A DNA stretch of 64,000 bases from a virus: IMG/VR virus record IMGVR_UViG_3300027377_000018; one strand, 5' to 3'. Within the stretch, counting starts at the first letter, position 1; each line of letters begins with the position of its first letter. The position numbers and the translations under genes were made by a program. The notes under the pieces were generated by a model. It had not been told where the DNA came from and ran no database searches. It worked only from the letters and a program-made list of their open reading frames with translations. Positions 1 to 64,000 of the stretch are shown one piece after another.

Positions 1-202
1 GCACGCCAAAGAATCAACGACTGGAGGATCGACTACAATGAGGATCGGCCGCACTCGGCGCTCGGAAACTTGACGCCGGGCGCCTATGCGGCCCAACTGA
101 AACCAGCCCGAAAGGTCGCATGAAGCCCGGACCAAAGACGGGGCGAAGACCAGCAGACCACGGACTAACCTAAAACTTGGTACGACGCATGGGGGCGGGT
201 CA
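1..202 (+). mobile_element. IS3-family insertion sequence, right end (transposase OrfB C-terminus 1-123 plus terminal inverted repeat)
   Basis: Frame 1 reads [26 protein letters not shown] (rve_3-type YNxxRPHSAL motif). The element ends ...GGGGGCGGGTCA at 202, the canonical IS3 CA terminus. Confidence 0.85.
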
Positions 203-327
203 CAATTATGCAGGCATTCAATGCCGTGTTGCAGGAGGCCGACCCTCAGATCGAGGAAAAAGAAATCGAGGTGATCTCCCCGGAGCTTGCGAAACAGGTT
301 TTAGCCGAACTCGTACAGCTTGAGTGA
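203..327 (+). pseudogene. C-terminal remnant of a gene interrupted by the IS3 element
   Basis: Open frame directly after the IS end (MQAFNAVLQEADPQIEEKEIEVISPELAKQVLAELVQLE*), co-oriented with the downstream operon. Confidence 0.55.
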
Positions 328-384
328 TCGTGTGCTGTAAGCGCCCCGAGCTTTTGACGATATACGAACCGACTGAAAGACGAC

Positions 385-876
385 ATGCAAAGGACTGACT
401 TTCTTGAACTCAAATATGGCGCGGGAATGGTTATAGAACCTTTCCTTAGGCGCCTGTTTGCAGAAATGAACCCCAAAACGGTCTATTGGGTCTCTCCCTG
501 GCTTACGCATATCAATTTCAGAACTGCCACAACGAAAAAGCTGCTGCAGAAGCTCCAGTTGCAGGGCGTCAATCTAGTGGTGATCACCCGCGAACCGGAG
601 GCGGGAAGCGGGCATGAAGAGTTTGTCCGGGACGTCAAGGAAATGCCCACTGCATCGATCTTCTACATGCCCACGCTTCACGCAAAATTCTATGTGGCAG
701 AGACGAAAGAACGCCGCTATGCGCTTCTCGGTTCGGCGAACATGTATGAATGGTCCAACCGATCGTACGAGCTGGGGGTGGTTATTGAGGCCCGTGGCGA
801 AGGAGAGGTCCTGATAGACAAGCTGGAGTCACTTGCGATCGACCTCCGGGTTACACAGCACACAACCAGAGCATAG
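385..876 (+). CDS. Phospholipase D-family (HKD) nuclease-like protein, single domain
   Basis: LHAKFYVAE...LLGSANM matches HxK(x4)D/E...GSxN. Stand-alone 163 aa. Confidence 0.8.
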   Translation: MQRTDFLELKYGAGMVIEPFLRRLFAEMNPKTVYWVSPWLTHINFRTATTKKLLQKLQLQGVNLVVITREPEAGSGHEEFVRDVKEMPTASIFYMPTLHAKFYVAETKERRYALLGSANMYEWSNRSYELGVVIEARGEGEVLIDKLESLAIDLRVTQHTTRA

Positions 877-887
877 GAGACGAAACG

Positions 888-2063
888 ATGGCCGCGCCAC
901 TGAACAAAAGGTTCTGTCTAAAGGGTGACAGAAAAAACTTCACGATCAACTTCCGAATCAATCACGAGGATCGTGCAGCGTATTTCGGTAAGAGGAAAAT
1001 AAACGAAAAAATTATCGAAGATATACGTGAACGCTACATGATGGGTAATCAGCCCAAGAAGTATCTCTACGGACAATATGGCGTCGGGAAAACGCATACC
1101 TTGTTCAACATCAAGTACAAACTTGAAGAAAGCCCCGAGGCGAAGGCCATCACGGATTACCAAGTCAAATGCTGTTTCATAGATGCCGAATTCAAGGAGA
1201 AAACGAACCACAACTATCTCCACGCGCAAATGATGGAAGCACTAACCCTCGAAAAGATACGAGAGGTCATTGACAAATATCTCGCCAAAAACGCGGGGCC
1301 AGCGCTCGAGGACAAACTCAGAGACGACTTCGGCGATGCAAACATAACCAGAGCGATTCGAGCTCTCGGTTACGCCGGAGAGCCGGTTACTTTGTGGAAA
1401 TGGCTATGCGGTGGGTCGCTGACAGCAGCGGAACTCACCTCTTACAACCTTACAAAAAATATGGACACGATCTCCGAGATGTACCGCGTTCTGGTGGGGA
1501 TAATGCGGCTCTTCGTCAACAAAGGTATCTATTACCTGTTCCTGCTCGACGAAATGGAAGGGCTGACAAACGTCCGCAACTAGGATTGTCGGGAGTCATT
1601 TCACGATGCCTTCAGGCGGCTTGCTGACGATGACAACAGCGTCGTTGGCTTCATTGTCTCCATCTATGCCATGCAGGAAGAGGACATCCCAGATTTTGTG
1701 TTCAGGGAGGATATCAAGACCCGTCTGAATAAAGCGAACATTCATCATCTTGAATACCTCGCTCACGACGACGATATGCGGCAGTTCTTGAATGATCTTT
1801 TCGAACTGGTGGTTGACGATGACAAGAAGAAGGAAAGAGAGAAAGAGGGGAAAATACCGAACGGGATGAAATATTTTCCACTGACCGATGAAGCGATGGA
1901 AGAGCTGGTTAACCTGGCGATAAGCGCGCCCACTGCGAGCCTACCCCGCAATTTCATATCGGCTCTCAATGAAGGGGCTGTCCACGCCGCACGCCGCGAT
2001 TCTTACGTCATCGACACGCAAGACCTGACACCGGCGCAAGCGATATTCACGGAAGGCTTTTGA
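888..2063 (+). pseudogene. P-loop (AAA+/BrxD-like) ATPase with in-frame TAG at 1581-1583
   Basis: Walker A GQYGVGKT and Walker B FLLDEME. ORFs 888-1583 and 1671-2063 share a frame, and the gap reads open after the TAG (DCRESFHDAFRRLADDDNSVVGFIVSIYAM). Confidence 0.8.
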
Positions 2064-2086
2064 GCGACGATTGACTGGAGAGACAG

Positions 2087-3481
2087 ATGCTTCGCTACAA
2101 CGTATCGCCCAGGCTTCGGGACCAGGACGGAACAATCTGCCTTGGTTGCGACGCGGCGGATATGCAAAAGGTCACGCACGTCAATCTCGGACGGTTGAGC
2201 GAGCAGGGTTCGCGCCCGAATGTCGTTCTGGGGTTTGCGCGCGAAGTTGTGACGGGCATCTTTGGACAGCGCGGGTCCGGCAAGTCCTACACACTTGGAA
2301 CCATCATAGAGGGTTTGGGGACAACGGATGCCGACGCGAATATCGGCTGCAACATGAACGACCGCGCCGTCTTGCTGCTGGATACCCTGAACATCTATCA
2401 GTATGCAGCGGTCCCGGTTTCCAAGATCCCCGATGAGACATTGCGAAAGGCACTGTCGTCAAAGATCACAGGATTTGGAATTAAAGAAACAGAGATTTCA
2501 GTCAGGACATACTATCCGGAGGGGCGACGGCAAAGTTTCTATACGTCCAGATACGAACCTTTCGGATTGGACACCTCGCTAATTCGGGCCGAAGACTACG
2601 CGCACGTATTTGAGATCGACCTCTTCAAGGACCCGACGGGTCATCTCCTTCTGGCGGCATTCGACGGGGTCAAGAACACCGGCTACACATACAATTCGGC
2701 GGCTCGCGCAGGTAAAGAGGAAGCGGGCCTCTCGGAGCTGATCGAATACCTCTCCGATGAATCCAATACCGCCGGCAGTTTCGAACGTACGACGGTCAGG
2801 GCGCTGCGCAGCCGCCTTCAAAGCCTGGAGCGGGACGAACTGTTCTCATCGACGCCGACTTCGGTGTCGTCGATGGTCAAGGCCGGAGAGGTCACAATTC
2901 TCTTGCTCGGGCATCTCGCCCCTCCGATGCGCAGTCTGACGGCCGCGATTCTGGTCAGGCAGTTGTTCAATCTGCGGTCCGCAGCGTCGGAAGCAAACAA
3001 GACACTGAAGCTGGACAGCACCATCTCGGACGATGAACGCGCTGCTGCGTTGCGAACGATAGAGGCCTCTCCGCCGCGCACATTGCTCTGCATCGACGAA
3101 GCCCAGGGCTACGCCCCGCCCTCAAGAGCCAATCCGTGTACCTCCATACTGATCCAATATGTGAAGGAAGGCAGGAACCACGGCCTGTCGCTGATGATCA
3201 CGTCCCAGCAACCGAGCGCCATTCACCCGGAGATACTGTCGCAGGTGGATTGCGTTGTCGCGCACCGGCTGACGGTTCAATCGGATATCGACGCCGTGAT
3301 GCGCAGCGCCAAAGGGCGATCTCCGGAGAAGATGACCAGTGGTACCCAGACACTAACGGTTCATGACCTGCTCAGGGAACTCGCGCAGGGGCAGGCTTTT
3401 GTCAGCCACGGTGACACGACACGTGCATTTGTAACCGAAATCCGCCCGAGAGTGACCGCTCACGGTGGGATCGAGGGGTAG
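2087..3481 (+). CDS. HerA/FtsK-like (DUF87) ATPase
   Basis: IFGQRGSGKS Walker A, LCIDEAQ Walker B, KEGRNHGLSLMITSQQPSAI arginine-finger/Q-motif region typical of the HerA clade. Confidence 0.85.
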   Translation: MLRYNVSPRLRDQDGTICLGCDAADMQKVTHVNLGRLSEQGSRPNVVLGFAREVVTGIFGQRGSGKSYTLGTIIEGLGTTDADANIGCNMNDRAVLLLDTLNIYQYAAVPVSKIPDETLRKALSSKITGFGIKETEISVRTYYPEGRRQSFYTSRYEPFGLDTSLIRAEDYAHVFEIDLFKDPTGHLLLAAFDGVKNTGYTYNSAARAGKEEAGLSELIEYLSDESNTAGSFERTTVRALRSRLQSLERDELFSSTPTSVSSMVKAGEVTILLLGHLAPPMRSLTAAILVRQLFNLRSAASEANKTLKLDSTISDDERAAALRTIEASPPRTLLCIDEAQGYAPPSRANPCTSILIQYVKEGRNHGLSLMITSQQPSAIHPEILSQVDCVVAHRLTVQSDIDAVMRSAKGRSPEKMTSGTQTLTVHDLLRELAQGQAFVSHGDTTRAFVTEIRPRVTAHGGIEG

Positions 3482-3485
3482 TGAA

Positions 3486-4679
3486 TTGAGAGTAGCTCTC
3501 ACATTCCGTCTGTACATGATGCGATACGGGATTGCCCTTCTGGCGTCGTCGTTCACGAACCAAGGCCGAACGACATTCTCTGAGGACATTTGCAAGAAAG
3601 TATCGGGCTACCTTACGGAAAAACGCGAGGTGCCGGAGGATGACCTAGCGCCATTCAAGGAATACCTGTTTAACAAGCCGGGGTCACCGCGGTACACCCC
3701 GCTCCGGCAGGCCTTGGAAAAAGGACAATCGATCAAGGCGGAGCGCCAGGACCTCCTACTGTCCGAACCCAGACTGCCGTCTTCCGTCGGTGCGCTGACG
3801 CAGGATTACTTCGATGATGCGCTATCTCTAGCGCATATGTTGAAACTGGTGAAAAAAGAGCAGAACCTTCTTTTGGCGAGAGGGCGCCTGAGCTTGTCCA
3901 CCGGCTGGCAAACGGACGATCCGTTCTGGCTTCGTCAAAAGGACAGTTTGTATCTCGGGCTCTGGCTGCTGGATGTCGATTGCGACTGGCTATGGGCATT
4001 TCTTGCGCAGCTTCCGTCCGATCCCGAGTTCGAGATAACTGTCGAAAATCGAGTCAACCTCCTCCTGAAAAGCTGGAAGCACGTGTTGTCTGCCCGGCAG
4101 ATTCGATCCGGGCATCCGCAAAACGCAAAGGTACGTACCCGGCTCAACGAGTTGATAAAGATCACCGAGCGGAACGTCCGCGAAAAGCTAAATCTCGGAC
4201 AGCCTTGGTCATGGTTCCTGATTCCGCGTCTCGAACTCTTGGTGGACGCCGGAATTCTCGCGAAGAAGGAACGACATGGCCTGACAGGATACAGCCTCAC
4301 TACTGCGGGCCGTAAAATGCGCGCCGTCTGCGGCGCGGATGAAAGCGGAGAAGTTCTGATTCAAAACTATTTCTCTTGTCGGGATACGGGGGATCGTCCG
4401 GTTGACGACAGAATCGATTGGGAAGACATTCAGAGCAGGTTGGAAACGATTGCCCCCGACCTTAAGACATCAGTGGGCTATTTCCCGATATTCGAAACCG
4501 CTTCGGCACTATGTGTCTCCCAGTTCGTGGACGCGACATGCACCGAAGAACCAGTTTGGGAGGTCGAAGCCGTCAAGGAACGGTTGTGGGAAGAATCGAA
4601 ATCAGCTTCGCCGAGGGTAAGGCTGGCGATTGACCGGCACGGACAAATCTACGCGTTCAAGGTGGAGGAAGTAAGGTGA
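3486..4679 (+). CDS. Hypothetical protein (~397 aa), last gene of the PLD-ATPase-HerA operon
   Basis: Long ORF immediately after HerA. TTG start at 3486 preceded by GAGGGG. Possible winged-helix segment (LIPRLELLVDAGIL...GYSLTTAG). Confidence 0.7.
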   Translation: MRVALTFRLYMMRYGIALLASSFTNQGRTTFSEDICKKVSGYLTEKREVPEDDLAPFKEYLFNKPGSPRYTPLRQALEKGQSIKAERQDLLLSEPRLPSSVGALTQDYFDDALSLAHMLKLVKKEQNLLLARGRLSLSTGWQTDDPFWLRQKDSLYLGLWLLDVDCDWLWAFLAQLPSDPEFEITVENRVNLLLKSWKHVLSARQIRSGHPQNAKVRTRLNELIKITERNVREKLNLGQPWSWFLIPRLELLVDAGILAKKERHGLTGYSLTTAGRKMRAVCGADESGEVLIQNYFSCRDTGDRPVDDRIDWEDIQSRLETIAPDLKTSVGYFPIFETASALCVSQFVDATCTEEPVWEVEAVKERLWEESKSASPRVRLAIDRHGQIYAFKVEEVR

Positions 4680-4740
4680 ACGGACGAATTTGAAAGTTGC
4701 CCTTGCCGTGCCGACGCGATAGTCGGGGCCAGCCGATATG

Positions 4741-5580
4741 CTATTTGTGGCACGCGAGACAGACTTTTGCTTTGCCGTACAAGTCGTCGATATCCAGGGG
4801 CTCGCTGTCCGACCTGAGCGGGTTAGGCTGAACCTTCGACATCATGCGCGCGAGCCGTTGCTCGTGATCCTCCCTGATCTGCGCGACGCGCTCGGGCTGT
4901 TCCAGCTCTTCGAGAGATTCGCCCTGGCTCCAGGTGAACGGTGAGCCGTGTTCCACGGCATCCTTCTCGTACGCTTTGGCTTCCTCGAAGGCTTCGGGGT
5001 GCTGCTCCTTGAGCCGCACCCACTCGATCTTCTGCTGAAAGAAACAAAAGGTGCAGCCGCTGCGCGTCCGCCACTCGTAGTATTTCGGGAGGCCGAGCCC
5101 TGCGCCTTCCAGGATGTCGAGGACGCCGGGCTTGTCAATTCCGGCGTCCTTGAACGGCAGCCTGACGATCAGCTTGTCATGTTTCGAGGAATACCCTTCC
5201 CGGTATTCTTCGTCACTGCGGATCGCAACATAGCTGTAAACCGTCTTACCGTCGTCGAGCATCGGGCGAAGCCAGCGCTCGAACGGGCGCAGCTTGAGTT
5301 GCCGTGTGCACCATCGCGTTTGCGGCGACGGCAGGAAATCATTGTACTGCTTGAGCCAGAAGTCGAAGTCGCGGTCGGGATTCAGCCGCAGTATCGGCTG
5401 TCCGAGAAAGCCTTCCAGCCGCCCGAGATATTCATAGACTTCGGGCAGCTCCTTGCCGGTATCCGTGAAGAAGTATTCGATTTCAAGCTCGGGATGATGC
5501 TGACGCATATACACGGCAAGGGCCGCGCTATCGCGGCCCCCGGAAAGACCGAGCACATGTTTCACGGAATCGTTCGTCAA
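4741..5580 (-). CDS. sspD: PAPS-reductase-family protein, SspD-like (DNA phosphorothioation)
   Basis: PP-loop LGLSGGRDS, RWCTRQLK, RSGCTFC and C-terminal CLACH; in an operon with an ATPase and DUF4007. Confidence 0.75.
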   Translation of the reverse strand: MTNDSVKHVLGLSGGRDSAALAVYMRQHHPELEIEYFFTDTGKELPEVYEYLGRLEGFLGQPILRLNPDRDFDFWLKQYNDFLPSPQTRWCTRQLKLRPFERWLRPMLDDGKTVYSYVAIRSDEEYREGYSSKHDKLIVRLPFKDAGIDKPGVLDILEGAGLGLPKYYEWRTRSGCTFCFFQQKIEWVRLKEQHPEAFEEAKAYEKDAVEHGSPFTWSQGESLEELEQPERVAQIREDHEQRLARMMSKVQPNPLRSDSEPLDIDDLYGKAKVCLACHK

Positions 5581-8500
5581 GTGGCAACCTTTCCTTTCCC
5601 GTTCTTCTTGGATGGTGCGGTGTTCTGCATATAGCGCGCACTCAGTTCCGCCAGCGCCGCAAGAATGATGCTGCGGCGCGTGGTGTCGGATTCATCGAGC
5701 GCCGCTTCGACACGGTCAATGAGTGCGTTCACGGTCGCACGGTCCGAATCCGCGATGTCGAATTCCTCAAGCAGCGGCGTAGGCCGCCCGTTTGTGCCGA
5801 TGACAACGGCCATGGCGTGACGCTTGTCGGGCCGACCTTTCACGCGTGCATAGGTCTCAGCACGAAGGAATTTCTGAGCCATGTCGGCGATTTCGATCGC
5901 GGCTTGGTCGAGATCGGGATCGACCCAGTCGCGCGGCGGCTTGTTCGCCGCGAGGCTTGCAATCCCCTCGAAACTTTCATCCGAGCCGTCAAACCGGACT
6001 AACCTGCCGACGAAGGCGTCGAGCCGGAAGTCGCCGGCAAGCTGCCTTATATTCTCGGCACGCTCGCGCAGCTCCGCGAGAGACTGAGGAGAGATATTAG
6101 AAACCTGCAACTCGGCCAGCATCAGGTCGCGCATGCGGTGCAGCATAGACGGATAAGCCTGCAACAGCTCTTCGAGTCCTTCGCGAACACTCTCGATAAG
6201 CCGGCGCAGGTCGGCATCAGTGTCGAGGGCTACATCCTCACCCAGGGTTCCTGGAATATCGTCGAACAGGAACCGGTTCGGATCATGCGCGCGCTTGAAG
6301 AGATCGCGAATACGCGCGGCGTTGGCGGACAGTCTCATCGTTCGCGTGGTCCATTGCGGCAAGTGCTCAAAAATGGACATCAGTCCGCGACCGACATCTA
6401 TGGGCTCGAGATGCACAAGCTCGTTGCTCGCATCGAGGTCCCGAACCACCTCTGCCATGTAGGACAGCAGGCGCCGCGCCATGCCGGACAGGTCCATCCA
6501 GCGTAACTGGATGATGGCTGCGTCCTTGGCGAGATAATCGGCATCGACGTCGTCGAACCGAACCCTGAATATACCCTCGCGATAGACGGCAAGCTTGTTG
6601 CGCTGCGCCTGGATAAAGGCGACCGCCAAAAGCGGCATCAAGCCGTCTTTGATGCCGAATGGGGGTTGGCGCCAGAGCTCGAAGAGTTCCGAGATCGTGA
6701 CGGCCCGATCAGCATTATACCTTACATAGTCGAATGCGGCCTGCCACATGGGAGCGAGACGACATGGATCGTCGCCTTCCGCGGGCGAGACAAACCGAAA
6801 CGTATTACCCTGCGGGACGTAAAGTTCCGTCTTTTCCAGGATCGAGGCGAAGAGCCCGCCTTCAGCCGGAAAGCCGTCAATGCCGAGCCGTGCTTCGCCT
6901 TCGTTAACCACCATGCTATGCAGCAACTTGTTCTGCGCCATTATGGCGCTTCCCGACGGCTTCTGCCGGTTAAGAAGTTCGTTGTGGAGCCGTGGGGATT
7001 GCGGAAAACGGCGATCTGCCAGCTCGGAGGCGATGCCGTTCAGATCGGCTTGGTGCAACCGCTTCTTACTGTAGTTCTTGCGAAACCACAGGGCATTGTC
7101 GAACGCTTTTTGCAGCTCGGTTTCCAGAAGCGCCTGCAACGCAGCGAGACGGGCGGAAACCTCCCGTCGGGCGACCGAGTCCCCGGCGAGTTCGGGGTGA
7201 TCGTTGCTGACGTTTTCCAGCGCGATCAGCTCGCGGGCGAGCGGCACGACGGCCCACGACTGTTTGGAAATGCCGACGACGATATCGCCTTTGTCCTCGC
7301 CGCTGTGACGAGCGGCCTTTTGGCACAGCTTCTCTGCGTGCTCCGCCTTTTCCCTTTCGGTCGGGATCGCGAGCAGGAACTGTCCGATCGCGCCGTTCTC
7401 CGGCTCAAATCCGGCGGCGAATTCGACAATGCCGCTTACGGGCACAATGTTCACATCAAACCACCGCATGGCGCCTGTTTCGTGGTAGTGGCGCTTGGCG
7501 AGGATGGGCTGAAGACCGGCAAGCGATTTCAGGTGCTCGAAGTCTATGTCGCCGATCTCGTCGAGCGCCGACCGAACCGCCTGTTCGATATCGAAGTCGC
7601 TCCCGGCGAAAATGGCGCGAGCGTCAAGAAATTTCTTGAAGATCGTGAGCGACCAGCCATCCAGATCCGAAAGCGCCTTCTCTATTGCCGTTTGCAGCGT
7701 GTCGGGGAAACAGGGCCGCAACAACTCGTAATTCGGAAGGAGTCCCGAACGCTCCTTGAACAGGTCGATGACGGCAATTGTCTTAAGCAACCTGACATGC
7801 AGCGCATCGCCGCCCAGGGATTCGCAGCGTTCCAGCGCTTCGGCTGCCAGCGCCCAGCGGTGGCCGTCGGGCGAAGCCAGTATGGACGGCTCCAGATTGG
7901 CGCGCAGGTAATCCCACAACCGGTCGGGTCCGTACAGTTCTCCATCCTTTGCATGGCTCAGGAAATCCTGGAAACCGTGCAATTCCGATGAATTGAGGAA
8001 GCCGAAGATACTGCGCTGGTTCTGTCCAAATCGCCGGCGCGAAATGGGACCGAGCAACGCAGCAACAACCGGGTGCAGGGGCCAGCAGGCCTCAAGCATC
8101 GAAGCTAGTCGCGTGGCATCCTCTCGGGGACGGTCTCGACGCGCGAATGCGGCCACGGAAGCCGCAAGAGTGCCCGGCTTCTTCGCGACATGATCGCTCT
8201 CTATTGCGCGGGCGATCAGATCGATCTGTTCTTCACCCGCCGTATCCACGACGAGGTCGATGAACCGGCCCTGTATCTTCGCCCATTCGTCCCTCATGTC
8301 ATGTGAGAGCCGATGTGCATATTCCTCGAATGCCTGGTGCAGCACGCCGACGATCAGAAGACGCCCGCCACTGCGAGAAGCCGCCTCTGCGAGTTGCTGG
8401 AGGATGTAGATATCCGAGCCATCCTGTGCGGCAGCTTCGAGGAACTTGCCCATCTCGTCGATGAAGAGGACAAGCCCGCCGTGCGTCTTCGGCTTGGCTG

Positions 8501-8975
8501 TAGCGGCATCGGAAAGCGCCTCTATCAGGTTGCTCTCGGTCCAGCCGCCGCGTGGCAGTCGCTGCACAAGCCCCGTTCGTTTGGCAGCTTCGCCGATGAC
8601 CGCTACGGGATCGTCGCACCTCCCGACGACGGGAAGAATACGCCATCCCTTCGTACCGGTCGGCAGGGCTTTCCAAATAGTGTTCGTCAGGCTTTGCCCG
8701 AATACTCTGAAGGCGTGCTTCTGCAAACCGGCGTCGCCGTTCAGAAGAGCGGCGAGTGCAACGACAAGGCTGGATTTACCGCTACCGTATGGGCCGGTCC
8801 ATGTGAATGCACCCTGTCCGGTTTCGGACACGTGCCGCGCCATCGCGGCGAGAACTTCCGCCGAGGATTGCGGACATACAAAACCGTCAAGGGCACTGGC
8901 GTCCCCAAGGTCGGTGTCAATGCGGACCGATCTCAGGAAGCGGCGGGCAATGCGGACGTGGTCTTTCAGAGACAT
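5577..8975 (-). CDS. sspC: Large P-loop ATPase, SspC-like
   Basis: TGPYGSGKS Walker A, LFIDEMGKFLE Walker B, LHQAF and WAKIQGRF motifs. 1132 aa, lying between DUF4007 and the PAPS reductase. Confidence 0.7.
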   Translation of the reverse strand: MSLKDHVRIARRFLRSVRIDTDLGDASALDGFVCPQSSAEVLAAMARHVSETGQGAFTWTGPYGSGKSSLVVALAALLNGDAGLQKHAFRVFGQSLTNTIWKALPTGTKGWRILPVVGRCDDPVAVIGEAAKRTGLVQRLPRGGWTESNLIEALSDAATAKPKTHGGLVLFIDEMGKFLEAAAQDGSDIYILQQLAEAASRSGGRLLIVGVLHQAFEEYAHRLSHDMRDEWAKIQGRFIDLVVDTAGEEQIDLIARAIESDHVAKKPGTLAASVAAFARRDRPREDATRLASMLEACWPLHPVVAALLGPISRRRFGQNQRSIFGFLNSSELHGFQDFLSHAKDGELYGPDRLWDYLRANLEPSILASPDGHRWALAAEALERCESLGGDALHVRLLKTIAVIDLFKERSGLLPNYELLRPCFPDTLQTAIEKALSDLDGWSLTIFKKFLDARAIFAGSDFDIEQAVRSALDEIGDIDFEHLKSLAGLQPILAKRHYHETGAMRWFDVNIVPVSGIVEFAAGFEPENGAIGQFLLAIPTEREKAEHAEKLCQKAARHSGEDKGDIVVGISKQSWAVVPLARELIALENVSNDHPELAGDSVARREVSARLAALQALLETELQKAFDNALWFRKNYSKKRLHQADLNGIASELADRRFPQSPRLHNELLNRQKPSGSAIMAQNKLLHSMVVNEGEARLGIDGFPAEGGLFASILEKTELYVPQGNTFRFVSPAEGDDPCRLAPMWQAAFDYVRYNADRAVTISELFELWRQPPFGIKDGLMPLLAVAFIQAQRNKLAVYREGIFRVRFDDVDADYLAKDAAIIQLRWMDLSGMARRLLSYMAEVVRDLDASNELVHLEPIDVGRGLMSIFEHLPQWTTRTMRLSANAARIRDLFKRAHDPNRFLFDDIPGTLGEDVALDTDADLRRLIESVREGLEELLQAYPSMLHRMRDLMLAELQVSNISPQSLAELRERAENIRQLAGDFRLDAFVGRLVRFDGSDESFEGIASLAANKPPRDWVDPDLDQAAIEIADMAQKFLRAETYARVKGRPDKRHAMAVVIGTNGRPTPLLEEFDIADSDRATVNALIDRVEAALDESDTTRRSIILAALAELSARYMQNTAPSKKNGKGKVAT

Positions 8976-9934
8976 CAGGCGGCCTCCTTCCCGGCGCGCG
9001 AAGCGTAGTCGCTGGGCAGCCAGGAAAGGGCCGTCCCTTCGCCGATCTCGATGTTACGCACAACCTGCTTGAGGCCGGCAGTTTCCGACCACCGGAGAGC
9101 GCCCCCCGTTACATCGTCAAGTGAGGCGAGGCGGTCGGCCACATCGTTCTCGTCGAATTGAAATACGCGCCCGGGACTGCCCGGCGCGTGGGCGACCGCC
9201 TCGAAGGACAGCGTGGCGGCGTTGGGAAAGAAGCGAGCCCAGAAATCTACGAGGGCGTAGGCGAAAATGCCGTCTCCCAGAGTCGATTTCGGGCCACGCA
9301 CGAAGCGAAAGCCATCGTTCTTTCCTATGGCCCTTATGAGCCCCAATTCGGTGAGCGGCGATTCCAGGGCATCGTCGTGTCCGGTCTTGCCGGATGGTTG
9401 CCGCGCGACATAGGTGCGAATGAAACAGGCCACGTCATTCTTGAGCGTGGTCTGCGCAACCCGCGACCATCCGCGCTCATTCGCAAGGCGGTCGAGCTTT
9501 CGGATCAGGCTCTCACGTTCAAACGTAATGGCGGGATAATGGCTGAATGCCCAGAACCACGTGGTTCTTTCGGGTAGGGCTGCGAACTGCCAGTGCAGCA
9601 GCCACAAGGTGGCAGGATACTCCATCCACGGATCGAGTCCGCCTGCGCCGAATAGCAACCGGCCGAGTGTGGTCGTTTCGACCACGTTAGTGGCGGGTTC
9701 CCGGATGATGCGGGCCGCCTTCGCCCAATAGCGTATCGAGCTGACCATGTTCTTGCCGACGCCGAATCGCGCTATGGCATCGTCGTCCCAACACGCGACG
9801 CGGTTGTTGGCATCGGGCTCCGTCTCGGCGATGCGGTCGAACGCTTTTTTCAGCCACCCGTAGCGCAGCGGGAAGGTTTCGTGTCCCGAAAACTGCGGGC
9901 TGTAATCATTCTGAAAAAGCGGTCCGCGCGCCAT
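8975..9934 (-). CDS. sspB: DUF4007 protein, SspB-like
   Basis: FSGHETFPLRYGWLKK, FGVGKNMVSSIRYW, DPWMEYPATLWLLHW and LESPLTELGLI are DUF4007 signatures. Confidence 0.8.
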   Translation of the reverse strand: MARGPLFQNDYSPQFSGHETFPLRYGWLKKAFDRIAETEPDANNRVACWDDDAIARFGVGKNMVSSIRYWAKAARIIREPATNVVETTTLGRLLFGAGGLDPWMEYPATLWLLHWQFAALPERTTWFWAFSHYPAITFERESLIRKLDRLANERGWSRVAQTTLKNDVACFIRTYVARQPSGKTGHDDALESPLTELGLIRAIGKNDGFRFVRGPKSTLGDGIFAYALVDFWARFFPNAATLSFEAVAHAPGSPGRVFQFDENDVADRLASLDDVTGGALRWSETAGLKQVVRNIEIGEGTALSWLPSDYASRAGKEAA

Positions 9935-10088
9935 ATCTCCCCCGTAGCTACTGGATGATGCGTCCAGGTCGACTGTAGCCCGAATGGCGTGCTATGGTCA
10001 ATTGAACCTGGAGGCGTGCCCCAGAAACGGGCCGATGTCCGCAGGCGGGCGAGCTCAGGGCTTTCATCTTCTATGCTATTGAAAATAA

Positions 10089-11277
10089 ATGAAAATTGGA
10101 AACACGATATATCTCGACCATCAGGCGACCACGCCGGTAGATTTGCGTGTTCTTGCCGAAATGACGCCGTATTTCACCGAATCGTTCGGCAATCCGCATT
10201 CCGCCGATCACGCCCTCGGATGGGAAACATCGCGCGCCGTGGATGAGGCCGCCGCCCGAGTCGCGCGGTTGATCGGTGCGGACTCTGATGAAATCATCTT
10301 CACCTCGGGGGCAACGGAGTCCAACAACCTCGCCCTGTTGGGCCTTGCACGCCGTGCAGCTGGCGGCGAGCGTTGTCGTGTGCTGGTTGGCGCTGCCGAG
10401 CATAAATGCGTTCTGGCGGCCGGGCGTGCGCTCGAAGATCATCATGGTTTCAAAGTCGAGCGCCCTTCCGGTCAATTCGGAAGGTTTTGTGGAAACATCA
10501 ACACTTGAAGACTCGCTGGATGACGATGTTTTTCTTGTATCGATCATGGCTGTGAATAACGAGATCGGTACGATACAAGAAATAGAAAGTCTTTCGCGAA
10601 TCGTGAAGAGCTACGGAGCTTTGTTTCATTGCGATGCGGCGCAAGCTCCGGTCGCAATAGATTTGGGTTCTTTTGCAGAATACGTCGATACTATCAGTCT
10701 TTCGGCACACAAGATGTACGGACCAAAGGGAATCGGAGCCGTCTACGTCGCACGGGAACTGCAAGACCGGATCGAGCCGCTGATCTACGGCGGCGGCCAG
10801 CAGAACGGCTTGCGGTCGGGCACTGTGCCCGTCCCGCTCTGCGTCGGCATGGGAGCGGCGGCAGACATGTTGGCCGACGAAGCGGCGGACGAACAGCGAA
10901 AGGAATTGGGCAGCAAAAGAGACAGGTTCGTTGCCGGGCTGAATCGTCTTGTATGGCCGATCACGGTGAACGGCCCGGAAGGAAAAGCCCGGCATCCCGG
11001 CAATGCGAATATCCGGTTCACCGGGTTCGCAGCCCACGACATCATGGCTACCTTGCAGCCACACCTCGCGGCCTCGACCGGCTCGGCCTGCACAACGGGC
11101 ATACCGGAACCGTCGCATGTCCTTAAGGCCATCGGACTGACCAGCGATGAGGCCGAATCCTCGATCCGCTTCAGTCCCGGTTTCGCCACAAGCGATGATG
11201 ACATCGATGAAGCTGTGAACCGGATCAAAGAGGTGTTGGAGAAACTTTCGAAGGCCGAGTTGACGCGATCGGCCTGA
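10089..11277 (+). pseudogene. sspA: Cysteine desulfurase (IscS/DndA/SspA-like), +1 frameshift at ~10463-10465
   Basis: YLDHQATTP, FTSGATESNN and EHKCV in frame 1; MAVNNEIG, HCDAAQ, SAHKMYGPKG and STGSAC in frame 2. Removing one C from CCC at 10463-10465 gives a 395 aa ORF. Confidence 0.85.
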
Positions 11278-11987
11278 AGCGGTGCAGCCTGACGGCACCG
11301 GGGCGTTTATCGCCGGCGGTGCGGAAACGACGCGTGGCAGGTTTGAATGCCCCCAAGGCAACTGCGGCGTTAAAATACAAGACCGCATGGGGAGGACGCA
11401 TGGCGATCTCGAAAAACACGAAAAGCCAAATCGAGGCGGTTGCCGACAATACGTTAAGCACATTTGACGCAGTGGCTGACGCAGCCCGAACGCATCTGAG
11501 CGGCGCTGCGTCATCAACCGGCGCTGAAGCCTTTGCCAGCATCAACACTTTCACGTCCACAGACACTCTGCGATCCCAGGAAAAGATCTACCGGGAAAAT
11601 GTGGAGAGCTATCGTTTGCTCACGCATGAGCCGGCGATAGCGCGTGTCGCCGTATGCGACGAAGACGGCAAGAAGCTTGTCTATTACATCTGCCGAACAG
11701 CTCCGGTTCCGGTTGGCGACAAGGATGTAAGACTGGCGAGCTACAGGTCTCCAGTCGGGCGGCTAGCCGCCTTGTCCGTCGGTGATGAATTCACGGCCCG
11801 CATGGACGGTCAAAATGTTTCTGTGGAGATATTGGAGAAAGCACAGCTCCACCCGGCTTTGGTCGAGCAAGAGTGGGATTCCCGCAATACTGTGCTGGAA
11901 GGTGCTGATTACGGCTTCATTACGGTCGAGTCGTTTAGAGCCCTCCTTGGTCGCGGGGTTGCGGCAGAGCCCGACGCCACGCTCTTA

Positions 11988-12918
11988 GAGTCCGATTCAA
12001 AAGTTCATGTGAGATAACAGCATGTTATGAGTCTTCTGGTCACGAGTCTGATGCTGGCGATGTTGACCCATGCGATGGCGGTTTCGGTGGACTTCTCCCA
12101 ATCCTTTGCGAGCCTGCGGCATCGGTTGAGCCAGGCGAATGTGCGCTCGACCACCCACCGCCGGGGCAAGACCTCGAAGCCTCTTGCGTTCTCGGGGCGT
12201 TTGACGATCTCTACCGTCCAGTCGCCAAGCCTGTCCAGCGCATCGCATAGTTTTGGCCCGGCGTAGCCGCCATCGGCGAAGACATGACGCAGCCAGGGAA
12301 ACCGGTAACGGATGGCTTTGATGGGGCTTGGCGCGCCATCACGGTCCTGGATATCGGCGGCATGGACGATGACGAACAGCATCAAGCCGAGCGTATCGGT
12401 GATGATGTGACGTTTGCGCCCCTTGATCTTCTTGCCGGCGTCATAGCCCCGAATGCCGCCGCTTTCCGTGGTTTTCACACTCTGAGTGTCGATCACGCCC
12501 GCCGTCGGTTGAGCCTCGCGCCCCTCCAGCTCGCGAGTGGCCGCCACCAGAATGTGGTTGATCGTCTGCCAAAGCCCGCTGTCACGCCAGGCATAGAAAT
12601 AGCCGCGCACCGGGGAGACCGGCGGGAAGTCCTTCGGCAGCATCCGCCACGGTGTCCCACCGCCGGCCATATAGAGGATGGCGTTCATCACTTCGCGCAT
12701 GTCCGTCGTGCGAGGTCGGCCGCCCGTCTTCGCCGGAGGAATGAGCGGCGCCAACAACGCCCATTCCTCGTCCGTCAAATCGCTTGGATAGCGCAGACCG
12801 TCCCGGTCATGCTGTCGGCGAGTGACATCATTCCAGGGCATGCATTCCTCCATACCTTCTGAAAAGACGGTTGAATCACATCCCATTGATATCACTCAAC
12901 TACTTTTAAATCAGGCTC
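11988..12918 (-). mobile_element. IS5 family (IS1031-like) element, 931 bp, copy 1
   Basis: Imperfect IRs GAGTCCGATTCAAAAG / CTTTTAAATCAGGCTC; TTA target duplication at 11985-11987 and 12919-12921. Confidence 0.92.
12005..12841 (-). CDS. IS5-family transposase
   Basis: YPSDLTDEEW, GVIDTQSVK, GKKIKGRKRH, FADGGY and RWVVERTFAWL motifs. Likely ATG at 12841 after GGAGGA. Confidence 0.93.
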   Translation of the reverse strand: MPWNDVTRRQHDRDGLRYPSDLTDEEWALLAPLIPPAKTGGRPRTTDMREVMNAILYMAGGGTPWRMLPKDFPPVSPVRGYFYAWRDSGLWQTINHILVAATRELEGREAQPTAGVIDTQSVKTTESGGIRGYDAGKKIKGRKRHIITDTLGLMLFVIVHAADIQDRDGAPSPIKAIRYRFPWLRHVFADGGYAGPKLCDALDRLGDWTVEIVKRPENARGFEVLPRRWVVERTFAWLNRCRRLAKDWEKSTETAIAWVNIASIRLVTRRLITCCYLT

Positions 12919-15059
12919 TTAGAGCGGCAACTGGAAGAGGAACAGGAGTCCGCCAACCTTCTGGAGGGTCGGCGCCGCAGTGTCATCGAAAAGATGGGGT
13001 TGCGCGACCAACCGGTGCTCGACCGTTATCAGGATGAAATATTTCGTCTCCCGCTCAATAGCCGCCTTTTGATTCTCGGTGCCCCCGGAACCGGGAAAAC
13101 GACAACCTTGATCCGGCGTTTGGGACAAAAGCTCGACTTGGACGCATTGGATGAGAGCGAACAAAGGCTCGTTGATCGCTCCTCCGACGGCAGCGGCGTA
13201 GAACATGGGAAAAGCTGGATTATGTTCACGCCCACAGAGCTTCTGAGGCACTACGTCAAGGACGCGTTTGCGCGCGAGGACATAGCGGCACCGGACGAGC
13301 GCATCTGCACATGGGCCGATTTCCGCCGCCAGTTGGCCAGACGTGAATTCAGTGTACTCCGTTCATCTTCAGGTAGCGGGACGTTTGTTATGCGTGAACA
13401 CATACAAACGCTCTTGCCGGAGACGATAAGCGATCAGACCTCCTGGTTTTCGGACTTCGACAACTGGCAGAAGGCCTATTTTTGGCAAGAACTGCGCGAT
13501 ACAGCCGAACGCCTGTCCGGAGAGCCGAGGAAAGCGATTTCGACGCTCGGTGACCGCATCCTGTCTCTGATAGATGAAGGAGGCAAGGAACCGTCGGCGA
13601 CAGTACTTGTGGCGCTACAGCGGCTTGTTGCCGATATCCAGGCCCAGCTCTCCGAACTGAAGGCGGCCACGGACGAACGAATTCGCCGGTCGCTCAATCT
13701 CCAGGTCAACCGTGACCAGAATTTTCTGGACGAGCTGGCGAAATTCTTGGACAGCCTCGCGGATGTTGGTGATGATCCCGATGACTCGGAGTTGGACGAA
13801 GAGGAAGAGGCGGCACCTCCCAAGACGAGAAGAGCCGGCGCCGCCGCGGCATATGCAAGGGCCGCGCGATCTCAGGCGCGGAGTACGGCAACAAGGCGGA
13901 GCATCGGAGAAGCGACACGGTCAGGGCGCCTGATCGACTGGCTTGGGAACCGGCTTCCAGGCGAGGAAGACCGTCTCGAAGTTGGTCAAAGTCTGGTGGT
14001 GCAATCGCAATTGAGGCGGTTCGTCAATCCGGTTCGACGGTATATCGATGGCGTACCGTCACGATATCGACGCTTTCGGCGTGCACATCAGAATGAGAAG
14101 AAGTGGTATCTTCCCGACGGATACGCGGCGACGGATATTCACCCGCTCGAAGTCGATTTAGTTCTGCTGGCCCTATTGCGTGGAGCGGATGAGCTGGTCG
14201 ACAAGATTCGGCCCGCGAGCGGAGAAGATGCAGAAGAGAATCCGATGCTGGCGCGCCAACGCCAGCTCTATCGAAATCAGGTCCTGGTGGACGAGGCGAC
14301 CGATTTCTCGCCGTTGCAACTTGGCTGCATGGCGGCACTTACGCCCCCCGGTATCCGGTCGTTCTTCGCTTGTGGTGATTTCAACCAGCGCGTCACAAAC
14401 TGGGGCACCCGCTCGATGGAAGAGATGCAGTGGGTTCTGCCGGAAATTGCAGCCAAATCCGTCGCGGTGGCATACCGCCAAAGCACACAGCCTCATGAGC
14501 TGGCAAAGCAAATTGTGGTTCAGACCGGTGGCGACGCAACCGATGTCGTATTGCCGGGGTTCGTCGACAATGAAGGCGTCGCGCCGGTTCTGGCGACAAA
14601 CCTCTCGCAACAGGACGATGTAGTGGATTGGTTGGCGGGGCGTATCGTTGAGATTGAGAATTTTGTCCAACAACTGCCCTCCATTGCTGTCCTCGTAAAC
14701 GACGAACGGGACGTGACACCGCTTGCGACGGCCTTGGGCGAAGCGTTGGAGGAACAGAATATCCGCGTTCTGGCCTGTCCGAATGGCCAGGTGATGGGAT
14801 TGGAGAGCGATGTGAGGGTATTCGATGTCCAGCACATTAAAGGGCTGGAGTTCGAAGCCGTCTTTTTTGTCGGTGTCGATCGGCTCGCGCAAACATACCC
14901 CGACTTGTTCGACAAGTATTTGTATGTCGGCGCAACACGTGCAGCCACATACCTGGGGCTCACGTGCGAACAGCAGCTTCCGGAAAGCATCGCTGAATTG
15001 GCGCATCTGTTTGAGGAAAACTGGGAGTAGGTTCCCGGCCGCATCCACTCGACTATTGA

Positions 15060-15482
15060 TTATTTCGTACGTCCCGCGAACTTTTCTGCCGTCCGCATCG
15101 CCCCGAGGCCCAGGAGCGACAACAGCACGGTGACCAGCGTTTCGGTACCTGTCAGTTCCGGCAACGCCGTGACATGAGGGAAGTAATTGACGGTCACCCA
15201 GGTCAGCAGATCGAACAGGATAAAGTGCCAGAGCAACGCGAAGCCGCAGACCCAGCCGATAAAGGGCCGCCAGCCGGCGACGAAGATCGAGCGGTGGCCG
15301 GCCTCGATCTTGTTGAGCTCGATCTGAGCCAGGCTGGGTTTCATCATCAGCTTGGCCTTGATCACCTCGGCGGCACGCTTCTCGTCGTCGGTCTCGACGA
15401 ACTGATCGATGATGTTGGCGACGCCCTCGGCGGCAGACACGACGCCTCCGCTGACGATCGACCCGAATATCTTGCCCAGCAT
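15060..15482 (-). CDS. Holin (3TM, GTA-holin-like)
   Basis: FVAGWRPFIGWVCG motif and hydrophobic segments; adjacent to the endolysin. Confidence 0.8.
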   Translation of the reverse strand: MLGKIFGSIVSGGVVSAAEGVANIIDQFVETDDEKRAAEVIKAKLMMKPSLAQIELNKIEAGHRSIFVAGWRPFIGWVCGFALLWHFILFDLLTWVTVNYFPHVTALPELTGTETLVTVLLSLLGLGAMRTAEKFAGRTK

Positions 15483-15485
15483 GAC

Positions 15486-15878
15486 CTACTCCACGATCTC
15501 GAAATGCACGAGGTCGTCAAAACCGTTATCCCGGACCTCGGTGTCGCTGTCCCAGTCGCCACCCCAACGGAGGCCGACACCCATCGCCTTGGCGGTCGCC
15601 AGGACGAATCCGGCGAACAGCGTTTGCCGCTCCCGGTCATCCCAGACGACCGGATAGGGCGTCACGTCGACGGCCAAGGACGGCACGGTGTTGTGCTTGC
15701 CATTCGGCCAGCGGACCTTGCTCTTACCCTCCTCGACCATCCGGTTCTGGCGTTCCTTGTCCCGATGACCCTCCAGGATGGTGCAGTCGAAATGCCGGAT
15801 CACTTCGTGGAACACCCGCTGAAGACGGGGATCACAGGTGCCGAGCCTGGAGAGCGACTTATCGGAGAAACTCGGCAT
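15486..15878 (-). CDS. Endolysin, M15-family peptidase
   Basis: EGHR..., SLAVD and WGGDW...DLVHFE zinc-peptidase motifs. Real start ATG 15878 inside the longer listed ORF. Confidence 0.85.
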   Translation of the reverse strand: MPSFSDKSLSRLGTCDPRLQRVFHEVIRHFDCTILEGHRDKERQNRMVEEGKSKVRWPNGKHNTVPSLAVDVTPYPVVWDDRERQTLFAGFVLATAKAMGVGLRWGGDWDSDTEVRDNGFDDLVHFEIVE

Positions 15879-16165
15879 CAGTGACCTCCGAAAAGCTTGA
15901 GCTTGATGGCGATGCCGGCGATCAGCGCCAGGATTAAACCGGTGGTGACGAGGCGCACGACGGTCTGCCAGGCGGTGTGTCTGGCAATGCGAACGGCACC
16001 CAGCAGGGATCGCAGATCGCGGATGTCGCTCGCGGCCTCCTCGTCGACGAGACCGACGTCGGCCAGCGCCCGTTTGGCGCCGCGCTCCGCGGCCAGTTCC
16101 AGGTATTGCTCGAACTCTTCGACGGACATGCGCACATGCCCGTCCTCCATGGTTGGACGGTTCAT
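15878..16165 (-). CDS. Small membrane protein of the lysis cassette (DUF6127-like)
   Basis: AAERGAKRALADVGL...DLRSLL followed by a C-terminal TM helix. Confidence 0.65.
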   Translation of the reverse strand: MNRPTMEDGHVRMSVEEFEQYLELAAERGAKRALADVGLVDEEAASDIRDLRSLLGAVRIARHTAWQTVVRLVTTGLILALIAGIAIKLKLFGGH

Positions 16166-16216
16166 CCGATTTTCCTTTCGATGTTTGGGGGGTCGTGGCG
16201 GCGACTCGCCGCCCGA

Positions 16217-17518
16217 TCAGGCGTCGCGCCGCATCGGACCATCGATGGCGACGGCGACTTTGCCCGTGAGCATCCAGAGGGCGCCCGTGAGCATGGCGAG
16301 GTTGTAGGTGAAGCTGTTGTCGCAGCCGCGACGCCAGTACTCGCCCTCGAGATACATGCAGGCACCCTTGCAGAGCTGGACGACGGGACAGCGCCGGCAT
16401 TCCTCGCGCAGCGACCAGTGTGTCGCTGTCGTCAGGCGAACCTCGTCTAGGGCCTCGACGTGCCCGATCCGATGGGCGGCATCGCCGGTGTTCTGGCAGG
16501 TGTAGACGTTGCCCTTGAGGTCGACAGCAATGTTGTCGTCCCGGTCCATGCCGCACTTCTGGCCAAGCGTCGAAGCGGGCCGGGCCTGGGCCAGGGAATT
16601 GAACCAGTCCTGAAGCTTCATCCAGACGGTGGAGACGGCGAGTGCGCTGCCGTCCATGATCTCACCGAGGAGCGCCAGCCGGATCTGCTTGTGCTCCTCG
16701 TCCGTCGCCGGCGAGAGCATGAGCCCGCCCGGATCGTAGGGCAGCAGAAGCTCTTCGCTGCCGACCACAACGGATTGGTCGCCCATCGTTTCAACGAACC
16801 ACTCGCGTGCCGCAGCGAGGCTATAGTGGTCTCGGGTCAGGACCACATTGAACGAGACCTTGCCCTTGGGGTGCAGGCGGGCGAACAGTGCTCGTATCGC
16901 CGCTGCCTTATCCGGGTCGTCGAACGGATCGGGTCCGCGCAGGGCCTGGCCGGGCCCGTCGTGGGAGACCGCGACGGCGAAATCCAGGCGATCGACCCAA
17001 TCAATCCTTTCTTCGTCGAGCACTGATCCGTTGGTGATGACGGAGAGCTCTGCGTTCGGCCACCGGGTCTTTATGCCCTCGGCCAAGGGTTTCAGCTTCT
17101 TCCAGTAAACGAAGGGTTCTCCACCCCAGAATTGGACATTGGTGCCAGCGCCCTTGCCATCCCTGCCGCCATCCCACCAGGAACCCAGATTGGCAAGGAA
17201 CCGGCTGACATCGCCGAGGTCGGTCAGTTTCTCTTGCCCGACCTGGCTCGCCTGACCGCAATAGGCACAGGAGTAATTGCAGCGAAACCCCAGCGAGACC
17301 TTGAGCTTTCGAACGCTGTGCGTCTTTCGGCCGGGCTGGTCGGGGCTCACGGCCGTCGCCGTGTCCCACGCCCTTTCCTCGTCCGCATAAACGAAACCGG
17401 CCGGGGAGAGATCCACCGGCCGGCCGTCTTCGTGGGTCAGGAGGGACGCGTGCGGGTCATAAAGGAGCCGCTCGGTCGAGCCATCGGGTCCTTGCAGCGT
17501 GATGGTGTAGATTGGCAA
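16217..17518 (-). CDS. Radical SAM/SPASM-domain protein (rSAM-2)
   Basis: CNYSCAYC (CxxxCxxC), FWGGEP, ITNGS, and C-terminal CGM...YTCQ...CRRCPVVQLCKGAC...C. TTG start 17518 after AAGGAG. Confidence 0.92.
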   Translation of the reverse strand: MPIYTITLQGPDGSTERLLYDPHASLLTHEDGRPVDLSPAGFVYADEERAWDTATAVSPDQPGRKTHSVRKLKVSLGFRCNYSCAYCGQASQVGQEKLTDLGDVSRFLANLGSWWDGGRDGKGAGTNVQFWGGEPFVYWKKLKPLAEGIKTRWPNAELSVITNGSVLDEERIDWVDRLDFAVAVSHDGPGQALRGPDPFDDPDKAAAIRALFARLHPKGKVSFNVVLTRDHYSLAAAREWFVETMGDQSVVVGSEELLLPYDPGGLMLSPATDEEHKQIRLALLGEIMDGSALAVSTVWMKLQDWFNSLAQARPASTLGQKCGMDRDDNIAVDLKGNVYTCQNTGDAAHRIGHVEALDEVRLTTATHWSLREECRRCPVVQLCKGACMYLEGEYWRRGCDNSFTYNLAMLTGALWMLTGKVAVAIDGPMRRDA

Positions 17519-18509
17519 TGGATGCTCCTTCTTGTTCGGCGATCCAGGCGAATAGCTCGTGCTTGGCCTTGGCGAGCCGGCAATCGACATCGTGGGTCTG
17601 CGATAGGTGACAGTTGCCGCGGCATCAGCGGTTGATGGGGCAGCCCCGGCATTCGGCGGTATCGACGAACCGGCGAACGTGCCTTAGCGCCGCTGCGGTC
17701 TCGGGCGTTTCCGGCTCCGACTGGAACAGGTGGCCGGTCCGCAGGCTCCGGCGGACCGAGTGGTGGCAGCCATAACGATTGCCGGCGAGATCGACCGATA
17801 CGTGGTCGTCGGCGTGGCATAGGGGCGCCGGCGACCGGGAGGGCGCGCCGAGGGCTTTCCGCCATTTCGTGAGATGGCCTTCGAACATGCCGTGGGCATA
17901 GCGGTGGCCATCGAGACGAAGGCGGGCGAGTTCGCGAAGATGCGGCACGTGGCGATCGAGATCAGCGTGGGTCAGGTAGTAGGCGGGATCACAGCCCTCC
18001 GTTGCCCGTACCCAGTGCACATAGGGAAAGAACGGTCGCCCGAAACGTTGCTCCAGCCGGTCGAGGTCCCCGAACCACGGCCAGGCGAACAGATTCTGGT
18101 GCGTGAACAGGAACGAGACCGCCGAGTTCTGCAACCTCGCCACCTGGTCCCATCTCGGCTCGCCGAACGGTTGATGCCGGCTCACCACCACGTAGGCATC
18201 CCAGCGATTGAGGGCTTCGACGTGCCGATCCTCGAGCAGGCTACCGTTCGTCACCAGCTTGACGAAGGTGAGCGGAACGCCGGCCGCAATGAGCGCCTCG
18301 TGGATCGCCTCGATGGCCTCCCAATAGAGCAGCGGCTCCCCGCCCCAATAGGCGACCTCGGTGATGCCCTTCGCCTTCATGTAGGGAACGACCCGGTCGA
18401 CAAAGTCCTCGACCGGGTGCCGGCGCCTCTCCGCGTCGCCGCCCTTGGGGTCCTGGAGACAATAGGCGCAGCGGAAGTTGCAGGCATAGCCGAGAAAGAT
18501 GTTGAGCAC
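17457..18509 (-). pseudogene. Radical SAM/SPASM-domain protein (rSAM-1) with in-frame TGA at 17625-17627
   Basis: CNFRCAYC, YWGGEP, VTNGS. The SPASM motif reads CRGCPINR*CRGNC...C and the frame stays open to 17457. Confidence 0.85.
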
Positions 18510-18513
18510 GGGT

Positions 18514-19434
18514 TCAGCCCGCCACGGGAACCGCTACCCGGATCTCGGCCTCCGCTACACCGCTGAAGTGCCGGAACCCGGCCTTCAGGCGGATAGTATC
18601 GCCCGCCTCGAGGCCGAGCGCCATGAAGCGAAACGATGCCGTGCCCGCATCTACGGCCACACGCTGGTGCGGCAGGTATCCGCCGGTGGCCTCGAGAAAA
18701 ATCTCCGGTGCGGCGTCGCCGATCAGGCGGCCACGGCTGTTGACGACCTTCAGCCCGATGGTCGCCGTTTCCTCCGGTGCGATCGTGCTTGGCGCATCGA
18801 GCCTCAGGCTCGGCAGCGCCTTCCTGCCGATGGTCGGGATCTCGGCGGCGCTATGTTCGGCGCCGGGATCGAGATTACCGATGAGGCCGTAGTCCGGGTG
18901 CAACGTCAGACGGAAACTGCAGATGTCGAATTCGCAGGTCCTGAACGGAACGTAGACCTGAAGCGGCAGGTTCACGCCCGCCACCGCCAGTTGACGGGGG
19001 GCCGGCATCCGTGCGGCAAAGCTCACCGGATAGCGATTGAAGGGTGCCAGCGGCACGCCAGCTGTCCCGGCACAATAGGGAGTCGCCAACGGAAACATCC
19101 AGTTTCCGTGGTCCGACCACTCGGCCCGATCCTGCAGAGCATCGAGATCCAGGGCGACCGCGCCGAGGGCACAGAACAGTCGATCATCGAAGCGGCGGTC
19201 CAGCATGATGCCAGGCGTCGGGGTTCGGGCAGCATGAGCGGCAGGAACGATCCCGGCATGCTGCCCGACCTCGATCTCATGATCGGCTTCCGCTATTGGC
19301 TGACCGGTAAATCGCCCCACACCGTCGACGACTTCCTCGTATGTGCGGAGGGTGACCATACGCGGCGCGCGCAGCACCTCGATCAACAGCGGTACCGGCA
19401 GACCCCACATATGGGCCGTGAAAGGCGTAATCAT
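18514..19434 (-). CDS. Hypothetical protein with a beta-rich (Ig-like?) C-terminal domain, between tail fibre and rSAM genes
   Basis: 306 aa ORF with GAGGAG RBS, tightly packed (4-12 nt gaps) on both sides. Confidence 0.75.
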   Translation of the reverse strand: MITPFTAHMWGLPVPLLIEVLRAPRMVTLRTYEEVVDGVGRFTGQPIAEADHEIEVGQHAGIVPAAHAARTPTPGIMLDRRFDDRLFCALGAVALDLDALQDRAEWSDHGNWMFPLATPYCAGTAGVPLAPFNRYPVSFAARMPAPRQLAVAGVNLPLQVYVPFRTCEFDICSFRLTLHPDYGLIGNLDPGAEHSAAEIPTIGRKALPSLRLDAPSTIAPEETATIGLKVVNSRGRLIGDAAPEIFLEATGGYLPHQRVAVDAGTASFRFMALGLEAGDTIRLKAGFRHFSGVAEAEIRVAVPVAG

Positions 19435-19446
19435 CGAAGAAGCTCC

Positions 19447-20301
19447 TCAGGCATCGCCGCAATCGCAGTTGCAATTGCAATAAGTGCAGTAGCTGCAATA
19501 GGAGCAGTACGAGCAGTAGGACATGCAGTTGTAGTTGACCCGCTGGAACGCGAGCCGGACCTGCGTCGCAGAGACCTGCTCCATCGTGTAGCTGTAGTAA
19601 TAGAAACTGCCAGAGCCAGTGGTCCCGGCGTCTCGCGCGCTGCCCACGGACGCATAGCCCTTGTTGAAGAGCGCAGCGAGGTCTGTGGCGTCGGCGATCT
19701 TAAAGCCGGTGGCGCCCGCGTTTCCCTGGGACTTGACGCTGGGCGCGACAAGCTCTCCAGTCATCGTGTCGCCGGCCTTGGCGACCCGACCCGATTGATC
19801 GACCCCCGCCTGGATATCCGCCACTGGCGTGGTGGCGGCATCGGAAAGCCCGAGCGTGCTACGCTGGGCCGCCGCATTGGCGTCGTCGAGCAGCGCCTTG
19901 CCGGCGGGCGTGACCGGCACCGCCTGGGCCTGACCGTCGCCGGTGCGTTCGATGAGACCGGTTCCGGTCAATCCGGCAACGGCCGTGAGGTCTGCATCCT
20001 TTGCCTGATAGGCCGTGTCGTGGTTGTGGCCGATGGCGGCGAACAGCGCCTGCGCCTCTTCCTTGGAAAGATAGCTCTTGGATAGATCGGCGATGACAAC
20101 CCAGACATCGGGCCCCGTGCTCTTGAGCTGATAGAGCTTCTGCTCATCGGTCCTGAGACAGAGCATGCCCGCTTGCGCGCCCGCCGTGGGGAAGGTGGTG
20201 CCCGAAAAGCAGGACGCCACCGCATCATCGCGATCGAGGATCTTCTGACGGCTGTTCTGCAGGGAGTCAGTCGAGGGAATGTCGGGATAATTCTGCGCCA
20301 T
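19447..20301 (-). CDS. Tail-fibre-like protein with C-terminal Tyr/Cys repeat
   Basis: GHNHD, ALLDDANAAAQRSTLGL and RVAKAGDTMTG fibre motifs; ends NYNCMSYCSYCSYCSYCTYCNCNCDCGDA. Confidence 0.75.
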   Translation of the reverse strand: MAQNYPDIPSTDSLQNSRQKILDRDDAVASCFSGTTFPTAGAQAGMLCLRTDEQKLYQLKSTGPDVWVVIADLSKSYLSKEEAQALFAAIGHNHDTAYQAKDADLTAVAGLTGTGLIERTGDGQAQAVPVTPAGKALLDDANAAAQRSTLGLSDAATTPVADIQAGVDQSGRVAKAGDTMTGELVAPSVKSQGNAGATGFKIADATDLAALFNKGYASVGSARDAGTTGSGSFYYYSYTMEQVSATQVRLAFQRVNYNCMSYCSYCSYCSYCTYCNCNCDCGDA

Positions 20302-20310
20302 CGATAGCTC

Positions 20311-21327
20311 CTAGTATCCGAGGGCCGACCAGCTGACGGTGCCGGCGACGAGGGTCACGCCGTCCGCCGCATCGAACAGCCGGACGTCGAAGCCCGTGGT
20401 CGTGATCGCGGTGATCTCGGGCAATGCCGGCGTGGCGCCAGCCTTCAGCGTCACCTGCACCTCCGGCGGCTCCGTAAAGCCACGGTTGAAAGCGACCGTG
20501 CCCCCCGTCACTGGAACGCTTGCCGTGCCCCGGTCACGCACGTCGGGGACATCGACGTTGAAAACCGCATCCGCGATCGCGACCCGCTCTCCGGTCACGG
20601 GCGCCGAGAGCAAGAGGCCAATCAGGGCCTTTGCATACTCGTAGTCTCCGGGAACAAGATCGCGGAACGGCCCATAGCCGAGCGGGCCCTTCGCCACTAC
20701 CAGATCCCGGAAGCCCGTCTCGTCCAGGGGCGTCGAACGCACCGCCAGATCGGCAAGTACGGCGTTGGCGTGCCGCAGCAGCGCATCCACGAGCGCGAGA
20801 GCCTCGAAGGAGAGGCGAGCGGACGTCTTCGCCTCCGTATCCGTCAGTGCAACCGTTTCTGGGAGATCGCGCCGGAAGGCGGTAGGCCGCTCGAGCGCAT
20901 CCGCCAGCGCCAACGGCTCTATGGAGTTCTTGGCTGGAAAGCTGGCTCGCATATCCACCAGGCCGAATGCCGCGGCCTCGGGATGCTGGGCGATTTTCGC
21001 CGCGACCTCGCCGAGCGCCAGGTTCTCGGCGACCGACAGGATGAAGTTGATGTAGTCGAGATAGGTTTCCGCAATGGCCAGGGTCCGACGCCTATGGACC
21101 AGGATCTCCCCGATCCGCACATCCGCAAGGGCAAGCGTGGATGAGGCGAGCGGTCCCGCGATCCGAGCAGCCATCCCGGCGACCGGCAGAGCTTCACCGG
21201 CATCCGCGGCATAGTCGGACACATGTGCCCCTGACCATTCCTTGTCGGCCTCGACGTCCTGCCAGTCGAAGACCGAGGTCACCCAGGTATAAGCAGCACC
21301 CGGCGTCTCGGTGATATGAACCGACAT
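20311..21327 (-). CDS. Tail-associated repeat protein with a C-terminal lectin-like beta domain
   Basis: Eight LALAD-like repeats; C-terminal FNRGFTEPPEVQVTL...TTTGFDVRL. Confidence 0.6.
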   Translation of the reverse strand: MSVHITETPGAAYTWVTSVFDWQDVEADKEWSGAHVSDYAADAGEALPVAGMAARIAGPLASSTLALADVRIGEILVHRRRTLAIAETYLDYINFILSVAENLALGEVAAKIAQHPEAAAFGLVDMRASFPAKNSIEPLALADALERPTAFRRDLPETVALTDTEAKTSARLSFEALALVDALLRHANAVLADLAVRSTPLDETGFRDLVVAKGPLGYGPFRDLVPGDYEYAKALIGLLLSAPVTGERVAIADAVFNVDVPDVRDRGTASVPVTGGTVAFNRGFTEPPEVQVTLKAGATPALPEITAITTTGFDVRLFDAADGVTLVAGTVSWSALGY

Positions 21328-21329
21328 GA

Positions 21330-21788
21330 TCAAGACATCGTGAAGGTGAACTTCTGGGTCAGTGTGTCGTCGACACCCTTGTTGATGACGGCGAACACGA
21401 CGCGGTCGAGCATGGTGCCGGCCGTGGCGGCGTTGAACACACCGGCCTCGGTGATGGCGCCGGTGGCCTCGCCCGGATCGAAGGTGGTCTCGAAGGTGAA
21501 CACTTTGGTTCCCGCCGTATGGGCGTAGGTGGCGGACTTGCGGGCGAGTTCAGTGCCGAGGGCCGTATCCCCGGCGGCGGCTGCGACGGCCCCGGTGCCG
21601 ACGGCGATGTGACCCATGGCCCCCGGTCGACCGGAGGAAAGTCCGATGACGTCGGCGATGAAGTCGAAGCCGACATCGACGATCAGATTGTCCTTCCGCC
21701 GCACGACAATCTCACCGTTGGCGCGGTACAGGCGCAGCTCTACCGCCCCCCTCAGGCGCAAACCCGAGGGCAGGTCTCTTCTGTTCAT
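21330..21788 (-). CDS. Phage tail-associated protein
   Basis: NLIVDVG...HIAVGTG...ITEAGVFNA...MLDRVVF, a motif set common in tail distal genes. Confidence 0.65.
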   Translation of the reverse strand: MNRRDLPSGLRLRGAVELRLYRANGEIVVRRKDNLIVDVGFDFIADVIGLSSGRPGAMGHIAVGTGAVAAAAGDTALGTELARKSATYAHTAGTKVFTFETTFDPGEATGAITEAGVFNAATAGTMLDRVVFAVINKGVDDTLTQKFTFTMS

Positions 21789-21799
21789 GATGTTCTCCG

Positions 21800-24700
21800 T
21801 TAAGGGTAGAGCCGCAGCTCGTCGAAGGCGCCGAGCGGTGCGAGAGATTGACTGGCGCTCGCCACATCACCCGTCTTCCAGGACGCGGCGTGCAGGGCGC
21901 GCTCCGTCGCCGACTGGGAGACCCCGAAAGTGACGATGTCGCCGGCGATCCGCGCGAGGGTCAGTCCGACCCGGTTGCCGAGATGGTCTTCGAGGTAATA
22001 GATGCCGACATTCGGATCGTAGCCGAGGCTCAGGGCGCCGGAGCCCCCGGACCAGACCAGGTAGATTTGCGGCTCCTCCAGCAGTTCATCGAAGCGAAGA
22101 TCGAACGTCGCCGAAAACTCCGCCGGCACGCTCAGGGGCCAGGCGACCTGAGTGGTGTCACGAACCTCAAGTCCTTTGGCGAAGCGGGCATCGCCATAAC
22201 CGAGCCCCAGCGTTTTCGACGCTGCGGTTCCGTTGATCCCTCCCGTTTGCTCATCGAGCGTGAAACCCTCGACGAGGTCGTTCGCGGGCGGCTGCTCGAG
22301 GGCGATCACGGTCCGCAGTTCGGCCCCATCGGCATCGCCCACCGGTAGCCACGGCGCATTCGCCTGGACCGCGTCCCACGCGAAGTTCGCGTCGGACCAG
22401 GCCGGCGGGTCGGCCGGGATGGCGACGATGCCGGATGCCAGCCAATTGCGCGCCCGGAAGATCTTGGCGAGATCGGCCTTGAAATAGTGTGCGCCCTTGG
22501 GCGCATTCACACCGCCGCTGCGCGCCAATGCCAGGAGGCCGTCGGTCACGACCTCGAGCTCATGGCTGACACCTGGCCAACCGAGCGCCTTTCGGTCGCT
22601 CAGCACGATGACGTTGCGATCGGACAACGGCGCCAACCGCGTCGTGGCAAAGGTAGCGTTATGGCTGTAGAGCCCGGCGGCCGAGACCGCCTTGCACCAG
22701 AAGGTCTCATCGGCGGGCATCTGAACTGGCCAGAGCGCCACCAGATGGTCCCCGGCGGACCGACCGACGAACCGCCCTTGCCCCCAGCTCTCGCCCGCAC
22801 GGATCTCATATTCGACACCGGCGATGGGCAGCGAGGTCCACGAGAAGCGGACATGTTCCCCCTGGGGAACCGCATCGAAGCCCGTGACATCGGCGGGCGG
22901 CACTACGGACGCGACCACGCTGACGGCGCTGACGCTTCGAAGCCCGAGCTCGTCGACAGCGCGAATGTGAAACCGATGATCTTCGGCATCGGCCAACCCC
23001 ACGAACAGGGAGGTGCCGCGATGCCGGGTGGTCACCACGGTGCCGACATCCCAGGACTCGCCATCCCGGATCTCGTAACCGACCACATCGAGTGCGCTGA
23101 CGGGATTCCAGGAAAGCTGCACGCCATCGGCCCGACGCGTCGTCTGGAAGTTGATTACGTCAGAGGGCTGCGTGGTCTTGCCCACCACAACGTGGCCGAG
23201 AACCTCCGTCCACTCGGAGGCCAGGCCTTCGCGACTCACCGACCGAAGGCGGATGTCGTAGGCGACACCATCCTCGACCGGCTGCACCGCGATCTCACCC
23301 GATGCCGACGGCGCCGGCGGCAGAACACGCCATTGCTCGGCGCTTCCCGCGAGACGGTAATGGGCATGAATGTACTCGGCCGGGTCGTTCAGTCCCGCGT
23401 TCAAGGCCACCCGGACCACGATCCGAGATTGCGTGCGACCGTCCGCGCCGACAACGAGGACGCTTTCATCGGATACCACCTCATCCACGACGGGGGCCGC
23501 CGGCGTCTGGCGCTCGACCAGCGGCGGCAACGTCATCAGCGAATCGAAGTCGGGAATGGGACCGGTATCCGCCTGGTGAACCTCCGGCGCCGCGTCGACC
23601 AGGGTCAGCGTGGCGCGGAAGTCGCCTGAGTGACGGATCGCCTTGACGATCAGGTCGACACTCTCTCGGGCTGCCTCGCCGAAGAGCGCAAGGTCGCCCA
23701 ACTCCGGCGATGCCATCGCCGGGACGGGCTGGAGAAACGCGAGGGTGTCGGTCTCACCCGCCTGCGTGACGACACTCGCGACGCTGCTGACGCCGTCCGC
23801 ATGGCGGAAGCGGACGGCATAGGTCTTGCCCGCCTCCATGGCGACCACGTCATCGAGCGTGGCCGAGGTCGCATCGCCAGTGGCGTCGAAGGCAACGTCC
23901 TTGACCCGTCCCCAGCCGCCGCCCCAGAGCGGCACGTCGTGGCTGACCTTGACCAGATCGCCAGCCGTGCAGACCAGGTGGTCGATGTCGACGGAGATCT
24001 CGTAGGTCTCGGGCCGTAGCTTGCCGACCGCCAGATGATAGCGCCCGTGCTTCCAGGCGAGATCGGCGCTGGTGCAGCCGAAGAGTTCCAGGGTCTCGAA
24101 GCGGCTCGAGTTCGTCTCGCTGTAACCGTCCGCGTAGACGATCACCTCGTCCTGTTGCCAGTCGCGATCCGGATTGACGAAGCGGCACTTGAGGCCGTGG
24201 GGGATCTTGGTGAAGGCCTTGATACCCCGGAACCCCATCGTGTTGCGCGGCGTGAAGTGCTGGATCGGCACCGATTGTGCTACGTCGCGGACGATCGAGA
24301 ACTTGCCGTCCCGCATGCCGAACCCGGCCCGACCCGCGGCTGCAATGTCGCGCATCAGCTCGAACACGGTGGTCGGGTAGTCGATGACCGCATCGAAGGT
24401 GAACTCAGGCGTCGCATCAGCCCAGGTCTTGAAGGTACCGAGATCGAGCCGCTCGTCGGACACCGGCCGCCTGTTGGCCGCGCCGCGCAACACATCGAGA
24501 TAAGCCCAGGCCGGATGACGTGTCGCCTGTTCGATCCACTGCCCGCCATCCCAGACCGGCAGAAGGGCCTGCGTCACCGCCGAAAACTGATTGACGATGC
24601 CGTTCAGTTGATCTGTTGCCTTGATACGCATGGCGACGAGGCAGCGGCCAGCCGCCTTCACGGGCACGGTGTGCTGGACGGTTCGGATCGCCGAGACGAG

Positions 24701-25864
24701 GCTGTCGTCGCGGATACGGGTCGAGGTGTTGTCTGCGGTCAGCCTGGTGAAACGAACCTCGTAGCGACCGCTCGCGGGCGTCACAATGCGCACGCCCCTG
24801 CGGACGACCTGCTCGGTCGCCGCCGTGTAGGTCGCGGTGGCATGCTCAGTCCATGGATCGGATGACCCGGCGAGCCGGTACTCGACCTTGATATCGACGG
24901 AGCGATCCTGCCGGTTGCCGCTGTCATCGAAGCGAACCAGGCCGCGGAAGGTGATGTCGGCGATGATCTCGTCAGCGCCGTCGCGGGTCTCCAGGACCTC
25001 CGGACCGCCATCGCTGGTGATCTTCAGCGAGTACTGATCCTCGCGAATGGTGTCGGTGTAGAGCGTGATCGGTGCGTCAGACGCATAACCCTGCCGGATC
25101 TCGGTCTCCACGCCCTCGAACTGGGCCAGCGGGATGGCGCCGATACGCAAATCCGAGAGTTCCAGGGGCCCGTAGCCGAAGTCGAACAGCATGCGCAGAT
25201 ACTGAGCGTCACCCTCGACCTCGGTGTGCGGATGGGCCGCCAGGGTCGGAAACACCCGGTGGCGGCCGTAGACGCGCGGTACGGACCCGTATCGGTTGGC
25301 GCGGTTCTGCGTGCCGGTGATCGCGAGCGTCGGGCTGGTGCGGCTCTGCGGACCACCGATCGAAAGCTCGGCGAGCTTAGGTCTCGGCGGTGGTGCGATG
25401 GCGTTGACGATCAGGTTGCCGACCAGCGTGATCGCCGCACCGCCGATGGCGGAGGCCAGATTGATGGTCTGGCCGAAGATCACCGCTTCGGTGGGCAGCC
25501 CCATGGCCGCGCCGACGGCCGGCCCCAGCACGAAGGCGGCGGCCACCACGGCGATGGTCAGGATGGTGCGAAGCGGGTTCTTGCCGCCCCCGCCGCCCTT
25601 GCCCGGCGCGACCCGAAGGGTGACCACGGCGCCGGCTTTGGGACGCACGCGCGCCCATCGGTCCCGAGGCACCATGACCGGGTCGTCGGTCATCGCCCCA
25701 TCCGTGATCCAGACATGGGCATGGGCCACGAGGATTGGGTCGAGCCCGAGCGAATCCATGATGTCGGCGATGGAACCGCCCACCGGCACGGCGCGATCGA
25801 TGCGCTCGGCGGAAAACGGGCGCGGGCAGGCGATCAGCCGCAGAGCGTTTTCGTCAACCATCAT
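21800..25864 (-). CDS. Host-specificity/tail tip protein (gpI+gpJ-like, FN3 domains)
   Basis: gpI-like N-terminus, YGSVPRVYG, TipJ-like core (HPAWAYLDVL, YHLA..KLRPE), FN3-like repeats. Start probably ATG 25864/25861. Confidence 0.85.
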   Translation of the reverse strand: MMVDENALRLIACPRPFSAERIDRAVPVGGSIADIMDSLGLDPILVAHAHVWITDGAMTDDPVMVPRDRWARVRPKAGAVVTLRVAPGKGGGGGKNPLRTILTIAVVAAAFVLGPAVGAAMGLPTEAVIFGQTINLASAIGGAAITLVGNLIVNAIAPPPRPKLAELSIGGPQSRTSPTLAITGTQNRANRYGSVPRVYGRHRVFPTLAAHPHTEVEGDAQYLRMLFDFGYGPLELSDLRIGAIPLAQFEGVETEIRQGYASDAPITLYTDTIREDQYSLKITSDGGPEVLETRDGADEIIADITFRGLVRFDDSGNRQDRSVDIKVEYRLAGSSDPWTEHATATYTAATEQVVRRGVRIVTPASGRYEVRFTRLTADNTSTRIRDDSLVSAIRTVQHTVPVKAAGRCLVAMRIKATDQLNGIVNQFSAVTQALLPVWDGGQWIEQATRHPAWAYLDVLRGAANRRPVSDERLDLGTFKTWADATPEFTFDAVIDYPTTVFELMRDIAAAGRAGFGMRDGKFSIVRDVAQSVPIQHFTPRNTMGFRGIKAFTKIPHGLKCRFVNPDRDWQQDEVIVYADGYSETNSSRFETLELFGCTSADLAWKHGRYHLAVGKLRPETYEISVDIDHLVCTAGDLVKVSHDVPLWGGGWGRVKDVAFDATGDATSATLDDVVAMEAGKTYAVRFRHADGVSSVASVVTQAGETDTLAFLQPVPAMASPELGDLALFGEAARESVDLIVKAIRHSGDFRATLTLVDAAPEVHQADTGPIPDFDSLMTLPPLVERQTPAAPVVDEVVSDESVLVVGADGRTQSRIVVRVALNAGLNDPAEYIHAHYRLAGSAEQWRVLPPAPSASGEIAVQPVEDGVAYDIRLRSVSREGLASEWTEVLGHVVVGKTTQPSDVINFQTTRRADGVQLSWNPVSALDVVGYEIRDGESWDVGTVVTTRHRGTSLFVGLADAEDHRFHIRAVDELGLRSVSAVSVVASVVPPADVTGFDAVPQGEHVRFSWTSLPIAGVEYEIRAGESWGQGRFVGRSAGDHLVALWPVQMPADETFWCKAVSAAGLYSHNATFATTRLAPLSDRNVIVLSDRKALGWPGVSHELEVVTDGLLALARSGGVNAPKGAHYFKADLAKIFRARNWLASGIVAIPADPPAWSDANFAWDAVQANAPWLPVGDADGAELRTVIALEQPPANDLVEGFTLDEQTGGINGTAASKTLGLGYGDARFAKGLEVRDTTQVAWPLSVPAEFSATFDLRFDELLEEPQIYLVWSGGSGALSLGYDPNVGIYYLEDHLGNRVGLTLARIAGDIVTFGVSQSATERALHAASWKTGDVASASQSLAPLGAFDELRLYP

Positions 25865-26258
25865 GGCGATAGAGTCCCAGGACACGACGGCGCCACTTGG
25901 CGCCGTCATAAGGTTCAAGACAGGCGTCGATGCCGTCCTCGATGTGCAGCATCCATCCGATGGCAACGACGACGCCCACATGCATGGGCTGGTTCATGAG
26001 GCGCATGAGAACCACATCACCTGGCCGCTCCGCGCCGGGCGGCACCGGATGCCACGGGCCCATCTCGCCCCGGATCAGACGGCCGATATCCTTGGCGTCC
26101 TCGACGGAGGCATAACCGTCGGCGTAGGACGGCAGCCGCCTTCCGAATTGATCGGCGAGCACGAGCCGGACGAGGCCCCAGCAATCGACGCCTTCCCGGT
26201 CGCGGCCATGCGCCTTGAACGGCAGGCCGACATAGGCGTTCACCCAACTGGGCAACAT
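25854..26258 (-). CDS. NlpC/P60 tail assembly protein (gpK-like)
   Basis: GVDCWGLVRLV and HVGVV...MLH catalytic C/H. Confidence 0.88.
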   Translation of the reverse strand: MLPSWVNAYVGLPFKAHGRDREGVDCWGLVRLVLADQFGRRLPSYADGYASVEDAKDIGRLIRGEMGPWHPVPPGAERPGDVVLMRLMNQPMHVGVVVAIGWMLHIEDGIDACLEPYDGAKWRRRVLGLYRHDG

Positions 26259-26731
26259 CAGAAGAGCCCCGGATACTCGCTCGGCACGTAGCTGTGCCCC
26301 GGAAACGGCTCGTTGAGCACATCCTCGAAGGCGAGTTCGCCGGAGACGGTGAGTGCGTCGTACTCGGCCGACACCAGGGTCATGTTGAAGGGTCCCGCCT
26401 CGACCGTATCGGGCGAAGCGGCCATCACCACTTCAAGGCCGACTGAGAGCGGCGAGGAGATCTCCCGCAGGTTCTTGACGATCTCCCGGTCGACGTTGTC
26501 GATACGGAGCGTGACCCGGGCGACGCTATCGGGATCCTCGTCGGGAAGCGCGATCTCGAAAGGATAGGCGATGAAGGTATTGCCGCGACTGACCACATCT
26601 TCCGTGTTGTTGACCACGCGGATGGGCACAGCGAGATCCTCGTGGTCGAGGGTCAGCAACAGAAGAAAGACCTCCTCGGTTTCCTGCGCGTTCACCGCCT
26701 GGCGCGCGGCCTGGGATAACGTTCGGCTCAT
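26258..26731 (-). CDS. Minor tail protein (DUF1833/gpL-like)
   Basis: FLLLLTLDH...RVVNN...AYPFEIALP...LRIDNVD; lambdoid position. Confidence 0.75.
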   Translation of the reverse strand: MSRTLSQAARQAVNAQETEEVFLLLLTLDHEDLAVPIRVVNNTEDVVSRGNTFIAYPFEIALPDEDPDSVARVTLRIDNVDREIVKNLREISSPLSVGLEVVMAASPDTVEAGPFNMTLVSAEYDALTVSGELAFEDVLNEPFPGHSYVPSEYPGLF

Positions 26732-27087
26732 GGCAAGATCTCCAGGCGCAGGGACGCCTGCCAAAGCGTGCCCCTTGCCACGGGCGTGTAGCTGGGCGGC
26801 TCGACGAACCGGAAGGTCACGGCTGTGCCGTCTCTCGGGTGCTTCCAGTCAAACGGAAGCGCACCGCCGGCGATGGTCGCGTCGAAAAACGTATCCAGCA
26901 GATCGACCTGGGCTGGCGTCAGACGCACTTGGCACTCGATGTTCCGAATTCCCGCCGTGAAGCGCCGGCGCACCTTGGGCGGGCCCGCTTCCATCTGGGA
27001 GCGGAGCAAGGTGTTCGGCGCTTGCTCGCTGAACCCCTGTGCAAGCGGTTCCTGCGGCAGGCTCGCCGGCCAGGCCGGACTGGTCAT
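26728..27087 (-). CDS. Distal tail protein (gpM-like)
   Basis: LRSQMEAGPPKVRRRFT...FDWKHP; directly after the tape measure gene. Confidence 0.75.
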   Translation of the reverse strand: MTSPAWPASLPQEPLAQGFSEQAPNTLLRSQMEAGPPKVRRRFTAGIRNIECQVRLTPAQVDLLDTFFDATIAGGALPFDWKHPRDGTAVTFRFVEPPSYTPVARGTLWQASLRLEILP

Positions 27088-29587
27088 CGGGGCACGCCCC
27101 GTCGATTGATGCCGTAGGCGCTGCTCATGGTCTGGTCGAACGCTCCCTGGGCAATGCCGCGGTTGACTTCATCTCGGATCAGCACCCGGATCAGGCGCTT
27201 TCCATCGGGACCGCGTTCGCTGGACACCTCCGGTCGGGCGCCCCCGCTACGCTGATCGATCACCTGCACCACGACCTCGGACCCGAAGGCCTCACGCATC
27301 TGTCGCGGCCAGCCGATCACTTCGCCTTGCCTGGCGATAATGGGGACTTCGCCCGGCACCAGACCACCACCGTGAAAGCGTGGCGCCCCATCGAACACTC
27401 GATGCTCGACAGAACGTTGTGGCAGCGGCGTCTTGCCGATCACCCCGCCCGAATGCGCCACGGCGTAGCCGCCGGTGCCATAGGCGGGCGCATCGAGGAT
27501 CGAGGCCGTGGACGAGCCACCCGACGAACCGAAGAAGTCGAAGCTGAAGCTTCCGATCAGCCCTTCGAGGAAACTCTCCATGGGCTTGAAGATCAGAAGC
27601 CGATAGGCAGCCCGCAGCGCCGCCTCCTCCAGGGTCGAGAAGAAATCGCCGACCGACAACTTTCCGGTCCGGGCCCACTCGACCCAGGCGTCTTCGGAAG
27701 CCTTCAGCGCACTCGAAGTGACATCTTCGAACTGCCGCGCCGCGTCACCTGCCTCCCGGCCATAATCCCGGAGCGCCCGGATGACGCCCGCCGACCATTC
27801 CTCGCTGGCCCGCAGCATCCGGTCGTATGCGTCTTCGGTCGCGCGGGCGAAGGTTTCCTGGCTGATCGCCCCCTCGCTCAGGAGTTCGTTCAGCTCCGCG
27901 AGTTCGGCCTTGTAGGCTTCCTCGGCCGTGCGCAGACTGTCGGTGAGGGCCTTCCCCTTCTCCCTGAGCTTGATCGCCTCCTGCTCGGCCTTGTTGCGAG
28001 CCTCGATGGCTTCCCGCTCATCGAAGAGTGCGCCCGCGAGGTCGCGGACCTGGCGACGTTGCTCATCGGTCGCGTCCGCCGACAGACGCCGCAAAGCCTG
28101 GGAGACGAAGCGCGCACGATCGGTCATCGCCAATTCGCCGCGTTCCGCTTGCAAGCCATCGACAATCTTGCGATTGGCATCGGCGCGTCGCCGCGCCGCC
28201 TCCTGCTCTTGCGCCGCCAGTTGGGCGAGCCTGGCATCGCGAACGGCGGCGGCCTGCGCCATGATCTCACCGACCTTCTCCAGATTGCTGGCATCCGGCG
28301 CGATCAGAGTCTGCATTTCGGCGACCAGGCGTTCGTATTCCGCCCGAATGCGACCGGCCCCCTCGTGTGTGGCGTCGAACAACTGCTTCTGCAGGTCCTT
28401 CTCGATCTGGGCGATGCGCTGGGCCCGCTCCTGGACCGCCCGAATATCCGCCTCAATGGCATCGGACGTCGTGCCGGTATCCGTCGACGGTGGCGTCCGC
28501 CCATCTCCCTGGTCCCGCTGCATCCAGGCGAGCTTGGCCTGCCACTGCTGGAGTGCCCATTCCTTGCGCTCGAGCTGCCATTCCACGTACCGACGGCGAA
28601 TGTCGTCGAGTACGCCGTCGCCCAGCGCGTCCCGTTCGGCCCGCAAGGCGCGAACATCCTCCCGCAGATCTTCGACGATGGTCTTGGTGCCCCGCAGGCT
28701 CAGGCCCTCGAAGTTGAAATCCCCCTGGGCCAGGAGCTTCAGCTGCTCATACGCAACGCCAGCACTACTCGCGAGATCGGCCAGCTCCGATGACGCATCG
28801 GCAATGACCGGCGCCAGATCGAGCACGGCGCGGGTCAGATTGGCGGAAATCACCTTGCCCAGGGTGTCGAGCTCGTCCCGCGCCTTCTCTGCATTCCTGA
28901 CCAGATCCTCGTCGAGAACGATGCCGAGGTCGCGGGCCCGGCGTCTCGTCGCCTCTAAAGCCTCGACGCCACCAACCAGCATGTTCACCATGGCGACGCC
29001 CTCGCTGTCGAACAGCTTGAAGGCGAGCCGAAGCCGGCCGGATCGGCCGTGCGCTTGAAGGCCTCCGCCACGTCGTTCAACAGGTCCTCGGACCGGCGGA
29101 TGTTGCCGTGCTGGTCCTTCAGCGCGATGCCCATCTGAGCCAGCGCCTGTTTGGCCTCGCCGGTCCCCTTGGCCGCCTCGGCGACGCGCCGGGTAAAGCG
29201 CTGCAAGGCCATGTCCATGGTGCGCTGCTCGACGCCGGCGAGCTGCGCGGCGTAGCGCAATTCCTGCAAGGCCTCGACGCCGACACCGATCTTGTCGGCG
29301 GTCTTGCCCACCGCGTCGGCGGCGCTGATCGACCGGTCGATCAGGGTCGCCAGACCGCCGACCGCGGCGACGCCGGCAAGCGCACCGCCGAGGGCCCGCA
29401 TGCCGACCCGTAGCGTCTTGGCCCGGTCGGTCAGATTGGAGAGACCGCGCGACGCCTTGGTGCCGGCCGCGTCGATCTTCTTGAGCGAGCGCTCGCCACT
29501 TTGCCCGACGGAGACCAGCTCGGCCTTGACCTTGCCGCCGCCCTCGACGGCCAGGCGGACGGCATAGGTGTGCTTGGCCTTGGCCAT
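27084..29587 (-). pseudogene. Tail tape measure protein, frameshifted at ~29036-29040
   Basis: N-terminal frame (MAKAKHTYAVRL...AFKRTADPA) switches to the frame RLRLAFKLFDSEG... Net -1 (1 or 4 nt lost). Confidence 0.82.
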
Positions 29588-30344
29588 CAATCGGTATCCT
29601 TGTCGTTAAACGCCTCGACCAGCCCGGCCTCCGCCGCCTGCAGCAGTTCGGAGACGACGCCGGGCTCACTGCCTCGCGCTGCCCCGATCTCCAGGGCGGT
29701 GCTCATTTCAAGGCCGATGACCTGGCCCGAGGGTGCGAAGCGGAGTTGACCGAGACAGGTCAAAAGGACGTCCCAGGCCTGGTGTTCCTCCGGGGTCTGT
29801 AAGCCGTGTTCGCGGTAGGGGCAGCGTTGCCTGTCTAGGCCGACACCGCCTTCCGCGCAGGCCGCGCCTTCCCGGCGGCAGCCTTCGCAGTATCCGGGCC
29901 CTCCGCCTGGCCGGAAATGCCAGCGGCAGAGGGCCCTGATCCGTTTTTTGCCGCATTCAGGAGCACCTGCCTCAGCGTGAACTCCTGAAAAAACCGCTCG
30001 CCGACGGGATAGAGCTCCAGGATGGCGGTGACGTTCTCGGGCGTAACCGGTGGGTCGTCCTCAACCCCCGACCAGGCCGTGATATGCCGGTTACCGAGCT
30101 CCTTGATCAGCAGGTCCTGGAACAGGCCGTCCCGTTCCGCCTCATCCTCGAGGACCGGCAGCCCCTCTAGCGGCAGACCGCTTTCCCGGCGTTCCCGGGC
30201 CTGCGCCTCCAGGCTCTCGACGCGGCGCCGCGCGGCGGCCTGCGCCGCCGCCATACCGGCCGTGGTCAGGGGTTTGACGGTGACCGTGACGCCATAAGGC
30301 AGCTCGATCTCATAGGGTTCGGTTTGGGGTTTGAGGCTGATCAT
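29587..30344 (-). CDS. Tail assembly chaperones gpG (29835-30344) and gpGT via -1 frameshift
   Basis: A AAA AAC slippery heptamer at 29943-29949. The -1 frame is open (KRIRALCRWHF...AFNDKDTD*) to a TGATG overlap with the tape measure start. Confidence 0.8.
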
Positions 30345-30354
30345 GCCCAGGTCC

Positions 30355-31308
30355 TCATAAATAGTCGGTCCCATCCAGATCGTTGACCAAGGTGACGGTC
30401 AGCATCCGGCCTGCCACATCGTTCTTGGCACCCTGGAAATCGAAACTCGCCTGCACCCCGCCGGGGCCATCGACCGCCAGCTTGGGCTTCGGCAAATAGA
30501 CCTCGTGGGCTGTGAACAGGATCTTGGCGGTGGCGCTCAGCGTATAGCCGAACTCCAGGTCCACCGGCGTGCCGCTCGCCGCATCGTCGATAAGCCCAGT
30601 GTCGGCGAAGCGCACGTCGATGCGCCCGGTGAGCGCCGCCACCGTCGGGTCGGCGCCGTCGATAAGGCCATCGGAGCGGATGGTCTCGATCTTCTCCAGA
30701 TTGTTGGCGTAGGTCAGCGATCCGCCGGTCAGATTACCGACGGGCGTCCCGCCCCGCGTGATCGAGCCCTGGAACTGGCTGATGCGCGAGAAGGCGAGCG
30801 AGGTCGGCGTGCCGCCCTGCGACGCGCCATATCTGGTCTCCCCTTGGGCCACAGCGCCGATGGTGGCGGCCGCCGCGCCCGAGCGCTGGAACTCGAGGGC
30901 AAGGGAATTGAGTTTGACGCCCGTGTGCATGAAGAATGCCGGCACCTCCGGCTGGCCGACCTCGATGGAATAGCTCGGAATGTCCTGGGCGCCCGAGGCG
31001 AAGACGTGATCGAAGGTGCCGTCGAGATTGTCCGTCGTCGCCGGGTCGCCAAGCAAACCGGTCAGCCAGAAACCGAGGTAGCGGGGATCGATGGGTACGA
31101 CGATGTCGCCCTCGTCGTTGATCACGTCCTGCAGCGGCGCCAGGGGATCCCGCCCCTGGCCCAGCACCGGATCGTCGATCAGCCCCTGTTCGCTACCGAG
31201 TGAGCAGCGGTTGAAGGGCATGCGCACATAGTTGCCGGTAGCCAGCGTGCCGAAGGCGGTTTCCCGCTTCAGCAACAGCGAGGCGTTGGCGCCGTAGGAT
31301 CGGGCCAT
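30355..31308 (-). CDS. Major tail tube protein
   Basis: MARSYGANASLLLKRE...SEQGLIDDPVLG...VDGPGGVQASF; lies between terminator and chaperone genes. Confidence 0.85.
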   Translation of the reverse strand: MARSYGANASLLLKRETAFGTLATGNYVRMPFNRCSLGSEQGLIDDPVLGQGRDPLAPLQDVINDEGDIVVPIDPRYLGFWLTGLLGDPATTDNLDGTFDHVFASGAQDIPSYSIEVGQPEVPAFFMHTGVKLNSLALEFQRSGAAAATIGAVAQGETRYGASQGGTPTSLAFSRISQFQGSITRGGTPVGNLTGGSLTYANNLEKIETIRSDGLIDGADPTVAALTGRIDVRFADTGLIDDAASGTPVDLEFGYTLSATAKILFTAHEVYLPKPKLAVDGPGGVQASFDFQGAKNDVAGRMLTVTLVNDLDGTDYL

Positions 31309-31336
31309 CTCAAGGTCTCCTGATGTTCGTGAATTG

Positions 31337-31759
31337 TCAGCCCAGCGGGCTCTCGGTCTCGTACTCGACGGTCACGGTGATCGTGCCAGCCTTGATCGCC
31401 GGCGCGCCGGGCACCCCCTCGGCATCGATGTCGGGGCGGCCATAGGTCATACCGAAGGCGAGACCGCCGAGCGTCGGATCGGCATCGAGAACGGTCCCGA
31501 TCTCGCCGAGCAGGGCGTCGAAGGCCGCATCTCCCGCCTCGACGTACACCTCGACCTCGATCGCGTGGCTGTAATAGGCGCCCCCGAACCCGCCCAGCGA
31601 CGTGTCGGGTTCGCCCGGATCACCGTCGCGGAGCACGATCAGCCCGCCCGCGGTGATTTTCTCAGGCACCACGGCATTACGTTCCACCTTGGCTCCCGGC
31701 ACGGTTTCCAGACCTGCCCTGAGCGCCTCGAGGATCTGTTCCGTCTTACTCGCGGCCAA
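31337..31759 (-). CDS. Tail terminator-like protein
   Basis: Position and acidic 140 aa composition (DPTLGGL...VTVEYET). Confidence 0.65.
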   Translation of the reverse strand: MAASKTEQILEALRAGLETVPGAKVERNAVVPEKITAGGLIVLRDGDPGEPDTSLGGFGGAYYSHAIEVEVYVEAGDAAFDALLGEIGTVLDADPTLGGLAFGMTYGRPDIDAEGVPGAPAIKAGTITVTVEYETESPLG

Positions 31760-31763
31760 GGTT

Positions 31764-32414
31764 TCACTCCGAATTGATGTGCCGGCCGATCAATGACGGC
31801 AGCCGCCGCGACCAGCGCTCCGCCGACCGGCGAACATCCAACCGTTTAGGCATCCGGACCTGGGGCACCAGCAGGAACATGACCGCTGTGGCGATGCCGG
31901 CCTTCATCCGACCGGTCCTGGTGAAGGCGCCACCCTTGGCCCGGCGTCCCACACGGCCGGTTTTAGCGCTAACGCGGACGCCGTCGACGACCAGCAGCGA
32001 GGGGCCGCGCGCCCTGTAGACAAACCGCAGCGGTCCGAAGCGATGCTCCGGAAAGTTGGCCGGGCTGATCCGCTTGCCGCCAATGCCGCGCTTTGGCGCC
32101 GCCGGCGTCGGAATGGCCAGCCAGAAGCCGGATTTGCTCCGGATCACCGTTCCTTCGTCGAAGGTGCGAATGATCTGCGGCGCCTTGGTCCAGACCAGGC
32201 CCGCCGCGTCATGACCCTTGTTCGGATAGGTCCGGCTCCGCCAGGCCCTGGCGAGCCTCGACCCCAGTCCGGCGGTGACCACCTGCTTGCGCAAGCTCCC
32301 CTTGAGACCGTCGCCAGCCTCCTTGACGCCGGCGGCCACGGCTTTTTCGATGCCGCGCATTTCGGCCTGCAGATCGGCCTTGATGGAACCGACGATGGTC
32401 GCGGCGAGCTTCAT
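31764..32414 (-). CDS. Tail completion protein (DUF6441/gpZ-like)
   Basis: Basic protein with WLAIPT...FLLVPQVRMPKRLD motifs in the neck module. Confidence 0.65.
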   Translation of the reverse strand: MKLAATIVGSIKADLQAEMRGIEKAVAAGVKEAGDGLKGSLRKQVVTAGLGSRLARAWRSRTYPNKGHDAAGLVWTKAPQIIRTFDEGTVIRSKSGFWLAIPTPAAPKRGIGGKRISPANFPEHRFGPLRFVYRARGPSLLVVDGVRVSAKTGRVGRRAKGGAFTRTGRMKAGIATAVMFLLVPQVRMPKRLDVRRSAERWSRRLPSLIGRHINSE

Positions 32415-32453
32415 GGAAAATCCGATGGGGATCGCATACGGAGCGGCCGCAAA

Positions 32454-32768
32454 TCACGACGGCCTCGCATCCAAGGTCCAGATCAGCCGCTCGCTGTCTC
32501 GCACCGGTTCGCCCTGGACGACGAACGTCTCGCCATCGACCTCAAGTGTGTCCCCGGGACGCGGGCTCGGGACCTCGGAGACACGTAAATCGAACAGAGA
32601 GGTCTCCGTGTGGACGCGGGTGTCTCCGAAGTCGAATACCTGGTCGGGACGGCGAGCGATGACCCGAATGGCGACCGGATCGCCTGTTCCCTGCTCGCGG
32701 TAGACCGCTTCACGGGCGAGGTTTGGGTCCCCGAACAAGACATCGATCGCCGCGCCCACGGCAGACAT
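32454..32768 (-). CDS. Head-tail joining protein (gpFII-like)
   Basis: RVSEVPSPRPGDTLEVDGETFVVQGEP; beta-rich, neck position. Confidence 0.7.
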   Translation of the reverse strand: MSAVGAAIDVLFGDPNLAREAVYREQGTGDPVAIRVIARRPDQVFDFGDTRVHTETSLFDLRVSEVPSPRPGDTLEVDGETFVVQGEPVRDSERLIWTLDARPS

Positions 32769-33103
32769 CAGAAGCTGCCGTTGAGCCGCACCCGACCGAT
32801 GGTATCGCCGGCACCGCCGCCAACCGCCTCGACGGCCGTGCCGATCAAGGTGTTTCCGGTGGCGGTCTTGGTCGCGACCTTGTTGGTGTCGTCCCAGTAG
32901 ACCTTGTCGCCAGCACTCCAGGCCTGCGAGGCCGCCTTGGTCAGATCGAAGACGCCGACCAGGGAGGCCTCGACTTCCTCGCCGGTCAGGGCATCGCCGC
33001 CCGCCACGCCGAAGATCGCGCCGACCAACAAGCCGTCTCCGGAGGTGACGTCGTAGGGAGCGGCGAGCGTGATCGTATTGCCGGGCTGCACGTAGTTCTT
33101 CAT
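32768..33103 (-). CDS. DUF2190 capsid cement/decoration protein
   Basis: MKNYVQPG...GVFDLTKA...GDKVYWD...VRLNG. Confidence 0.85.
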   Translation of the reverse strand: MKNYVQPGNTITLAAPYDVTSGDGLLVGAIFGVAGGDALTGEEVEASLVGVFDLTKAASQAWSAGDKVYWDDTNKVATKTATGNTLIGTAVEAVGGGAGDTIGRVRLNGSF

Positions 33104-33180
33104 CACATTCTCCTTCAGATCAAAAGACGAAGGGCGGCCATCTGGCCGCCCATCTCGTCAATCAGGGGGATTGGGCCCGA

Positions 33181-35190
33181 TTACGCGCCAGGGTTCTTGT
33201 AAAGGCCGCGCCAGTCGATCGCCTTGGCGCCGAAGTCGAGCCGGCATTTGATCTCGACCCCGTCGACATCGAAGCCGTTGCGGGTCTCGATGTAGGCGCC
33301 CTGCTGGCCCTCGAGATAGGCGTACTCGATGGTGTCGATCTGGTTCGGGCTCGCCGCCAGGTACCAGGCGGTGTCGCTGTCGGCATCGAGCCGGGGCTCG
33401 GCGATCGGGCTCAGCGTGCGGATCGATTGCGGCACCACGTTCTGGGTTTCCGCCGGGACGATGTTCTGCGCCACCATCTGCTCCGCCTTGAGTTCGAGCG
33501 CCGCCGGCACGATCAGAAAGGCCGGTCGGATGTTGAGCACAGTCTTCTTGTCGAGGCCGGTCTGCTTGGCCATGGCCGTGCGGCCCTTGCCGACCGCATC
33601 GACACTGAGTGCGGCGCCGGTGCCTTCCAGGTTCTTGTGATCGGCATGGAACAGCGCCTTGTTGTCGGCCATCGCCGGATTGCCGGTGACGATGCCCCAG
33701 ACCACATCGCTTTCGAGCTGCGCGATCGAGTTGCCGTACATGGCGGGAATGCGCGTGAAAGCGTCGAGGTCGTCGTTGATCAGCACCTGCCGGGTGATCC
33801 CCACGACACGGCCGTAGGTCTCGATGCGGTAGCTTTCCTTCGATTCCCCGATGGTACCCCGCTTGAATTCGCCGCTTTCGTTGACCTTCAGCAGCTGCGG
33901 CGCCTCGCCCATCTGCACCCGGTGCATGGCCTTGAAGTCGGTGGCGAGCACCTGGCGGCAAAAGGCAAGGAAGGTGCGGGGATAGGCCTCGTAGGCCTGG
34001 CGCAGGGTCTTGTTGGTGACCGCCGCCAGGATTTCCGGGAAGTCGGAGGTCGAGTGCAGGGCCCGCGTCGCCACCTCGTCCCGTGACATGCCGCGGGTGT
34101 TGACGCCGGCCTCGCCGAGGCTTTCCCGGGCCAACTCCATCAGCGTCATGCCCCGGAACTGCCGGGCGGCGTCGGTGAGCTGGAACAGGGTTGGGCTGTA
34201 GCGGTGCAGAAGCGCATTGGCGGCCGCATCGCGCCGCGTCACCCGCTCGTCCTGCCCGCCGAGCGGCACCGAGACGTGACCGAAGGTCTGGGTCCGATCC
34301 GAGGCGTCCGCAAGGGTATCCAAGATCTGCCGGCGCGCCTCGTCTAGGCTCACGCCACGCTTCACCAGATCGTCGGCTACGCCACGCTCCAGCCCAAGGC
34401 GGGATGCGAGGTCGAAGATGGTCGCCGCCCGCTGGCGTTCGCCGGCGCGGGCCTCGGCGACCAGCGCCTCGGCATCGGGTTTCGGGTCTTCGGTGGTCTT
34501 CGCCGGCCTGGTCTCGTCGCGAGTCTGAGGCGGCTCCGTCTCTTCCGGCGCAACCTTCTCGTCGGCGGCGTCAATCGCGTCATCGACTTCGATGTCTTCG
34601 TCATTCATGGGATTGGTCCTTTCGGTCCTGGGAACCGTGCCGGCACGATGCACGACGCAGGCGTGAAGGGTTTCGGTGGAACGGAAGCCGGCTGCCGGAT
34701 CGGCGCCAACTGGCACGGCGGAAATCTCGAAGGGCGTCCAGTCGACGGCGCGCCATAGTTCGCGGCCGCCCTCGGGCTTGGACACCTCGTAGCGATGGAC
34801 CTGGTAGCCGATGGACACCGCGCGGATATGGCCGGCCTGGATGTCCCGCCAGATGGCCTCGACATCCTCGCGCTCGCTGAGACGCACGGTGGCGACACCG
34901 CGACCGTTCTCGATTCGCGCGGAGTCGGGCGCGACCGAGCCGATCACGGCATCGAGCTCGGTCAGCTCGTGCACCCTCAGGAAGGGCGCGCCGGCATTCA
35001 GCCGCTCGAGCCGGACATGCGCCGGATCGAGGCTCAGTTCCTCGTCATAGGCGTCGCCGAAGAAAGGCACGCGACGCACCCGCGCGCCCGTCGACCAGAC
35101 CACCTCGACGGTACGGGTGTCGCTGTCGACGGAACCCGGCGCGAGCTCGGCCATCCGGCGAAGCGCCGGCAGTTCGATCGTCTTGTCCAT
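33181..35190 (-). CDS. Prohead protease-major capsid fusion protein
   Basis: N-terminal protease (VSIGY, EISAVPVGAD), acidic linker, then capsid domain (HSTSDFP, YGRVVGITRQ, DWRGLYKNPG). Confidence 0.92.
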   Translation of the reverse strand: MDKTIELPALRRMAELAPGSVDSDTRTVEVVWSTGARVRRVPFFGDAYDEELSLDPAHVRLERLNAGAPFLRVHELTELDAVIGSVAPDSARIENGRGVATVRLSEREDVEAIWRDIQAGHIRAVSIGYQVHRYEVSKPEGGRELWRAVDWTPFEISAVPVGADPAAGFRSTETLHACVVHRAGTVPRTERTNPMNDEDIEVDDAIDAADEKVAPEETEPPQTRDETRPAKTTEDPKPDAEALVAEARAGERQRAATIFDLASRLGLERGVADDLVKRGVSLDEARRQILDTLADASDRTQTFGHVSVPLGGQDERVTRRDAAANALLHRYSPTLFQLTDAARQFRGMTLMELARESLGEAGVNTRGMSRDEVATRALHSTSDFPEILAAVTNKTLRQAYEAYPRTFLAFCRQVLATDFKAMHRVQMGEAPQLLKVNESGEFKRGTIGESKESYRIETYGRVVGITRQVLINDDLDAFTRIPAMYGNSIAQLESDVVWGIVTGNPAMADNKALFHADHKNLEGTGAALSVDAVGKGRTAMAKQTGLDKKTVLNIRPAFLIVPAALELKAEQMVAQNIVPAETQNVVPQSIRTLSPIAEPRLDADSDTAWYLAASPNQIDTIEYAYLEGQQGAYIETRNGFDVDGVEIKCRLDFGAKAIDWRGLYKNPGA

Positions 35191-35206
35191 CTCGTTTCCT
35201 TGATTG

Positions 35207-36736
35207 TCAGTCGTTGGCGATCAGCCGCAGATCCGGTTCGTCTTCGTCCTGCTGATCGTCGGCATCCACTGTCTCGGTGCTCTGGGCGGACCCCGTCTTG
35301 GTGACCCGCCTGGGATCGGTGTCGAGAACGATGCCAAGCTCGTCGAGCTTGGCGTTGGTGGCGGCGATCTCGGCCAGCACCGCGTCCGGATTGCGGCCCT
35401 TGCGGGCAATCGCCTCGGCGAGCGTCTCGGTGCCGGAGCGAATGGCCAGAAGGTCGGCCATGGCATCCTTCTGCGGATCGACCGCTTCAAACTTGGGCGG
35501 CGACCACTCGACACGGACAATCGGCTCGGGAATATGCCCGGCCGCCCACGCCGCCTCGGTGAACCAATTCCAAACCCGGTCGCAGAAGAGCGGGACAAAT
35601 AGCTGCCACTGCACGGCATCGATCATGCGGCGGAACTCGACGAGCCCGGCCCGGATCGATGAGTAGTTCACCTGCGAGAGATCCCCGGTGAGCAGCTCGT
35701 AGGGCACACGGAAGCCCGCCGCGATGGTGTGCAGGCTGGCCCGCTTGTATTCGGCATAGCCGCCGGTCGCCGCCGGCTGGTTGAAACGGATCTCCTTGCC
35801 GCCACGGGCGTAGGCGATGAGCCCCGGCTCGAACTGCTCGACGCGGTTACCGTCCGCGTCCACCACCGTCGGCGCGATCCCCTGTTCCGCCTCGTCGGCG
35901 CCGAACACGATCGCGGTGACGCAGGCCTCGGTCTTCTTGCGCACGATCTCGGCGATTTCGTAATCGTCGAGATCCCGCAAGGATCGGATCACCGGCGCCC
36001 CCCAAGGAACCCCGCGTGCCTGAGTCCGCTGTTTCTCGTAGACATGGGCGATCTCGGCAGCCGGCACGGCGACGCTCTTGAAGCCACCCTGCAGCGCCCC
36101 AAAGGCATCGCCCGGATGGCGGGCGTACAGCCAGTAGGCGCGGCGGCGACCAATGGCATCGAACTCGACCCCCTGAACCGCTTGTCCCGACCCGACCTCC
36201 CCGTTCTTCGTGTTGTCGAGAAAGTCTGCCTCGAGCACCTGGACCTGGACCGGAATGGCCAAGCCGTCCGCGGCGCGACGGGGGCGACGACGGACAAGAA
36301 CCTCGCCGCCTTCGATCATCTCCCGGCACACGAGGGTCTGCAGGCCATAGAAGTCGAGCTGCCCATCGGCATCGCAACTGCGAGCCCAGGCTTCCCAGAG
36401 TTCGTTGACCGTCCGGTCGAGCCGGTCGTCGCCCGACGCCGCGCGCGGCATGATCCCGGCGCCGACGATGTTGTTGACCAGCACCGCCACCGCCTTGGCG
36501 GCATGCGGATTGTTGCGCACCAGATCGCGCATGCGATCTCGGAGCAGTGCTCCAGCCGTCGCGATCTCGGTATCGGCCGAGGTGCCGGGCGAACGCCAGC
36601 CGTCCGTCCGTCGTCCGCGAGCCGCGCCCTCGTAACCACGTACGAGTCCCTCGAAGGCCTGTCGCGCCAGCAGGCGCCGTGTCGCCGTCCGGGGCGAGAC
36701 CATGGCGATCGCCCGGTCGAACCAGGTCGCATTCAT
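35207..36736 (-). CDS. Portal protein, lambda family
   Basis: YEGAARGRR, RDLVRNNPHA, RGVPW, GDLSQVNYSSIRAGL, VDPQKD. Confidence 0.93.
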   Translation of the reverse strand: MNATWFDRAIAMVSPRTATRRLLARQAFEGLVRGYEGAARGRRTDGWRSPGTSADTEIATAGALLRDRMRDLVRNNPHAAKAVAVLVNNIVGAGIMPRAASGDDRLDRTVNELWEAWARSCDADGQLDFYGLQTLVCREMIEGGEVLVRRRPRRAADGLAIPVQVQVLEADFLDNTKNGEVGSGQAVQGVEFDAIGRRRAYWLYARHPGDAFGALQGGFKSVAVPAAEIAHVYEKQRTQARGVPWGAPVIRSLRDLDDYEIAEIVRKKTEACVTAIVFGADEAEQGIAPTVVDADGNRVEQFEPGLIAYARGGKEIRFNQPAATGGYAEYKRASLHTIAAGFRVPYELLTGDLSQVNYSSIRAGLVEFRRMIDAVQWQLFVPLFCDRVWNWFTEAAWAAGHIPEPIVRVEWSPPKFEAVDPQKDAMADLLAIRSGTETLAEAIARKGRNPDAVLAEIAATNAKLDELGIVLDTDPRRVTKTGSAQSTETVDADDQQDEDEPDLRLIAND

Positions 36737-36954
36737 CAACGGTCCCCCCGGTTGAATCCGGCAAGTCCGGCGACGGGCGGAAGATTGCCGGCGCCCGTCA
36801 TCGCGCGCTCGATGGTGCGGATCCGACCCAGCAGGTCGTCGGCCGAGCCGTACTCGACGGATTTCCCATCATAGCTGACCCGCAGCGTTCCGCTCGCATA
36901 GGCACGCTTCAGCGCCGCCAGCTCGTTCTCTGTCCAGTCACTCACCCGAGCCAT
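36736..36954 (-). CDS. gpW-like head completion protein
   Basis: SGTLRVSYDGKSVEY; small ORF between terminase and portal. Confidence 0.85.
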   Translation of the reverse strand: MARVSDWTENELAALKRAYASGTLRVSYDGKSVEYGSADDLLGRIRTIERAMTGAGNLPPVAGLAGFNRGDR

Positions 36955-38951
36955 CCTTCATTTCGGCCGAACCACTCCGAGCGCCTCTTGCCCTTAGGCT
37001 CGGGCGACACGCGGTTCACGACGCCGGCCGTCGCCTCATCATCGGAAGGCACGCCGAGTTGTTCCTCCAGATCCTGCCATTTGGCATCCGGCCAACGGTC
37101 GGCGCCGGCGATCCAGGCGGCGGCGCGCGCATAGACCCGGCAATCGAGCGCCTCGTTCCGTTCCCGGAGCTTCTGCCATTCCAGCCGGGCAAAGCCGCGC
37201 TTGGTGCGCACCGTGACCAGCTGCTCGGCGACGAGCTGCTTGAGCCATTCGGCATCGACCCAGCCAGGCAGATGCACCGTGCCGGCCGGGAAGCGCGCAC
37301 CGTTTTCCAAATCGTCGTCGGTCGGGCGATCGAGCCTGAGAAAGCGGTAGGTCTCGGCCTTGAAAGTCGAAACCGCCACCGTCCAGAGCCGTGCGCCGCG
37401 GCGCAGACGCTTGCCGGCATCGGTTGCGTCCACAAAAGTCGGCCCCGAAACCGGACTCGCCCGGTTGAAACCCTCAACGCCCTTGATCGGCGCGACTTGC
37501 GCAAAACCTTGGCGGCGCGCCCACGCGTAGACCGCTGGCGCCTCGTATCCGGTGTCGATCGCGAGCTTGGCGATCTTTAGGTGGGCGCCGCGCTCATGCC
37601 GCCAGGTTCGGTCTAGGAGCCTGGCAAGCGCCTCCCAGGCTTGCTCGCGTTCCGGTCCGCCCTCGATCACGACGTGATCGACGAGCCAGCTCTCGAGCTC
37701 CCGGCCCCAGGCCCAGACGTCGATCTCGATGCGATCTTTCTGGACATCGGCGCCGGCAGTCAGGAACAGACCACCCGACGGAATTGAGCTCGCTTTCCAG
37801 CGTTCGCGTCGGTCATAGAGGCGTTGCCAATCCGGGGCTTCGCCTGTCTCGACCCAAGTCTCGCCCAGCACGGTGTTGCGGAAGGCCCGAATGGCCTCGT
37901 CTGACCCCTGAGCCGCCTCCCACGATCGCGCGATACGCTCCCAGGAGAGCCAACCGACAGGCGAATAGAGCGCCGACAGGTGAAACCCGATGGTCGATGG
38001 ATCGACCGCCTCGGCCGTACCCCGCCACTCGCCCGCCTCGAGCATCCTCGTCTTGTGATGCTCCGCGATGGGTTTCTCACAGGCGGCGCAATGGTAGGCA
38101 GCCGTCTCCGGCTGTCCTTTCTCCCAGCGCAATCGCTCGAACTCGAGCCACTGCATGTGCCCGCAATGGGGACAGGGCACAAAGTATCGCCTCTGGTCCG
38201 AAGCTTCGTATTCCCGCTCGATGCGGGAAAGCCCGCGGACCGTCGGCGTGGAAACCAGAAACACCTTGCGCCGATGGGCGAAGGTGAGGGAGCGGGCCTC
38301 GGCCAGTGTGACCGGATCCCCTTCCTCATCGGCGGAGGCCGGATAGGCATCGACCTCATCGAGAAAGATGTAGCGGGCCGGCGTCGAGCGCAGACCGACG
38401 GCCGAGTTCGCCCCGGTCATGATCAGAATGCCGCCGGCGAATTCCTTCGACAGCATAGTGTTGCCCGCGTCCCGCGAACGCGCCGGTTTCACCCGATCCC
38501 TGAGCGACGCACTTTCCTCGATCAGGGGATCGATGCGCTGCCGCGAGTTGCGTTTGGCGAGCTCCACGGTCGGCTGGACAGCCAGCGCCGGTCCTGGCGC
38601 CTGGTGGATGATGAAACCGATCCAGTTGTTGCCGGCCTCGGTGGCGCCCACCTGGGCGGCTTTCATGAACACGATCCGCTGCGCCGAATGGCCCGGCGAG
38701 AGCGCATCCATGATTTCCTTCATGTAGGGCGTGCGCTCTGTGCGGTATCGGCCCGGCTCGGCCGAGGCCCGGGCTGCCAGCATGCGATGCCGGTTCGCCC
38801 ATTCGGAAACCGTCAGCCAGGGATCCGGCTCCAGGCCGGCGCCCCAGGCGCGTAGCAGGGTCTCAGCGCCGTCGAACGCGAACAGATCATCCTTCGCCTC
38901 AGCGGAGGTCGAGCCGTACCTCGGCGAGTTCGTCGAGGTGGGCGCGGACAT
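36942..38951 (-). CDS. Terminase large subunit (gpA family)
   Basis: KAAQVGATE, FLDEVDAY, VSTPT, LTAGADVQ, RNEALDCRVYA. Confidence 0.93.
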   Translation of the reverse strand: MSAPTSTNSPRYGSTSAEAKDDLFAFDGAETLLRAWGAGLEPDPWLTVSEWANRHRMLAARASAEPGRYRTERTPYMKEIMDALSPGHSAQRIVFMKAAQVGATEAGNNWIGFIIHQAPGPALAVQPTVELAKRNSRQRIDPLIEESASLRDRVKPARSRDAGNTMLSKEFAGGILIMTGANSAVGLRSTPARYIFLDEVDAYPASADEEGDPVTLAEARSLTFAHRRKVFLVSTPTVRGLSRIEREYEASDQRRYFVPCPHCGHMQWLEFERLRWEKGQPETAAYHCAACEKPIAEHHKTRMLEAGEWRGTAEAVDPSTIGFHLSALYSPVGWLSWERIARSWEAAQGSDEAIRAFRNTVLGETWVETGEAPDWQRLYDRRERWKASSIPSGGLFLTAGADVQKDRIEIDVWAWGRELESWLVDHVVIEGGPEREQAWEALARLLDRTWRHERGAHLKIAKLAIDTGYEAPAVYAWARRQGFAQVAPIKGVEGFNRASPVSGPTFVDATDAGKRLRRGARLWTVAVSTFKAETYRFLRLDRPTDDDLENGARFPAGTVHLPGWVDAEWLKQLVAEQLVTVRTKRGFARLEWQKLRERNEALDCRVYARAAAWIAGADRWPDAKWQDLEEQLGVPSDDEATAGVVNRVSPEPKGKRRSEWFGRNEGWLG

Positions 38952-39462
38952 GAGCCTCCAGAACCTTCTGCATCTTGCTTGCCTCCAGACCGAGTTCGGC
39001 CGCCATCAGCGCCGCCGCGCGCGCGGGCCAGTTGACCCACGCGTCCCGCTCTTCGCGCGCCAGTCGGAAAACCAACGTGGTCGCGCGGGACCGATCGACG
39101 AGTTCGCCTTTCAGCTGCTGTAGTTTGAGCCTGCGCTCCTGCGCTTTCAGGACCTCATTGGCGGTCTTGGCCTGCAGGAACGTTGTCCCGCCGCCCGTCG
39201 AGGGCGTCGTCAGGCCTTGTTCGCGAAGCGTATCGCCAACGGCGGAGAGTGCCGTGTCCGGCACCGGCTTCAGTTTCTTAGTGCCGCCGCCCTTCCGTTG
39301 CTTGGAAGGGTCGGTCATCTCCGCGCGACGGCGATCCGAGGCGGCCGCGTCGATGGAGCCGTCTTCGAACAGGACGAGCCTACCGGCGGCTTTCGCCTTT
39401 TGGATTGCGCCACGCGACAGCCCGACATGGGCGGCGTATTGGCGCTCGCTCATGCCCTGCAT
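38899..39462 (-). CDS. Terminase small subunit-like protein
   Basis: N-terminal HTH (SERQYAAHVGLSRGAIQKA) and coiled region; immediately upstream of terL. Confidence 0.75.
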   Translation of the reverse strand: MQGMSERQYAAHVGLSRGAIQKAKAAGRLVLFEDGSIDAAASDRRRAEMTDPSKQRKGGGTKKLKPVPDTALSAVGDTLREQGLTTPSTGGGTTFLQAKTANEVLKAQERRLKLQQLKGELVDRSRATTLVFRLAREERDAWVNWPARAAALMAAELGLEASKMQKVLEAHVRAHLDELAEVRLDLR

Positions 39463-39560
39463 GCCACCCCCGAAATAGCAATGAAATGATGCACGTATTC
39501 ACTTGATGGTGTCGGCGATCAGAGCGTGTATGGCGTCACGATCAACGACGGAGCCGAACG

Positions 39561-39926
39561 ATGACCAACGCGATACCGACCACCCGCAACACGGATTGGG
39601 GCTTCTTCGGCACCATCGCTCACCGCGCTGACGCCGATGCCGCCTGGCCCATTGCGATGGAAGCAGTAGGGCGGGCGACCGGATGCCCCGAGACCGCGGT
39701 TCGCGACTTTCTCGACAGCCGCTACGGCCGGCATTTCGCGGACGACGTCGCGAATGGCTTGCACGCCGGATTGGCGCTGCGGTCCGCGATCGAAACCGCC
39801 GTCGAGCGCTGGATAGGCTGGACGATCAGCCGCCGCACAGGACGCGAAACTGGAATTCCACGCGGACTTCCCTACCTCACCGGCTTCGTCACCCACTGCG
39901 AGATCGAGGCCGAAGCGTTCGACTGA
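39561..39926 (+). CDS. Hypothetical phage protein
   Basis: WGFFGT...FLDSRYGRHFADDV, counter-oriented gene with RBS. Confidence 0.6.
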   Translation: MTNAIPTTRNTDWGFFGTIAHRADADAAWPIAMEAVGRATGCPETAVRDFLDSRYGRHFADDVANGLHAGLALRSAIETAVERWIGWTISRRTGRETGIPRGLPYLTGFVTHCEIEAEAFD

Positions 39927-40029
39927 ACCACCGCATTAATGGCCTCTGGCCCCGCGCCGCTAGCGGCCGGGGCTCCGGGCGGTAGGAGAGGCGCGATGGG
40001 CGCGCCTCCCGAGAACCCGGAGGTCAGTC

Positions 40030-40551
40030 ATGAACCAGATCCAGCTTTCCGACACGCAAGCCGTCATTCTCAGCGCAGCCTGCGCCCGCGACGACGGTCT
40101 CGTATTTCCCGTCACTGCCAAGATCAAGGGTGGAGCCGTCGGCAATTGTCTCAAGAGCCTTCTCAAGCGTGGCCTGATTGAGGAACTGCCGGCGAGCGAT
40201 CCCGACACCGTCTGGCGCCACGACGAGGAGCGTGGCTCCATCACCTTGCGGGCGACGCCACTTGCCTATTCTGCCCTCGGCATCACCGAGGAAGAGATCC
40301 CGGACACCGGTGCGTCAGGCGACAATCCCGCACCGCAGAAGGTTCAGCGCAGGGGAAGTAAGCAGGCTCTCCTCATCGAAATGCTCGAGGCACCGGAGGG
40401 CGCAACAATCCAGCAGGTCGTCGACGCCACCGGTTGGCAGCCCCATACGGTACGCGGCGCGATCGCCGGCGCGCTGAAGAAGAAGCTTGGCCTGAATGTC
40501 GTGTCCGAGAAGGTCGAAGGCCGCGGTAGGGTCTATCGCATCGACGCGTAA
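40030..40551 (+). CDS. DUF3489 protein
   Basis: LSDTQAVILSAA...SKQALLIEML...TGWQPHTVRGAIAGALKKKLGL...GRVYRI. Confidence 0.8.
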   Translation: MNQIQLSDTQAVILSAACARDDGLVFPVTAKIKGGAVGNCLKSLLKRGLIEELPASDPDTVWRHDEERGSITLRATPLAYSALGITEEEIPDTGASGDNPAPQKVQRRGSKQALLIEMLEAPEGATIQQVVDATGWQPHTVRGAIAGALKKKLGLNVVSEKVEGRGRVYRIDA

Positions 40552-40596
40552 GCAACGCTTAGACGGAAGGCGCCGCTCCTTCGCCGGGCGGCGCTT

Positions 40597-40824
40597 TCAC
40601 GTTCTTGCCCTTCGCACCCGAAGCACCTCGAAAACACGGCGTAGCGAGTAGCTACGTACGATGGATGCCGCGGTGAAGATCGCGCCGATCAACAAATTGT
40701 CGGTCAAAGACGCTTGTAGCCCGAACAAGGGAAACACCAACATCTGCGCCATGACAGCGACGCCATAGCCGACGACGACGTTGGTCACGGCCTCAACCAA
40801 CGACATCGTACGCGACTGCTTCAT
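40597..40824 (-). CDS. Small membrane protein
   Basis: MKQSRTMSLVEAVTNVVVGY...RSYSLRRVFE; two hydrophobic helices. Confidence 0.65.
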   Translation of the reverse strand: MKQSRTMSLVEAVTNVVVGYGVAVMAQMLVFPLFGLQASLTDNLLIGAIFTAASIVRSYSLRRVFEVLRVRRART

Positions 40825-42080
40825 GCTGATGCCCGTGCAGTCCGTAGGTCGTCGAACGTCCGATCCTCGCCATGGAGCACCGCAGGCTCACCGGTGAACT
40901 GCTGCCAGCGATCGATGGCGACATCGACATAGGCCGGGTTCAATTCGATCCCAAGACAAACGCGGCCGGTGGTTTCGGCTGCGATCAGCGTCGTGCCCGA
41001 GCCCATGAACGGCTCATAGATGGCCTGCCCCGGGCTCGAGTTGTTTAGGATCGGGCGACGCATGCATTCGACGGGCTTCTGCGTGCCATGGACCGTCTCT
41101 GCGTCCTGATCGCGGTGGGCGATCTGCCAAAGCGTCGTTTGCTTACGGTCACCGGACCAATGCCCTTTGCCCGTCTTTTTCACCGCATACCAGCAGGGCT
41201 CGTGCTGCCAATGGTAATCGCCGCGGCTCAGGACCAGGCGGTCTTTGGCCCAGATGATCTGGGAGCGGACATTGAAACCCGCAGCTTCGAGGCTTTCAGC
41301 GACGACCGCCGCATGCAGGGCGCCATGCCAGACATAGGCGACATCGCCCGGGAACAGCGCCCAGGCCTCACGCCAGTCGGCGCGATCGTCGTTCAGCACC
41401 TTGCCGGTGCGTTTGGTAGCGGCGGCGCCTGCCTTGTTCCGCCATGCCGGATCGTAGTCCACGCCATAGGGTGGATCCGTCACCATCAGCAGCGGCTTCA
41501 CAGTCCCAAGCAGCCGCTCGACATCGGTTGCCATCGTGGCATCGCCGCAGAGCAGCCGATGGTTTCCGAGAATCCAGAGATCACCCGGTCGGGTGACGGG
41601 ATCCTCAGGGGCATGAGGGATCTCGTCCTCGCCCTCTCGGGCGGCAGAGTCGTCGTCTTCGATTCCATCGAGCAGCGCGCTCAGCTCCGCCTCATCGAAG
41701 CCAATCAGCGAAAGGTCGAACGCGTCCTCGGCCAAGCCCTTAAGCTCGTCCGAGAGGAACGCGTCGTTCCATTCCCCGAGCTCCGTCAACCTGTTGTCGG
41801 CGATGCGGTAAGCCCGTCGCTGCGCTTCGCTCAGGTGATCGAGCACGATCACCGGCGCATCTGATAGTCCGAGTTGTGTCGCCGCCAGGATGCGACCGTG
41901 GCCGGCAATCACCTCACCATCGCTCGACACCAGCACCGGCACGGTCCAGCCGAACTCCGCCATGCTGGCAGCGATCTTCGCCACCTGGTCCGGACCGTGT
42001 GTCTTGGCGTTGCGCGCATAGGGGCGCAAGCGGTCGAGCGGCCAGGTCTCGATCGCTTCGGGAGCGAAGCTGAGGGTCAT
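40821..42080 (-). CDS. ParB-N-fused site-specific DNA methyltransferase (N6A/N4C)
   Basis: ParB-like N-terminus (LRPYARNAKTH...AGHGR), TDPPY, HGTQKP, EPFMGSGTT. Confidence 0.9.
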   Translation of the reverse strand: MTLSFAPEAIETWPLDRLRPYARNAKTHGPDQVAKIAASMAEFGWTVPVLVSSDGEVIAGHGRILAATQLGLSDAPVIVLDHLSEAQRRAYRIADNRLTELGEWNDAFLSDELKGLAEDAFDLSLIGFDEAELSALLDGIEDDDSAAREGEDEIPHAPEDPVTRPGDLWILGNHRLLCGDATMATDVERLLGTVKPLLMVTDPPYGVDYDPAWRNKAGAAATKRTGKVLNDDRADWREAWALFPGDVAYVWHGALHAAVVAESLEAAGFNVRSQIIWAKDRLVLSRGDYHWQHEPCWYAVKKTGKGHWSGDRKQTTLWQIAHRDQDAETVHGTQKPVECMRRPILNNSSPGQAIYEPFMGSGTTLIAAETTGRVCLGIELNPAYVDVAIDRWQQFTGEPAVLHGEDRTFDDLRTARASA

Positions 42081-42264
42081 GGGTGTCCGAAGATCGAAGA
42101 TCGGGTGGATGCCAGCGCTGCTGGATCGGATACCGCGGTGGACTCCGTGCGGGGTCCAGCGACAACCAATGGCGCCGGTGCGGAAGTCTTTAGTTCGTCG
42201 GGGTTTCAGGGACCAGGCGCGCGGGGCTGGACTCCGGGTGGCTTCCCAAAAAATCCGGCCTGTC

Positions 42265-42321
42265 GCTAGCGATCTATCGCGCCACGCCCGCCCGCATACG
42301 TTTGTTGCCGGGAAGGACCCG
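42265..42321 (-). other. Putative cos site (cosQ + cosN-like)
   Basis: Minus strand CGGGTCCTTCCCGG-N15-GGGCGGGCGTGG-CGCG-ATAGA-TCGCTA parallels lambda CGGGTCCTTTCCGG...GGGCGGCGACCT-CGCG-GGTTT-TCGCTA. Confidence 0.7.
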
Positions 42322-42450
42322 TGATCTTTCGGTGGCGTGGGATAAGAACCGCGACGCGCGCGCCTCTCCCGAGGATAGGCCTAGACCTACCGATTTCGGC
42401 CGTCTTCGTCTCAGCGAAAAGTGTCCGCCGCACACCTTACCCGCCGCCAC

Positions 42451-42891
42451 TCATCGCTGCGCCGCTTGAGCCAGCGCGATCACTTTCCGCTTCGACAGAT
42501 TTCGGTTGAACCGACGCCGGTTGAGGTGGAGCGAGATCAAGCACAGCCCGTAAAGCCAGTGCTGATGCGCCGCTGAGCGTTCAAGACCGACGGTCCAGCA
42601 GATCGTTTTCCATCGCTCGCCGAAGGCCCGCATCCAGACGATCTTACCGTCGATAGGCTCGAGGCCGACGGTCCAGGTGAGCGTCTCTTCCATCCGGCTG
42701 ATGGCCTGTGGGGACGGAAGAATCCGCATCGGCTTCGGTTCCTGCCCCACCTTGTCACCAAAGCTGTGGATGATCTCCGGCCATAGGTTGAAGTAGCCCT
42801 GCACTCGGGGCTCCGGCAAACGCTTGAGCACAGACGCAGCCTCGGCCATACGTTCCTCGACGATGCTGGGTGTCCATTTGTCGCTGATCAT
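42451..42891 (-). CDS. Late-regulator-like protein (DUF6362-like)
   Basis: WTPSIVEERMAEAASVLKRLP...QAISRMEETLTW; position analogous to lambdoid Q. Confidence 0.6.
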   Translation of the reverse strand: MISDKWTPSIVEERMAEAASVLKRLPEPRVQGYFNLWPEIIHSFGDKVGQEPKPMRILPSPQAISRMEETLTWTVGLEPIDGKIVWMRAFGERWKTICWTVGLERSAAHQHWLYGLCLISLHLNRRRFNRNLSKRKVIALAQAAQR

Positions 42892-43145
42892 GACTGCACC
42901 TCCCGAAGCACGGCGGCGTAGCCGGCGATGTCGACCATGCTGTCGAGATGGTTAGGATCGAAGGTCAAGCGGGCGAGCTTCAGATCGATCAGGCAAAGAG
43001 CCACCTGCGCTGGTGTGATCGGTTGACCCAGGGTGATCGACCAACGCCTGGCGATGGCCGTCATGGATGCGGCAGGGTCGCCGTAGCCTTCGCGACGATT
43101 GGCGACGACGGCTGCCGCCTGCTTCAGCATCATTTCCCCGTTCAT
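42888..43145 (-). CDS. Hypothetical phage protein (DUF6378-like)
   Basis: RREGYGDP...DLKLARL...DSMVDIAGYA. Confidence 0.65.
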   Translation of the reverse strand: MNGEMMLKQAAAVVANRREGYGDPAASMTAIARRWSITLGQPITPAQVALCLIDLKLARLTFDPNHLDSMVDIAGYAAVLREVQS

Positions 43146-43663
43146 TCACCCCCACTCCCGATCCGGTTGGCCAGCGCCCAATCGAGGACGGCCAGCGCAT
43201 CGGCCTCGTTGTCGTCGACGGGGTCGAACCCGAGCTCTCGAACCGCGGCAATCACGGCCTCCTTGCCCGCGTTTCCCTTGCCGGTGATGTGACGCTTGAT
43301 GGTGCCCACCGGTACGGCCTCGTAAGGGATGGCGTGGTGTTCGCACCAGGCCGTGACGTGGGCGAGAAAGCCACCATAGGCATGTGCGGCATCGACACCG
43401 GCATGCCGTCGGACCTCCTCGACGAAGACCGCTTCCAAATCACCAGCGGCCTGCTTGATCTCGGTGAGCCAACGCCTGAAGCGCAGGAAGCGCATGCCGC
43501 CGCCCTGCCAGCGGTCATTTCTGAACTCGACCGTGCCGCTGGTAATCTGCCCGTCGCGCCCTCGAAATGCCCATCCGGATCTGGCTCCAAGATCAAGGGC
43601 GAGAACCGCGAGACGATTTCCTTCTGAATTCGTGATTGGTTCGATTGGTCCAGGTTCAGTCAT
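43142..43663 (-). CDS. RuvC-like Holliday junction resolvase
   Basis: LALDLG...VFVEEV...GTIKRHITGKGNAGK...DDNEADALA. Confidence 0.85.
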   Translation of the reverse strand: MTEPGPIEPITNSEGNRLAVLALDLGARSGWAFRGRDGQITSGTVEFRNDRWQGGGMRFLRFRRWLTEIKQAAGDLEAVFVEEVRRHAGVDAAHAYGGFLAHVTAWCEHHAIPYEAVPVGTIKRHITGKGNAGKEAVIAAVRELGFDPVDDNEADALAVLDWALANRIGSGGE

Positions 43664-43704
43664 CGCGGGTCTCTAGCACATCGGTTGTGGTCAGCGGCGC
43701 GGTT

Positions 43705-44010
43705 TGGAAACGGAGCCTTGGCAATGGCCCCGCCGATCGCCGGTGGGAGGAGTGTGTGTTGCCAGGCACACTCCTCCTCTTTAGGGGAGGTGGAAACGTG
43801 GAAATCTCTGAAATCGTTGATGTTTTCGGCCGTTGGCAACGCTTGGCAACGGCAACGGCGCCAAATCGTGATTTCCGTTTGAATTCAATCGGTTGATGGA
43901 ATTTCCAGGGGGGCGATTCCTGGCAATTGCCAAATGGCAACGTGGCAATTGGCAACGCAGACCGGCCCTTCCTGGTTTGGAAAGCAAAGGCTGGAAACGG
44001 TGGAAACGGA
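43705..44010. repeat. Clustered GGCAA(C) and TGGAAAC short repeats, candidate replication origin
   Basis: Seven direct and one inverted GGCAA in 43835-43955; TGGAAAC at 43705, 43791, 43992 and 44001; located just downstream of the primase-helicase. Confidence 0.45.
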
Positions 44011-44023
44011 GCAGCCATGGGCA

Positions 44024-46200
44024 TCAACCCTCCGCCTCGTCGGCGCCATGCACGAACTGCCCCACGCCGCGGGCAAAAGGCCCCGTCGGGATGTCCAGCC
44101 ACTTGTCCTCCTTGGAGCCCGAGGCCATGCCCTTGACCAGCGCCGGAGGACGTCTGTTGAGTAGGTCCTGGACCATGTCCTGGAGGCGCTTGCGGCCCAT
44201 CTCGTGGAACGCAGATGGCAGTCGGTGTCGTTGCTGGTAGACCCCGGAGCCACCTGTATGGGTGAAGGGATGACCGTTCTCGGCCGCCCGGGCGATGGCG
44301 GCCACCAGAGTGTCGATCAGATCCTGTTCGGGGAGACGGCTTTCACGCAGACGCGGCGTCACGTCGACGAGAAGACCGGTGGGTGCTCGGAGGAATGTGC
44401 GAATGGTCCGGTCCGCCGGTCCGTTGGCCTTGACCGCCGCGCCCTGGAATACGGCATTGCGGGCGAAGGGCTCTTCGAGCGCCTTGAAGACGAAGCCCTG
44501 GTGTTCCTCGGGCGCCGGCCACAACGCGTAGACCAGACGCACCCCATCGACGATGGCGCTGGTGCCGCGCACGGCGTCGCGAGCCTGTTCGACCGTCGAG
44601 ATCGGGCGGTTGCCCTGAGGTTTGCGCATATGGTGGGCAACGATCACCGCCGCGCCGGTCTCCGTCGCCAGGCTCGCGAGCAGTCCCGTGGCGAAGCTGC
44701 CTGCCGCCGGGTCAGAGGTGACGTCGGCATGGATGAAGGACGCCAGCGGGTCGAACACCACTAGCTTGAGATCGCGTAGTCTCAGGATCTGGTCTCGCAC
44801 CATGCGGAATTGGGGGGTGATCTCGGGACCATCCTTGCCAGACACCACCAGCGGAATCGGCCCACCCGCATTGGGCAAAGGCACGACGATCAGCCGTTCG
44901 GGCTTCTCGAGGCGTAGTTCCTCGGGATCGAGCCGCTGCAAACGACGATGGATCTCGCCCTGATCGTCCTCGGCAGTGAAGATGACGGCGGTGCCGAACT
45001 CCCGCACCGCGCCGCCGAAGGCCGTGGGTTCCGGGCTGACCGAGACGGAACGGGCCTTGCCGGTCGCCACCGATAGGGCCAGATCCAGGGTCATCATGCC
45101 CTTACCGGTGTCGCCCATGGCGGCGAGGATTGAAACCACGCCCAAAGGAAATGCCCCCTCGACCAGAAAGTGCTGTTCGGGCGCATCACCGGCGTAACGA
45201 CTGGCATCCCAATCGGAAAGATCCAGCGTCGTCTTTTCGGGCCGAATGGACTGGCGTTCGCAGGTCGCGATGAAGTTAGTGACGTCCAAGCCTTCAGCCA
45301 CGGCATCGGCCGCATCCCATTTTTCCGGCTTGCTGTCGGGAGGAAGGAGCACGGATACGGAAACAGCTCCGACACCCAGCACCGCCTGAGCTGCGGTCAT
45401 GGCGTACCGCCAACCGGGCTCGTCCTTGTCGGGCCAGATCACCACACGCTTGCCTTCCAGCGGCGACCAGTCGGTCTTCTCGACCGGGGCCGAGGCGCCG
45501 TTCATGGCCGTGGTGGCGCAGAGCCCGTGATCGATAAGAGCCTGAGCGGCCTTCTCGCCCTCGACCAGAATCACTTCGGACGCCAACTTGACGCCCGGCC
45601 GGTTGTAGAGCGGTCGCGGGTCGGGCGCCTTCATCTTGCGGTTCAGCACGTCCCACGGTCGGAACTGCTTTCCACAGGGCGGATCGTAGCGATACACACA
45701 GGCGATGAGCCGGCCGTCCTCGTCCAGATAGTCCCACTTGGCGGTAACCGGCCCCAGGTCGTCGGTCGGCGGGGTCTTGGACTGGGCCGCCCGGTCGTCG
45801 TGCAGGGTGCGGCTTCGGCCATCCAGCCATTCGCGGATGTCGTCCATGATGGTGGGAAAGTCGGTCCGAGTGTCCCGTCCGGTGACGGCCGCCCACAGCC
45901 CGATGATGTCGCCGCCCTCCTTGGTGGCGAAATCGTGCCACATGCCGGCCTTGGGACCGACAAGCTCTACCGTCAGGCTGTCACCGCGATTGCCGTGGAC
46001 GTCACCGACCAGGAACTTGGCGCCCTGGAACACACCACCCGGCAGCAGATAGGAAAGAACGCCGCGAATGTTCACGAGCATCCGGGATTGATGTCCTCGG
46101 TGCTCTCGGCGTCATCCCACGGCCGGGTGCCGTCGAGGCGCTGCGGCTCGGCATCGTTGAAATCACGCCAACGATCCAGGTTCACCACGTCACCGCTCAT
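44024..46200 (-). pseudogene. Primase (TOPRIM)-helicase (AAA_25), frameshifted at ~46088
   Basis: ILVEGEK, WPDKD (TOPRIM), AMGDTGKG, VVFDPL. The ATG at 46200 overlaps the upstream stop (ATGA) but is out of frame unless one A is added at ATC AA(A) TCC CGG ATG. Confidence 0.75.
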
Positions 46201-46958
46201 GCTCCGCTCCTCCAACAGCGGTCGGACCAGGAACAGAAACGGCATTCATGGAAGTCGGCGGATTGGGCAACGCGGGGCAACAGTTCCCCGGCCTCGGTCG
46301 CCTGGATGATGCGCACCGCCTTGTCGCTCGCGGCTTGAGCCAAGGCACCGTCGAAGGGCACCAATTCGTGATGGAGTTCCGCCGTGTCTTTGTTGACGGC
46401 GGTGAACAAAGCCGGGTTCTTCGAGATGCCCGGCACCGTCGCTTCCATGTAGGCCTGATATGTGGCGATCTGCGCGGCATAGACAGGCTTGGAGATCGCG
46501 ACGCCGCGCTTCGCCGTGTCCTTCCAGGATTTGGAATTCAGCGATTTGCATTCCCACAGCACCGGGAAGCCAGGCAACACGGGACCGGCATTGATGATGC
46601 CGTCCACATGGCCGCGGATACGGCCGCCGGCAACCGAGAACCCGAACTGCTCGCCATTCGGCCGATTACCCTTGGTGGTGTAAAGATCGAACCCAGCCCG
46701 ACGCAGCCAGCCGATGGCCAGATCCTCGAAGACATGTCCGGCGGCAAAAATGCGCAGCGTCTGGCCGTCGAAATCGCCGCCATCGTCCTTGGGCGCATCG
46801 GCATACTCGAACTGCAGGGCGCGCTCGCAGGCCACGCCCAGGCGAGAGCCGCCGAGATAGTCGCGGGGCGCGCGCGTGGCATTCTCAGCCACCAGAGCCT
46901 CGTCGATCAGGGTGTTGATCCTCTTGGCGAAGCTGGCCGAGTGATTGAAGTCCAACAT
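46197..46958 (-). CDS. PD-(D/E)XK exonuclease (Cas4/RecB-like)
   Basis: YLGGSRLG.AC, GHVDG...LWECKS, QIATYQAYM, ECRFCSW. Confidence 0.8.
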   Translation of the reverse strand: MLDFNHSASFAKRINTLIDEALVAENATRAPRDYLGGSRLGVACERALQFEYADAPKDDGGDFDGQTLRIFAAGHVFEDLAIGWLRRAGFDLYTTKGNRPNGEQFGFSVAGGRIRGHVDGIINAGPVLPGFPVLWECKSLNSKSWKDTAKRGVAISKPVYAAQIATYQAYMEATVPGISKNPALFTAVNKDTAELHHELVPFDGALAQAASDKAVRIIQATEAGELLPRVAQSADFHECRFCSWSDRCWRSGA

Positions 46959-47365
46959 CAGAAAGGGATCTCCGTCTCATCACCCTTGGAGGTGGCCAGC
47001 ATGGCGTTCTGAAAGCCGTCAATGGCGACCTCGATCAGGGTCAGCACCTGACTCTCAGTGAGATCGATCAGTCGGGTTTCCCAGCCGATCTCCTCCATGA
47101 CCTCGGCGACCGTCTTCATGGCTGACCGGATCGCCGCCTGTTCCGGCTCGGTTAGGTCAACCATGCCCAAACCCCGCTTCGCCAAGCGCGACCAAAAGCC
47201 CTGGCAGGCCATCGAGCAAAACCAGACCGATTGCCGGAGCCGCTTCAAGCGCACCGGGTCGAACCAGCCAAAGCCACGGGCCGGACGTCGACAGACGGCA
47301 CAAAGAGCACCACGCGGATGCCACAGTCGCAGGCGGGCGGCAGCAGTGTCGGATAGCGGGGCCAT
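46958..47365 (-). CDS. Hypothetical protein (Zn-finger + DUF6511-like)
   Basis: CAVC...FCSMACQ followed by a helical MVDLTEPEQAA domain. Confidence 0.6.
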   Translation of the reverse strand: MAPLSDTAAARLRLWHPRGALCAVCRRPARGFGWFDPVRLKRLRQSVWFCSMACQGFWSRLAKRGLGMVDLTEPEQAAIRSAMKTVAEVMEEIGWETRLIDLTESQVLTLIEVAIDGFQNAMLATSKGDETEIPF

Positions 47366-47368
47366 GGA

Positions 47369-49051
47369 TCATGCGGCCCTCCGGTCGCTTGAAACCGAGG
47401 TCCGCACCAGCTGCTGGATCGCCTGCTTGTTGAACGTGAAGGTCAACAACGCCGAGGCCTGATACCGGGTGAGACCGAAGTCTTGCCGGTAGCTCGCAGG
47501 CAGGTAACGGAGTTGCTTCTCCGTCGCCGGCTGGTTCAGCCAGTTCCTGGTCTTGTGGGCGCTCTCGTCGGTCTCGTTTTCGTTAAGCCAGTCGTCGGCG
47601 GCCGCCAGGCAGACGGTGCGCTCGCCCACCGCCAACAGCCGCGAGCGCTGCCCCTTGGCACCACCGATGGCATGCCAGCGACCGTGCAGGAAGAAGATCC
47701 CGCCCCAGGCGTTGAAGCCGTTGGCGACCAGCGCCGCGTCATCGCCGAAGAGATCGCACCAGCGGAAGCTGGAGCGCTTCAGGAGGTCGATCTCCGACAT
47801 GACGAAGTCGGCAAGCGGCGTGGCCTCGCTCTCGCCGGCTCCGACTGACTCCCAGAGATAGCCGCAAAGGGGACACTCGCGGACCGCCAGCGGTACCTGC
47901 GCGCTGCAGTCCGGACAGTCTTTGGTCGGGGCCTCGCCGTCGCCGGCCTTGCCATCCAGATTGACGTCCTGTTCAAGGCAGCCGTGCAAAAGGGTCGAGG
48001 TGCCGAAATCGAGCACGATGCAGTCGGTCTTGACCACGCTGGGGAACTCGTTCGGATCGACGGTGCGCAGCCCCCGCCCGACCATCTGGATCATGGTGGA
48101 CTTGTAAGAACTGGGGCGTAGCAGGACGACGCAGCTGGTCGGCTGGTGGTCCCAGCCCTCGGTCAGCACTGCCACGTTGACGATGACCTGGGTGTCGCCC
48201 TTTTCGAAGGACCGCAGGACGGACCGGCGATCGGCCTCGCCCATGTCACCCCAGACCATGTCGGCTGGGATCCCATCGGCGACGAAGGCCTCGGTGACGT
48301 TACGAGCGTGATCGACGGTGGAGCAGAATATCACGGTTTGGCGGTCGCCGGCCTTTTCCCGCCAGTGGCGGATCACCGCCTCGGTGATGGGCGCTCGGTT
48401 CATGATGGCGTCGACCGCTTTCATGTCGAAGTCGTCGACGGTCTTGCGGACACTCTTGAGGGCTTCCTGGGTGCCGACGTCGATGACGAAGGTGCGCGGC
48501 GGTACGAGATGACCCGATGCAATCAGCTCGCCGATGGAGATCTGGTCGGCCACGTTGGAGAAGACCGGACGTAGCCCCTTCTTGTCGCCTCGGTTGGGCG
48601 TGGCGGTGACACCGAATACCCGAACATCCGGATTACGGTCCTGAGCTCGGTCGATAATCCGCCGATAGCTGTCGGCGGCTACGTGATGGGCCTCGTCCAC
48701 GACCAGCAGATCGAGCACCGGCATGGCGTCGAGATTCGCCTTGCGGGCCAGGGTCGGCACCATGGCGAAGGCCGTCCTTCCCCGCCACGACTTCGTGCGG
48801 GAATCGACGATAGAGGTGCTGATGGCCGGGTTGACCTTGGCGAACTTGAGGACGTTCTGAGCCGTCAACTCGTCGCGATGCGCCAACACGCAGGCCTTCG
48901 CACCGTTGTTCGCCAGCATCCGGCCAACCACGCCCGAAAGCATGATCGTCTTGCCGGCGCCGGTCGGCGCGACACCCAGGGTGTTGCCGTGTTCGTCGAG
49001 GGCGCGCACGCTGCGTTCGACGAAGGTCTTCTGCCGGGGGCGGAGCAACAT
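47369..49051 (-). CDS. DEAD/DEAH SF2 helicase
   Basis: APTGAGKT, VVDEAHH, TATP, QMVGRGLR, Zn ribbon CPDC..CPLC. Confidence 0.92.
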   Translation of the reverse strand: MLLRPRQKTFVERSVRALDEHGNTLGVAPTGAGKTIMLSGVVGRMLANNGAKACVLAHRDELTAQNVLKFAKVNPAISTSIVDSRTKSWRGRTAFAMVPTLARKANLDAMPVLDLLVVDEAHHVAADSYRRIIDRAQDRNPDVRVFGVTATPNRGDKKGLRPVFSNVADQISIGELIASGHLVPPRTFVIDVGTQEALKSVRKTVDDFDMKAVDAIMNRAPITEAVIRHWREKAGDRQTVIFCSTVDHARNVTEAFVADGIPADMVWGDMGEADRRSVLRSFEKGDTQVIVNVAVLTEGWDHQPTSCVVLLRPSSYKSTMIQMVGRGLRTVDPNEFPSVVKTDCIVLDFGTSTLLHGCLEQDVNLDGKAGDGEAPTKDCPDCSAQVPLAVRECPLCGYLWESVGAGESEATPLADFVMSEIDLLKRSSFRWCDLFGDDAALVANGFNAWGGIFFLHGRWHAIGGAKGQRSRLLAVGERTVCLAAADDWLNENETDESAHKTRNWLNQPATEKQLRYLPASYRQDFGLTRYQASALLTFTFNKQAIQQLVRTSVSSDRRAA

Positions 49052-49063
49052 GGATACGCCCTC

Positions 49064-49693
49064 CTACTGCGCCCAGGCGGGGCGGTTCGGAGCACCCGTC
49101 GGCTGCGCGTCGGGCGCAGATGTCGTGGCACCAGGGGCAGGCGCCGAGGGGGTAGCCGGGACACCGCCGGGCTTCCAGGTGCCGCCGGACTGGCTATAGG
49201 TCTCCCAGTCCTTGTGATTGGGCGTGACGGCGAAGCGGATCTCGTTCTTGGCGTCGCCGTTCTGGTCCTTACCGACGTCGATCTTGGCCAGAAACTCGAT
49301 GCCATCGAGATCGGCGAACCCGTTGATGCGCCGTGCCGTCTGGGCCTGGGGCGAGTTGTCCTTGTCCGACAGTCCGCGAGCAGAGTTCAGGATGCCCCGC
49401 ACGAAGGAGCGGCCCATGTTGCCCCACTCCGGGCCTTTGAGGCTCAGGAGACCGATCAGGCTCCAGACCTTGCGGCGGGCGTAGGCGCCTTCGAGGAGCA
49501 CGAACTCGGCGTTCAGATAGACCGAGCCCGTGGTCTCGTTGCGGGTGGCATAGCCGCCGGTCCAGCCCTGGGCTGGGTCATCGTAGCCGCCCGGCTTGAG
49601 GGTCATCCTGACCGGCACGATGGTGCCCTTGGGGATCAGGTCGTAGGACGTCTGGGAGTCGGCGTCGTTGAAATCGTTCCAGGAACCGGTCAT
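49064..49693 (-). CDS. Phage SSB-like protein
   Basis: WNDFNDA...LIPKGT...GEY-type OB core with a Pro/Ala-rich tail ending PAWAQ. Confidence 0.65.
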   Translation of the reverse strand: MTGSWNDFNDADSQTSYDLIPKGTIVPVRMTLKPGGYDDPAQGWTGGYATRNETTGSVYLNAEFVLLEGAYARRKVWSLIGLLSLKGPEWGNMGRSFVRGILNSARGLSDKDNSPQAQTARRINGFADLDGIEFLAKIDVGKDQNGDAKNEIRFAVTPNHKDWETYSQSGGTWKPGGVPATPSAPAPGATTSAPDAQPTGAPNRPAWAQ

Positions 49694-49695
49694 GG

Positions 49696-50580
49696 TCAGG
49701 ACGCTCCTTCATCTTCTTGGGTGACGGGGGTATCGGCGGGCTGGGAGGCGGGGCGGCCAAACTCCAACCTCTCGCTCGCCGGTTTGACGGGACCGCCGAT
49801 TTTCTCCATCAAGCGGCCGAGATGGGGTTCCTCGATCTGATCAAGGCGCCCGCTGCGATCCTTGGCGGGATAGCCGAAGGGGTTCAGGGTCTGGCAGACG
49901 AAGGCCCGGAAGGGATCGCCGTCACCCTGGCCGATCTCGGCCATGGCGATGACCTCATCGACGATGCCGGGAAGCTCGTTGCCGGTCTTGGAACCCTCGA
50001 TCTGCGGGACGAAGACCCGGCGATTGAAGTCGTCCAACTTCTCGTCGAGGATGCCGACGAACCAGACGTTCTTGCCGCGGGTGTGCTGGAGATGGGTGAG
50101 CCAGGCGATCATCTCCTGGCCGTGCAGACCGTAGGCGCCGCGCATGTCAGGCTTGCCGGTGCGCTCCGAGATCGCCTGCGGCTGGCCCTTGCACCACTGG
50201 AAACAAAGGCGCCCGGCGACGGTGATGCTGTCGATGAAGACGGTCTGGTACTTGTCGAGGGTCGCCGGATCGCCGAACCGCTCACGGACAGCCTCGAAGT
50301 GCGCCTGGCTGTAAACCTGGTCCTCGCGCAGCGCCGGGTTCGGCCCGCCGATGAAGACCGCAAAGTCGCGACATTCCTGCCAGGTGCGCGGACGGATGGT
50401 GTCGCCCGGCCAACCCTCGATGGCGAGATCACCGGCCTCGAGGTCGAAGAACAGAGTGGTCGATGCCTCCAAGGTCCAGAGCAGCGATGTCTTGCCGATG
50501 CCGGACTTGCCGAAGATGCAGCCCTTGATGCCGCGGCGTTCGGCGAGACGCTGATCCGCCGAGATGATCGGGAGGCTCAT
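49696..50580 (-). CDS. AAA_24 (Sak4-like) ATPase/recombinase
   Basis: GKSGIGKT, FIDSIT, AKDRSGRL. Confidence 0.8.
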   Translation of the reverse strand: MSLPIISADQRLAERRGIKGCIFGKSGIGKTSLLWTLEASTTLFFDLEAGDLAIEGWPGDTIRPRTWQECRDFAVFIGGPNPALREDQVYSQAHFEAVRERFGDPATLDKYQTVFIDSITVAGRLCFQWCKGQPQAISERTGKPDMRGAYGLHGQEMIAWLTHLQHTRGKNVWFVGILDEKLDDFNRRVFVPQIEGSKTGNELPGIVDEVIAMAEIGQGDGDPFRAFVCQTLNPFGYPAKDRSGRLDQIEEPHLGRLMEKIGGPVKPASERLEFGRPASQPADTPVTQEDEGAS

Positions 50581-50876
50581 CACTTGCCCCCCTGTTTCTT
50601 GGCGATGGCGTCCAGGGCGTTGTCGGCCCCGACCGCGCCATTCTTGCGCGCCATGTCGTAGATGCGGCGCAAGGCGTCGATCTCGGCGTAAAGGGCGGAG
50701 GACTTCGCTTGCAACGCCAACTGAGCAAACGCGATGTCGTCGATCGACGCCGCCTCGATGGGTTTGATCACCTCCTCCTGGCGATCACCGAGCGCAGGGA
50801 TGCGGATGCTGTCGGGAATGTCAGCGAGGAAGCAATTGTCTTCGCGCAAGCGATCCAGCTTGGTCTTGGCGGTCAT
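50580..50876 (-). CDS. Hypothetical phage protein
   Basis: ATG 50876 (MTAKTKLDRL...), overlapping stop/start junctions on both sides. Confidence 0.6.
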   Translation of the reverse strand: MTAKTKLDRLREDNCFLADIPDSIRIPALGDRQEEVIKPIEAASIDDIAFAQLALQAKSSALYAEIDALRRIYDMARKNGAVGADNALDAIAKKQGGK

Positions 50877-51358
50877 TTGGACACCTCGTTGTTCAGGGTG
50901 AGTCGGAAGGAGGGTTTGCCGACCCGCACGGTGCGGGCACCCTCGAAGGCCGAACGAATGTGATCGGGCCAGGCGGTGAACTTGCGTTCGGGAACCCTGA
51001 AGGCGATGTCGACATACACGGTAGGATCGTCCCCTTCGGCGCGGATGCGCTCGGCCAGGGCGGCCAGCTGGGTCTGGTCCCAATCGACTTTCTTCGGAAG
51101 ATCGGCGACTACCGTCACTGGCCCGTCATCGAAGCGAATGGTGCCGGTGTCCTTGCCGGCCTCCCGGCGCAGGGACTGGGCGCGATCGGCGTAGCGCTGA
51201 GCTATGGCGCCCTCGATCCAATCCCTAGTCGCCTTGGCGGCACGCAGGGCCTCGTCCGCCTCCACCTGCAACAGCGCCAACTGATCGGCGGGCAGATCGG
51301 CGATCTCGCCGATCGGCATGCGGTGAAGGTCCTTGAGGGTGAGAGTGTTGGAGATCAT
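50873..51358 (-). CDS. Hypothetical phage protein
   Basis: ATG 51358 after GGAGG; RREAGKDTGTIRF...LPKKVDWDQ. Confidence 0.7.
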   Translation of the reverse strand: MISNTLTLKDLHRMPIGEIADLPADQLALLQVEADEALRAAKATRDWIEGAIAQRYADRAQSLRREAGKDTGTIRFDDGPVTVVADLPKKVDWDQTQLAALAERIRAEGDDPTVYVDIAFRVPERKFTAWPDHIRSAFEGARTVRVGKPSFRLTLNNEVSK

Positions 51359-51368
51359 CGCCGCCTCC

Positions 51369-51578
51369 TCACGCCATCTTCGGCGTCGGCTGGTCGGCAG
51401 TGCTCTCGCGAAGCTGGGTCGCCTCGAACTCTTCAACGTCCTCGAGCCGATAGACGACGCGGCCGCCAATCTTGATGTAACGGGGGCCTTCCCCCGACCA
51501 GCGCCAGCGCTCGAGCGTGCGGTGGCTGATGTTCCAGCGAGCGGCGAGCTCGATCTGGTTCAAATGTCTGACCGTCAT
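51369..51578 (-). CDS. MerR/AlpA-like HTH (excisionase/Cro-like)
   Basis: LNQIELAARWNISHRTLERWRWSGEGPRYIKIGGRVVYRLEDV. Confidence 0.85.
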   Translation of the reverse strand: MTVRHLNQIELAARWNISHRTLERWRWSGEGPRYIKIGGRVVYRLEDVEEFEATQLRESTADQPTPKMA

Positions 51579-51698
51579 CTGCTTCTCCTTCGGTCTTGGT
51601 CGAAAACCTGCGGAGAGGATGGCAATCGGGCGGGTAGGAACCGGGGAGGAGCGAGGAAGGAGAGAGGGTAGGAATCGGACTTTCGGGCCTCAGAAACG

Positions 51699-51723
51699 AA
51701 AAAAGCCGCCCCAGAGGGACGGC
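51699..51723 (-). terminator. Intrinsic terminator downstream of the RES toxin
   Basis: Minus strand GCCGTCCC-TCT-GGGGCGGC-TTTTTT. Confidence 0.5.
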
Positions 51724-51764
51724 ATTCACGCAGTGGCGCGGATCACCGAAGCGCTACGGACCCA

Positions 51765-52457
51765 TCAGATGTAGGCTTCTTCGAATTCGACCTCTGGCTC
51801 GGGCGATCCCGTCCAGGTGAAACGATAGCGCGCGCTCTTGCGAACGTTGCCGACGAGCGCGGGGCGGAAGCATGCGAGGCAGACCCCATCGTTGTGGCGC
51901 ACGCTGGGATAGATGATCCCGGACGCCCGCTCTCCAAGAAGGGTCTCGGCGAGCAACTGCGATTCGACGTAGCTGTCCGGGTCGAGGCATTTCTCGTAGG
52001 TCGCGTCCCCCCGAATGTCGTGGTACTCCCCGCCGAAATCCGCGAGATAGTCGTCGTAAGTAACGCTCTCCTCCAACCAGTCGATTTCAGCGAGTTCGAC
52101 CGACTTGTGCCAGGCGACCTCCGCTTGCGACGTTTCGAGCTCAAACCCGGCATACCAGGCGCCGCGATCCGGACCGTTGAATCGGCTGCCGAGCGGGTGG
52201 GCATGCGAATAGGCCGCGTTGATGATGCGGTAATGGGGAACGCCAAACACCAGCTCATCGATGCCGATGCCTGGCAGTCGGTCGTTTTCGGCGAGCAGGC
52301 GGTCATTGGTCGCGTGGTCCAGATCGAAGATGCCACGAAGGTGGTCATCATCGTCGGCGATCCGGACGAGCACGCTTTCTCCGCCCTCACTGTACTTCGA
52401 GGGAATGAGCCGGTGCGTGTCGAGCTGCCGGATGCGTGTTACGGCGGGACTGCTCAA
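51765..52457 (-). CDS. RES-domain toxin
   Basis: THRLIPS (R), GAWYAG...ETSQAEV (E), GIIYPSVRH (S). Confidence 0.85.
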   Translation of the reverse strand: MSSPAVTRIRQLDTHRLIPSKYSEGGESVLVRIADDDDHLRGIFDLDHATNDRLLAENDRLPGIGIDELVFGVPHYRIINAAYSHAHPLGSRFNGPDRGAWYAGFELETSQAEVAWHKSVELAEIDWLEESVTYDDYLADFGGEYHDIRGDATYEKCLDPDSYVESQLLAETLLGERASGIIYPSVRHNDGVCLACFRPALVGNVRKSARYRFTWTGSPEPEVEFEEAYI

Positions 52458-52891
52458 TGACCGCCCCGCCGTGCATCCAAAAGTCTGCGTACCGTCGCAA
52501 ATGCCGGCAACCCGCCCTGCATGAAATACTCATGCGGCGTTATCCCGCCGAAGATCCTGTTCTTGTTCGGCAGTTGCATCCAGCGGTCCGCCAACTCCTC
52601 GCTGTAGAGGATGTTCAGCGCCTTGAAGATGCCGACGAGATAGGAGATCCGGCGAAGCTTATCCTCGTCGAGTGCCCGGTCGCCCCCTTTCTTGAGAGCG
52701 TAATAGGCACCGTTCGAGATTCCCCCAAGCAGCCGGCGGGCATCGTCGTCACGAATCTTCCAATGGGCCATGATATTGAAAAAGGCGCGCATGGCGTCCG
52801 AGCTGAGCCGCTCGCGTTCCGTTCGATCAGATAGGTCGATCAGAGGCGCGACCTCATAGCGTGTCGCAGGATAGGCTTGAGTGACCGGCAT
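52454..52891 (-). CDS. Xre/MbcA/ParS antitoxin
   Basis: RRISYLVGIFKAL...WMQLPNKNRIFGG..P...VRRLLDARRG; overlaps the toxin start. Confidence 0.85.
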   Translation of the reverse strand: MPVTQAYPATRYEVAPLIDLSDRTERERLSSDAMRAFFNIMAHWKIRDDDARRLLGGISNGAYYALKKGGDRALDEDKLRRISYLVGIFKALNILYSEELADRWMQLPNKNRIFGGITPHEYFMQGGLPAFATVRRLLDARRGGH

Positions 52892-53020
52892 AGTTTCCTC
52901 CATTAATGGAGAAAATATAACTCCAAATATGGAGAATTGCAAGCCTGTCGATACGGTGTGAAAAAGCTTTCAGAATCAGATAGCTAGACTAGCGCCCCCC
53001 AGATTGGGAGGCAGATGCCC

Positions 53021-53968
53021 TCAGAGCGAAAACCGGCAGCGGCCGTGTTGCTCCTCGATGAAGTCACGCCAATCGGTACGCTTGGAGAACGCCTTGGCGA
53101 GCGTATTGACGCTGTCACTATACCCGGCGGCCTCCAGCACCTCCGCGGTCAACCGCTCGGGCTGGCCGGATTGCCAAGCCTCGAACAGCTGGCGAATGAC
53201 GGCCCGCTGCTTTGAACCAGAGAACGAATAGCGTTTGCCGTGAACGGTGACCGCGGCGCCGTCCGCCGCCACTGTCATCGGAGCGTCGTCCGCTCGCGAT
53301 CCCGATGCGATCCTCGCGGCCAGAAGCTCAGGATCGGCCGCGAGACCAATTTGGTCGGCGACATCTCGGACGGCAATAAGCGAATGCCCTTGGAAGACAT
53401 CCGCTGGAAGACGGTCCGCCGGCGTCAGACTGAGAACGATCCGCAGCCCAGGTGCCGGTCGTTCCCGAACGGCGTCGCCGAACCGCTTCCAGACCGCCGG
53501 ATCGCCAAATCGTCGGCCGATCCAAATCGGCACGCGTTTGCCGCGGCCTGGCAGTCGTACCTCCCCGACCTCCCAAAAGAGATCGGTCACGAGAATGGCA
53601 CGGTGGGCCCGCGGCTGCAGATCCAACTTCTCCAACAGACGATCGAACAGCTTATCGAAGTCGACGCCAAACAGCGTCAGGCGGTCACCCGGCACAGCCA
53701 CCCAGCCGGCCGTTGGGCTGAAATAGCCATAGCCGCGGTGCTCGGGAGACCAGGTCAGATTGACGGGCTCGTCTTCATGGTCCGCGAGCGAAATGGCCGC
53801 TCGCTGATGGTCCTTCGGCTGAAGCAGGCCGGTGGCCTTCAGCGCCGGAGCCACTGCTTCGAACAATTCGTCGAGAACCGCAGCGGAGACAGCTGCGTTC
53901 GGCGTCTCGACCACCGACAACAAGAAATCGACCGCCTGGCGATCGAGAGGGGGCGCGCTGTCAGTCAC
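53021..53968 (-). CDS. Hypothetical protein with C-terminal winged-helix-like domain
   Basis: 315 aa ORF; C-terminal GKRYSFSGSKQRAVIRQLFEAW...LAKAF. Confidence 0.65.
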   Translation of the reverse strand: MTDSAPPLDRQAVDFLLSVVETPNAAVSAAVLDELFEAVAPALKATGLLQPKDHQRAAISLADHEDEPVNLTWSPEHRGYGYFSPTAGWVAVPGDRLTLFGVDFDKLFDRLLEKLDLQPRAHRAILVTDLFWEVGEVRLPGRGKRVPIWIGRRFGDPAVWKRFGDAVRERPAPGLRIVLSLTPADRLPADVFQGHSLIAVRDVADQIGLAADPELLAARIASGSRADDAPMTVAADGAAVTVHGKRYSFSGSKQRAVIRQLFEAWQSGQPERLTAEVLEAAGYSDSVNTLAKAFSKRTDWRDFIEEQHGRCRFSL

Positions 53969-55130
53969 CCCGCAAGATGCCCCAGCGACGCAGGTACTTC
54001 TCGCCGATCAACTGCTCTTCCTCGGTCTGGTCCTTGAGATTGCAGCCATGCGGCATCGTGATCGTCAGCGGCAGGGTCCGTCCCCGCCTGGCCTCGCCCT
54101 TGGGATGGAATTTAATGGTGAGCTTCGACTGCGTCGCGACCCATCCGCCGGCGAGAGGATCACCGGCACCGAACCGCTCGGCCGCCATGCTCCAGATGGA
54201 GCGGTCGGCCTTTCGAAGGCATTCGAGCGTGACCCGTTCCCCGACATTGTCAATGGGCATGAGTCGCAGCTGCTTGACCTCGACGGACTCTATCCCGTCC
54301 TCCGGGTCGGTCGGGAAATCATGGGGCTGCAGCAGAACCGCAAGGTCGTAGGTCCGGAACGGTACCTTTTCGCTCTGAAACTCGATACCGAGGAGGTCGC
54401 GGGCCATGAACCGCACCATTTCCTCGCGGCTCTCGCGATCGTTGGCTACGACCTCGATGACCCCAGTTGCCGGTTCGTAGGTCATCGCCGCCTCGAACAC
54501 CGGACGCCGGGCGCGGCGAACCAGGGTACCGCCCTCGTCAAACGCCAGGAAATCGTCCAGCAGCCCCTCACGGTAGACCGCGATCTGCACCAGCTCGCAA
54601 TCCTCACCATCGAAGGTCGGGCGACACCGTTCGAAAATATCGACGTGGACGTTATTGGCGGAGAACTGCTCGCGCAGCGCAGCCTTGAAGGCCTCGAGGG
54701 CGGCCTCATCGCGGCGCAGATCGAGGTTCGGGGTGCCGATGAACCCATCCCAACTGCGACCGCGGCGCCGTTCATCGGTGTAACGGACCTCCTCGGCATG
54801 GCGGAACCGGATCGGTTCGTTGAGGAACATCCAGAGCGCGCGGGCATGACCGTTGGCGAGATCATCGAGAACCGAACGATCATCGACCACGCTGTAGAGC
54901 GCGGTCTGGCCGGCGTCGTCGGCCAGGCCGCTGACGCGGTCCGAATCGTTGATGACCCGGGCCCGGCCTTCGTCGCTCATTTCATCGACGGCGCCGAGCA
55001 CGCCCCGGACCACATCTGGCTCCGCGGCATCCCAATCCACCGGCGACGGCAGCTCGATTCCGGTGTGATCGAAATAGGCCTGCAGCGACGAAGCAGGCAT
55101 GTTGCGGATGAAACTCGTCACTGAGGCCAT
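53961..55130 (-). CDS. Hypothetical protein (389 aa)
   Basis: Long ORF with GGAG RBS, coupled to the next gene. Confidence 0.7.
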   Translation of the reverse strand: MASVTSFIRNMPASSLQAYFDHTGIELPSPVDWDAAEPDVVRGVLGAVDEMSDEGRARVINDSDRVSGLADDAGQTALYSVVDDRSVLDDLANGHARALWMFLNEPIRFRHAEEVRYTDERRRGRSWDGFIGTPNLDLRRDEAALEAFKAALREQFSANNVHVDIFERCRPTFDGEDCELVQIAVYREGLLDDFLAFDEGGTLVRRARRPVFEAAMTYEPATGVIEVVANDRESREEMVRFMARDLLGIEFQSEKVPFRTYDLAVLLQPHDFPTDPEDGIESVEVKQLRLMPIDNVGERVTLECLRKADRSIWSMAAERFGAGDPLAGGWVATQSKLTIKFHPKGEARRGRTLPLTITMPHGCNLKDQTEEEQLIGEKYLRRWGILRGD

Positions 55131-55142
55131 ATTCAGTTCTCC

Positions 55143-55382
55143 TTAGCCCTTGATGTTGCGCGGGTCGTTGCCGTGCGAATCGGACTGCGCGATCCGACCG
55201 TCACGATTGTGGATCTTGAACTCGGTGCCGGCGTTGCGGCTGAGTTCGCGCCCGCGGTCGACCGCCTCCCGCTTGGTGTCGAAATGCCCGCTCGACCGGT
55301 CTGCGCCGCCGCGGCGGACGTCCCAGCCGCCGCCTGCGTTCGGAACGACATGATGTGTCCCCGTACCTTTGCTTTTCGCCAT
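55143..55382 (-). CDS. DUF2188 protein
   Basis: HVVPNAGGGWDVRR...HFDTKREAVDRGR...IHNRDGRI...SHGNDP. ATG 55382 after GGAGG. Confidence 0.85.
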   Translation of the reverse strand: MAKSKGTGTHHVVPNAGGGWDVRRGGADRSSGHFDTKREAVDRGRELSRNAGTEFKIHNRDGRIAQSDSHGNDPRNIKG

Positions 55383-55500
55383 GATGGCCTCCGTGATTTC
55401 GTAAAAGCGATAAATCGGGTTCGTTCTTGCGAACTTCCGCGAAGATAAGGGTTGCCTGTATGGCATGTCAAGGACTAGATGTATTGTGATAACGAACCAA

Positions 55501-55845
55501 CAGCGAATCAGGAGGTTACCGGTGCCAACACCCTTGGGAGACCGCGTCCGAGAGCTCAGGCAGAAAAGAGGTCTGACCCTGGAAGCGCTGGCTGACCGGG
55601 TCGGTTCAAGCAAAAGCTATATGTGGGAGATCGAGAACAAGGATGTGGCGCGCCCATCTGCCGAAAAGCTGCATCAGATTGCCGTGGCACTCGAAACCAC
55701 GACGGATTACCTGCTCGCGGCTGAAGAGGTGACCGAGGCCAACGCCGACGACGCCGCCTTCTTCCACAAGTACCAGAAAATGAAGCCGAGGAGCAAAGAA
55801 CGTCTTCGAGAAATGCTGAAAATCCTGGACGACGAGGATGAATGA
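55501..55845 (+). CDS. XRE-family HTH repressor
   Basis: LGDRVRELRQKRGLTLEALADRVGSSKSYMWEIEN; divergent from the early leftward operon. Exact start uncertain. Confidence 0.88.
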   Translation, partial: QRIRRLPVPTPLGDRVRELRQKRGLTLEALADRVGSSKSYMWEIENKDVARPSAEKLHQIAVALETTTDYLLAAEEVTEANADDAAFFHKYQKMKPRSKERLREMLKILDDEDE

Positions 55846-56774
55846 GCGATAGCGGAAGGAAAACGCCGAGACGGGCAGCCAATGACCTGACAGTTCTTCT
55901 CCGAACCGTATTGGGAGAGGACCGATTCCCTGTGGATGTGGAAGCGTTGGCGCGCGAGGTCTCCCGTAACAACGAGGACCCGATTGCGACCATCAAGGGC
56001 GTCGAAATCGACGGATTCGAGGGCTTGCTGCGTGCGCGACGCAAGAAGCCCGGCTGGCAGATTCTCTACAACACGCAGCCTCGCTATCGCGGTCGCGAAC
56101 GATTCACTCTCGCCCACGAGTTTGGCCACTACCTTCTCCATCGACGCCCCCTGACAGCCGACGACTATGGTGATGGCGCGCTGTCCGACGGCTTTGATTT
56201 CGAATGCCTGCCCCTTCGGGCCAACGAGTGGATGGACGCGGAAAAGGAACGCGAGGAGGAGGCGGATACCTTCGCCTCCTACCTCCTGATGCCGATCGAC
56301 GACTACCGGGATCAGGTGAATGGCGAAGAGATGACGCGGGGGTTGCTCGACCATGTGACCGACCGATACGGCGTGTCCCTTCTGGCCGCGGTTCGTAAGT
56401 AGATCGAATTTACCGACACCCGCGCGGCCATGGTCGTCGCGCGTGATGGCTTCGCCCTCTGGGGCCGCGCAAGCACCGCCGCATACAAGACCGGCGTCTT
56501 CGTCCGCTCGGGCATGGCAATTCCCGACGGATCAATCGCCGCATTGGGTCCCGCGGCGCAATACACCGAAGATGACCAGGCAATCGCCTTGCCTGCGGGC
56601 GTATGGACATTCAGCCGGGGATCCGAACCCGTTCGCGAACTGACGATCTTCTCGGAACGCCTTGGCATGTCCGTTTCTCTGCTGCAGTTCGAGAAGGGCA
56701 CGCCTGTTGCCGAAATCGATGACGAGGAACCGTGGGACACCTATGACCAATTCCTCGCTGGTGGGCAGTCATGA
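55842..56774 (+). pseudogene. ImmA/IrrE-family metallopeptidase with in-frame TAG at 56400-56402
   Basis: RERFTLAHEFGH (HExxH), EEEADTFASYLL. ORF 56430-56774 is in the same frame, and the junction reads AVRK*IEFT. Confidence 0.85.
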
Positions 56775-57280
56775 CCAATTCGTCGACACCACCGGGTGAG
56801 ATCGGTGAGATCCTAGCAAGGGCGAAGCAGGCCGCGGTCGACTACTATCGGCTGACAGGGAAACCACTGGGCATCACGGGCGAGGTTGGGGAATACGAGG
56901 CGGCGCGGTTGCTTGGCCTCACACTCGCCGACGCCCGAGCGCCGGGATATGATGCGACCGACGAGGCCGGCGTTCGCTACCAGATCAAAGCCCGTGCGAT
57001 TCCCGTGGCCGGGCGCAGAAAAAGCCAACGGCTCGGCTCCATTAAGCTGGATCACGACTGGGACGCTGTCCTTCTGGTCTTGATGGACGAGGCCCTTCAA
57101 ACACTGGAGATCTGGGAGGCAGAGCGTAGCGTGGTTATCGAGGCACTGACCACCCCAGGCAGCAAGGCACGGAATGAGCGCGGCGCCTTGGCCGTCTCCA
57201 AGTTTAAACAGATCGGTAGACAGGTTTGGCCTGGGGAGGAAAAGGAGGCAGTACGCAACGAAGGGAACTCAGGGCCATGA
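56771..57280 (+). CDS. Orphan PD-(D/E)XK-like nuclease (copy A)
   Basis: GEVGEY...PGYDA...YQIKAR restriction-endonuclease-like motif. Confidence 0.6.
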   Translation: MTNSSTPPGEIGEILARAKQAAVDYYRLTGKPLGITGEVGEYEAARLLGLTLADARAPGYDATDEAGVRYQIKARAIPVAGRRKSQRLGSIKLDHDWDAVLLVLMDEALQTLEIWEAERSVVIEALTTPGSKARNERGALAVSKFKQIGRQVWPGEEKEAVRNEGNSGP

Positions 57281-57469
57281 ATGATGTGGCTACCCGAACG
57301 CCTCTGGTAGGCAGTGACCAATCCGAAATGGAAAATTGACGGTCTCGGCATCAGCGCTCTTGGTGAACTCGTGGGTTGGGCATTGCCAGATCGGTTCCCA
57401 CCAAGAAACGGACGCACATCGAAGGCTCTGAAATCACTCGGCTTTGATGCCATGATCCATATTGAATGA
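57281..57469 (+). pseudogene. C-terminal gene remnant
   Basis: Reads WLPERLW*AVTNPKWKIDGLGISALGELVGWALPDRFPPRNGRTSKALKSLGFD..*, protein-like but lacking a full N-terminus. Confidence 0.4.
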
Positions 57470-57601
57470 CAAAAATGCTATCCTCGAGCGCGCATCCGAA
57501 ATCTACGGAGATACGATTGTGATTCATGGTCAGCGAATTCGAATTAGTTCCAAATCTTAGTGTTGGTATTTGAAGGTGCTTGGATTTTGAGGGGAAACAA
57601 A

Positions 57602-59234
57602 ATGGGCAGATACATCGTTACGGATTTAACCAGATTTTCTAACCCTGAAATCGTTTGTACCGCAGTGATCGATATGGATACGGGACAGTGCCTTAGAGTC
57701 CGATTCAAAAGTTCATGTGAGATAACAGCATGTTATGAGTCTTCTGGTCACGAGTCTGATGCTGGCGATGTTGACCCATGCGATGGCGGTTTCGGTGGAC
57801 TTCTCCCAATCCTTTGCGAGCCTGCGGCATCGGTTGAGCCAGGCGAATGTGCGCTCGACCACCCACCGCCGGGGCAAGACCTCGAAGCCTCTTGCGTTCT
57901 CGGGGCGTTTGACGATCTCTACCGTCCAGTCGCCAAGCCTGTCCAGCGCATCGCATAGTTTTGGCCCGGCGTAGCCGCCATCGGCGAAGACATGACGCAG
58001 CCAGGGAAACCGGTAACGGATGGCTTTGATGGGGCTTGGCGCGCCATCACGGTCCTGGATATCGGCGGCATGGACGATGACGAACAGCATCAAGCCGAGC
58101 GTATCGGTGATGATGTGACGTTTGCGCCCCTTGATCTTCTTGCCGGCGTCATAGCCCCGAATGCCGCCGCTTTCCGTGGTTTTCACACTCTGAGTGTCGA
58201 TCACGCCCGCCGTCGGTTGAGCCTCGCGCCCCTCCAGCTCGCGAGTGGCCGCCACCAGAATGTGGTTGATCGTCTGCCAAAGCCCGCTGTCACGCCAGGC
58301 ATAGAAATAGCCGCGCACCGGGGAGACCGGCGGGAAGTCCTTCGGCAGCATCCGCCACGGTGTCCCACCGCCGGCCATATAGAGGATGGCGTTCATCACT
58401 TCGCGCATGTCCGTCGTGCGAGGTCGGCCGCCCGTCTTCGCCGGAGGAATGAGCGGCGCCAACAACGCCCATTCCTCGTCCGTCAAATCGCTTGGATAGC
58501 GCAGACCGTCCCGGTCATGCTGTCGGCGAGTGACATCATTCCAGGGCATGCATTCCTCCATACCTTCTGAAAAGACGGTTGAATCACATCCCATTGATAT
58601 CACTCAACTACTTTTAAATCAGGCTCTTAGACCAATGCCCTATTTAAAGAGCGATATTGTTCAAAACTTAAACATGCATCCTGGAGCGATTCTGGATGGC
58701 AACATCACGTTAAAACGTGATGTTCATAACCCGCACATTGAGGACGCTTCATATAGCGATTTGAAATACATCGGCCCGGCGTCAACAGCCGACTTCAAGT
58801 CGATATTGGATAGAACATTATCTCCTTCGGTTAGCTCCGGGTTTGGTGTCCAGTTTGAGGCAGGCCAGAAACATATTCCTGTTGGACAACAGGCTGATTG
58901 CTCCATCATCACGATCCAGGTTTCACCAAGTGAATTACGCATTCATGAGGATCAATTTAAGCCTGGGAAAATAAAAGCGACTTTAACCGATAATTCCGGA
59001 CATTCGTATCGATACCTCTCTATAACCGACAGAGGTTTTTTCGACTACGCTCAGAAGCATCAAAACGACGGAAAGCTATCTGAATTGCAGAGATTTCTTA
59101 GATCCCAAGATGAGATCTACCTGAGAATAGGAGTAAGTCGTCAATTCCAAACCGGAGATAGGGATGGGTATTGGCTGCAAGTAAACGGGATTTATACATT
59201 CCCGAATTTTCTTGAAGAAATACGATCTTACTAA
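57602..59234 (+). pseudogene. Putative dual-OB-fold protein split by IS copy 2
   Basis: Removing the IS and one TTA restores 232 aa MGRYIVTDLT...CTAVIDMDTGQCLRPMPY...YLRIGVSR...YWLQVNGIYTF. Confidence 0.65.
57696..58626 (-). mobile_element. IS5 family (IS1031-like) element, 931 bp, copy 2
   Basis: Same IRs, length and identical ORF translations as copy 1; TTA duplication at 57693-57695 and 58627-58629; transposase 57713-58549. Confidence 0.92.
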
Positions 59235-59249
59235 GCAAAAGGAAAACTG

Positions 59250-59888
59250 TTGAACAGGGTGGCAATTCTAATCATGCGGAATGTTGTATATACCGTCGGA
59301 CACTCTACGCACTCGATTGAGTATTTCGTAGACCTATTGACAAAAAATAAGGTCGATGTGGTCGCGGATGTCCGATCGTCCCCCTACAGCAGGTTCAACC
59401 CGCAATTCAACAAAGAAACCCTTGCCGCGTCATTGCGTGAGCACTGTATCAAATACGTCTTTCTTGGAGATGAATTTGGAGCTCGAAGCTTAGACCGATC
59501 TTGCTACATTGATGGCAAAGTTCAGTATGACCGCTTGGCAAAGACCGAGCTTTTTCAATCTGGAGTCGAACGTGTTCGGTTGGGAGTGGATCGTGGTTAC
59601 AAAATGGCACTTATGTGCGCAGAAAAGGACCCACTTGATTGCCATAGGACTGTTCTCGTTTCCAGAAATCTAGAAAAAGTAGGTTTCAATGTTGTCCATA
59701 TACTGAGTGACGGATCAACAGAGACACAGCAGTCCGCAACAGAGAGGTTAGTCAAACAATTCAAACTACATCAAAGTGACCTGTTTCTTTCCGACAGTGA
59801 ACTAGTTGAAAAGGCTTTTAAACGCCAAGAAGAAAAAATCGCATATGCTGAGGCACAGGATAGTTCTCTTAATGAGGCAACCCGATGA
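59250..59888 (+). CDS. DUF488 family protein (long form)
   Basis: YTVGHST, VADVRSSPYS, LMCAEKDPLDCHR. Confidence 0.88.
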   Translation: MNRVAILIMRNVVYTVGHSTHSIEYFVDLLTKNKVDVVADVRSSPYSRFNPQFNKETLAASLREHCIKYVFLGDEFGARSLDRSCYIDGKVQYDRLAKTELFQSGVERVRLGVDRGYKMALMCAEKDPLDCHRTVLVSRNLEKVGFNVVHILSDGSTETQQSATERLVKQFKLHQSDLFLSDSELVEKAFKRQEEKIAYAEAQDSSLNEATR

Positions 59889-60322
59889 TCAAAATATTTA
59901 CGATTGGATTTACTAAAACTACGGCACGCAATTTTTTTGATCGCCTTAAAAAATCGGGAGCGAAAAAAATCGTAGATGTTCGTTTGAACAACGTCTCTCA
60001 ACTTGCAGGTTTTGCCAAACGCGATGATCTCGAATTTTTCGCTGACCAACTGTGCGGAATGACCTACGAACATATACCTCAATTGGCGCCCACAAAGGAT
60101 ATTCTCGACGACTATAAAAAGCGAAAGGAAATGCCCTGGGAAGAATACGAGGAGCGTTTCTTGAAGCTGATGGCCGACAGACAGATCGAGAAACTAAACC
60201 CTGACAGAATTGACGGCGGCTGCCTGCTATGCAGTGAAGATAAACCACACCATTGTCATAGACGGTTGGCCGCTGAATACCTGAAAAAGAAGTGGGATGA
60301 TGTGAGGATCATCCACCTATAA
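59885..60322 (+). CDS. DUF488 family protein (short form)
   Basis: IFTIGFT, IVDVRL, LLCSEDKPHHCHR. Confidence 0.88.
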   Translation: MIKIFTIGFTKTTARNFFDRLKKSGAKKIVDVRLNNVSQLAGFAKRDDLEFFADQLCGMTYEHIPQLAPTKDILDDYKKRKEMPWEEYEERFLKLMADRQIEKLNPDRIDGGCLLCSEDKPHHCHRRLAAEYLKKKWDDVRIIHL

Positions 60323-60407
60323 GACGAGGTTAAGTTTACGCACAAATTCTTTCCCTCTTGCTTCCACAGTGCTTCCACGGAGGGGACGATGTGATTATCG
60401 CCGGAAT

Positions 60408-60440
60408 CAAAAAGCCCGCAAGTATTTGAACTTGCGGGCT
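60408..60440 (-). terminator. Intrinsic terminator downstream of the tRNA 3' fragment
   Basis: AGCCCGCAAG/CTTGCGGGCT 10-bp stem followed by a T-run on the minus strand. Confidence 0.7.
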
Positions 60441-60444
60441 AATT

Positions 60445-60494
60445 TGGTTGCGGGGGCAGGATTCGAACCTGCGACCTTCAGGTTATGAGCCCGA
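60445..60494 (-). other. att site: 3' half of tRNA-fMet(CAT)
   Basis: Minus strand TCGGGCTCATAACCTGAAGGTCGCAGGTTCGAATCCTGCCCCCGCAACCA; D-arm and 5' acceptor strand absent. Confidence 0.85.
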
Positions 60495-60608
60495 TGGAAA
60501 ACAATAGCCGCCAACAAACCTCAATAATTTTTCTCAATAAAATCTGTATATTATAAAACTTTCGCTGTTGAGGGTTATTGACGATAACGGACAAAATTTG
60601 ATATCAAG

Positions 60609-60646
60609 TGTGCCTAAATTGTGCCCAGGCACAGGCACACTGTGCC
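60609..60646. repeat. Five TGTGCC/GGCACA repeats, candidate integrase arm-binding sites
   Basis: TGTGCC at 60609, 60620 and 60641; GGCACA at 60628 and 60634; located between the att site and the integrase. Confidence 0.45.
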
Positions 60647-60691
60647 CAACGCCTGTGGTGACACCCCTTCAGGATTTGCCCCGAGGCCCTC

Positions 60692-61804
60692 ATGGCGACC
60701 ATTCAAAAACGCAAGCGCGCGAACGGCACGGTCTACCGTGTGATGGTTCGCATCAAAGGCTTTCCCGAGCAGCAGAAGACATTCTCGCGCCTGACAGATG
60801 CCAAGATGTGGGCACAGCAAACCGAAGCGGCCATCCGCAAGGGAGAGTTCAAGAACGTCATCAAGACGGCGAACACCAAGACCCTGCAGAACGTGATCGA
60901 CCGCTATCGCGATGAGGTGTCCCCGCATAAGGCGGAGACCACCCAGCGCGCCGAAAAAAGCTACCTGTCCTTCTGGGAGCGAGAACTCGGCAAGTACGCC
61001 CTCTCCTACGTCACGCCGGAGCTGGTGACGGAGAAGCTCGACGCGCTCTCCACCGCCGGCGACGGCAGGCGCAAACTTGAAGATGGCCAAAAGCCCAACC
61101 GCCCCAAGAGCCGCAAGACCCTCAAGCACTATCGTGACACATTGAACGTGCTGTTCGGGTTCGCAGTAAAATGGGGCTGGACGGCTTCCAATCCCCTCGA
61201 CGGTGTCAACAAGATCACCAAGGCCAATGTGGAGCGGGTGCGTTATCTGGATGAGAACGAACGCAAGAGCCTGCTCGATGCCTGCAAGGCCAGCGACAAT
61301 GACCAGCTTTACCCGATCGTTGTGTTCGCCCTGTCCACCGGCGCCCGCAAAGGGGAAATTCTCGGTCTGACCATCGAGGACGTGGACCTGAAACGTGGCG
61401 CGGCCATTCTGCGGGATACCAAGAACGGCGAGACCCGCCCTGCCCCCATCGTCCACCACCTGAAAGACCTACTTCGAGACCATATCAAGGAGGTTACGAC
61501 CTTCTACGATGACATGGAGGATGAGCCGCCGGTCCGCTGGCTGTTCCCGCGTCGCGACGGCCTAGCTCCTATCGACATTCGCAAGGCTTGGGAGAACGCC
61601 CGCGATACCGCCGGCATCCGGGATTTTCGGTTCCATGATCTGCGGCACACCACGGCGAGTTATCTCGCCATGAACCGCGCGAACCCGCTGGAAATTGCCG
61701 AAGTGCTCGGCCACAAGACCTTCCAGATGGTCAAGCGATACAGCCACCTGTCCGACAGCCATGTGAAGGAACTGGTGCAGTCGGTGAACGAGAAGATATT
61801 CTGA
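60692..61804 (+). CDS. Tyrosine recombinase/integrase
   Basis: TGARKGE (R), TKNG (K), FHDLRH (HxxR), LGHK, KRYSH (Y). Confidence 0.93.
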   Translation: MATIQKRKRANGTVYRVMVRIKGFPEQQKTFSRLTDAKMWAQQTEAAIRKGEFKNVIKTANTKTLQNVIDRYRDEVSPHKAETTQRAEKSYLSFWERELGKYALSYVTPELVTEKLDALSTAGDGRRKLEDGQKPNRPKSRKTLKHYRDTLNVLFGFAVKWGWTASNPLDGVNKITKANVERVRYLDENERKSLLDACKASDNDQLYPIVVFALSTGARKGEILGLTIEDVDLKRGAAILRDTKNGETRPAPIVHHLKDLLRDHIKEVTTFYDDMEDEPPVRWLFPRRDGLAPIDIRKAWENARDTAGIRDFRFHDLRHTTASYLAMNRANPLEIAEVLGHKTFQMVKRYSHLSDSHVKELVQSVNEKIF

Positions 61805-61806
61805 CT

Positions 61807-62268
61807 ATGCCGACACTGAAGGAAATCGCGCCGATCCTCGAAGCGGCGAAGCAGGCCGCTATCGACTACTACCGTCTGACCGGCAAGCCCTTGGGGATTA
61901 CGGGGGAAATCGGAGAGTATCTCGCGGCCAAGCACCTTGGGCTTGAACTGGCTGATGCCAGAACGCCGGGTTTCGATGCCTATGGCCCGGACAAACGCCT
62001 CGTCCAGGTCAAGTCCCGTGCCATACCGGAAGAGAAAAGGTTGACCGGACAGCGCCTCGGTTCAATCCGGCTGGAACATGAATGGGACACGGTGGTGCTC
62101 GTGCTCATGAATGAGTTCTTCGAGCCCTACGCCATGTATGAGGCGGGTCGGGAACCGATAGAGGCCGCACTCACCAAGCCAGGAAGCAAGGCCCGAAACG
62201 AGCGTGGCGCGCTCGCCATAACGAAGTTCATCAGTATCGGGCGGAAGGTTTGGCCGGCACGTGTATAG
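61807..62268 (+). CDS. Orphan PD-(D/E)XK-like nuclease (copy B, homolog of 56771-57280)
   Basis: GEIGEY...PGFDA...VQVKSR; shares long blocks with copy A. Confidence 0.6.
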   Translation: MPTLKEIAPILEAAKQAAIDYYRLTGKPLGITGEIGEYLAAKHLGLELADARTPGFDAYGPDKRLVQVKSRAIPEEKRLTGQRLGSIRLEHEWDTVVLVLMNEFFEPYAMYEAGREPIEAALTKPGSKARNERGALAITKFISIGRKVWPARV

Positions 62269-62359
62269 CGCCTGGCCACGGGATGGAACATTGCCTGGAA
62301 AGGCCCTCTTCCGATATCCTGAAGACCTCCTTTTCCTTTTTCAACCCAAGACTCTAAGG

Positions 62360-62572
62360 ATGTCTATGGTGGACTACGGAGAACTTCGGACGGTAAAGCA
62401 AATGGCGTCCGAAGCGGTCTTCCTGACCGAGAGCAAACTGCGCTGGTGGATATTCCATGCAGATACGAATGGATTGAAATCGGCGCTGATCAAGATTGGT
62501 GGCCGCGTTTACATCGACCGTCACCAATTCAACGTCTGGCTCGAGAGCCAGCGTATGGGTTCGGTGGCCTAG
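62360..62572 (+). CDS. Excisionase-like small DNA-binding protein
   Basis: LRTVKQMA...LRWWIF...LIKIGGRVYID...FNVWLE wing-HTH pattern. Confidence 0.7.
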   Translation: MSMVDYGELRTVKQMASEAVFLTESKLRWWIFHADTNGLKSALIKIGGRVYIDRHQFNVWLESQRMGSVA

Positions 62573-62593
62573 CGGCCGCAACGGACCCTCTAT

Positions 62594-62619
62594 AAGCCCC
62601 GCTTCGGCGGGGCTTTTTT
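62594..62619 (+). terminator. Intrinsic terminator
   Basis: AAGCCCCGC-TTCG-GCGGGGCTT-TTTT. Confidence 0.8.
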
Positions 62620-62628
62620 CTAGGACAT

Positions 62629-64000
62629 TTATGCGGCCGCGCGCTTTCGGACTTCTTCGAGAATGCCGACCAACTCAACAACATCGGCAGATTCGAAAAC
62701 ACCCTCGACCCCCATCGCGTCAAGGTCGGTAAACGGGCTTTCGTAAAGAAGCCTCGGGTCCATCACGCCACGTTCTGTCAGGTAGTCGATTATCATGTTT
62801 AAAAACTCGATCTGACTTGCCGAAAGAGTTCGTGAAGCCTGAAAACTGTCAAACACACGCTTGGCCGCTTCTCGATCCAGGCCAACCAATGACCGCACAA
62901 AGACACCAAGGCCGCCATCTTCTTTGAGCTTTTCCAGGTCATTCTGTTCAGCAACACCTGCCTCAACGAAAACCCTTTCAAGTTCCTCCAGGTCCTGCTC
63001 CGTCAACGGTTCGTTGCGGTGGAGTTTCTGGATGGCGATGTGGTTTTGGTGTTCTTTCAGGAAATGCCGCACCTTCATCTGGAAACGGTTCATATCGGTA
63101 CCAACCATTACGCCTTGGACCTCAATCTCCTCGGGTCCACCGATTTCATCCTCAAAATCGGTGTAAATGTGTGGCCGCTTTTTGAGTTCGATAAGCTTGA
63201 TGAGGTCGCGAAGCCGGCGACGGGCCGTCTCCAGCATTGTCGGCGTCACGTCCTGCCAGTATTCGTCAGTTTGGATTTCAAGAATGAAGTCCATTTGGCT
63301 TGCGACCATTGGAACGTTTCCGAGTTCCTCCAACGCGGAAGCAAGTTCGATAACGCGCTTTCTCAGGGCCTCAAGCCCCTTTTCTGAACGCAGGATGACC
63401 AACTGCGCCCGCAGGATTAAGTAGTCGAACTGCTTTGCGGCGATATCATCGTCCACCAGGGCAGAGGGCAACCCGGCGAGTTCATCAATGAGTTCCATAC
63501 GCTCTTCAAGGCCGAGGACCGCCCAAGGTTCATCGGCCTGGTATTTCTCAACAAGACGACGTTTGGGCCGGACAATAAAGTTATCGACGTTCATCCCGCC
63601 CACTTCGTCGCGGAGCCGTTCGATCACATCACGATGCAGTTTCTCGTGAGGATCGTCGTCGCCCTCTGGCTTAGCTTTCAGCTCACCCACCAGTTCAACA
63701 CGCGCGACAAACAGCCGCTCGGCCAGCGAGCCGCCGGAAGCACCCTCGGTGAACTCGGGATTCTGGTTGAAGAATTCGAAATTCTGACAGAAATCGAAAA
63801 CACAGAAATTCTCCTTATGCGCACCGACACCGAACATGTCGGGGCATAGGCGCGTTCCCCGTCCGATCATCTGCCAGAACTTTGTCTTCGATCGGACAAT
63901 CTTGAAGAACACGAGATTGACGACTTCGGGCACGTCGATGCCGGTATCGAGCATATCCACCGAAATGGCGATGTGCGGTGCCTTGTTCGCAGTGGAGAAA
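62629..64000 (-). CDS. hsdR: Type I restriction enzyme R subunit, C-terminal part (5' end outside window)
   Basis: IAISVDMLDTGIDVPEVVNLVFFKIVRSKTKFWQMIGRGTRLCPD helicase motifs V/VI and an EcoEI-R-like C-terminus (LYESPFTD). Confidence 0.9.
   Translation of the reverse strand, partial: FSTANKAPHIAISVDMLDTGIDVPEVVNLVFFKIVRSKTKFWQMIGRGTRLCPDMFGVGAHKENFCVFDFCQNFEFFNQNPEFTEGASGGSLAERLFVARVELVGELKAKPEGDDDPHEKLHRDVIERLRDEVGGMNVDNFIVRPKRRLVEKYQADEPWAVLGLEERMELIDELAGLPSALVDDDIAAKQFDYLILRAQLVILRSEKGLEALRKRVIELASALEELGNVPMVASQMDFILEIQTDEYWQDVTPTMLETARRRLRDLIKLIELKKRPHIYTDFEDEIGGPEEIEVQGVMVGTDMNRFQMKVRHFLKEHQNHIAIQKLHRNEPLTEQDLEELERVFVEAGVAEQNDLEKLKEDGGLGVFVRSLVGLDREAAKRVFDSFQASRTLSASQIEFLNMIIDYLTERGVMDPRLLYESPFTDLDAMGVEGVFESADVVELVGILEEVRKRAAA

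Follow-up and report, generated by a model that had tools for sequence, protein, structure and literature searches.

The window analysed here, a 64-kb stretch of DNA from IMG/VR virus record IMGVR_UViG_3300027377_000018, carried a closely spaced five-gene operon on the plus strand at 205-4679. The operon converged on sspD-sspC-sspB, with a stop-to-stop gap of 61 nt (4680-4740) between the cassette and sspD. This tightly packed, converging arrangement had been described in a sequence-only reading, and the genes were found where that reading had placed them. The cassette comprises AAA+ ATPase A, a single-HKD PLD nuclease, AAA+ ATPase C, HerA/FtsK ATPase D and the 397-aa protein E. The neighbouring sspBCD genes function in placing sulfur marks on DNA. 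The features were as follows.

1..204, plus strand: 3' end of an IS element, with the transposase C-terminus at 1-120, its stop at 121-123 and the terminus ...GGGTCACA at 204
205..326, plus strand: remnant of gene A (last 40 codons), tblastn 67% identity to residues 337-376 of the 376-aa L001 protein
385..876, plus strand: stand-alone, single-motif PLD (HKD) nuclease, 163 aa, PLDc_2 28.4 bits (cut-off 27)
888..2063, plus strand: gene C, ORC/Cdc6-type (BrxD-like) AAA+ ATPase, 391 codons, weak BrxC_BrxD, BrxD, ORC and Cdc6 matches
2087..3481, plus strand: gene D, HerA/FtsK-class ATPase, 464 aa, DUF87 1.3e-9 (above cut-off)
3465..4679, plus strand: gene E, uncharacterised family, 397-404 aa, alternative start at 3486
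4741..5580, minus strand: sspD, PAPS-reductase-type sulfurtransferase, intact, PADLOC SspD 8e-139 over the full length
5577..8975, minus strand: sspC, BrxC-like ATPase, intact, 1132 aa, PADLOC SspC E 0, 1336 bits
8975..9934, minus strand: sspB (DUF4007), intact, DUF4007 1.5e-84, PADLOC SspB 1.6e-106
10089..11277, plus strand: sspA (cysteine desulfurase), divergent from sspB, +1 frameshift at ~10464

The C-terminal part of an IS transposase is encoded at 1-120 (rve_3, E 3e-10), and the IS terminus at ~204, ending in ...TCACA, occurred once in the window. DNA similarity to the intact relative L001 began exactly at position 205, within the first gene of L001; therefore, 205-326 represents the last 40 codons of a gene of ~376 aa. 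Judged from this junction, gene A is severed by the IS insertion, which presumably also removed the cassette promoter. The IS truncation of the first gene had already been recognised, and its identity can now be added: an ORC/Cdc6-type ATPase paralogous to gene C, with 40 codons left. In relatives, gene A encodes an ORC/Cdc6-type AAA+ ATPase of ~360-390 aa with weak AAA_22 and BrxC_BrxD matches and invariant Walker A (GxGKTH) and Walker B (DE) motifs. Intact gene A ORFs were present in L001, L002, L003, L007, L010, L011 and L013.

Gene C had been called as a BrxD-like ATPase, and the gene was confirmed but not its intactness: its single frame is interrupted by one stop, an in-frame TAG at 1581-1583 (codon 232). 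In relatives, this codon specifies Gln or a different amino acid, and neither the Walker A nor the Walker B motif varies among them. The AF2 model of an intact protein C homologue (pLDDT 90) gave its best match to archaeal ORC2/Cdc6 (Z 18.4, 273 aligned, rmsd 4.0). Matches to Cdc6/Orc1 reached Z 17.8 and Z 16.0, the Foldseek probability was 1.0, and TnsC and BrxC ranked after the ORC/Cdc6 structures. As modelled, protein C has an ORC/Cdc6 fold. No REase-like match for protein C was present in the fold search, the list from which could miss a small insert.

The PLD protein yielded further weak matches to ZacB, DrmC and DpdK. Its residues H99, K101, G116, S117, N119 and E129 were invariant in 11 homologues, ssp-free relatives included, and the protein contains HxK...GSxN...E, the catalytic motif of Nuc/BfiI-type PLD/HKD nucleases. 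Protein D was matched by the PADLOC mad8 model (1.3e-19) and by PADLOC HerA models (1e-16 to 1e-9); its scores against NCBIfam HerA models were far under the cut-offs. Its translation contains a Walker A (GQRGSGKS) and a Walker B (CIDEAQ) motif, and protein D is presumed to be a DNA translocase.

Protein E gave no match in sequence searches of Pfam, NCBIfam, PADLOC and PDB, and hhalign showed no relation to SspB. Its family comprised 112 clusters and, by profile search, 194 representatives. Its AF2 model (pLDDT 85, pTM 0.87) aligned best in VIA-align with the recognition domain of FokI (Z 8.3, 197 aligned, rmsd 5.9), a Z of about 8 being in the range where the tool warns of a common arrangement. 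The next-ranked structures were N.BspD6I (Z 7.6), the recognition domain of BpuJI (Z 7.1) and, at Z 6.7, BrxA. Residues 309-397 resembled winged-helix domains from ORC/Cdc6 structures (Z 6-7), and each part of the model was matched by single wHTH domains. Protein E is thus predicted from its model to be a multi-winged-helix DNA-binding subunit.

The domain logic of the cassette is anticipated by the ORC/Cdc6-HerA/FtsK 'capture systems', which were predicted computationally (Rakesh, Aravind and Krishnan 2024, PMC10853773, as described in the available text). Two traits of those systems were present: an ORC/Cdc6 ATPase (the protein C model, ORC2 Z 18.4) and, within one operon with it, a HerA/FtsK ATPase (DUF87, PADLOC HerA and mad8). 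A further trait is a DNA-binding subunit with one or more wHTH domains of the FokI/SspB/DndG type; protein E, with its model matches at Z 8.3 to 7.1, may be such a subunit. In the available text, however, capture systems are described with an active REase and an inactive REase in the ORC/Cdc6 protein, whereas the only recognised nuclease of the cassette is of the HKD/PLD type. The cassette also differs from the BREX-related capture (BRC) systems, as presented in the accessible part of PMC12839542, in that PglZ, DUF6079, STAND NTPase, GNAT and TGT are all absent from it. The available portions of PMC10853773 and PMC12839542 describe no sspBCD link for capture systems. The cassette is BREX-like in the weak BrxC_BrxD/BrxD matches of A and C, the resemblance of the C model to BrxC and that of the E model to BrxA (Z 6.7), and SspC is itself BrxC-like. 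However, the BrxD/BrxC matches were below, or marginally above, the curated cut-offs, and the cassette locus contained no PglZ, PglX or BrxL.

Most sspBCD loci (84%) are without SspE and SspFGH, and further partners have been predicted (Wang et al. 2021, PMC8092258). No cassette protein had a DUF262 or DUF1524 match in Pfam, as had been noted at first reading. In addition, tblastn with the Methylibium SspE (DUF262), SspF, SspG and SspH found nothing in the 64-kb window or related loci. The possibility that the cassette proteins are highly divergent or split SspF, SspG and SspH, the effectors of the known SspABCD-SspFGH system, draws on several parallels. The SspFGH set of Vibrio anguillarum FF-93 is likewise a multi-gene module adjoining sspBCD, it combines a Walker A ATPase (SspF), an unannotated protein (SspG) and an FtsK/HerA-class ATPase end (SspH) (PMC8092258), and an attack on phosphorothioate-free DNA would be expected of both. 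An SspFGH set is expected to be toxic where phosphorothioate is lacking and to protect together with SspBCD. The C-terminus of SspH and protein D also match the same PADLOC mad8 model. Nevertheless, we regard this possibility as very remote from the following comparisons. None of the 14 PADLOC SspF/SspG/SspH models (PDLC02793-02806) was matched by the window proteins or the intact A and C homologues at E values up to 0.01 to 0.1, whereas the positive control, a genuine SspFGH set from a Methylibium plasmid, matched at 1e-207 or better (SspF 6.5e-227, SspG 1.1e-207, SspH 0). Similarity to SspF, SspG and SspH in BLASTP and hhalign was confined to the P-loop. The cassette consists of five small proteins (376, 163, 391, 464 and 397 aa) and SspFGH of three large ones (~610, 500 and 1760-1800 aa; PMC8092258 Table S2; L005), and SspFGH has neither a separate single-HKD PLD protein nor a second ORC/Cdc6-type ATPase.

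DndFGH offers an analogy of domains, with a P-loop NTPase, the triple winged-helix DndG, a nuclease and a HerA/FtsK translocase; the DndG winged-helix is related to the FokI domain and SspB (PMC10853773). However, DndH carries its nuclease and HerA/FtsK domain together, whereas those of the cassette are separate, the nuclease being PLD-type. DndF is kinase-like, unlike the ORC/Cdc6-type ATPases of the cassette, and DndFGH partners dnd rather than ssp genes. No window protein matched the PADLOC DndF, DndG or DndH models; the sole PADLOC Dnd match was a weak one to DndH (1.6e-5), which a distant D homologue gave through its ATPase core alone. PbeABCD was also rejected as a candidate. PbeA is a fusion of an HKD nuclease and an SF2 helicase, PbeC a CxC-type ABC ATPase and PbeD DndE-like (PMC10853773), whereas the 163-aa PLD protein has no helicase and Pfam detected no ABC ATPase or DndE-like RHH protein. 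The reservation expressed in the sequence-only reading, that these genes might be divergent SspFGH or Pbe components, was therefore not borne out. Its proposal of an alternative module distinct from SspE, SspFGH, DndFGH and Pbe agreed with the profile and linkage checks, with the corrections that the cassette has five genes and that the window copy has decayed.

Close homologues of protein E were directly adjoined by ssp genes in all 12 distinct loci, namely the window, L001 (the same place as L009), L002, L003, L006, L007, L008, L010, L011, L012, L013 and one JGI contig (gene calls). DUF4007, SspC and PAPS reductase co-occurred with the cassette homologues in each of them (12/12). Cassette and ssp genes were arranged in two orientations, either convergent or co-directional and continuing from sspD; in clade II, the cassette shares a strand with sspD and begins ~80-150 nt past it. 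The family was rare, being present in 6 of ~185,000 species representatives, and the hosts of the close family belong to six or more phyla, with MAGs of Rhodothermales, Nitrospirales, Latescibacterota, Alpha-/Gammaproteobacteria and Planctomycetes. L007 was 88% identical to the window in D and 79% in E but only 29% in SspC, and L013 57% in D and 39% in SspC. The cassette is thus paired with very divergent SspBCD lineages and has therefore recombined beside ssp repeatedly.

Seven loci had an intact cassette and intact ssp genes. The JGI contig makes an eighth: every cassette gene was called on it, and only the ssp start runs past the contig end. Both cassette and ssp genes were fragmented in L008 and L012. 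Because gene A was cut to 40 codons by the IS and gene C carries the TAG at codon 232, the window copy of the cassette is probably inactive, although its sspBCD genes are intact. Restriction lost with modification kept is the order of loss expected if restriction is toxic without modification. The sspA frameshift is an addition to the first reading: tblastn split the gene into two frames, corresponding to residues 1-124 and 126-390 of L001 SspA, with one extra base in a CCC run at ~10464 compared to L001 and L006. It may be a sequencing error. The family is known solely from metagenome assemblies, so the sspA frameshift, and even the gene C TAG, could be assembly errors.

Distant relatives carried a seven-gene cassette in the order PLD-C-D-E-A-F-G, and ssp genes were absent from the neighbouring 10 kb in all three long contigs (3/3). 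Their surroundings were defence-island-like, with XRE-type regulators, R-M genes and integrases. The co-occurrence with ssp genes held for the close loci and not for these relatives. The machinery is consequently not intrinsically tied to phosphorothioation, and evidently it can work, or at least persist, without phosphorothioate (PT), as judged from gene content. These data leave some room for a self-contained, PT-blind HerA/FtsK + ORC/Cdc6 + PLD defence system that came to lie beside sspBCD through shared defence islands or mobile DNA. The distant relatives, which have the same set of genes together with F and G, occur on their own, and the exchange of the cassette between widely different SspBCD lineages is what an autonomous unit might show. 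We consider this reading rather unlikely, as direct adjacency in 12 of 12 loci from six or more phyla and in two gene orders goes far beyond loose defence-island clustering. The short, same-strand spacing after sspD in clade II and the lack of another candidate restriction partner (SspE, SspFGH) at these loci also argue against it.

The data suggest, with moderate confidence, that the cassette is an undescribed PT-coupled restriction module, a third SspBCD partner that is non-homologous to SspE and SspFGH and works like DndFGH or SspFGH. Its role is probably antiviral, sulfur-mark-dependent restriction, as far as the genes indicate, and we infer its PT sensing or dependence from gene linkage alone. 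A role in modification or DNA repair, such as SspBCD loading or the processing of PT-related nicks, was also considered. SspB is a wHTH nickase partner of the ORC/Cdc6-type ATPase SspC (PMC10853773), so that SspB could in principle be assisted by a wHTH protein and by further ORC-type ATPases. However, SspABCD alone is enough for PT modification in E. coli (PMC8092258), the cassette is absent from most sspBCD loci, and ssp-free relatives exist. The conserved, active-looking HKD nuclease and the HerA/FtsK motor also look like an effector signature, which makes an accessory role highly improbable.

For the restriction module, a mechanism can be proposed from domains and linkage. The cassette would act as a multi-subunit, ATP-driven restriction system for which PT marks made by SspABCD serve as the 'self' label. 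Protein E, with its FokI-like winged-helix array and C-terminal ORC-type winged helix, would bind DNA and read a site or its PT state. ATPases A and C, whose Walker motifs are intact in relatives, may form a loader or scaffold on the DNA, the HerA/FtsK ATPase D would translocate DNA, and PT-free DNA would be nicked or cut by the single-HKD PLD protein, which presumably acts as a homodimer. By analogy, we propose that the tasks are divided as they are in DndFGH, here among five small proteins and with a PLD nuclease in place of an REase.

More tentatively, the distant relatives may represent an autonomous seven-gene defence machine, in which two ORC/Cdc6 ATPases and a HerA/FtsK motor are combined with a PLD nuclease, a FokI-like DNA reader and two unknown proteins. 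One branch may have been captured as the restriction arm of SspBCD, shed two genes and then moved from one unrelated SspBCD lineage to another in different phyla. If this is true, PT marks could be added to an autonomous effector that already existed, to serve as its self/non-self signal.

The window opens with the end of an insertion sequence (IS) element, whose terminus at about base 204 reads ...GGGTCACA. From base 205 on, the window DNA aligned at 82% identity to bases 6746-11218 of L001, an intact metagenomic comparison locus from Rhodothermales. Since this alignment starts inside the first operon gene, window 205-326 retains no more than the final 40 codons of a gene of about 376 aa. The four genes after this remnant are closely spaced. 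The features at both ends of the locus were:

1-120, plus strand: end of an IS transposase (last 40 residues; rve_3, E 3e-10)
205-326, plus strand: remnant of gene A, last 40 codons; intact counterpart in relatives
385-876, plus strand: PLD-family protein (PLD), 163 aa
888-2063, plus strand: ATPase C, 391 codons, a single reading frame with a TAG at 1581-1583
2087-3481, plus strand: HerA/DUF87 ATPase D, 464 aa
3465 or 3486 to 4679, plus strand: protein E, 397-404 aa, no family match in Pfam, NCBIfam or PADLOC
11319-12017, plus strand: 232-aa ORF before the second transposase, no family match
12005-12895, minus strand: second transposase (DDE_Tnp_1 and DUF4096, IS4/IS5 type), just past sspA

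The sequence-only reading had described a tight operon converging on sspDCB, and the gene coordinates in the window bore this out: sspD, sspC and sspB were whole and lay on the opposite strand, 61 nt beyond the last stop of the cassette (PADLOC E-values of 8e-139 for SspD, 0 for SspC and 2e-106 for SspB). Scanning window 1-5000 gave no sigma-70-like promoter, and the 61 nt between the convergent stops contained nothing that convincingly resembled a terminator. The IS truncation of the first gene, noted in the same reading, held, and the truncated gene was identified as a second ATPase; the BrxD-like ATPase was present as described, with the addition of a nonsense codon inside its frame, at a site occupied by Gln or another residue in relatives. 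The gene sspA is divergent from sspB; at about 10464, one base too many in a CCC run splits it into two frames, a frameshift that may reflect faulty assembly. In L001, a 142-aa gene without a family match lies between E and sspD (11280-11708) and is missing from the window; a 297-aa gene follows sspA. Because the second transposase lies beyond sspA, IS elements flank the combined ssp-cassette locus on both sides. Farther on, a UvrD-like helicase (12994-15030), two radical SAM genes (16217-18509) and a 1393-aa GpJ-like phage tail/tip attachment protein (FNIII-A_GpJ, Phage-tail_3; 21800-25981) suggest a prophage or gene-transfer-agent region nearby.

The cassette was compared with known restriction partners of phosphorothioate (PT) modification, using SspFGH of Methylibium petroleiphilum plasmid RPME01 (L005, listed in PMC8092258 Table S2) as a positive control. 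The SspF, SspG and SspH genes are about 1.8, 1.5 and 5.3 kb long (Wang et al. 2021 Table S2, PMC8092258). The PADLOC models recovered the control proteins (SspF 6.5e-227, SspG 1.1e-207, SspH 0) and matched none of the window proteins or the intact homologues of ATPases A and C. BLASTP and hhalign against Methylibium SspF, SspG and SspH found nothing beyond the P-loop. In tblastn searches, Methylibium SspB, SspC and SspD detected every ssp-linked locus, and SspE, SspF, SspG and SspH detected nothing in the whole window or any related locus. That the cassette is a divergent SspFGH is, on these profile, alignment and translated searches, very improbable. Neither DUF262 nor DUF1524 domains were found in the window (Pfam, PADLOC), and no DndF, DndG or DndH match, PbeA-like HKD-helicase or ABC ATPase was found among its proteins. 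The cassette is thus distinct from SspE, SspFGH, DndFGH and Pbe, in line with the alternative module that the earlier reading had proposed. MADS was also rejected, as mad8, a generic HerA/FtsK-like ATPase profile, matched alone and mad1-7 did not; BRC and BREX type 4 were rejected for a locus without PglZ, BrxL, STAND NTPase, GNAT or TGT.

For protein E, 112 clusters of homologues (40-95% identity) were found, all without annotation. Twelve distinct loci with a close E homologue were examined: the window, L001 (L009 being the same locus), L002, L003, L006-L008, L010-L013 and one JGI contig, the last represented by gene calls only. The ssp genes directly adjoined the cassette in all 12. Named hosts were metagenome-assembled genomes (MAGs) of Rhodothermales, Nitrospirales, Latescibacterota, Alpha- and Gammaproteobacteria and Planctomycetes, and the family was present in just 6 of about 185,000 species-representative genomes. 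Gene A, intact in relatives, encodes a 356-389-aa AAA+ ATPase distantly paralogous to ATPase C (391 aa). Two clades were distinguished. Clade I has five genes, A-PLD-C-D-E, convergent with sspDCB in the window, L001, L006, L007 and L010 and on the same strand downstream of sspBCD in L002. Clade II (L003, L011, L013 and the JGI contig) has seven, A-PLD-C-D-E-F-G, and in every case is co-directional with sspBCD, which it follows. Clade I lacks the two extra genes, which had no Pfam or PADLOC match and come after the cassette both in clade II and in relatives without ssp:

L003 11326-12410; L013 11179-12392; L011 about 11197-12389; L014-L017 downstream of E or A: gene F (about 130-200 aa) and gene G (about 226-294 aa)

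Compared with the window, L007 showed 88% identity in D and 79% in E versus 29% in SspC, and L013 showed 57% in D versus 39% in SspC. Judged by these identities, the histories of the cassette and the ssp genes differ; the mismatch indicates that the cassette joined different SspBCD lineages more than once, and such repeated pairing argues for selection for the pairing.

A wider profile search with the E family returned 194 representatives, many of them full-length matches of about 415 aa (E 1e-26 to 1e-5). Three long contigs (L015, L016 and L017) carried the gene order PLD-C-D-E-A-F-G, with the exception that PLD was not detected in L017; tblastn found homologous C, D and A in all three and homologous PLD in L015 and L016. 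No ssp genes lay within 10 kb of these cassettes. Their neighbours were XRE-type regulators, restriction-modification genes, an integrase and NYN and RmuC genes, and no protein of these relatives matched a specific PADLOC system. A divergent XRE-type HTH regulator (HTH_3/HTH_19/HTH_31) precedes the ssp-free cassette and is missing from ssp-linked ones:

L015 6243-6725, minus strand: XRE-type HTH regulator
L017 6309-6764, minus strand: XRE-type HTH regulator

Since ssp-free operons with homologous genes exist, the ssp-linked cassette belongs, as a single branch, to a larger seven-gene family without a name. These relatives also favor a serious alternative, that of an autonomous system merely co-located with ssp; direct adjacency in 12 of 12 loci, across phyla and gene orders, speaks against it, and we consider it rather unlikely. 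A role as a modification or repair accessory seems hardly probable. A PT-coupled restriction module is the more probable reading.

In the PLD protein, H99, K101, G116, S117, N119 and E129 were invariant in 11 homologues, ssp-free ones included. Its single HKD motif is presumably of the type found in dimer-acting nucleases (Nuc, BfiI). Walker A and B motifs were invariant in A and C and present in D, which is a HerA/FtsK-class ATPase. The AF2 model of ATPase C (pLDDT 90) matched archaeal ORC2 and Cdc6/Orc1 (Z 18.4, 17.8 and 16.0), with TnsC and BrxC next. By this model, C is predicted to be an AAA+ protein of the ORC/Cdc6 clade that stands alone, as described for BrxD (PMC12839542).

The model of protein E (pLDDT 85, pTM 0.87) had no Foldseek match in the PDB at E <= 0.001. 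Its best three VIA-align matches were DNA-recognition domains, those of FokI (Z 8.3, 197 aligned), N.BspD6I (Z 7.6) and BpuJI (Z 7.1), with BrxA fourth (Z 6.7). Each third of E matched ordinary winged helices, the last third those of ORC/Cdc6 type. With VIA-align Z values this moderate, E is likely a multi-winged-helix DNA reader. In the ESM Atlas, a search by shape led back to E's own unannotated clusters alone; the E profile matched no PDB sequence, and tblastn with E gave no match in 72,556 plasmids. Residues 64-70 of E form an invariant KPGSPRY, and residues 252-256 or so of SspB an invariant PGSPG. In hhalign, E versus SspB was negative (probability 1%) with the PGSP motif as the sole aligned stretch; the common motif is probably chance, though SspB and, by prediction, E are winged-helix DNA binders of one locus.

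DndFGH and the predicted ORC/Cdc6-HerA/FtsK 'capture systems' combine a P-loop/AAA+ NTPase, a FokI-type multi-winged-helix binder, a HerA/FtsK motor and a nuclease (Rakesh, Aravind and Krishnan, PMC10853773). The predicted parts list of the cassette is the same, differing in that its parts are separate small proteins and its nuclease is PLD-type. Both SspFGH and DndFGH damage PT-free DNA and are toxic without modification genes (PMC8092258). By analogy with these systems and from the ssp linkage, E, A and C would recognise DNA and load there, D would translocate the DNA, and a PLD dimer would cut unless it met PT marks made by SspABCD.

In the window, the restriction side was struck twice (IS and TAG) and sspBCD was whole; this copy of the cassette is most likely a relic. 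Both sides were intact in seven loci, and on the JGI contig every cassette gene was called and just the start of ssp runs past the contig end. Both sides were fragmented in L008 and L012. L008, from a Latescibacterota MAG, was rearranged and decayed (7062-17660), with a truncated PLD, ATPase C in three frames, sspD in two copies, sspC as several fragments and one half of sspB, and is a second case of cassette and ssp decaying together. In L012 (1377-4560), the third decayed locus, an sspB fragment directly abuts PLD through loss of sspC, sspD and gene A, and an internal deletion fuses genes C and D. This pattern of decay fits a restriction-modification-like pair.

PADLOC 2.0, Pfam and NCBIfam, together with the openly readable literature, gave no prior description of the cassette. 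The cassette is a candidate for a PT-based restriction-modification system, of a class predicted computationally, in which the restriction arm is non-homologous. About 84% of sspBCD clusters lack a known restriction partner (PMC8092258) and may be either orphan epigenetic systems or clusters with unrecognised partners; the cassette offers a concrete, testable candidate for a third partner, built from proteins other than SspE or SspFGH. It would also give the first functional handle on ORC/Cdc6-HerA/FtsK 'capture' systems, so far computational predictions only. Because the same machinery also occurs without ssp genes, the family provides a natural comparison for how a nuclease and motor complex becomes dependent on a DNA backbone mark.

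What the first reader, a model, noticed from the sequence alone, without database searches (positions are those of the whole stretch)
16217..20301. Phage tail operon encodes a RiPP-like system: two radical SAM/SPASM enzymes next to a tail fibre ending in a Tyr/Cys repeat
Seen: inside the tail operon, between tail genes and lysis cassette and co-transcribed with minimal gaps, the order is fibre-like protein (C-terminal CMSYCSYCSYCSYCTYCNCNCDC), 306 aa unknown, rSAM-1, rSAM-2. Both rSAMs have CxxxCxxC and C-terminal SPASM-type Cys clusters. Known: rSAM/SPASM enzymes are peptide maturases that form Cys thioether crosslinks (sacti-/ranthipeptides) or aromatic-X-X cyclophanes (triceptides), normally on short secreted precursors. 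Inference: here the core peptide is fused to the tip of a virion protein, so the phage would oxidatively crosslink its own receptor-binding fibre (rigid tip, protease resistance, metal or receptor binding). I know of no characterised system that modifies a virion structural protein in this way.
Basis: partly seen in the sequence, partly recalled or inferred. Interest (0 to 1): 0.93.

Follow-up and report, generated by a model that had tools for sequence, protein, structure and literature searches.

The report
Phage tail fibre with enzyme-modified cysteine tail
A prophage encodes a tail fibre ending in an alternating cysteine repeat next to radical-SAM enzymes, and the same pairing recurs in about nine of ten related phage loci, so these phages very probably modify the tip of their own host-recognition fibre chemically, which the searchable literature does not describe.

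Summary
On the minus strand of a lambda-like prophage lie, in order:
- a 284-aa fibre ending CMSYCSYCSYCSYCTYCNCNCDCGDA;
- a 306-aa protein (p306);
- rSAM-1;
- rSAM-2;
- the lysis genes.

The rSAM-2 family is large: 256 clusters at 50% identity. In 104 of 120 related loci, a same-strand ORF within 4 kb upstream ends in an alternating (Asn/Asp/Ala-Cys)n tail, or carries that tail directly before a self-cleaving Hint domain. The background rate is 31 of 20,337 ORFs. Cultured phages JWF and RSP15 show the same arrangement.

The conserved substrate mark is the x-Cys alternation. The Ser-Tyr-Cys repeat is an insertion specific to this lineage.

The usual cassette is fibre, p306, a 2OG-Fe(II) oxygenase and one rSAM. 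In this window's clade rSAM-1 takes the oxygenase's place. rSAM-1 occurs only where the tail ends Cys-x-Asp.

Here rSAM-1 carries a TGG-to-TGA nonsense codon inside its SPASM motif, so it is probably inactive.

The most likely chemistry is PapB/QhpD-type thioether cross-linking. This is inferred, not shown.

No paper describing the system was found. This scan noted the same family before on other DNA (e1-3435272).

The parts
19447..20301 (-). Tail fibre, 284 aa. It has a conserved N-terminal attachment domain of about 70 aa, a variable shaft and a Cys-repeat tail.
   Evidence: ORF. The N-terminus aligns with fibres of 16 other loci and with phage JWF gp028. The gene lies after gpJ and tail genes p340 and p152.
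19450..19536 (-). Predicted substrate tail, residues 256-284: NYNC-M-(S/T-Y-C)x5-NCNCDC-GDA. It comprises the conserved (x-Cys)n core, a lineage-specific SYC insertion, and a terminal Cys-Gly-Asp-Ala.
   Evidence: The same kind of tail sits upstream of rSAM-2 homologues in 104 of 120 loci.
18514..19434 (-). p306, a phage-specific accessory or structural protein. It has an N-terminal beta-rich domain with no matched fold and a C-terminal Big-1/invasin-type Ig-like domain (residues 208-303).
   Evidence: A homologue lies between fibre and rSAM in 62 loci and in phage RSP15 as ORF047. The AF2 model has pLDDT 92.5. The Ig-like domain scores Z 10-12 against GH2 C-terminal domains, intimin and invasin. 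Only uncharacterised phage proteins match the full length.
17457..18509 (-). rSAM-1, a radical SAM/SPASM paralogue without the N-terminal domain. It would be 350 aa if read through. It is interrupted by a premature TGA at 17625-17627 (codon 295) inside CX2CX5CX3C.
   Evidence: All 11 relatives checked have TGG at this codon. It is 28% identical to rSAM-2.
16217..17590 (-). rSAM-2, the core radical SAM/SPASM enzyme. It has an N-terminal domain of about 70 aa, CX3CX2C and a seven-Cys SPASM. The likely true start is the TTG at 17518, which follows an AAGGAG site.
   Evidence: The family comprises 256 clusters at 50% identity with E<=1e-30, and more than 579 IMG/VR contigs.
20311..25981 (-). Upstream tail genes, given as context: gpJ-like tip attachment protein (21800-25981), p152 (21330-21788) and p340 (20311-21333).
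   Evidence: gpJ matches PF24801 and PF13550. p152 matches phrog_4176, tail fiber protein.
15060..16165 (-). Downstream lysis region, given as context: a DUF6127 protein, an endolysin-like ORF (not tested with any tool) and a GTA-type 3-TM holin.
   Evidence: PF19622 and PF11351.

Best explanation
This is a virion-protein maturation cassette.

The fibre has three parts. Its N-terminal 70 residues attach it to the tail. Its middle is a variable receptor-binding part. Its C-terminus is an alternating x-Cys tail, where x is mostly Asn, Asp or Ala.

rSAM-2 is a radical SAM enzyme with a complete SPASM domain carrying auxiliary Fe-S clusters. It acts on that tail in the host cytoplasm before or during fibre assembly.

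The most likely reaction follows PapB, QhpD and the streptococcal Asn-x-x-Cys enzymes. The enzyme abstracts a hydrogen from the alpha or beta carbon of a neighbouring residue and joins that carbon to a Cys sulfur. This gives redox-insensitive thioether staples. They could lie within one chain or between the three chains of the fibre.

A second, interchangeable finishing step treats the extreme C-terminus in one of three ways:
- a 2OG-Fe(II) oxygenase, where the tail ends in Cys;
- a fused Hint domain that cuts itself off directly after the repeat;
- in this window's clade, the paralogue rSAM-1, where the tail ends Cys-x-Asp. This could be a PapB-like Cys-to-Asp link.

p306 is a conserved partner: a chaperone, a recognition factor or a tip component.

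In this window rSAM-1 carries a nonsense codon, so only the rSAM-2 step is expected to work.

Shown: the gene order, the domain identities, the conserved pairing and the co-variation. Inferred: enzyme-substrate contact, the type of bond and the benefit to the phage.
For: 1. Conserved pairing. In 104 of 120 loci with at least 3.5 kb of upstream sequence, a same-strand ORF within 4 kb upstream of the rSAM-2 homologue carries the tail. In 98 it ends in (xC)>=3; in 6 the repeat lies directly before a Hint domain. Only 31 of 20,337 other ORFs have such a tail, and most of those are antisense images of the same DNA. Four more loci carry variants.

2. Breadth. The tail-bearing ORFs range from 76 to 1084 aa stop to stop. 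They sit in siphovirus, myovirus and jumbo-phage contigs and in prophages of Alpha- and Betaproteobacteria. Where checked, they follow tail-fibre genes.

3. Conservation. Across otherwise divergent fibres, only the N-terminal domain and the N-C/C-N-C-x-C-x-C tail columns are conserved.

4. Enzyme class. rSAM-2 has CX3CX2C and a full SPASM domain, with TIGR04085 above its cut-off. Its best named matches are Cys-peptide or protein maturases: nif11-type, PapB over the full length, QhpD, anSME and SCIFF. By sequence, its nearest solved structures are anSME and CteB.

5. Hint fusions. The Hint domain starts at the last Cys of the repeat, and PF05203 scores above its cut-off in JWF and in L126. The mature protein would therefore again end at the repeat.

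6. Co-variation of the finishing step. In the first set, 11 of 12 loci with rSAM-1 end C-x-D(x); the twelfth ends CGDGGGG. Only 1 of 96 loci without rSAM-1 has that ending. Six further, more distant rSAM-1 loci (43-63% identity) end CGDA, CND, CSD or CRD. Of 61 tails ending in Cys, 54 have a 2OG oxygenase.

7. Chemical precedent. PapB links Cys to the carbon alpha to an Asp/Glu side-chain carboxylate or to the C-terminal carboxylate (PMC12373016, abstract).
Against: - There is no biochemical evidence. No mass, no bond type and no enzyme-substrate contact have been shown.
- The complex prediction for rSAM-2 with the fibre tail gave no answer (score 0.01).
- No RiPP recognition element was detected in the N-terminal domain by Pfam.
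- rSAM-2 scores far below the cut-off of every curated maturase family. The chemistry cannot be transferred by homology.
- The x position tolerates Ala, Gln, Ser, Thr, Tyr and Arg. This fits alpha-carbon (sacti-type) links, or a different reaction, as well as beta-carbon links to Asn/Asp.
- About 8 of the 120 loci (34-48% identity; Bacteriovoracaceae and others) show no fibre or Cys tail among ORFs of at least 70 aa.
- The rSAM-1/Cys-x-Asp co-variation rests on only 2-3 phylogenetically independent contrasts on the rSAM-2 tree (sign test p 0.5). The extra loci were not placed on a tree.
- The 2OG-oxygenase/terminal-Cys association is not significant on independent pairs.
Confidence: 0.6

Rival explanations
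1. The substrate is the same but the chemistry is different. rSAM-2 modifies the x-Cys tail without forming thioethers. Candidates are anSME-like oxidation of Cys to formylglycine, epimerisation, or C-C/C-N cross-links. The oxygenases would then hydroxylate Asn/Asp.
For: - anSME is among the nearest solved relatives (4k36-4k39) and among the NCBIfam matches.
- JWF gp030 was first deposited as an 'anaerobic sulfatase-maturating enzyme'.
- 2OG oxygenases, and Asp/Asn beta-hydroxylase-like proteins, accompany the rSAM. This shows that more than one kind of modification is made.
- The x position is variable.
Against: - The anSME target motif C/S-x-P/A-x-R is absent from the tails.
- The anSME family score is 41 against a cut-off of 349.
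- Every characterised SPASM enzyme whose substrate is a multi-Cys peptide makes S-C links. This rests on established knowledge of sacti- and ranthipeptides and QhpD, not on a test made here.
Confidence: 0.22
2. The x-Cys tail is a metal or iron-sulfur binding ladder in the trimeric fibre tip, like the His-x-His iron sites of T4 gp37. The neighbouring rSAM would then act on something else or only help to load the metal.
For: - Alternation puts all Cys on one face of a beta-strand.
- Fibres are trimers.
- T4 gp37 and gp12 have metal sites on the fibre axis. This is established knowledge; gp12 is cited in PMC2938197, reference 68.
Against: - Metal binding needs no dedicated enzyme. Yet a SPASM-type rSAM, and usually an oxygenase, is kept next to the tail in about 90% of 120 loci, across many fibre types and also with 72-120-aa carriers.
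- The finishing enzyme co-varies with the last residues of the tail.
Confidence: 0.08
3. It is a classical RiPP. The C-terminal Cys peptide is cut off the carrier protein and released as a small bioactive product, with the fibre-like part serving as a long leader.
For: - Some carriers are only 72-120 aa, for example in Bradyrhizobium L006 and in L136/L166.
- A few homologues lie in non-phage settings near an ABC-transporter-like gene (L033).
Against: - No protease or exporter is conserved in the cassette.
- The carrier has a conserved tail-attachment N-terminus and sits in tail modules.
- The Hint forms cut after the repeat, not before it.
- The cassette lies between the tail and lysis genes of complete prophages.
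Confidence: 0.05
4. In this particular prophage the cassette is decaying and does nothing.
For: - rSAM-1 has a TGG-to-TGA nonsense codon that removes three SPASM cysteines.
- A cysteine-desulfurase-like gene elsewhere in the window is also frameshifted.
Against: - The fibre, p306 and rSAM-2 are intact. Their counterparts in relatives are 75% (p306), 92% (fibre) and 77-95% (rSAM-2) identical and are open.
- A single base change may be a sequencing error or a very recent event.
- rSAM-2 alone is the conserved core of the system elsewhere.
Confidence: 0.05

Closest known systems
PapB/PapA (freyrasin) and other ranthipeptide systems (CteB/SCIFF; streptococcal Asn-x-x-Cys RaS-RiPP)
   Same: Both use a radical SAM enzyme with a SPASM domain and a substrate rich in Cys with Asp/Asn nearby, encoded next to the enzyme. 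PapB is one of the best matches, and the one aligned over almost the whole enzyme (residues 99-413 of rSAM-2). PapB links Cys to Asp/Glu or to the C-terminal residue (PMC12373016). This resembles the Cys-x-Asp ending that goes with rSAM-1.
   Different: - The family scores are far below cut-off (52.6 against 340).
- The spacing is C-x-C rather than C-x3-D.
- No PqqD-type recognition domain was detected.
- The substrate is a 284-aa virion fibre, not a short leader-core peptide.
- There is no protease or exporter.
- The partners are 2OG oxygenases, a Hint domain or a second rSAM.
QhpD/QhpC (quinohemoprotein amine dehydrogenase maturation)
   Same: A SPASM radical SAM enzyme installs Cys-to-Asp/Glu thioethers in a protein subunit that stays part of a larger assembly. 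This is a protein modification rather than natural-product synthesis. That description rests on established knowledge. QhpD is among the NCBIfam matches.
   Different: The score is 43.7 against a cut-off of 453. QhpC is a small periplasmic enzyme subunit with a quinone cofactor, not a repeat tail on a virus fibre.
Anaerobic sulfatase-maturating enzyme (anSME)
   Same: It has the same SPASM architecture and acts on a full-length protein. It is among the nearest solved structures by sequence (4k36-4k39). It is also the original annotation of JWF gp030.
   Different: The target motif C/S-x-P/A-x-R is absent and no sulfatase is nearby. The score is 41.3 against a cut-off of 349.
CXXX-repeat rSAM systems, and the phage fibre Cys-repeat cassettes noted earlier by this scan
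   Same: The theme is the same: Cys-repeat tails on, or beside, phage tail fibres with dedicated radical SAM enzymes (earlier notes e1-2959424 and e1-356888). The same x-Cys family was noted on other DNA in e1-3435272.
   Different: Those systems have a Cys every third or fourth residue, other rSAM families and mostly anaerobe or giant-phage hosts. Here the repeat is strict C-x-C, the hosts are aerobic Alpha- and Betaproteobacteria, the partners are 2OG oxygenases, and there are three alternative C-terminal finishing modules.
T4 gp37/gp12 fibre tips with His-x-His metal sites
   Same: Both have an alternating ligand-type residue repeat at the distal end of a trimeric fibre.
   Different: The residue is His rather than Cys, no modifying enzyme is involved, and the metal is bound non-covalently.

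Membership tests
Radical SAM superfamily (PF04055) | CX3CX2C cluster motif and a match above the Pfam gathering score. | tested here: met
   rSAM-1 scores 48.9 bits and rSAM-2 31.1 bits, against a cut-off of 29.5. The motifs are CNFRCAYC and CNYSCAYC.
SPASM-domain radical SAM enzymes (TIGR04085) | C-terminal auxiliary-cluster domain with CX2CX5CX3C plus upstream and downstream Cys. | tested here: met
   rSAM-2 scores 38.9 bits against a cut-off of 27. Seven Cys are invariant in five homologues. rSAM-1 has the motif only if the TGA at codon 295 is read through. As encoded, it is truncated.
PapB-family ranthipeptide maturase (NF047865) | Score above the curated equivalog cut-off. | tested here: not met
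   rSAM-2 scores 52.6 bits and rSAM-1 39.2 bits, against a cut-off of 340.
PapB-family ranthipeptide maturase (NF047865) | The adjacent substrate has Cys followed by Asp/Glu at a fixed short distance (C-x3-D). | tested here: inconclusive
   The tails have Asn/Asp directly flanking each Cys. In rSAM-1 loci there is a terminal C-x-D. The spacing differs from PapA.
SCIFF maturase CteB (TIGR03974) / QhpD (TIGR03906) / anSME (TIGR03942) | Score above the curated cut-off. | tested here: not met
   Scores are 35.8 against 425, 43.7 against 453 and 41.3 against 349.
anSME | Target motif C/S-x-P/A-x-R in the substrate. | tested here: not met
   The motif is absent from the fibre tail here and from the tails examined in related loci.
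RiPP pathway in the strict sense | A short precursor with a leader and a core; the leader is removed and the product released; often an RRE (PqqD-like) domain in the maturase. | tested here: not met
   - The carrier is a 284-aa fibre, and 76-1084 aa stop to stop elsewhere.
- No conserved protease or exporter lies between the fibre and the rSAM.
- The N-terminal domain has no PqqD match even at E<=10.
- Release of a peptide cannot be tested with these tools.
Thioether (sacti-/ranthi-) cross-linked product | An S-C bond between Cys and the alpha, beta or gamma carbon of an acceptor residue. | not testable with these tools
   This needs mass spectrometry or NMR of the modified tail.
   The (S/T)-Y-C units occur only in the window's close relatives. 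Other tails have at most one Tyr or Phe.
Phage tail fibre | A position in the tail module and homology to known fibre proteins. | tested here: met
   - The gene lies after gpJ, p152 (phrog_4176, tail fiber) and p340.
- The N-terminal domain is shared with JWF gp028, whose GenBank note cites pfam03903 (phage T4 tail fibre gp36).
- Presence in virions was not tested.

The most novel reading that the evidence does not exclude
Many phages of Alpha- and Betaproteobacteria finish their receptor-binding fibres with an enzymatically built, covalently cross-linked poly-Cys tip. A dedicated radical SAM enzyme installs it. One of three interchangeable modules then caps it: a 2OG oxygenase, a second radical SAM enzyme acting on a terminal Cys-x-Asp, or a self-excising Hint domain. 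If so, this is a previously unrecognised class of virion post-translational modification, needed for fibre assembly, stability or adsorption.
Probability: 0.5. Interest if true: 0.9.

Novelty: new variant of a known kind. Interest (0 to 1): 0.8.

Why it matters
Radical SAM/SPASM chemistry on Cys-rich peptides is known from antibiotics-like natural products and from one enzyme subunit (QhpC).

Here the same type of enzyme is wired to the host-recognition organelle of a virus. The family is large, with 256 clusters at 50% identity and hundreds of viral contigs.

If the tail is covalently stapled, several things follow:
- It would be a new kind of structural modification of virions.
- It would explain a widespread group of unannotated phage genes: rSAM, p306, 2OG oxygenases and fibre-Hint fusions.
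- It would offer redox-proof cross-links for engineered fibres.

Two cultured phages, JWF and RSP15, carry the cassette, so the question can be tested directly.

The co-variation between the finishing enzyme and the last residues of the tail gives concrete substrate predictions.

Tried and rejected
- **Complex prediction.** rSAM-2 (residues 24-457, with three 4Fe-4S clusters and SAM) was folded with fibre residues 225-284. The score was 0.01 against a mark of 0.34. The tool gave no answer, which is evidence neither for nor against binding.
- **Fibre monomer model.** The AF2 model built from 17 sequences had mean pLDDT 39.6 and was not used.
- **Recognition element.** Pfam was run at E<=10 on the N-terminal 80-96 residues of rSAM-2 and of a homologue. 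The only match was a weak, sub-threshold one (T4_Y13H) and there was no PqqD match.
- **TGA as selenocysteine or a recoded codon.** Rejected, because all 11 relatives checked have TGG at that codon.
- **Tyr-based cyclophane (triceptide) reading.** Not supported, because Tyr is not conserved in the tails.
- **rSAM-1 acting on the SYC sub-motif.** Rejected. rSAM-1 occurs with tails that lack SYC repeats and instead tracks the terminal Cys-x-Asp.
- **N-terminal domain of p306.** Foldseek against PDB, AFDB clusters and BFVD, and VIA-align wide, returned no named fold for residues 1-205. Only family members matched. The domain was not folded alone.
- **Literature.** Nine full-text searches found no description of the system.
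- **Whole genome.** None is held for this window.

Full report
**Observation.**
One search shows a tight minus-strand gene row in the flagged stretch.
- A 284-aa protein at 19447-20301 ends ...NYNCMSYCSYCSYCSYCTYCNCNCDCGDA.
- A 306-aa protein, p306, lies at 18514-19434.
- Two radical SAM genes follow: rSAM-1 at 17625-18509 and rSAM-2 at 16217-17590.

Both enzymes pass the Pfam Radical_SAM threshold. rSAM-2 passes the NCBIfam SPASM domain model.

Downstream lie a DUF6127 gene and a GTA-type holin. Upstream lie tail genes up to a gpJ-like protein.

The element is a complete lambda-like prophage. It has terminase gpA, a lambda-type portal, a capsid protein, a tail tube protein and a tape measure protein.

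The gaps are 12 nt between fibre and p306 and 4 nt between p306 and rSAM-1.

One point needs sharpening. rSAM-1 stops at an in-frame TGA in the middle of its SPASM motif (CRGCPINR-TGA-CRGNC). All 11 relatives checked have TGG there. This copy therefore carries a nonsense mutation or a base-call error. It is not a recoded codon.

**Is the pairing more than chance?**
tblastn of rSAM-2 against phage records found homologues of 38-43% identity in Achromobacter phage JWF and Ralstonia phage RSP15. In both, the gene lies just after tail-fibre genes.
- JWF gp028 shares the window fibre's N-terminus. It carries ...NCNCDCNCNCS-C, followed at once by a Hint domain.
- RSP15 ORF048 ends ...NCQCGN.
- RSP15 ORF047 is a homologue of p306.

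Scans of genome and IMG/VR contigs with a five-sequence profile gave 160 further loci. More than 579 viral contigs matched.

A script then tested the 120 loci that have at least 3.5 kb of upstream sequence.
- 104 have a same-strand ORF within 4 kb upstream with at least three x-Cys units at the very C-terminus (98 loci) or directly before a Hint domain (6 loci).
- Only 31 of 20,337 other stop-to-stop ORFs have such a feature. Most of those are antisense images of the same repeat.
- Four of the 16 misses carry variants.
- About eight are in non-fibre settings.

The median distance from the carrier's stop to the rSAM match is 1.5 kb.

The carriers range from 76 to 1084 aa stop to stop. In Bradyrhizobium two called ORFs of 72 and 77 aa end NCACDCNCACGK and ACACDCNCNCGK. 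In Thioclava a small carrier and two oxygenases follow strong tail-fibre PHROG hits.

The enzyme family comprises 256 clusters at 50% identity with E<=1e-30. Hosts are mainly Alpha- and Betaproteobacteria.

**What is conserved in the substrate.**
In the fibre alignment, only the N-terminal domain of about 70 residues and the columns N-C ... C-N-C-x-C-x-C are conserved.

The (S/T)-Y-C units of the window are an insertion found only in its near relatives. Other fibres have ...NCNCGGFNCYSNCNCNC... at that place.

The alternating x-Cys tail is therefore the family's hallmark, not the Tyr/Cys repeat. The aromatic-cyclophane idea has no comparative support.

**The rest of the cassette.**
ORFs between the carrier and rSAM-2 were clustered. 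The main groups are:
- the p306 family, in 62 loci;
- a family in 68 loci whose tested member is a 2OG-Fe(II) oxygenase (PF13759; PF13640 for a second cluster; phrog_81);
- a JWF gp029-like family, in 15 loci;
- rSAM-1, in 11 loci.

rSAM-1 is a 28%-identical paralogue of rSAM-2 without the N-terminal domain. It occupies the slot that the oxygenase has elsewhere.

It co-varies with the last residues of the tail.
- In the first set, 11 of 12 rSAM-1 loci end C-x-D(x). The twelfth ends CGDGGGG.
- Only 1 of 96 loci without rSAM-1 ends that way.
- A separate scan seeded with an intact rSAM-1 found six more distant loci (43-63% identity). Each has rSAM-2 downstream of rSAM-1, adjacent in four and one gene away in two, and a tail ending CGDA, CND, CSD or CRD.

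On the rSAM-2 tree the two traits change together in all 2-3 independent contrasts. That is too few for significance.

Of 61 tails ending in Cys, 54 go with a 2OG oxygenase. Of 7 Hint fusions, 5 have none of the recurrent accessory families (2OG oxygenase, rSAM-1, JWF gp029-like) in that interval. Neither trend is significant on independent pairs.

In Hint fusions the Hint domain starts at the last Cys of the repeat. Self-cleavage would therefore again leave the repeat at the C-terminus.

**p306.**
An AF2 model built from 47 sequences is confident, with pLDDT 92.5.
- Residues 208-303 form a Big-1/invasin-type Ig-like domain, with Z 10-12.
- The N-terminal 200 residues match only uncharacterised phage proteins.

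Its role cannot be decided here. It could be a chaperone, a recognition factor or a tip component.

**Mechanism.**
rSAM-2's best named matches are all Cys-peptide or protein maturases: nif11-type, PapB over the full length, geopeptide, QhpD, YhhB and anSME. All score far below the family cut-offs. By sequence, its nearest solved structures are an unnamed rSAM (8vpo), anSME and CteB.

PapB joins Cys sulfur to the carbon next to an Asp/Glu carboxylate, and even to the C-terminal residue (PMC12373016). Tails rich in Asn/Asp-Cys at the extreme C-terminus fit this chemistry. So does the Cys-x-Asp ending that goes with the second enzyme.

I therefore favour thioether stapling of the fibre tail. I put the enzyme-substrate link at about 0.75-0.8 and the thioether chemistry at about 0.45.

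The rivals are another modification of the same tail, a metal ladder like the T4 gp37 His-x-His sites, a released RiPP, and local decay of the cassette.

**Novelty.**
Nine full-text searches found nothing on this system.

This scan had already noted the same x-Cys family on other DNA (e1-3435272). It had also noted analogous Cys-repeat fibre cassettes in other phage groups.

- the count of the association against a background;
- the oxygenase / rSAM-1 / Hint alternatives;
- the Cys-x-Asp co-variation;
- the p306 fold;
- the nonsense codon in this copy.

I class the finding as a new variant of a known kind: SPASM maturation of Cys-rich substrates, applied to a virion fibre.

Noticed in passing
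window 10089-11277 (+): A cysteine-desulfurase-like gene is split over two frames (10089-10508 and 10276-11277). It is NifS/IscS/SspA-type and carries the PLP-lysine motif SAHKMYGPKG. The split implies a frameshift near 10500. Together with the TGA in rSAM-1, this hints at either gene decay or base-call errors in this assembly.
   Followed up: no
window 12005-12895 (-) and 12994-15030 (+): A 296-aa DDE transposase (IS5-like by eye) and a 678-aa P-loop, UvrD-like protein lie between the cysteine-desulfurase cluster and the lysis end of the prophage. The prophage border is therefore near 15050.
   Followed up: no
L006 7321-7785 and 8636-11993 (Bradyrhizobium hipponense): Two tandem ORFs of 77 and 72 aa end NCACDCNCACGK and ACACDCNCNCGK, directly after a fibre with a chaperone-like C-terminus. 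A membrane fatty-acid-desaturase-like protein with His boxes lies upstream of the rSAM. Downstream lies an Asp/Asn beta-hydroxylase-like protein just below the Pfam cut-off, followed by a similar-looking second ORF that was not scanned. This is a different accessory set for the same tail.
   Followed up: partly
L011 5856-7307 (phage JWF gp028); L126, L128, L147, L038, L039, L162: These are fibre-Hint fusions. The x-Cys repeat runs straight into the catalytic Cys of a Hint (intein-like) domain, as in ...NCNCSC-FPAGT.... In L126 the shaft is collagen-like. Most of these loci lack the 2OG oxygenase.
   Followed up: partly
L136 and L166/L167 (IMG/VR contigs; L136 is from a 229-kb contig): Three tandem small ORFs, each ending NCNCNC(NC), precede a single rSAM. 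They measure 93-167 aa stop to stop. One enzyme therefore appears to serve several carriers.
   Followed up: no
L069, L072, L075 (Bacteriovoracaceae and others); L033, L045, L051: These rSAM-2 homologues are 34-48% identical and have no fibre or Cys-tail ORF of at least 70 aa nearby. L033 has an ABC-transporter-like neighbour. They may act on short peptides that the ORF filter missed.
   Followed up: partly
window 17457-17590: If rSAM-1 is read through its TGA, it overlaps the annotated ATG start of rSAM-2 by about 130 nt. Homologues align only from residue 25-28 of rSAM-2. An AAGGAG site followed by TTG lies at 17518, so rSAM-2 probably starts there and is 433 aa long.
   Followed up: partly

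Follow-up and report, generated by a model that had tools for sequence, protein, structure and literature searches.

To our knowledge, the radical SAM/SPASM maturases described so far modify small secreted peptides, with one dehydrogenase subunit as a further substrate. QhpD cross-links Cys to Asp/Glu in a subunit of quinohemoprotein amine dehydrogenase that stays within the assembly. CteB, which makes thioethers in a Cys-rich peptide, and PapB (freyrasin, Cys-x3-Asp) act on Cys-rich C-terminal cores that bear repeated Cys...Asp/Thr motifs. In the streptococcal RaS-RiPP system NxxcB/NxxcA, a radical SAM/SPASM enzyme acts on Asn...Cys; NxxcB forms a thioether between the Cys sulfur and the Asn C-beta and accepts Ala, Gln and Asp in place of Asn (PMC9389541). 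The triceptide synthases YhhB, HaaB and HtkB act on aromatic-X-X repeats, with Tyr and His as donors (PMC11499958).

The locus described here lies on a prophage sequence of 64,000 nucleotides, referred to below as the window, where genes for two radical SAM proteins, rSAM1 (P0004) and rSAM2 (P0005), accompany the gene of a fibre-type protein, P0001, that ends in a Cys-rich tail. A radical SAM/SPASM enzyme acting on a protein kept in a larger assembly would resemble QhpD, with another substrate and another setting. The acceptors of NxxcB (Asn, Ala, Gln and Asp) correspond to the spacers of the phage tails. Unlike the short leader-core peptide NxxcA, the phage substrate would be the end of a 284-aa virion protein and shows a direct, repeated alternation of Cys and Asn, and the likeness seen is one of motif. 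The Cys-x-Asp that ends the phage tail recalls the Cys-Asp link of PapB; however, the phage genes are part of a structural operon. Tail units of the Tyr-Cys-x form resemble the aromatic-X-X repeats of the triceptides, whereas the middle residue in the phage is always Cys and the units are missing in most phage members. A literature search found no report of a radical SAM/SPASM maturase acting on a virion structural protein. It also found no paper describing a cassette of fibre tail and radical SAM gene, which is weak evidence of absence since most subscription journals were outside its coverage.

Genomic context of the fibre gene

The following features were identified at the locus.

21800-25981, minus strand: gpJ-like central fibre protein, 1393 aa (phrog_31, E 1e-137)
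21330-21788, minus strand: 152-aa protein (phrog_5417)
20311-21333, minus strand: 340-aa protein, a tail gene upstream of the fibre gene
19447-20301, minus strand: P0001, tail-fibre-like protein of 284 aa, the C-terminus of which is the Cys tail (open reading frame and translation)
18514-19434, minus strand: P0002, conserved accessory protein of 306 aa with an N-terminal beta domain and a C-terminal Ig-like domain (homologs and AF2 model)
17625-18509, minus strand: rSAM1 (P0004), radical SAM protein truncated by a TGA at 17625-17627 (Cys-x3-Cys-x2-Cys, PF04055)
17457-17624, minus strand: rest of the rSAM1 frame beyond the nonsense codon, open for 55 codons and encoding the last three SPASM Cys (matches the homolog of locus L021)
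16217-17590, minus strand: rSAM2 (P0005), radical SAM/SPASM protein (PF04055; phrog_1802, E 1e-51; TIGR04085)
15060-16556, minus strand: lysis genes downstream of rSAM2, for an endolysin (phrog_465) and a GTA-type holin (PF11351), by family matches

The genes are arranged on the minus strand in the order gpJ-like protein, 152-aa protein, 340-aa protein, P0001, P0002, rSAM1, rSAM2, endolysin and holin. All three cassette parts, namely the ORF of the Cys-tailed fibre, P0002 and rSAM2, are thus present on one strand of the window, and the genes of the whole row overlap or are separated by gaps of a few bases or 12 nt. The 340-aa and 152-aa proteins were kept upstream of the fibre in related loci too. 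A scan of positions 14800-22000 for promoters and terminators gave nothing exceeding the shuffled expectation. A plus-strand ORF of 528 aa (18499-20085) was rejected as a gene, since all homology was on the minus strand.

The N-terminal two thirds of P0001 resemble gp028 of Achromobacter phage JWF, and its middle part resembles annotated tail-fibre proteins of Rhizobium phages; PHROG matches to tail-fibre and structural proteins were weak (fibre E 0.006). Judged by its position in the tail module and by this homology, P0001 is a prophage fibre-type structural protein, and because of its setting among tail and lysis genes we do not regard it as a small precursor peptide. A classical RiPP has a short precursor, loses its leader and yields a small product, whereas the carrier here is a 284-aa fibre from a tail operon, and its N-terminal anchor domain is conserved. 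Pfam and PHROG annotation of the neighbourhood revealed neither a protease nor an exporter gene in the cassette. The AF2 monomer model of the whole fibre had a pLDDT of 38.7 and was unusable. From the general architecture of fibres, the tail is assumed to sit at the distal tip of a trimer.

The Cys-rich tail of P0001

Positions 19459-19527 encode, on the minus strand, Cys259-Cys281 of P0001. As the original prediction had counted, 9 of these 23 residues are Cys, compared with just 2 in the 261 residues outside the stretch, and the last 26 residues of the protein hold 9 of its 11 Cys. The tail consists of one Cys-x3-Cys, four Cys-x2-Cys (Ser/Thr-Tyr-Cys) and three Cys-x-Cys spacings, followed by Gly-Asp-Ala and the stop codon. 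No Pfam, NCBIfam or PHROG family covered it. Three elements were distinguished.

19477-19527, minus strand: block of five units of a small residue, Tyr and Cys, from Cys259 to Cys275, the 'YCS' repeat (translation; kept in close relatives)
19459-19479, minus strand: Cys-x-Cys block, from Cys275 to Cys281, with the spacers Asn, Asn and Asp; by comparison of homologous loci, the universal core of the tail family
19450-19458, minus strand: terminal Gly-Asp-Ala of P0001; the Cys-x-Asp end co-varies with the presence of rSAM1

The coding strand, minus, had not been named in the original prediction, and the stretch forms the end of a large structural protein and belongs to no small peptide.

The Ser codons of the repeat are TCC, TCG, TCC and AGC and the Tyr codons TAC, TAC, TAT, TAC and TAT, as quoted earlier, and every Cys codon is TGC. 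Tandem Repeats Finder detected no 9-bp array in the repeat and a weak 6-bp period (score 32) in the Cys-x-Cys part. Because the codons of the Tyr-Cys-Ser units have diverged and a 9-bp array is lacking, recent DNA slippage was rejected as the origin of the repeat, in agreement with the earlier reading of the codons.

Selection was assessed from five relatives of equal length, with the 28 tail codons compared to the rest of the gene. The tail codons gave a pS of 0.35, a pN of 0.011 and a ratio of 0.03, and the rest of the gene gave a pS of 0.42, a pN of 0.053 and a ratio of 0.13. The tail of P0001 is under stronger purifying selection than the remainder of the fibre, and selection of the repeat at the protein level, as claimed earlier, was confirmed. 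Changes between relatives were of the kind TAC/TAT, TGC/TGT, ACT/ACC, GAT/GAC and GGC/GGG, and the sole tail position that varied freely was the residue after Gly-Asp (A/M/N/R/GP). The tail was kept throughout the close relatives of the window (L003, L004, L018-L021 and P0012-P0014), the rSAM2 proteins of which are 71-95% identical.

Distribution of the cassette among phages

With a profile of rSAM2, at least 552 stretches were confirmed in IMG/VR and 80 loci were retained; further rSAM2 loci came from scanning viral and genome collections with single sequences. Linkage was counted in the 87 loci in which the sequence extended for 2.5 kb or more beyond the rSAM2 homolog on its upstream side. 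An upstream ORF on the same strand carried an Asn/Asp/Ala-Cys tail at or near its end in 80 of the 87, and the other seven had no tail within reach. The repeat does lie beside radical SAM/SPASM enzymes, as originally described.

Over 68 distinct tails, the Cys-x-Cys spacers were Asn (68%), Asp (15%) and Ala (10%), with Tyr at 1%, and on this comparison the universal core of the tail is an alternation of Asn/Asp/Ala with Cys. Thirty-two tails, in loci without rSAM1, ended exactly on Cys. A Hint domain that begins with Cys followed the run directly in seven fibres from six loci, phage JWF included, and the Hom_end-associated Hint family (PF05203) passed its cut-off in both JWF gp028 and L058. 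In L058 a collagen triple-helix repeat leads directly into the tail, an arrangement that would fit three parallel tails lying side by side. The same module was present in two cultured phages, JWF (Achromobacter; gp028-gp030) and RSP15 (Ralstonia; gp045-gp048).

A homolog of P0002 was located between the fibre and the rSAM gene in 63 sampled loci. The AF2 model of P0002 had a pLDDT of 82. A Foldseek comparison of this model with PDB and BFVD returned just generic beta-sandwich domains and uncharacterised phage proteins, with no enzyme-like neighbour, and searches of Pfam, NCBIfam and PHROG assigned P0002 to no family. A predicted complex between P0002 and fibre residues 215-284 scored 0.00, which speaks neither for nor against an interaction.

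Relationship and likely chemistry of rSAM2

Both radical SAM proteins contain the Cys-x3-Cys-x2-Cys motif and match PF04055 (48.9 and 31.1; cut-off 29.5), and the SPASM domain of rSAM2 scored 38.9 with the generic model TIGR04085 (cut-off 27). The TTG at 17518-17516, preceded by a GGAG, is probably the true start of rSAM2; both the TTG and the GGAG were kept in relatives.

The nearest NCBIfam models of rSAM2 were peptide maturases (nif11-type, PapB, geopeptide, QhpD, YhhB and anSME), all of them far below their cut-offs. PapB was among the top NCBIfam matches for both proteins, yet NF047865 (cut-off 340) gave 52.6 for rSAM2 and 39.2 for rSAM1, and the SCIFF maturase model TIGR03974 (cut-off 425) gave 35.8 and 25.9, respectively. 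The QhpD model TIGR03906 was a top-five match for rSAM2, but it matched the radical SAM core alone (43.7 against 453). The cyclophane-synthase families were likewise matched in the core alone, with 42.6 against 445 for YhhB (NF041707) and 32.6 against 370 for FxsB (TIGR04269), so that there was no family-level match to the triceptide synthases, and neither rSAM reached a curated NCBIfam cut-off for cyclophane synthases. The anaerobic sulfatase-maturating family TIGR03942 gave 41.3 against 349.45.

In a profile search of the PDB, rSAM2 aligned over its full length with 8VPO (E 5e-25), CteB (5WGG, E 2e-23) and anSME (4K37, E 1e-20). The alignment with CteB included the SPASM domain; however, the N-terminal domain of rSAM2 did not align with the recognition domain of CteB. 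The best match, 8VPO, is a radical SAM core-domain protein that a paper on radical SAM cyclopropyl synthases cites (PMC10878394), and the reaction of rSAM2 therefore cannot be read from sequence kinship. Thioether cross-linking is favoured because the acceptor set of NxxcB matches the tail spacers, and by this analogy thioether cross-links of the NxxcB, PapB, CteB or QhpD kind would be the most likely product.

rSAM1 and the terminal Cys-x-Asp

In the window, rSAM1 ends after 294 residues and the last three SPASM Cys are lost. The sequence reads CGC TGA TGC at this point, where four relatives have CGC TGG TGC (Trp), and the in-frame continuation of 55 codons matches an intact homolog of 350 aa, that of L021, to its end. 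The SPASM pattern of seven Cys is therefore incomplete in the rSAM1 of the window and full in the intact relatives. The TGA may have arisen by one recent substitution, may reflect a sequencing error or may be a site of low-level read-through. Because of the nonsense codon, the rSAM1 of this prophage is probably inactive.

Full-length rSAM1-type genes (at least 30-40% identity) were present in a minority of loci. The tail ended in Cys-x-Asp plus 0-4 residues in each of the 20 loci where an rSAM1 homolog was accompanied by a visible tail, the end taking forms such as Gly-Asp-x, Cys-Asp-Ala, Arg-Asp and Asn-Asp. Without rSAM1, such an end was found in 4 of 61 loci, and all four bear other, extra rSAM genes. 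A scan seeded with rSAM1 added three more lineages that agreed, with Ser-Asp, Thr-Asp-Asp-Ser before a Hint-like domain, and Gly-Asp-Asp. The sole exception to the rule was L108, which ends in Cys-Ser-Cys-Gly. A Fisher test of rSAM1 against the Cys-x-Asp end gave p 2e-15 on loci that are related to one another, and for this reason independent contrasts were preferred. Among seven contrasts in the presence of rSAM1 on the rSAM2 tree, five agreed, none opposed and two were unchanged (sign test p 0.06, the minimum reachable).

Several fibres in rSAM1-bearing loci had no Tyr units at all. Together with the co-variation, this indicates that the Cys-x-Asp end, and not the Tyr block, travels with rSAM1. 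On these comparisons, the most likely target of rSAM1 is the terminal Cys-x-Asp rather than the Tyr units.

Tyr/His-Cys units

Units of a small residue, Tyr or His, and Cys were found only in the clade of the window and in lineages L106 and L123. Within the clade, one Tyr was replaced by His in P0012, P0013 had one unit fewer, the last units were altered in P0014 and L004, and P0014 had Asn at the aromatic position of one unit. The small residue also varied in close relatives, from Ser to Ala, Thr or Asn. Sister clades of the fibre carried short aromatic insertions (Phe-Asn-Cys-Tyr-Ser-Asn-Cys) within long Asn-Cys runs. On the simplest reading of these alignments, the Tyr (or His) of the units would replace the Asn that elsewhere stands directly before each Cys. 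The original prediction had made its reading of the two sub-motifs depend on conservation of Tyr and Asn/Asp among homologs; the Asn/Asp-Cys part was strongly kept, whereas Tyr was confined to the three groups named above.

L106 is a P2-like myovirus prophage with a 241-aa fibre that ends in Tyr/His-Cys units and then Cys-x-Cys. The locus encodes a P0002 homolog (29% identity) and a single rSAM, of the rSAM2 type, and Tyr units therefore need no second enzyme. L123 has a fibre with three Tyr units, a P0002 homolog (33% identity) and no rSAM1, and carries two rSAM2-type paralogs that are 40% and 42% identical to P0005, so that a second enzyme for Tyr units is possible in some lineages.

Radical SAM/SPASM cyclophane synthases exist, and it had been proposed that one rSAM converts the Tyr-x-x units into three-residue cyclophanes (Tyr ring to the C-beta at +2) and the other forms thioethers in Cys-Asn and Cys-Asp. 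The five Tyr-Cys-x units do fit the aromatic-X-X register of triceptides, and the variants place Tyr or His, both known donors, at the aromatic position (PMC11499958). Two rSAMs were also present in two of the three lineages with units, namely the clade of the window and L123. However, the L106 units occur with one rSAM, and one of them is His-Cys-Gly, with Gly where a C-beta would be required, while the aromatic position holds Asn in P0014. Furthermore, the rSAM1 type is common to many Tyr-less fibres, where it tracks Cys-x-Asp, the rSAM1 of the window has a stop codon, and the YhhB and FxsB scores were far below the cut-offs. L106 and the Tyr-less fibres with rSAM1 are at odds with the assignment of one sub-motif to each rSAM, and we consider this model unlikely; cyclophane formation on the Tyr units as such is chemically possible, as triceptide synthases use Tyr and His.

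Proposed maturation of the fibre tip

On balance, we favour a model in which the tail, C-terminal and presumably distal, serves as substrate of a phage maturation cassette (P0002, rSAM2 and, here, rSAM1) that would turn it into a thioether ladder. The Asn/Asp/Ala-Cys run would be the ancestral and universal substrate element. It would have to finish at or near the C-terminus, and self-cleavage by the Hint domain would make the run the new C-terminus. The Ser/Thr-Tyr-Cys units would be a lineage-specific elaboration, with Tyr (rarely His) in the position of Asn and one additional small residue. rSAM2 would take hydrogen from a carbon of the residue next to Cys and join this carbon to a cluster-bound Cys sulfur. 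The product would be a ladder of thioethers, within a chain or between the three fibre chains, that stiffens or staples the tip, and rSAM1 would act on the terminal Cys-x-Asp.

A more far-reaching version, which we put forward tentatively and hold to be possible rather than probable, is a radical welding of the fibre tip. Here the ladder made by rSAM2 may be of thioethers or mixed with aromatic links and possibly interchain, rSAM1 would close a Cys-x-Asp ring, the tail would follow a modular code, and the Tyr units would show aromatics to the receptor.

Cys-x-Cys runs are typical of metallothionein-like sites, some phage fibres hold iron via His-x-His motifs, and Cys knots occur at the ends of collagen helices. 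The tail could instead bind metal (Zn, Fe or Cu, in a thiolate cluster) or be knotted by interchain disulfides that form once the cell has lysed, either of which would keep the trimeric tip together, with rSAMs that do not modify it or that deliver or shape a cluster. A His-Asn-His motif upstream of the tail of P0001 recalls the iron sites, the exchange of Tyr for His retains a possible metal ligand, and the collagen-like helix before the tail of L058 recalls the Cys knots. However, simple sites of this kind need no dedicated enzyme, yet a radical SAM/SPASM gene adjoins the tail in 80 of 87 loci. Asn and Ala, together 78% of the spacers, coordinate metals poorly, and the Hint variants argue for a chemically defined C-terminus. 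We regard a metal site or disulfide knot as an improbable though live alternative, which could also accompany a covalent modification.

Conversion of the Cys itself by rSAM2, to formylglycine as by anSME or by another C-beta oxidation, which would leave aldehydes and no cross-links at the tip, is very unlikely: anSME ranks with the closest structural matches over the full length, and the JWF homolog is annotated as an anaerobic sulfatase-maturating enzyme in its original GenBank record, but the tail of P0001 lacks the sulfatase motif Cys/Ser-x-Pro/Ala-x-Arg, the TIGR03942 score was low, and nine adjacent aldehydes would be chemically unusual.

Significance for phage biology

Covalent cross-linking of the fibre tip, if true, would add a new type of maturation to those known for virions, with consequences for the stability of the fibre, for the binding of receptors and the range of hosts, and thereby for efforts to engineer phage receptor-binding proteins. 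The rules that emerged from the comparison, by which the Asn-Cys core goes with rSAM2, the Cys-x-Asp end with rSAM1, Tyr/His-Cys is a variant and Hint would expose the tail, yield predictions that are accessible to mass spectrometry, and the culturable phages JWF and RSP15 could serve for genetics.

Start codons and flanking genes of the cassette

As regards rSAM2, the second of the two radical SAM/SPASM genes downstream of the tail-fibre gene, the ATG that would be chosen in conventional annotation (17590) falls within the reading frame of rSAM1 (region 17516-17590). An alternative TTG start at 17518-17516 is conserved and has GGAG six bases before it. This TTG, giving a protein of 433 aa, is more likely to be the start of rSAM2 than the ATG. 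In the SPASM motif of rSAM1, the window has a TGA at 17625-17627 (-), whereas four relatives have TGG (Trp), and beyond the TGA a further 55 codons without a stop extend down to 17457. Either rSAM1 was inactivated recently or the TGA is a sequencing error.

Two genes flank the cassette:
20311-21333 (-), 340-aa protein upstream of the fibre
15486-16556, longest ORF of the endolysin

At its C-terminus, the 340-aa protein showed a weak match to the H-type lectin domain (PF09458) of 18.7 bits, which falls short of the cut-off of 24; the protein is conserved in 36 related loci, again upstream of the fibre. Some 340 bases are shared between the end of rSAM2 and the endolysin ORF. Since the peptidase match of this ORF is confined to residues 224-355, translation of the endolysin probably begins downstream of 16217.

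Fibre architectures in related loci

An internal Asn-Cys run (alternating Asn/Asp/Ala-Cys) together with a Hint domain was identified in one fibre of a named phage and in five other loci carrying rSAM2 homologs (L005, L058, L070, L078 and L093):
L001 3856-5307, Achromobacter phage JWF gp028

In all six loci, the intein-like Hint domain, whose first residue is Cys, directly follows the run. Self-cleavage of the predicted domain would expose the Asn-Cys run; no description of such use in a fibre was found in the literature searched. At L058 3052-4242, the Asn-Cys tail is immediately preceded by a collagen triple-helix repeat (PF01391); this locus contains a tandem pair of such fibres, both of which carry a Hint domain.

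Large phage contigs (L013-L016, about 3500-12500) encoded a small protein with an Asn-Cys tail, an additional Cys-rich protein bearing Cys-Thr-Thr-x-x repeats, and a row of four or five different rSAM/SPASM genes.

Small tailed genes were found in tandem in other loci:
L068 2474-3425
L098/L099 2374-3548
L008/L022 3318-3785

Each group comprises two to three genes (76-167 aa), every one ending in an Asn/Ala-Cys run, with one rSAM gene behind them, which suggests several interchangeable fibre-tip proteins, all served by a single enzyme.
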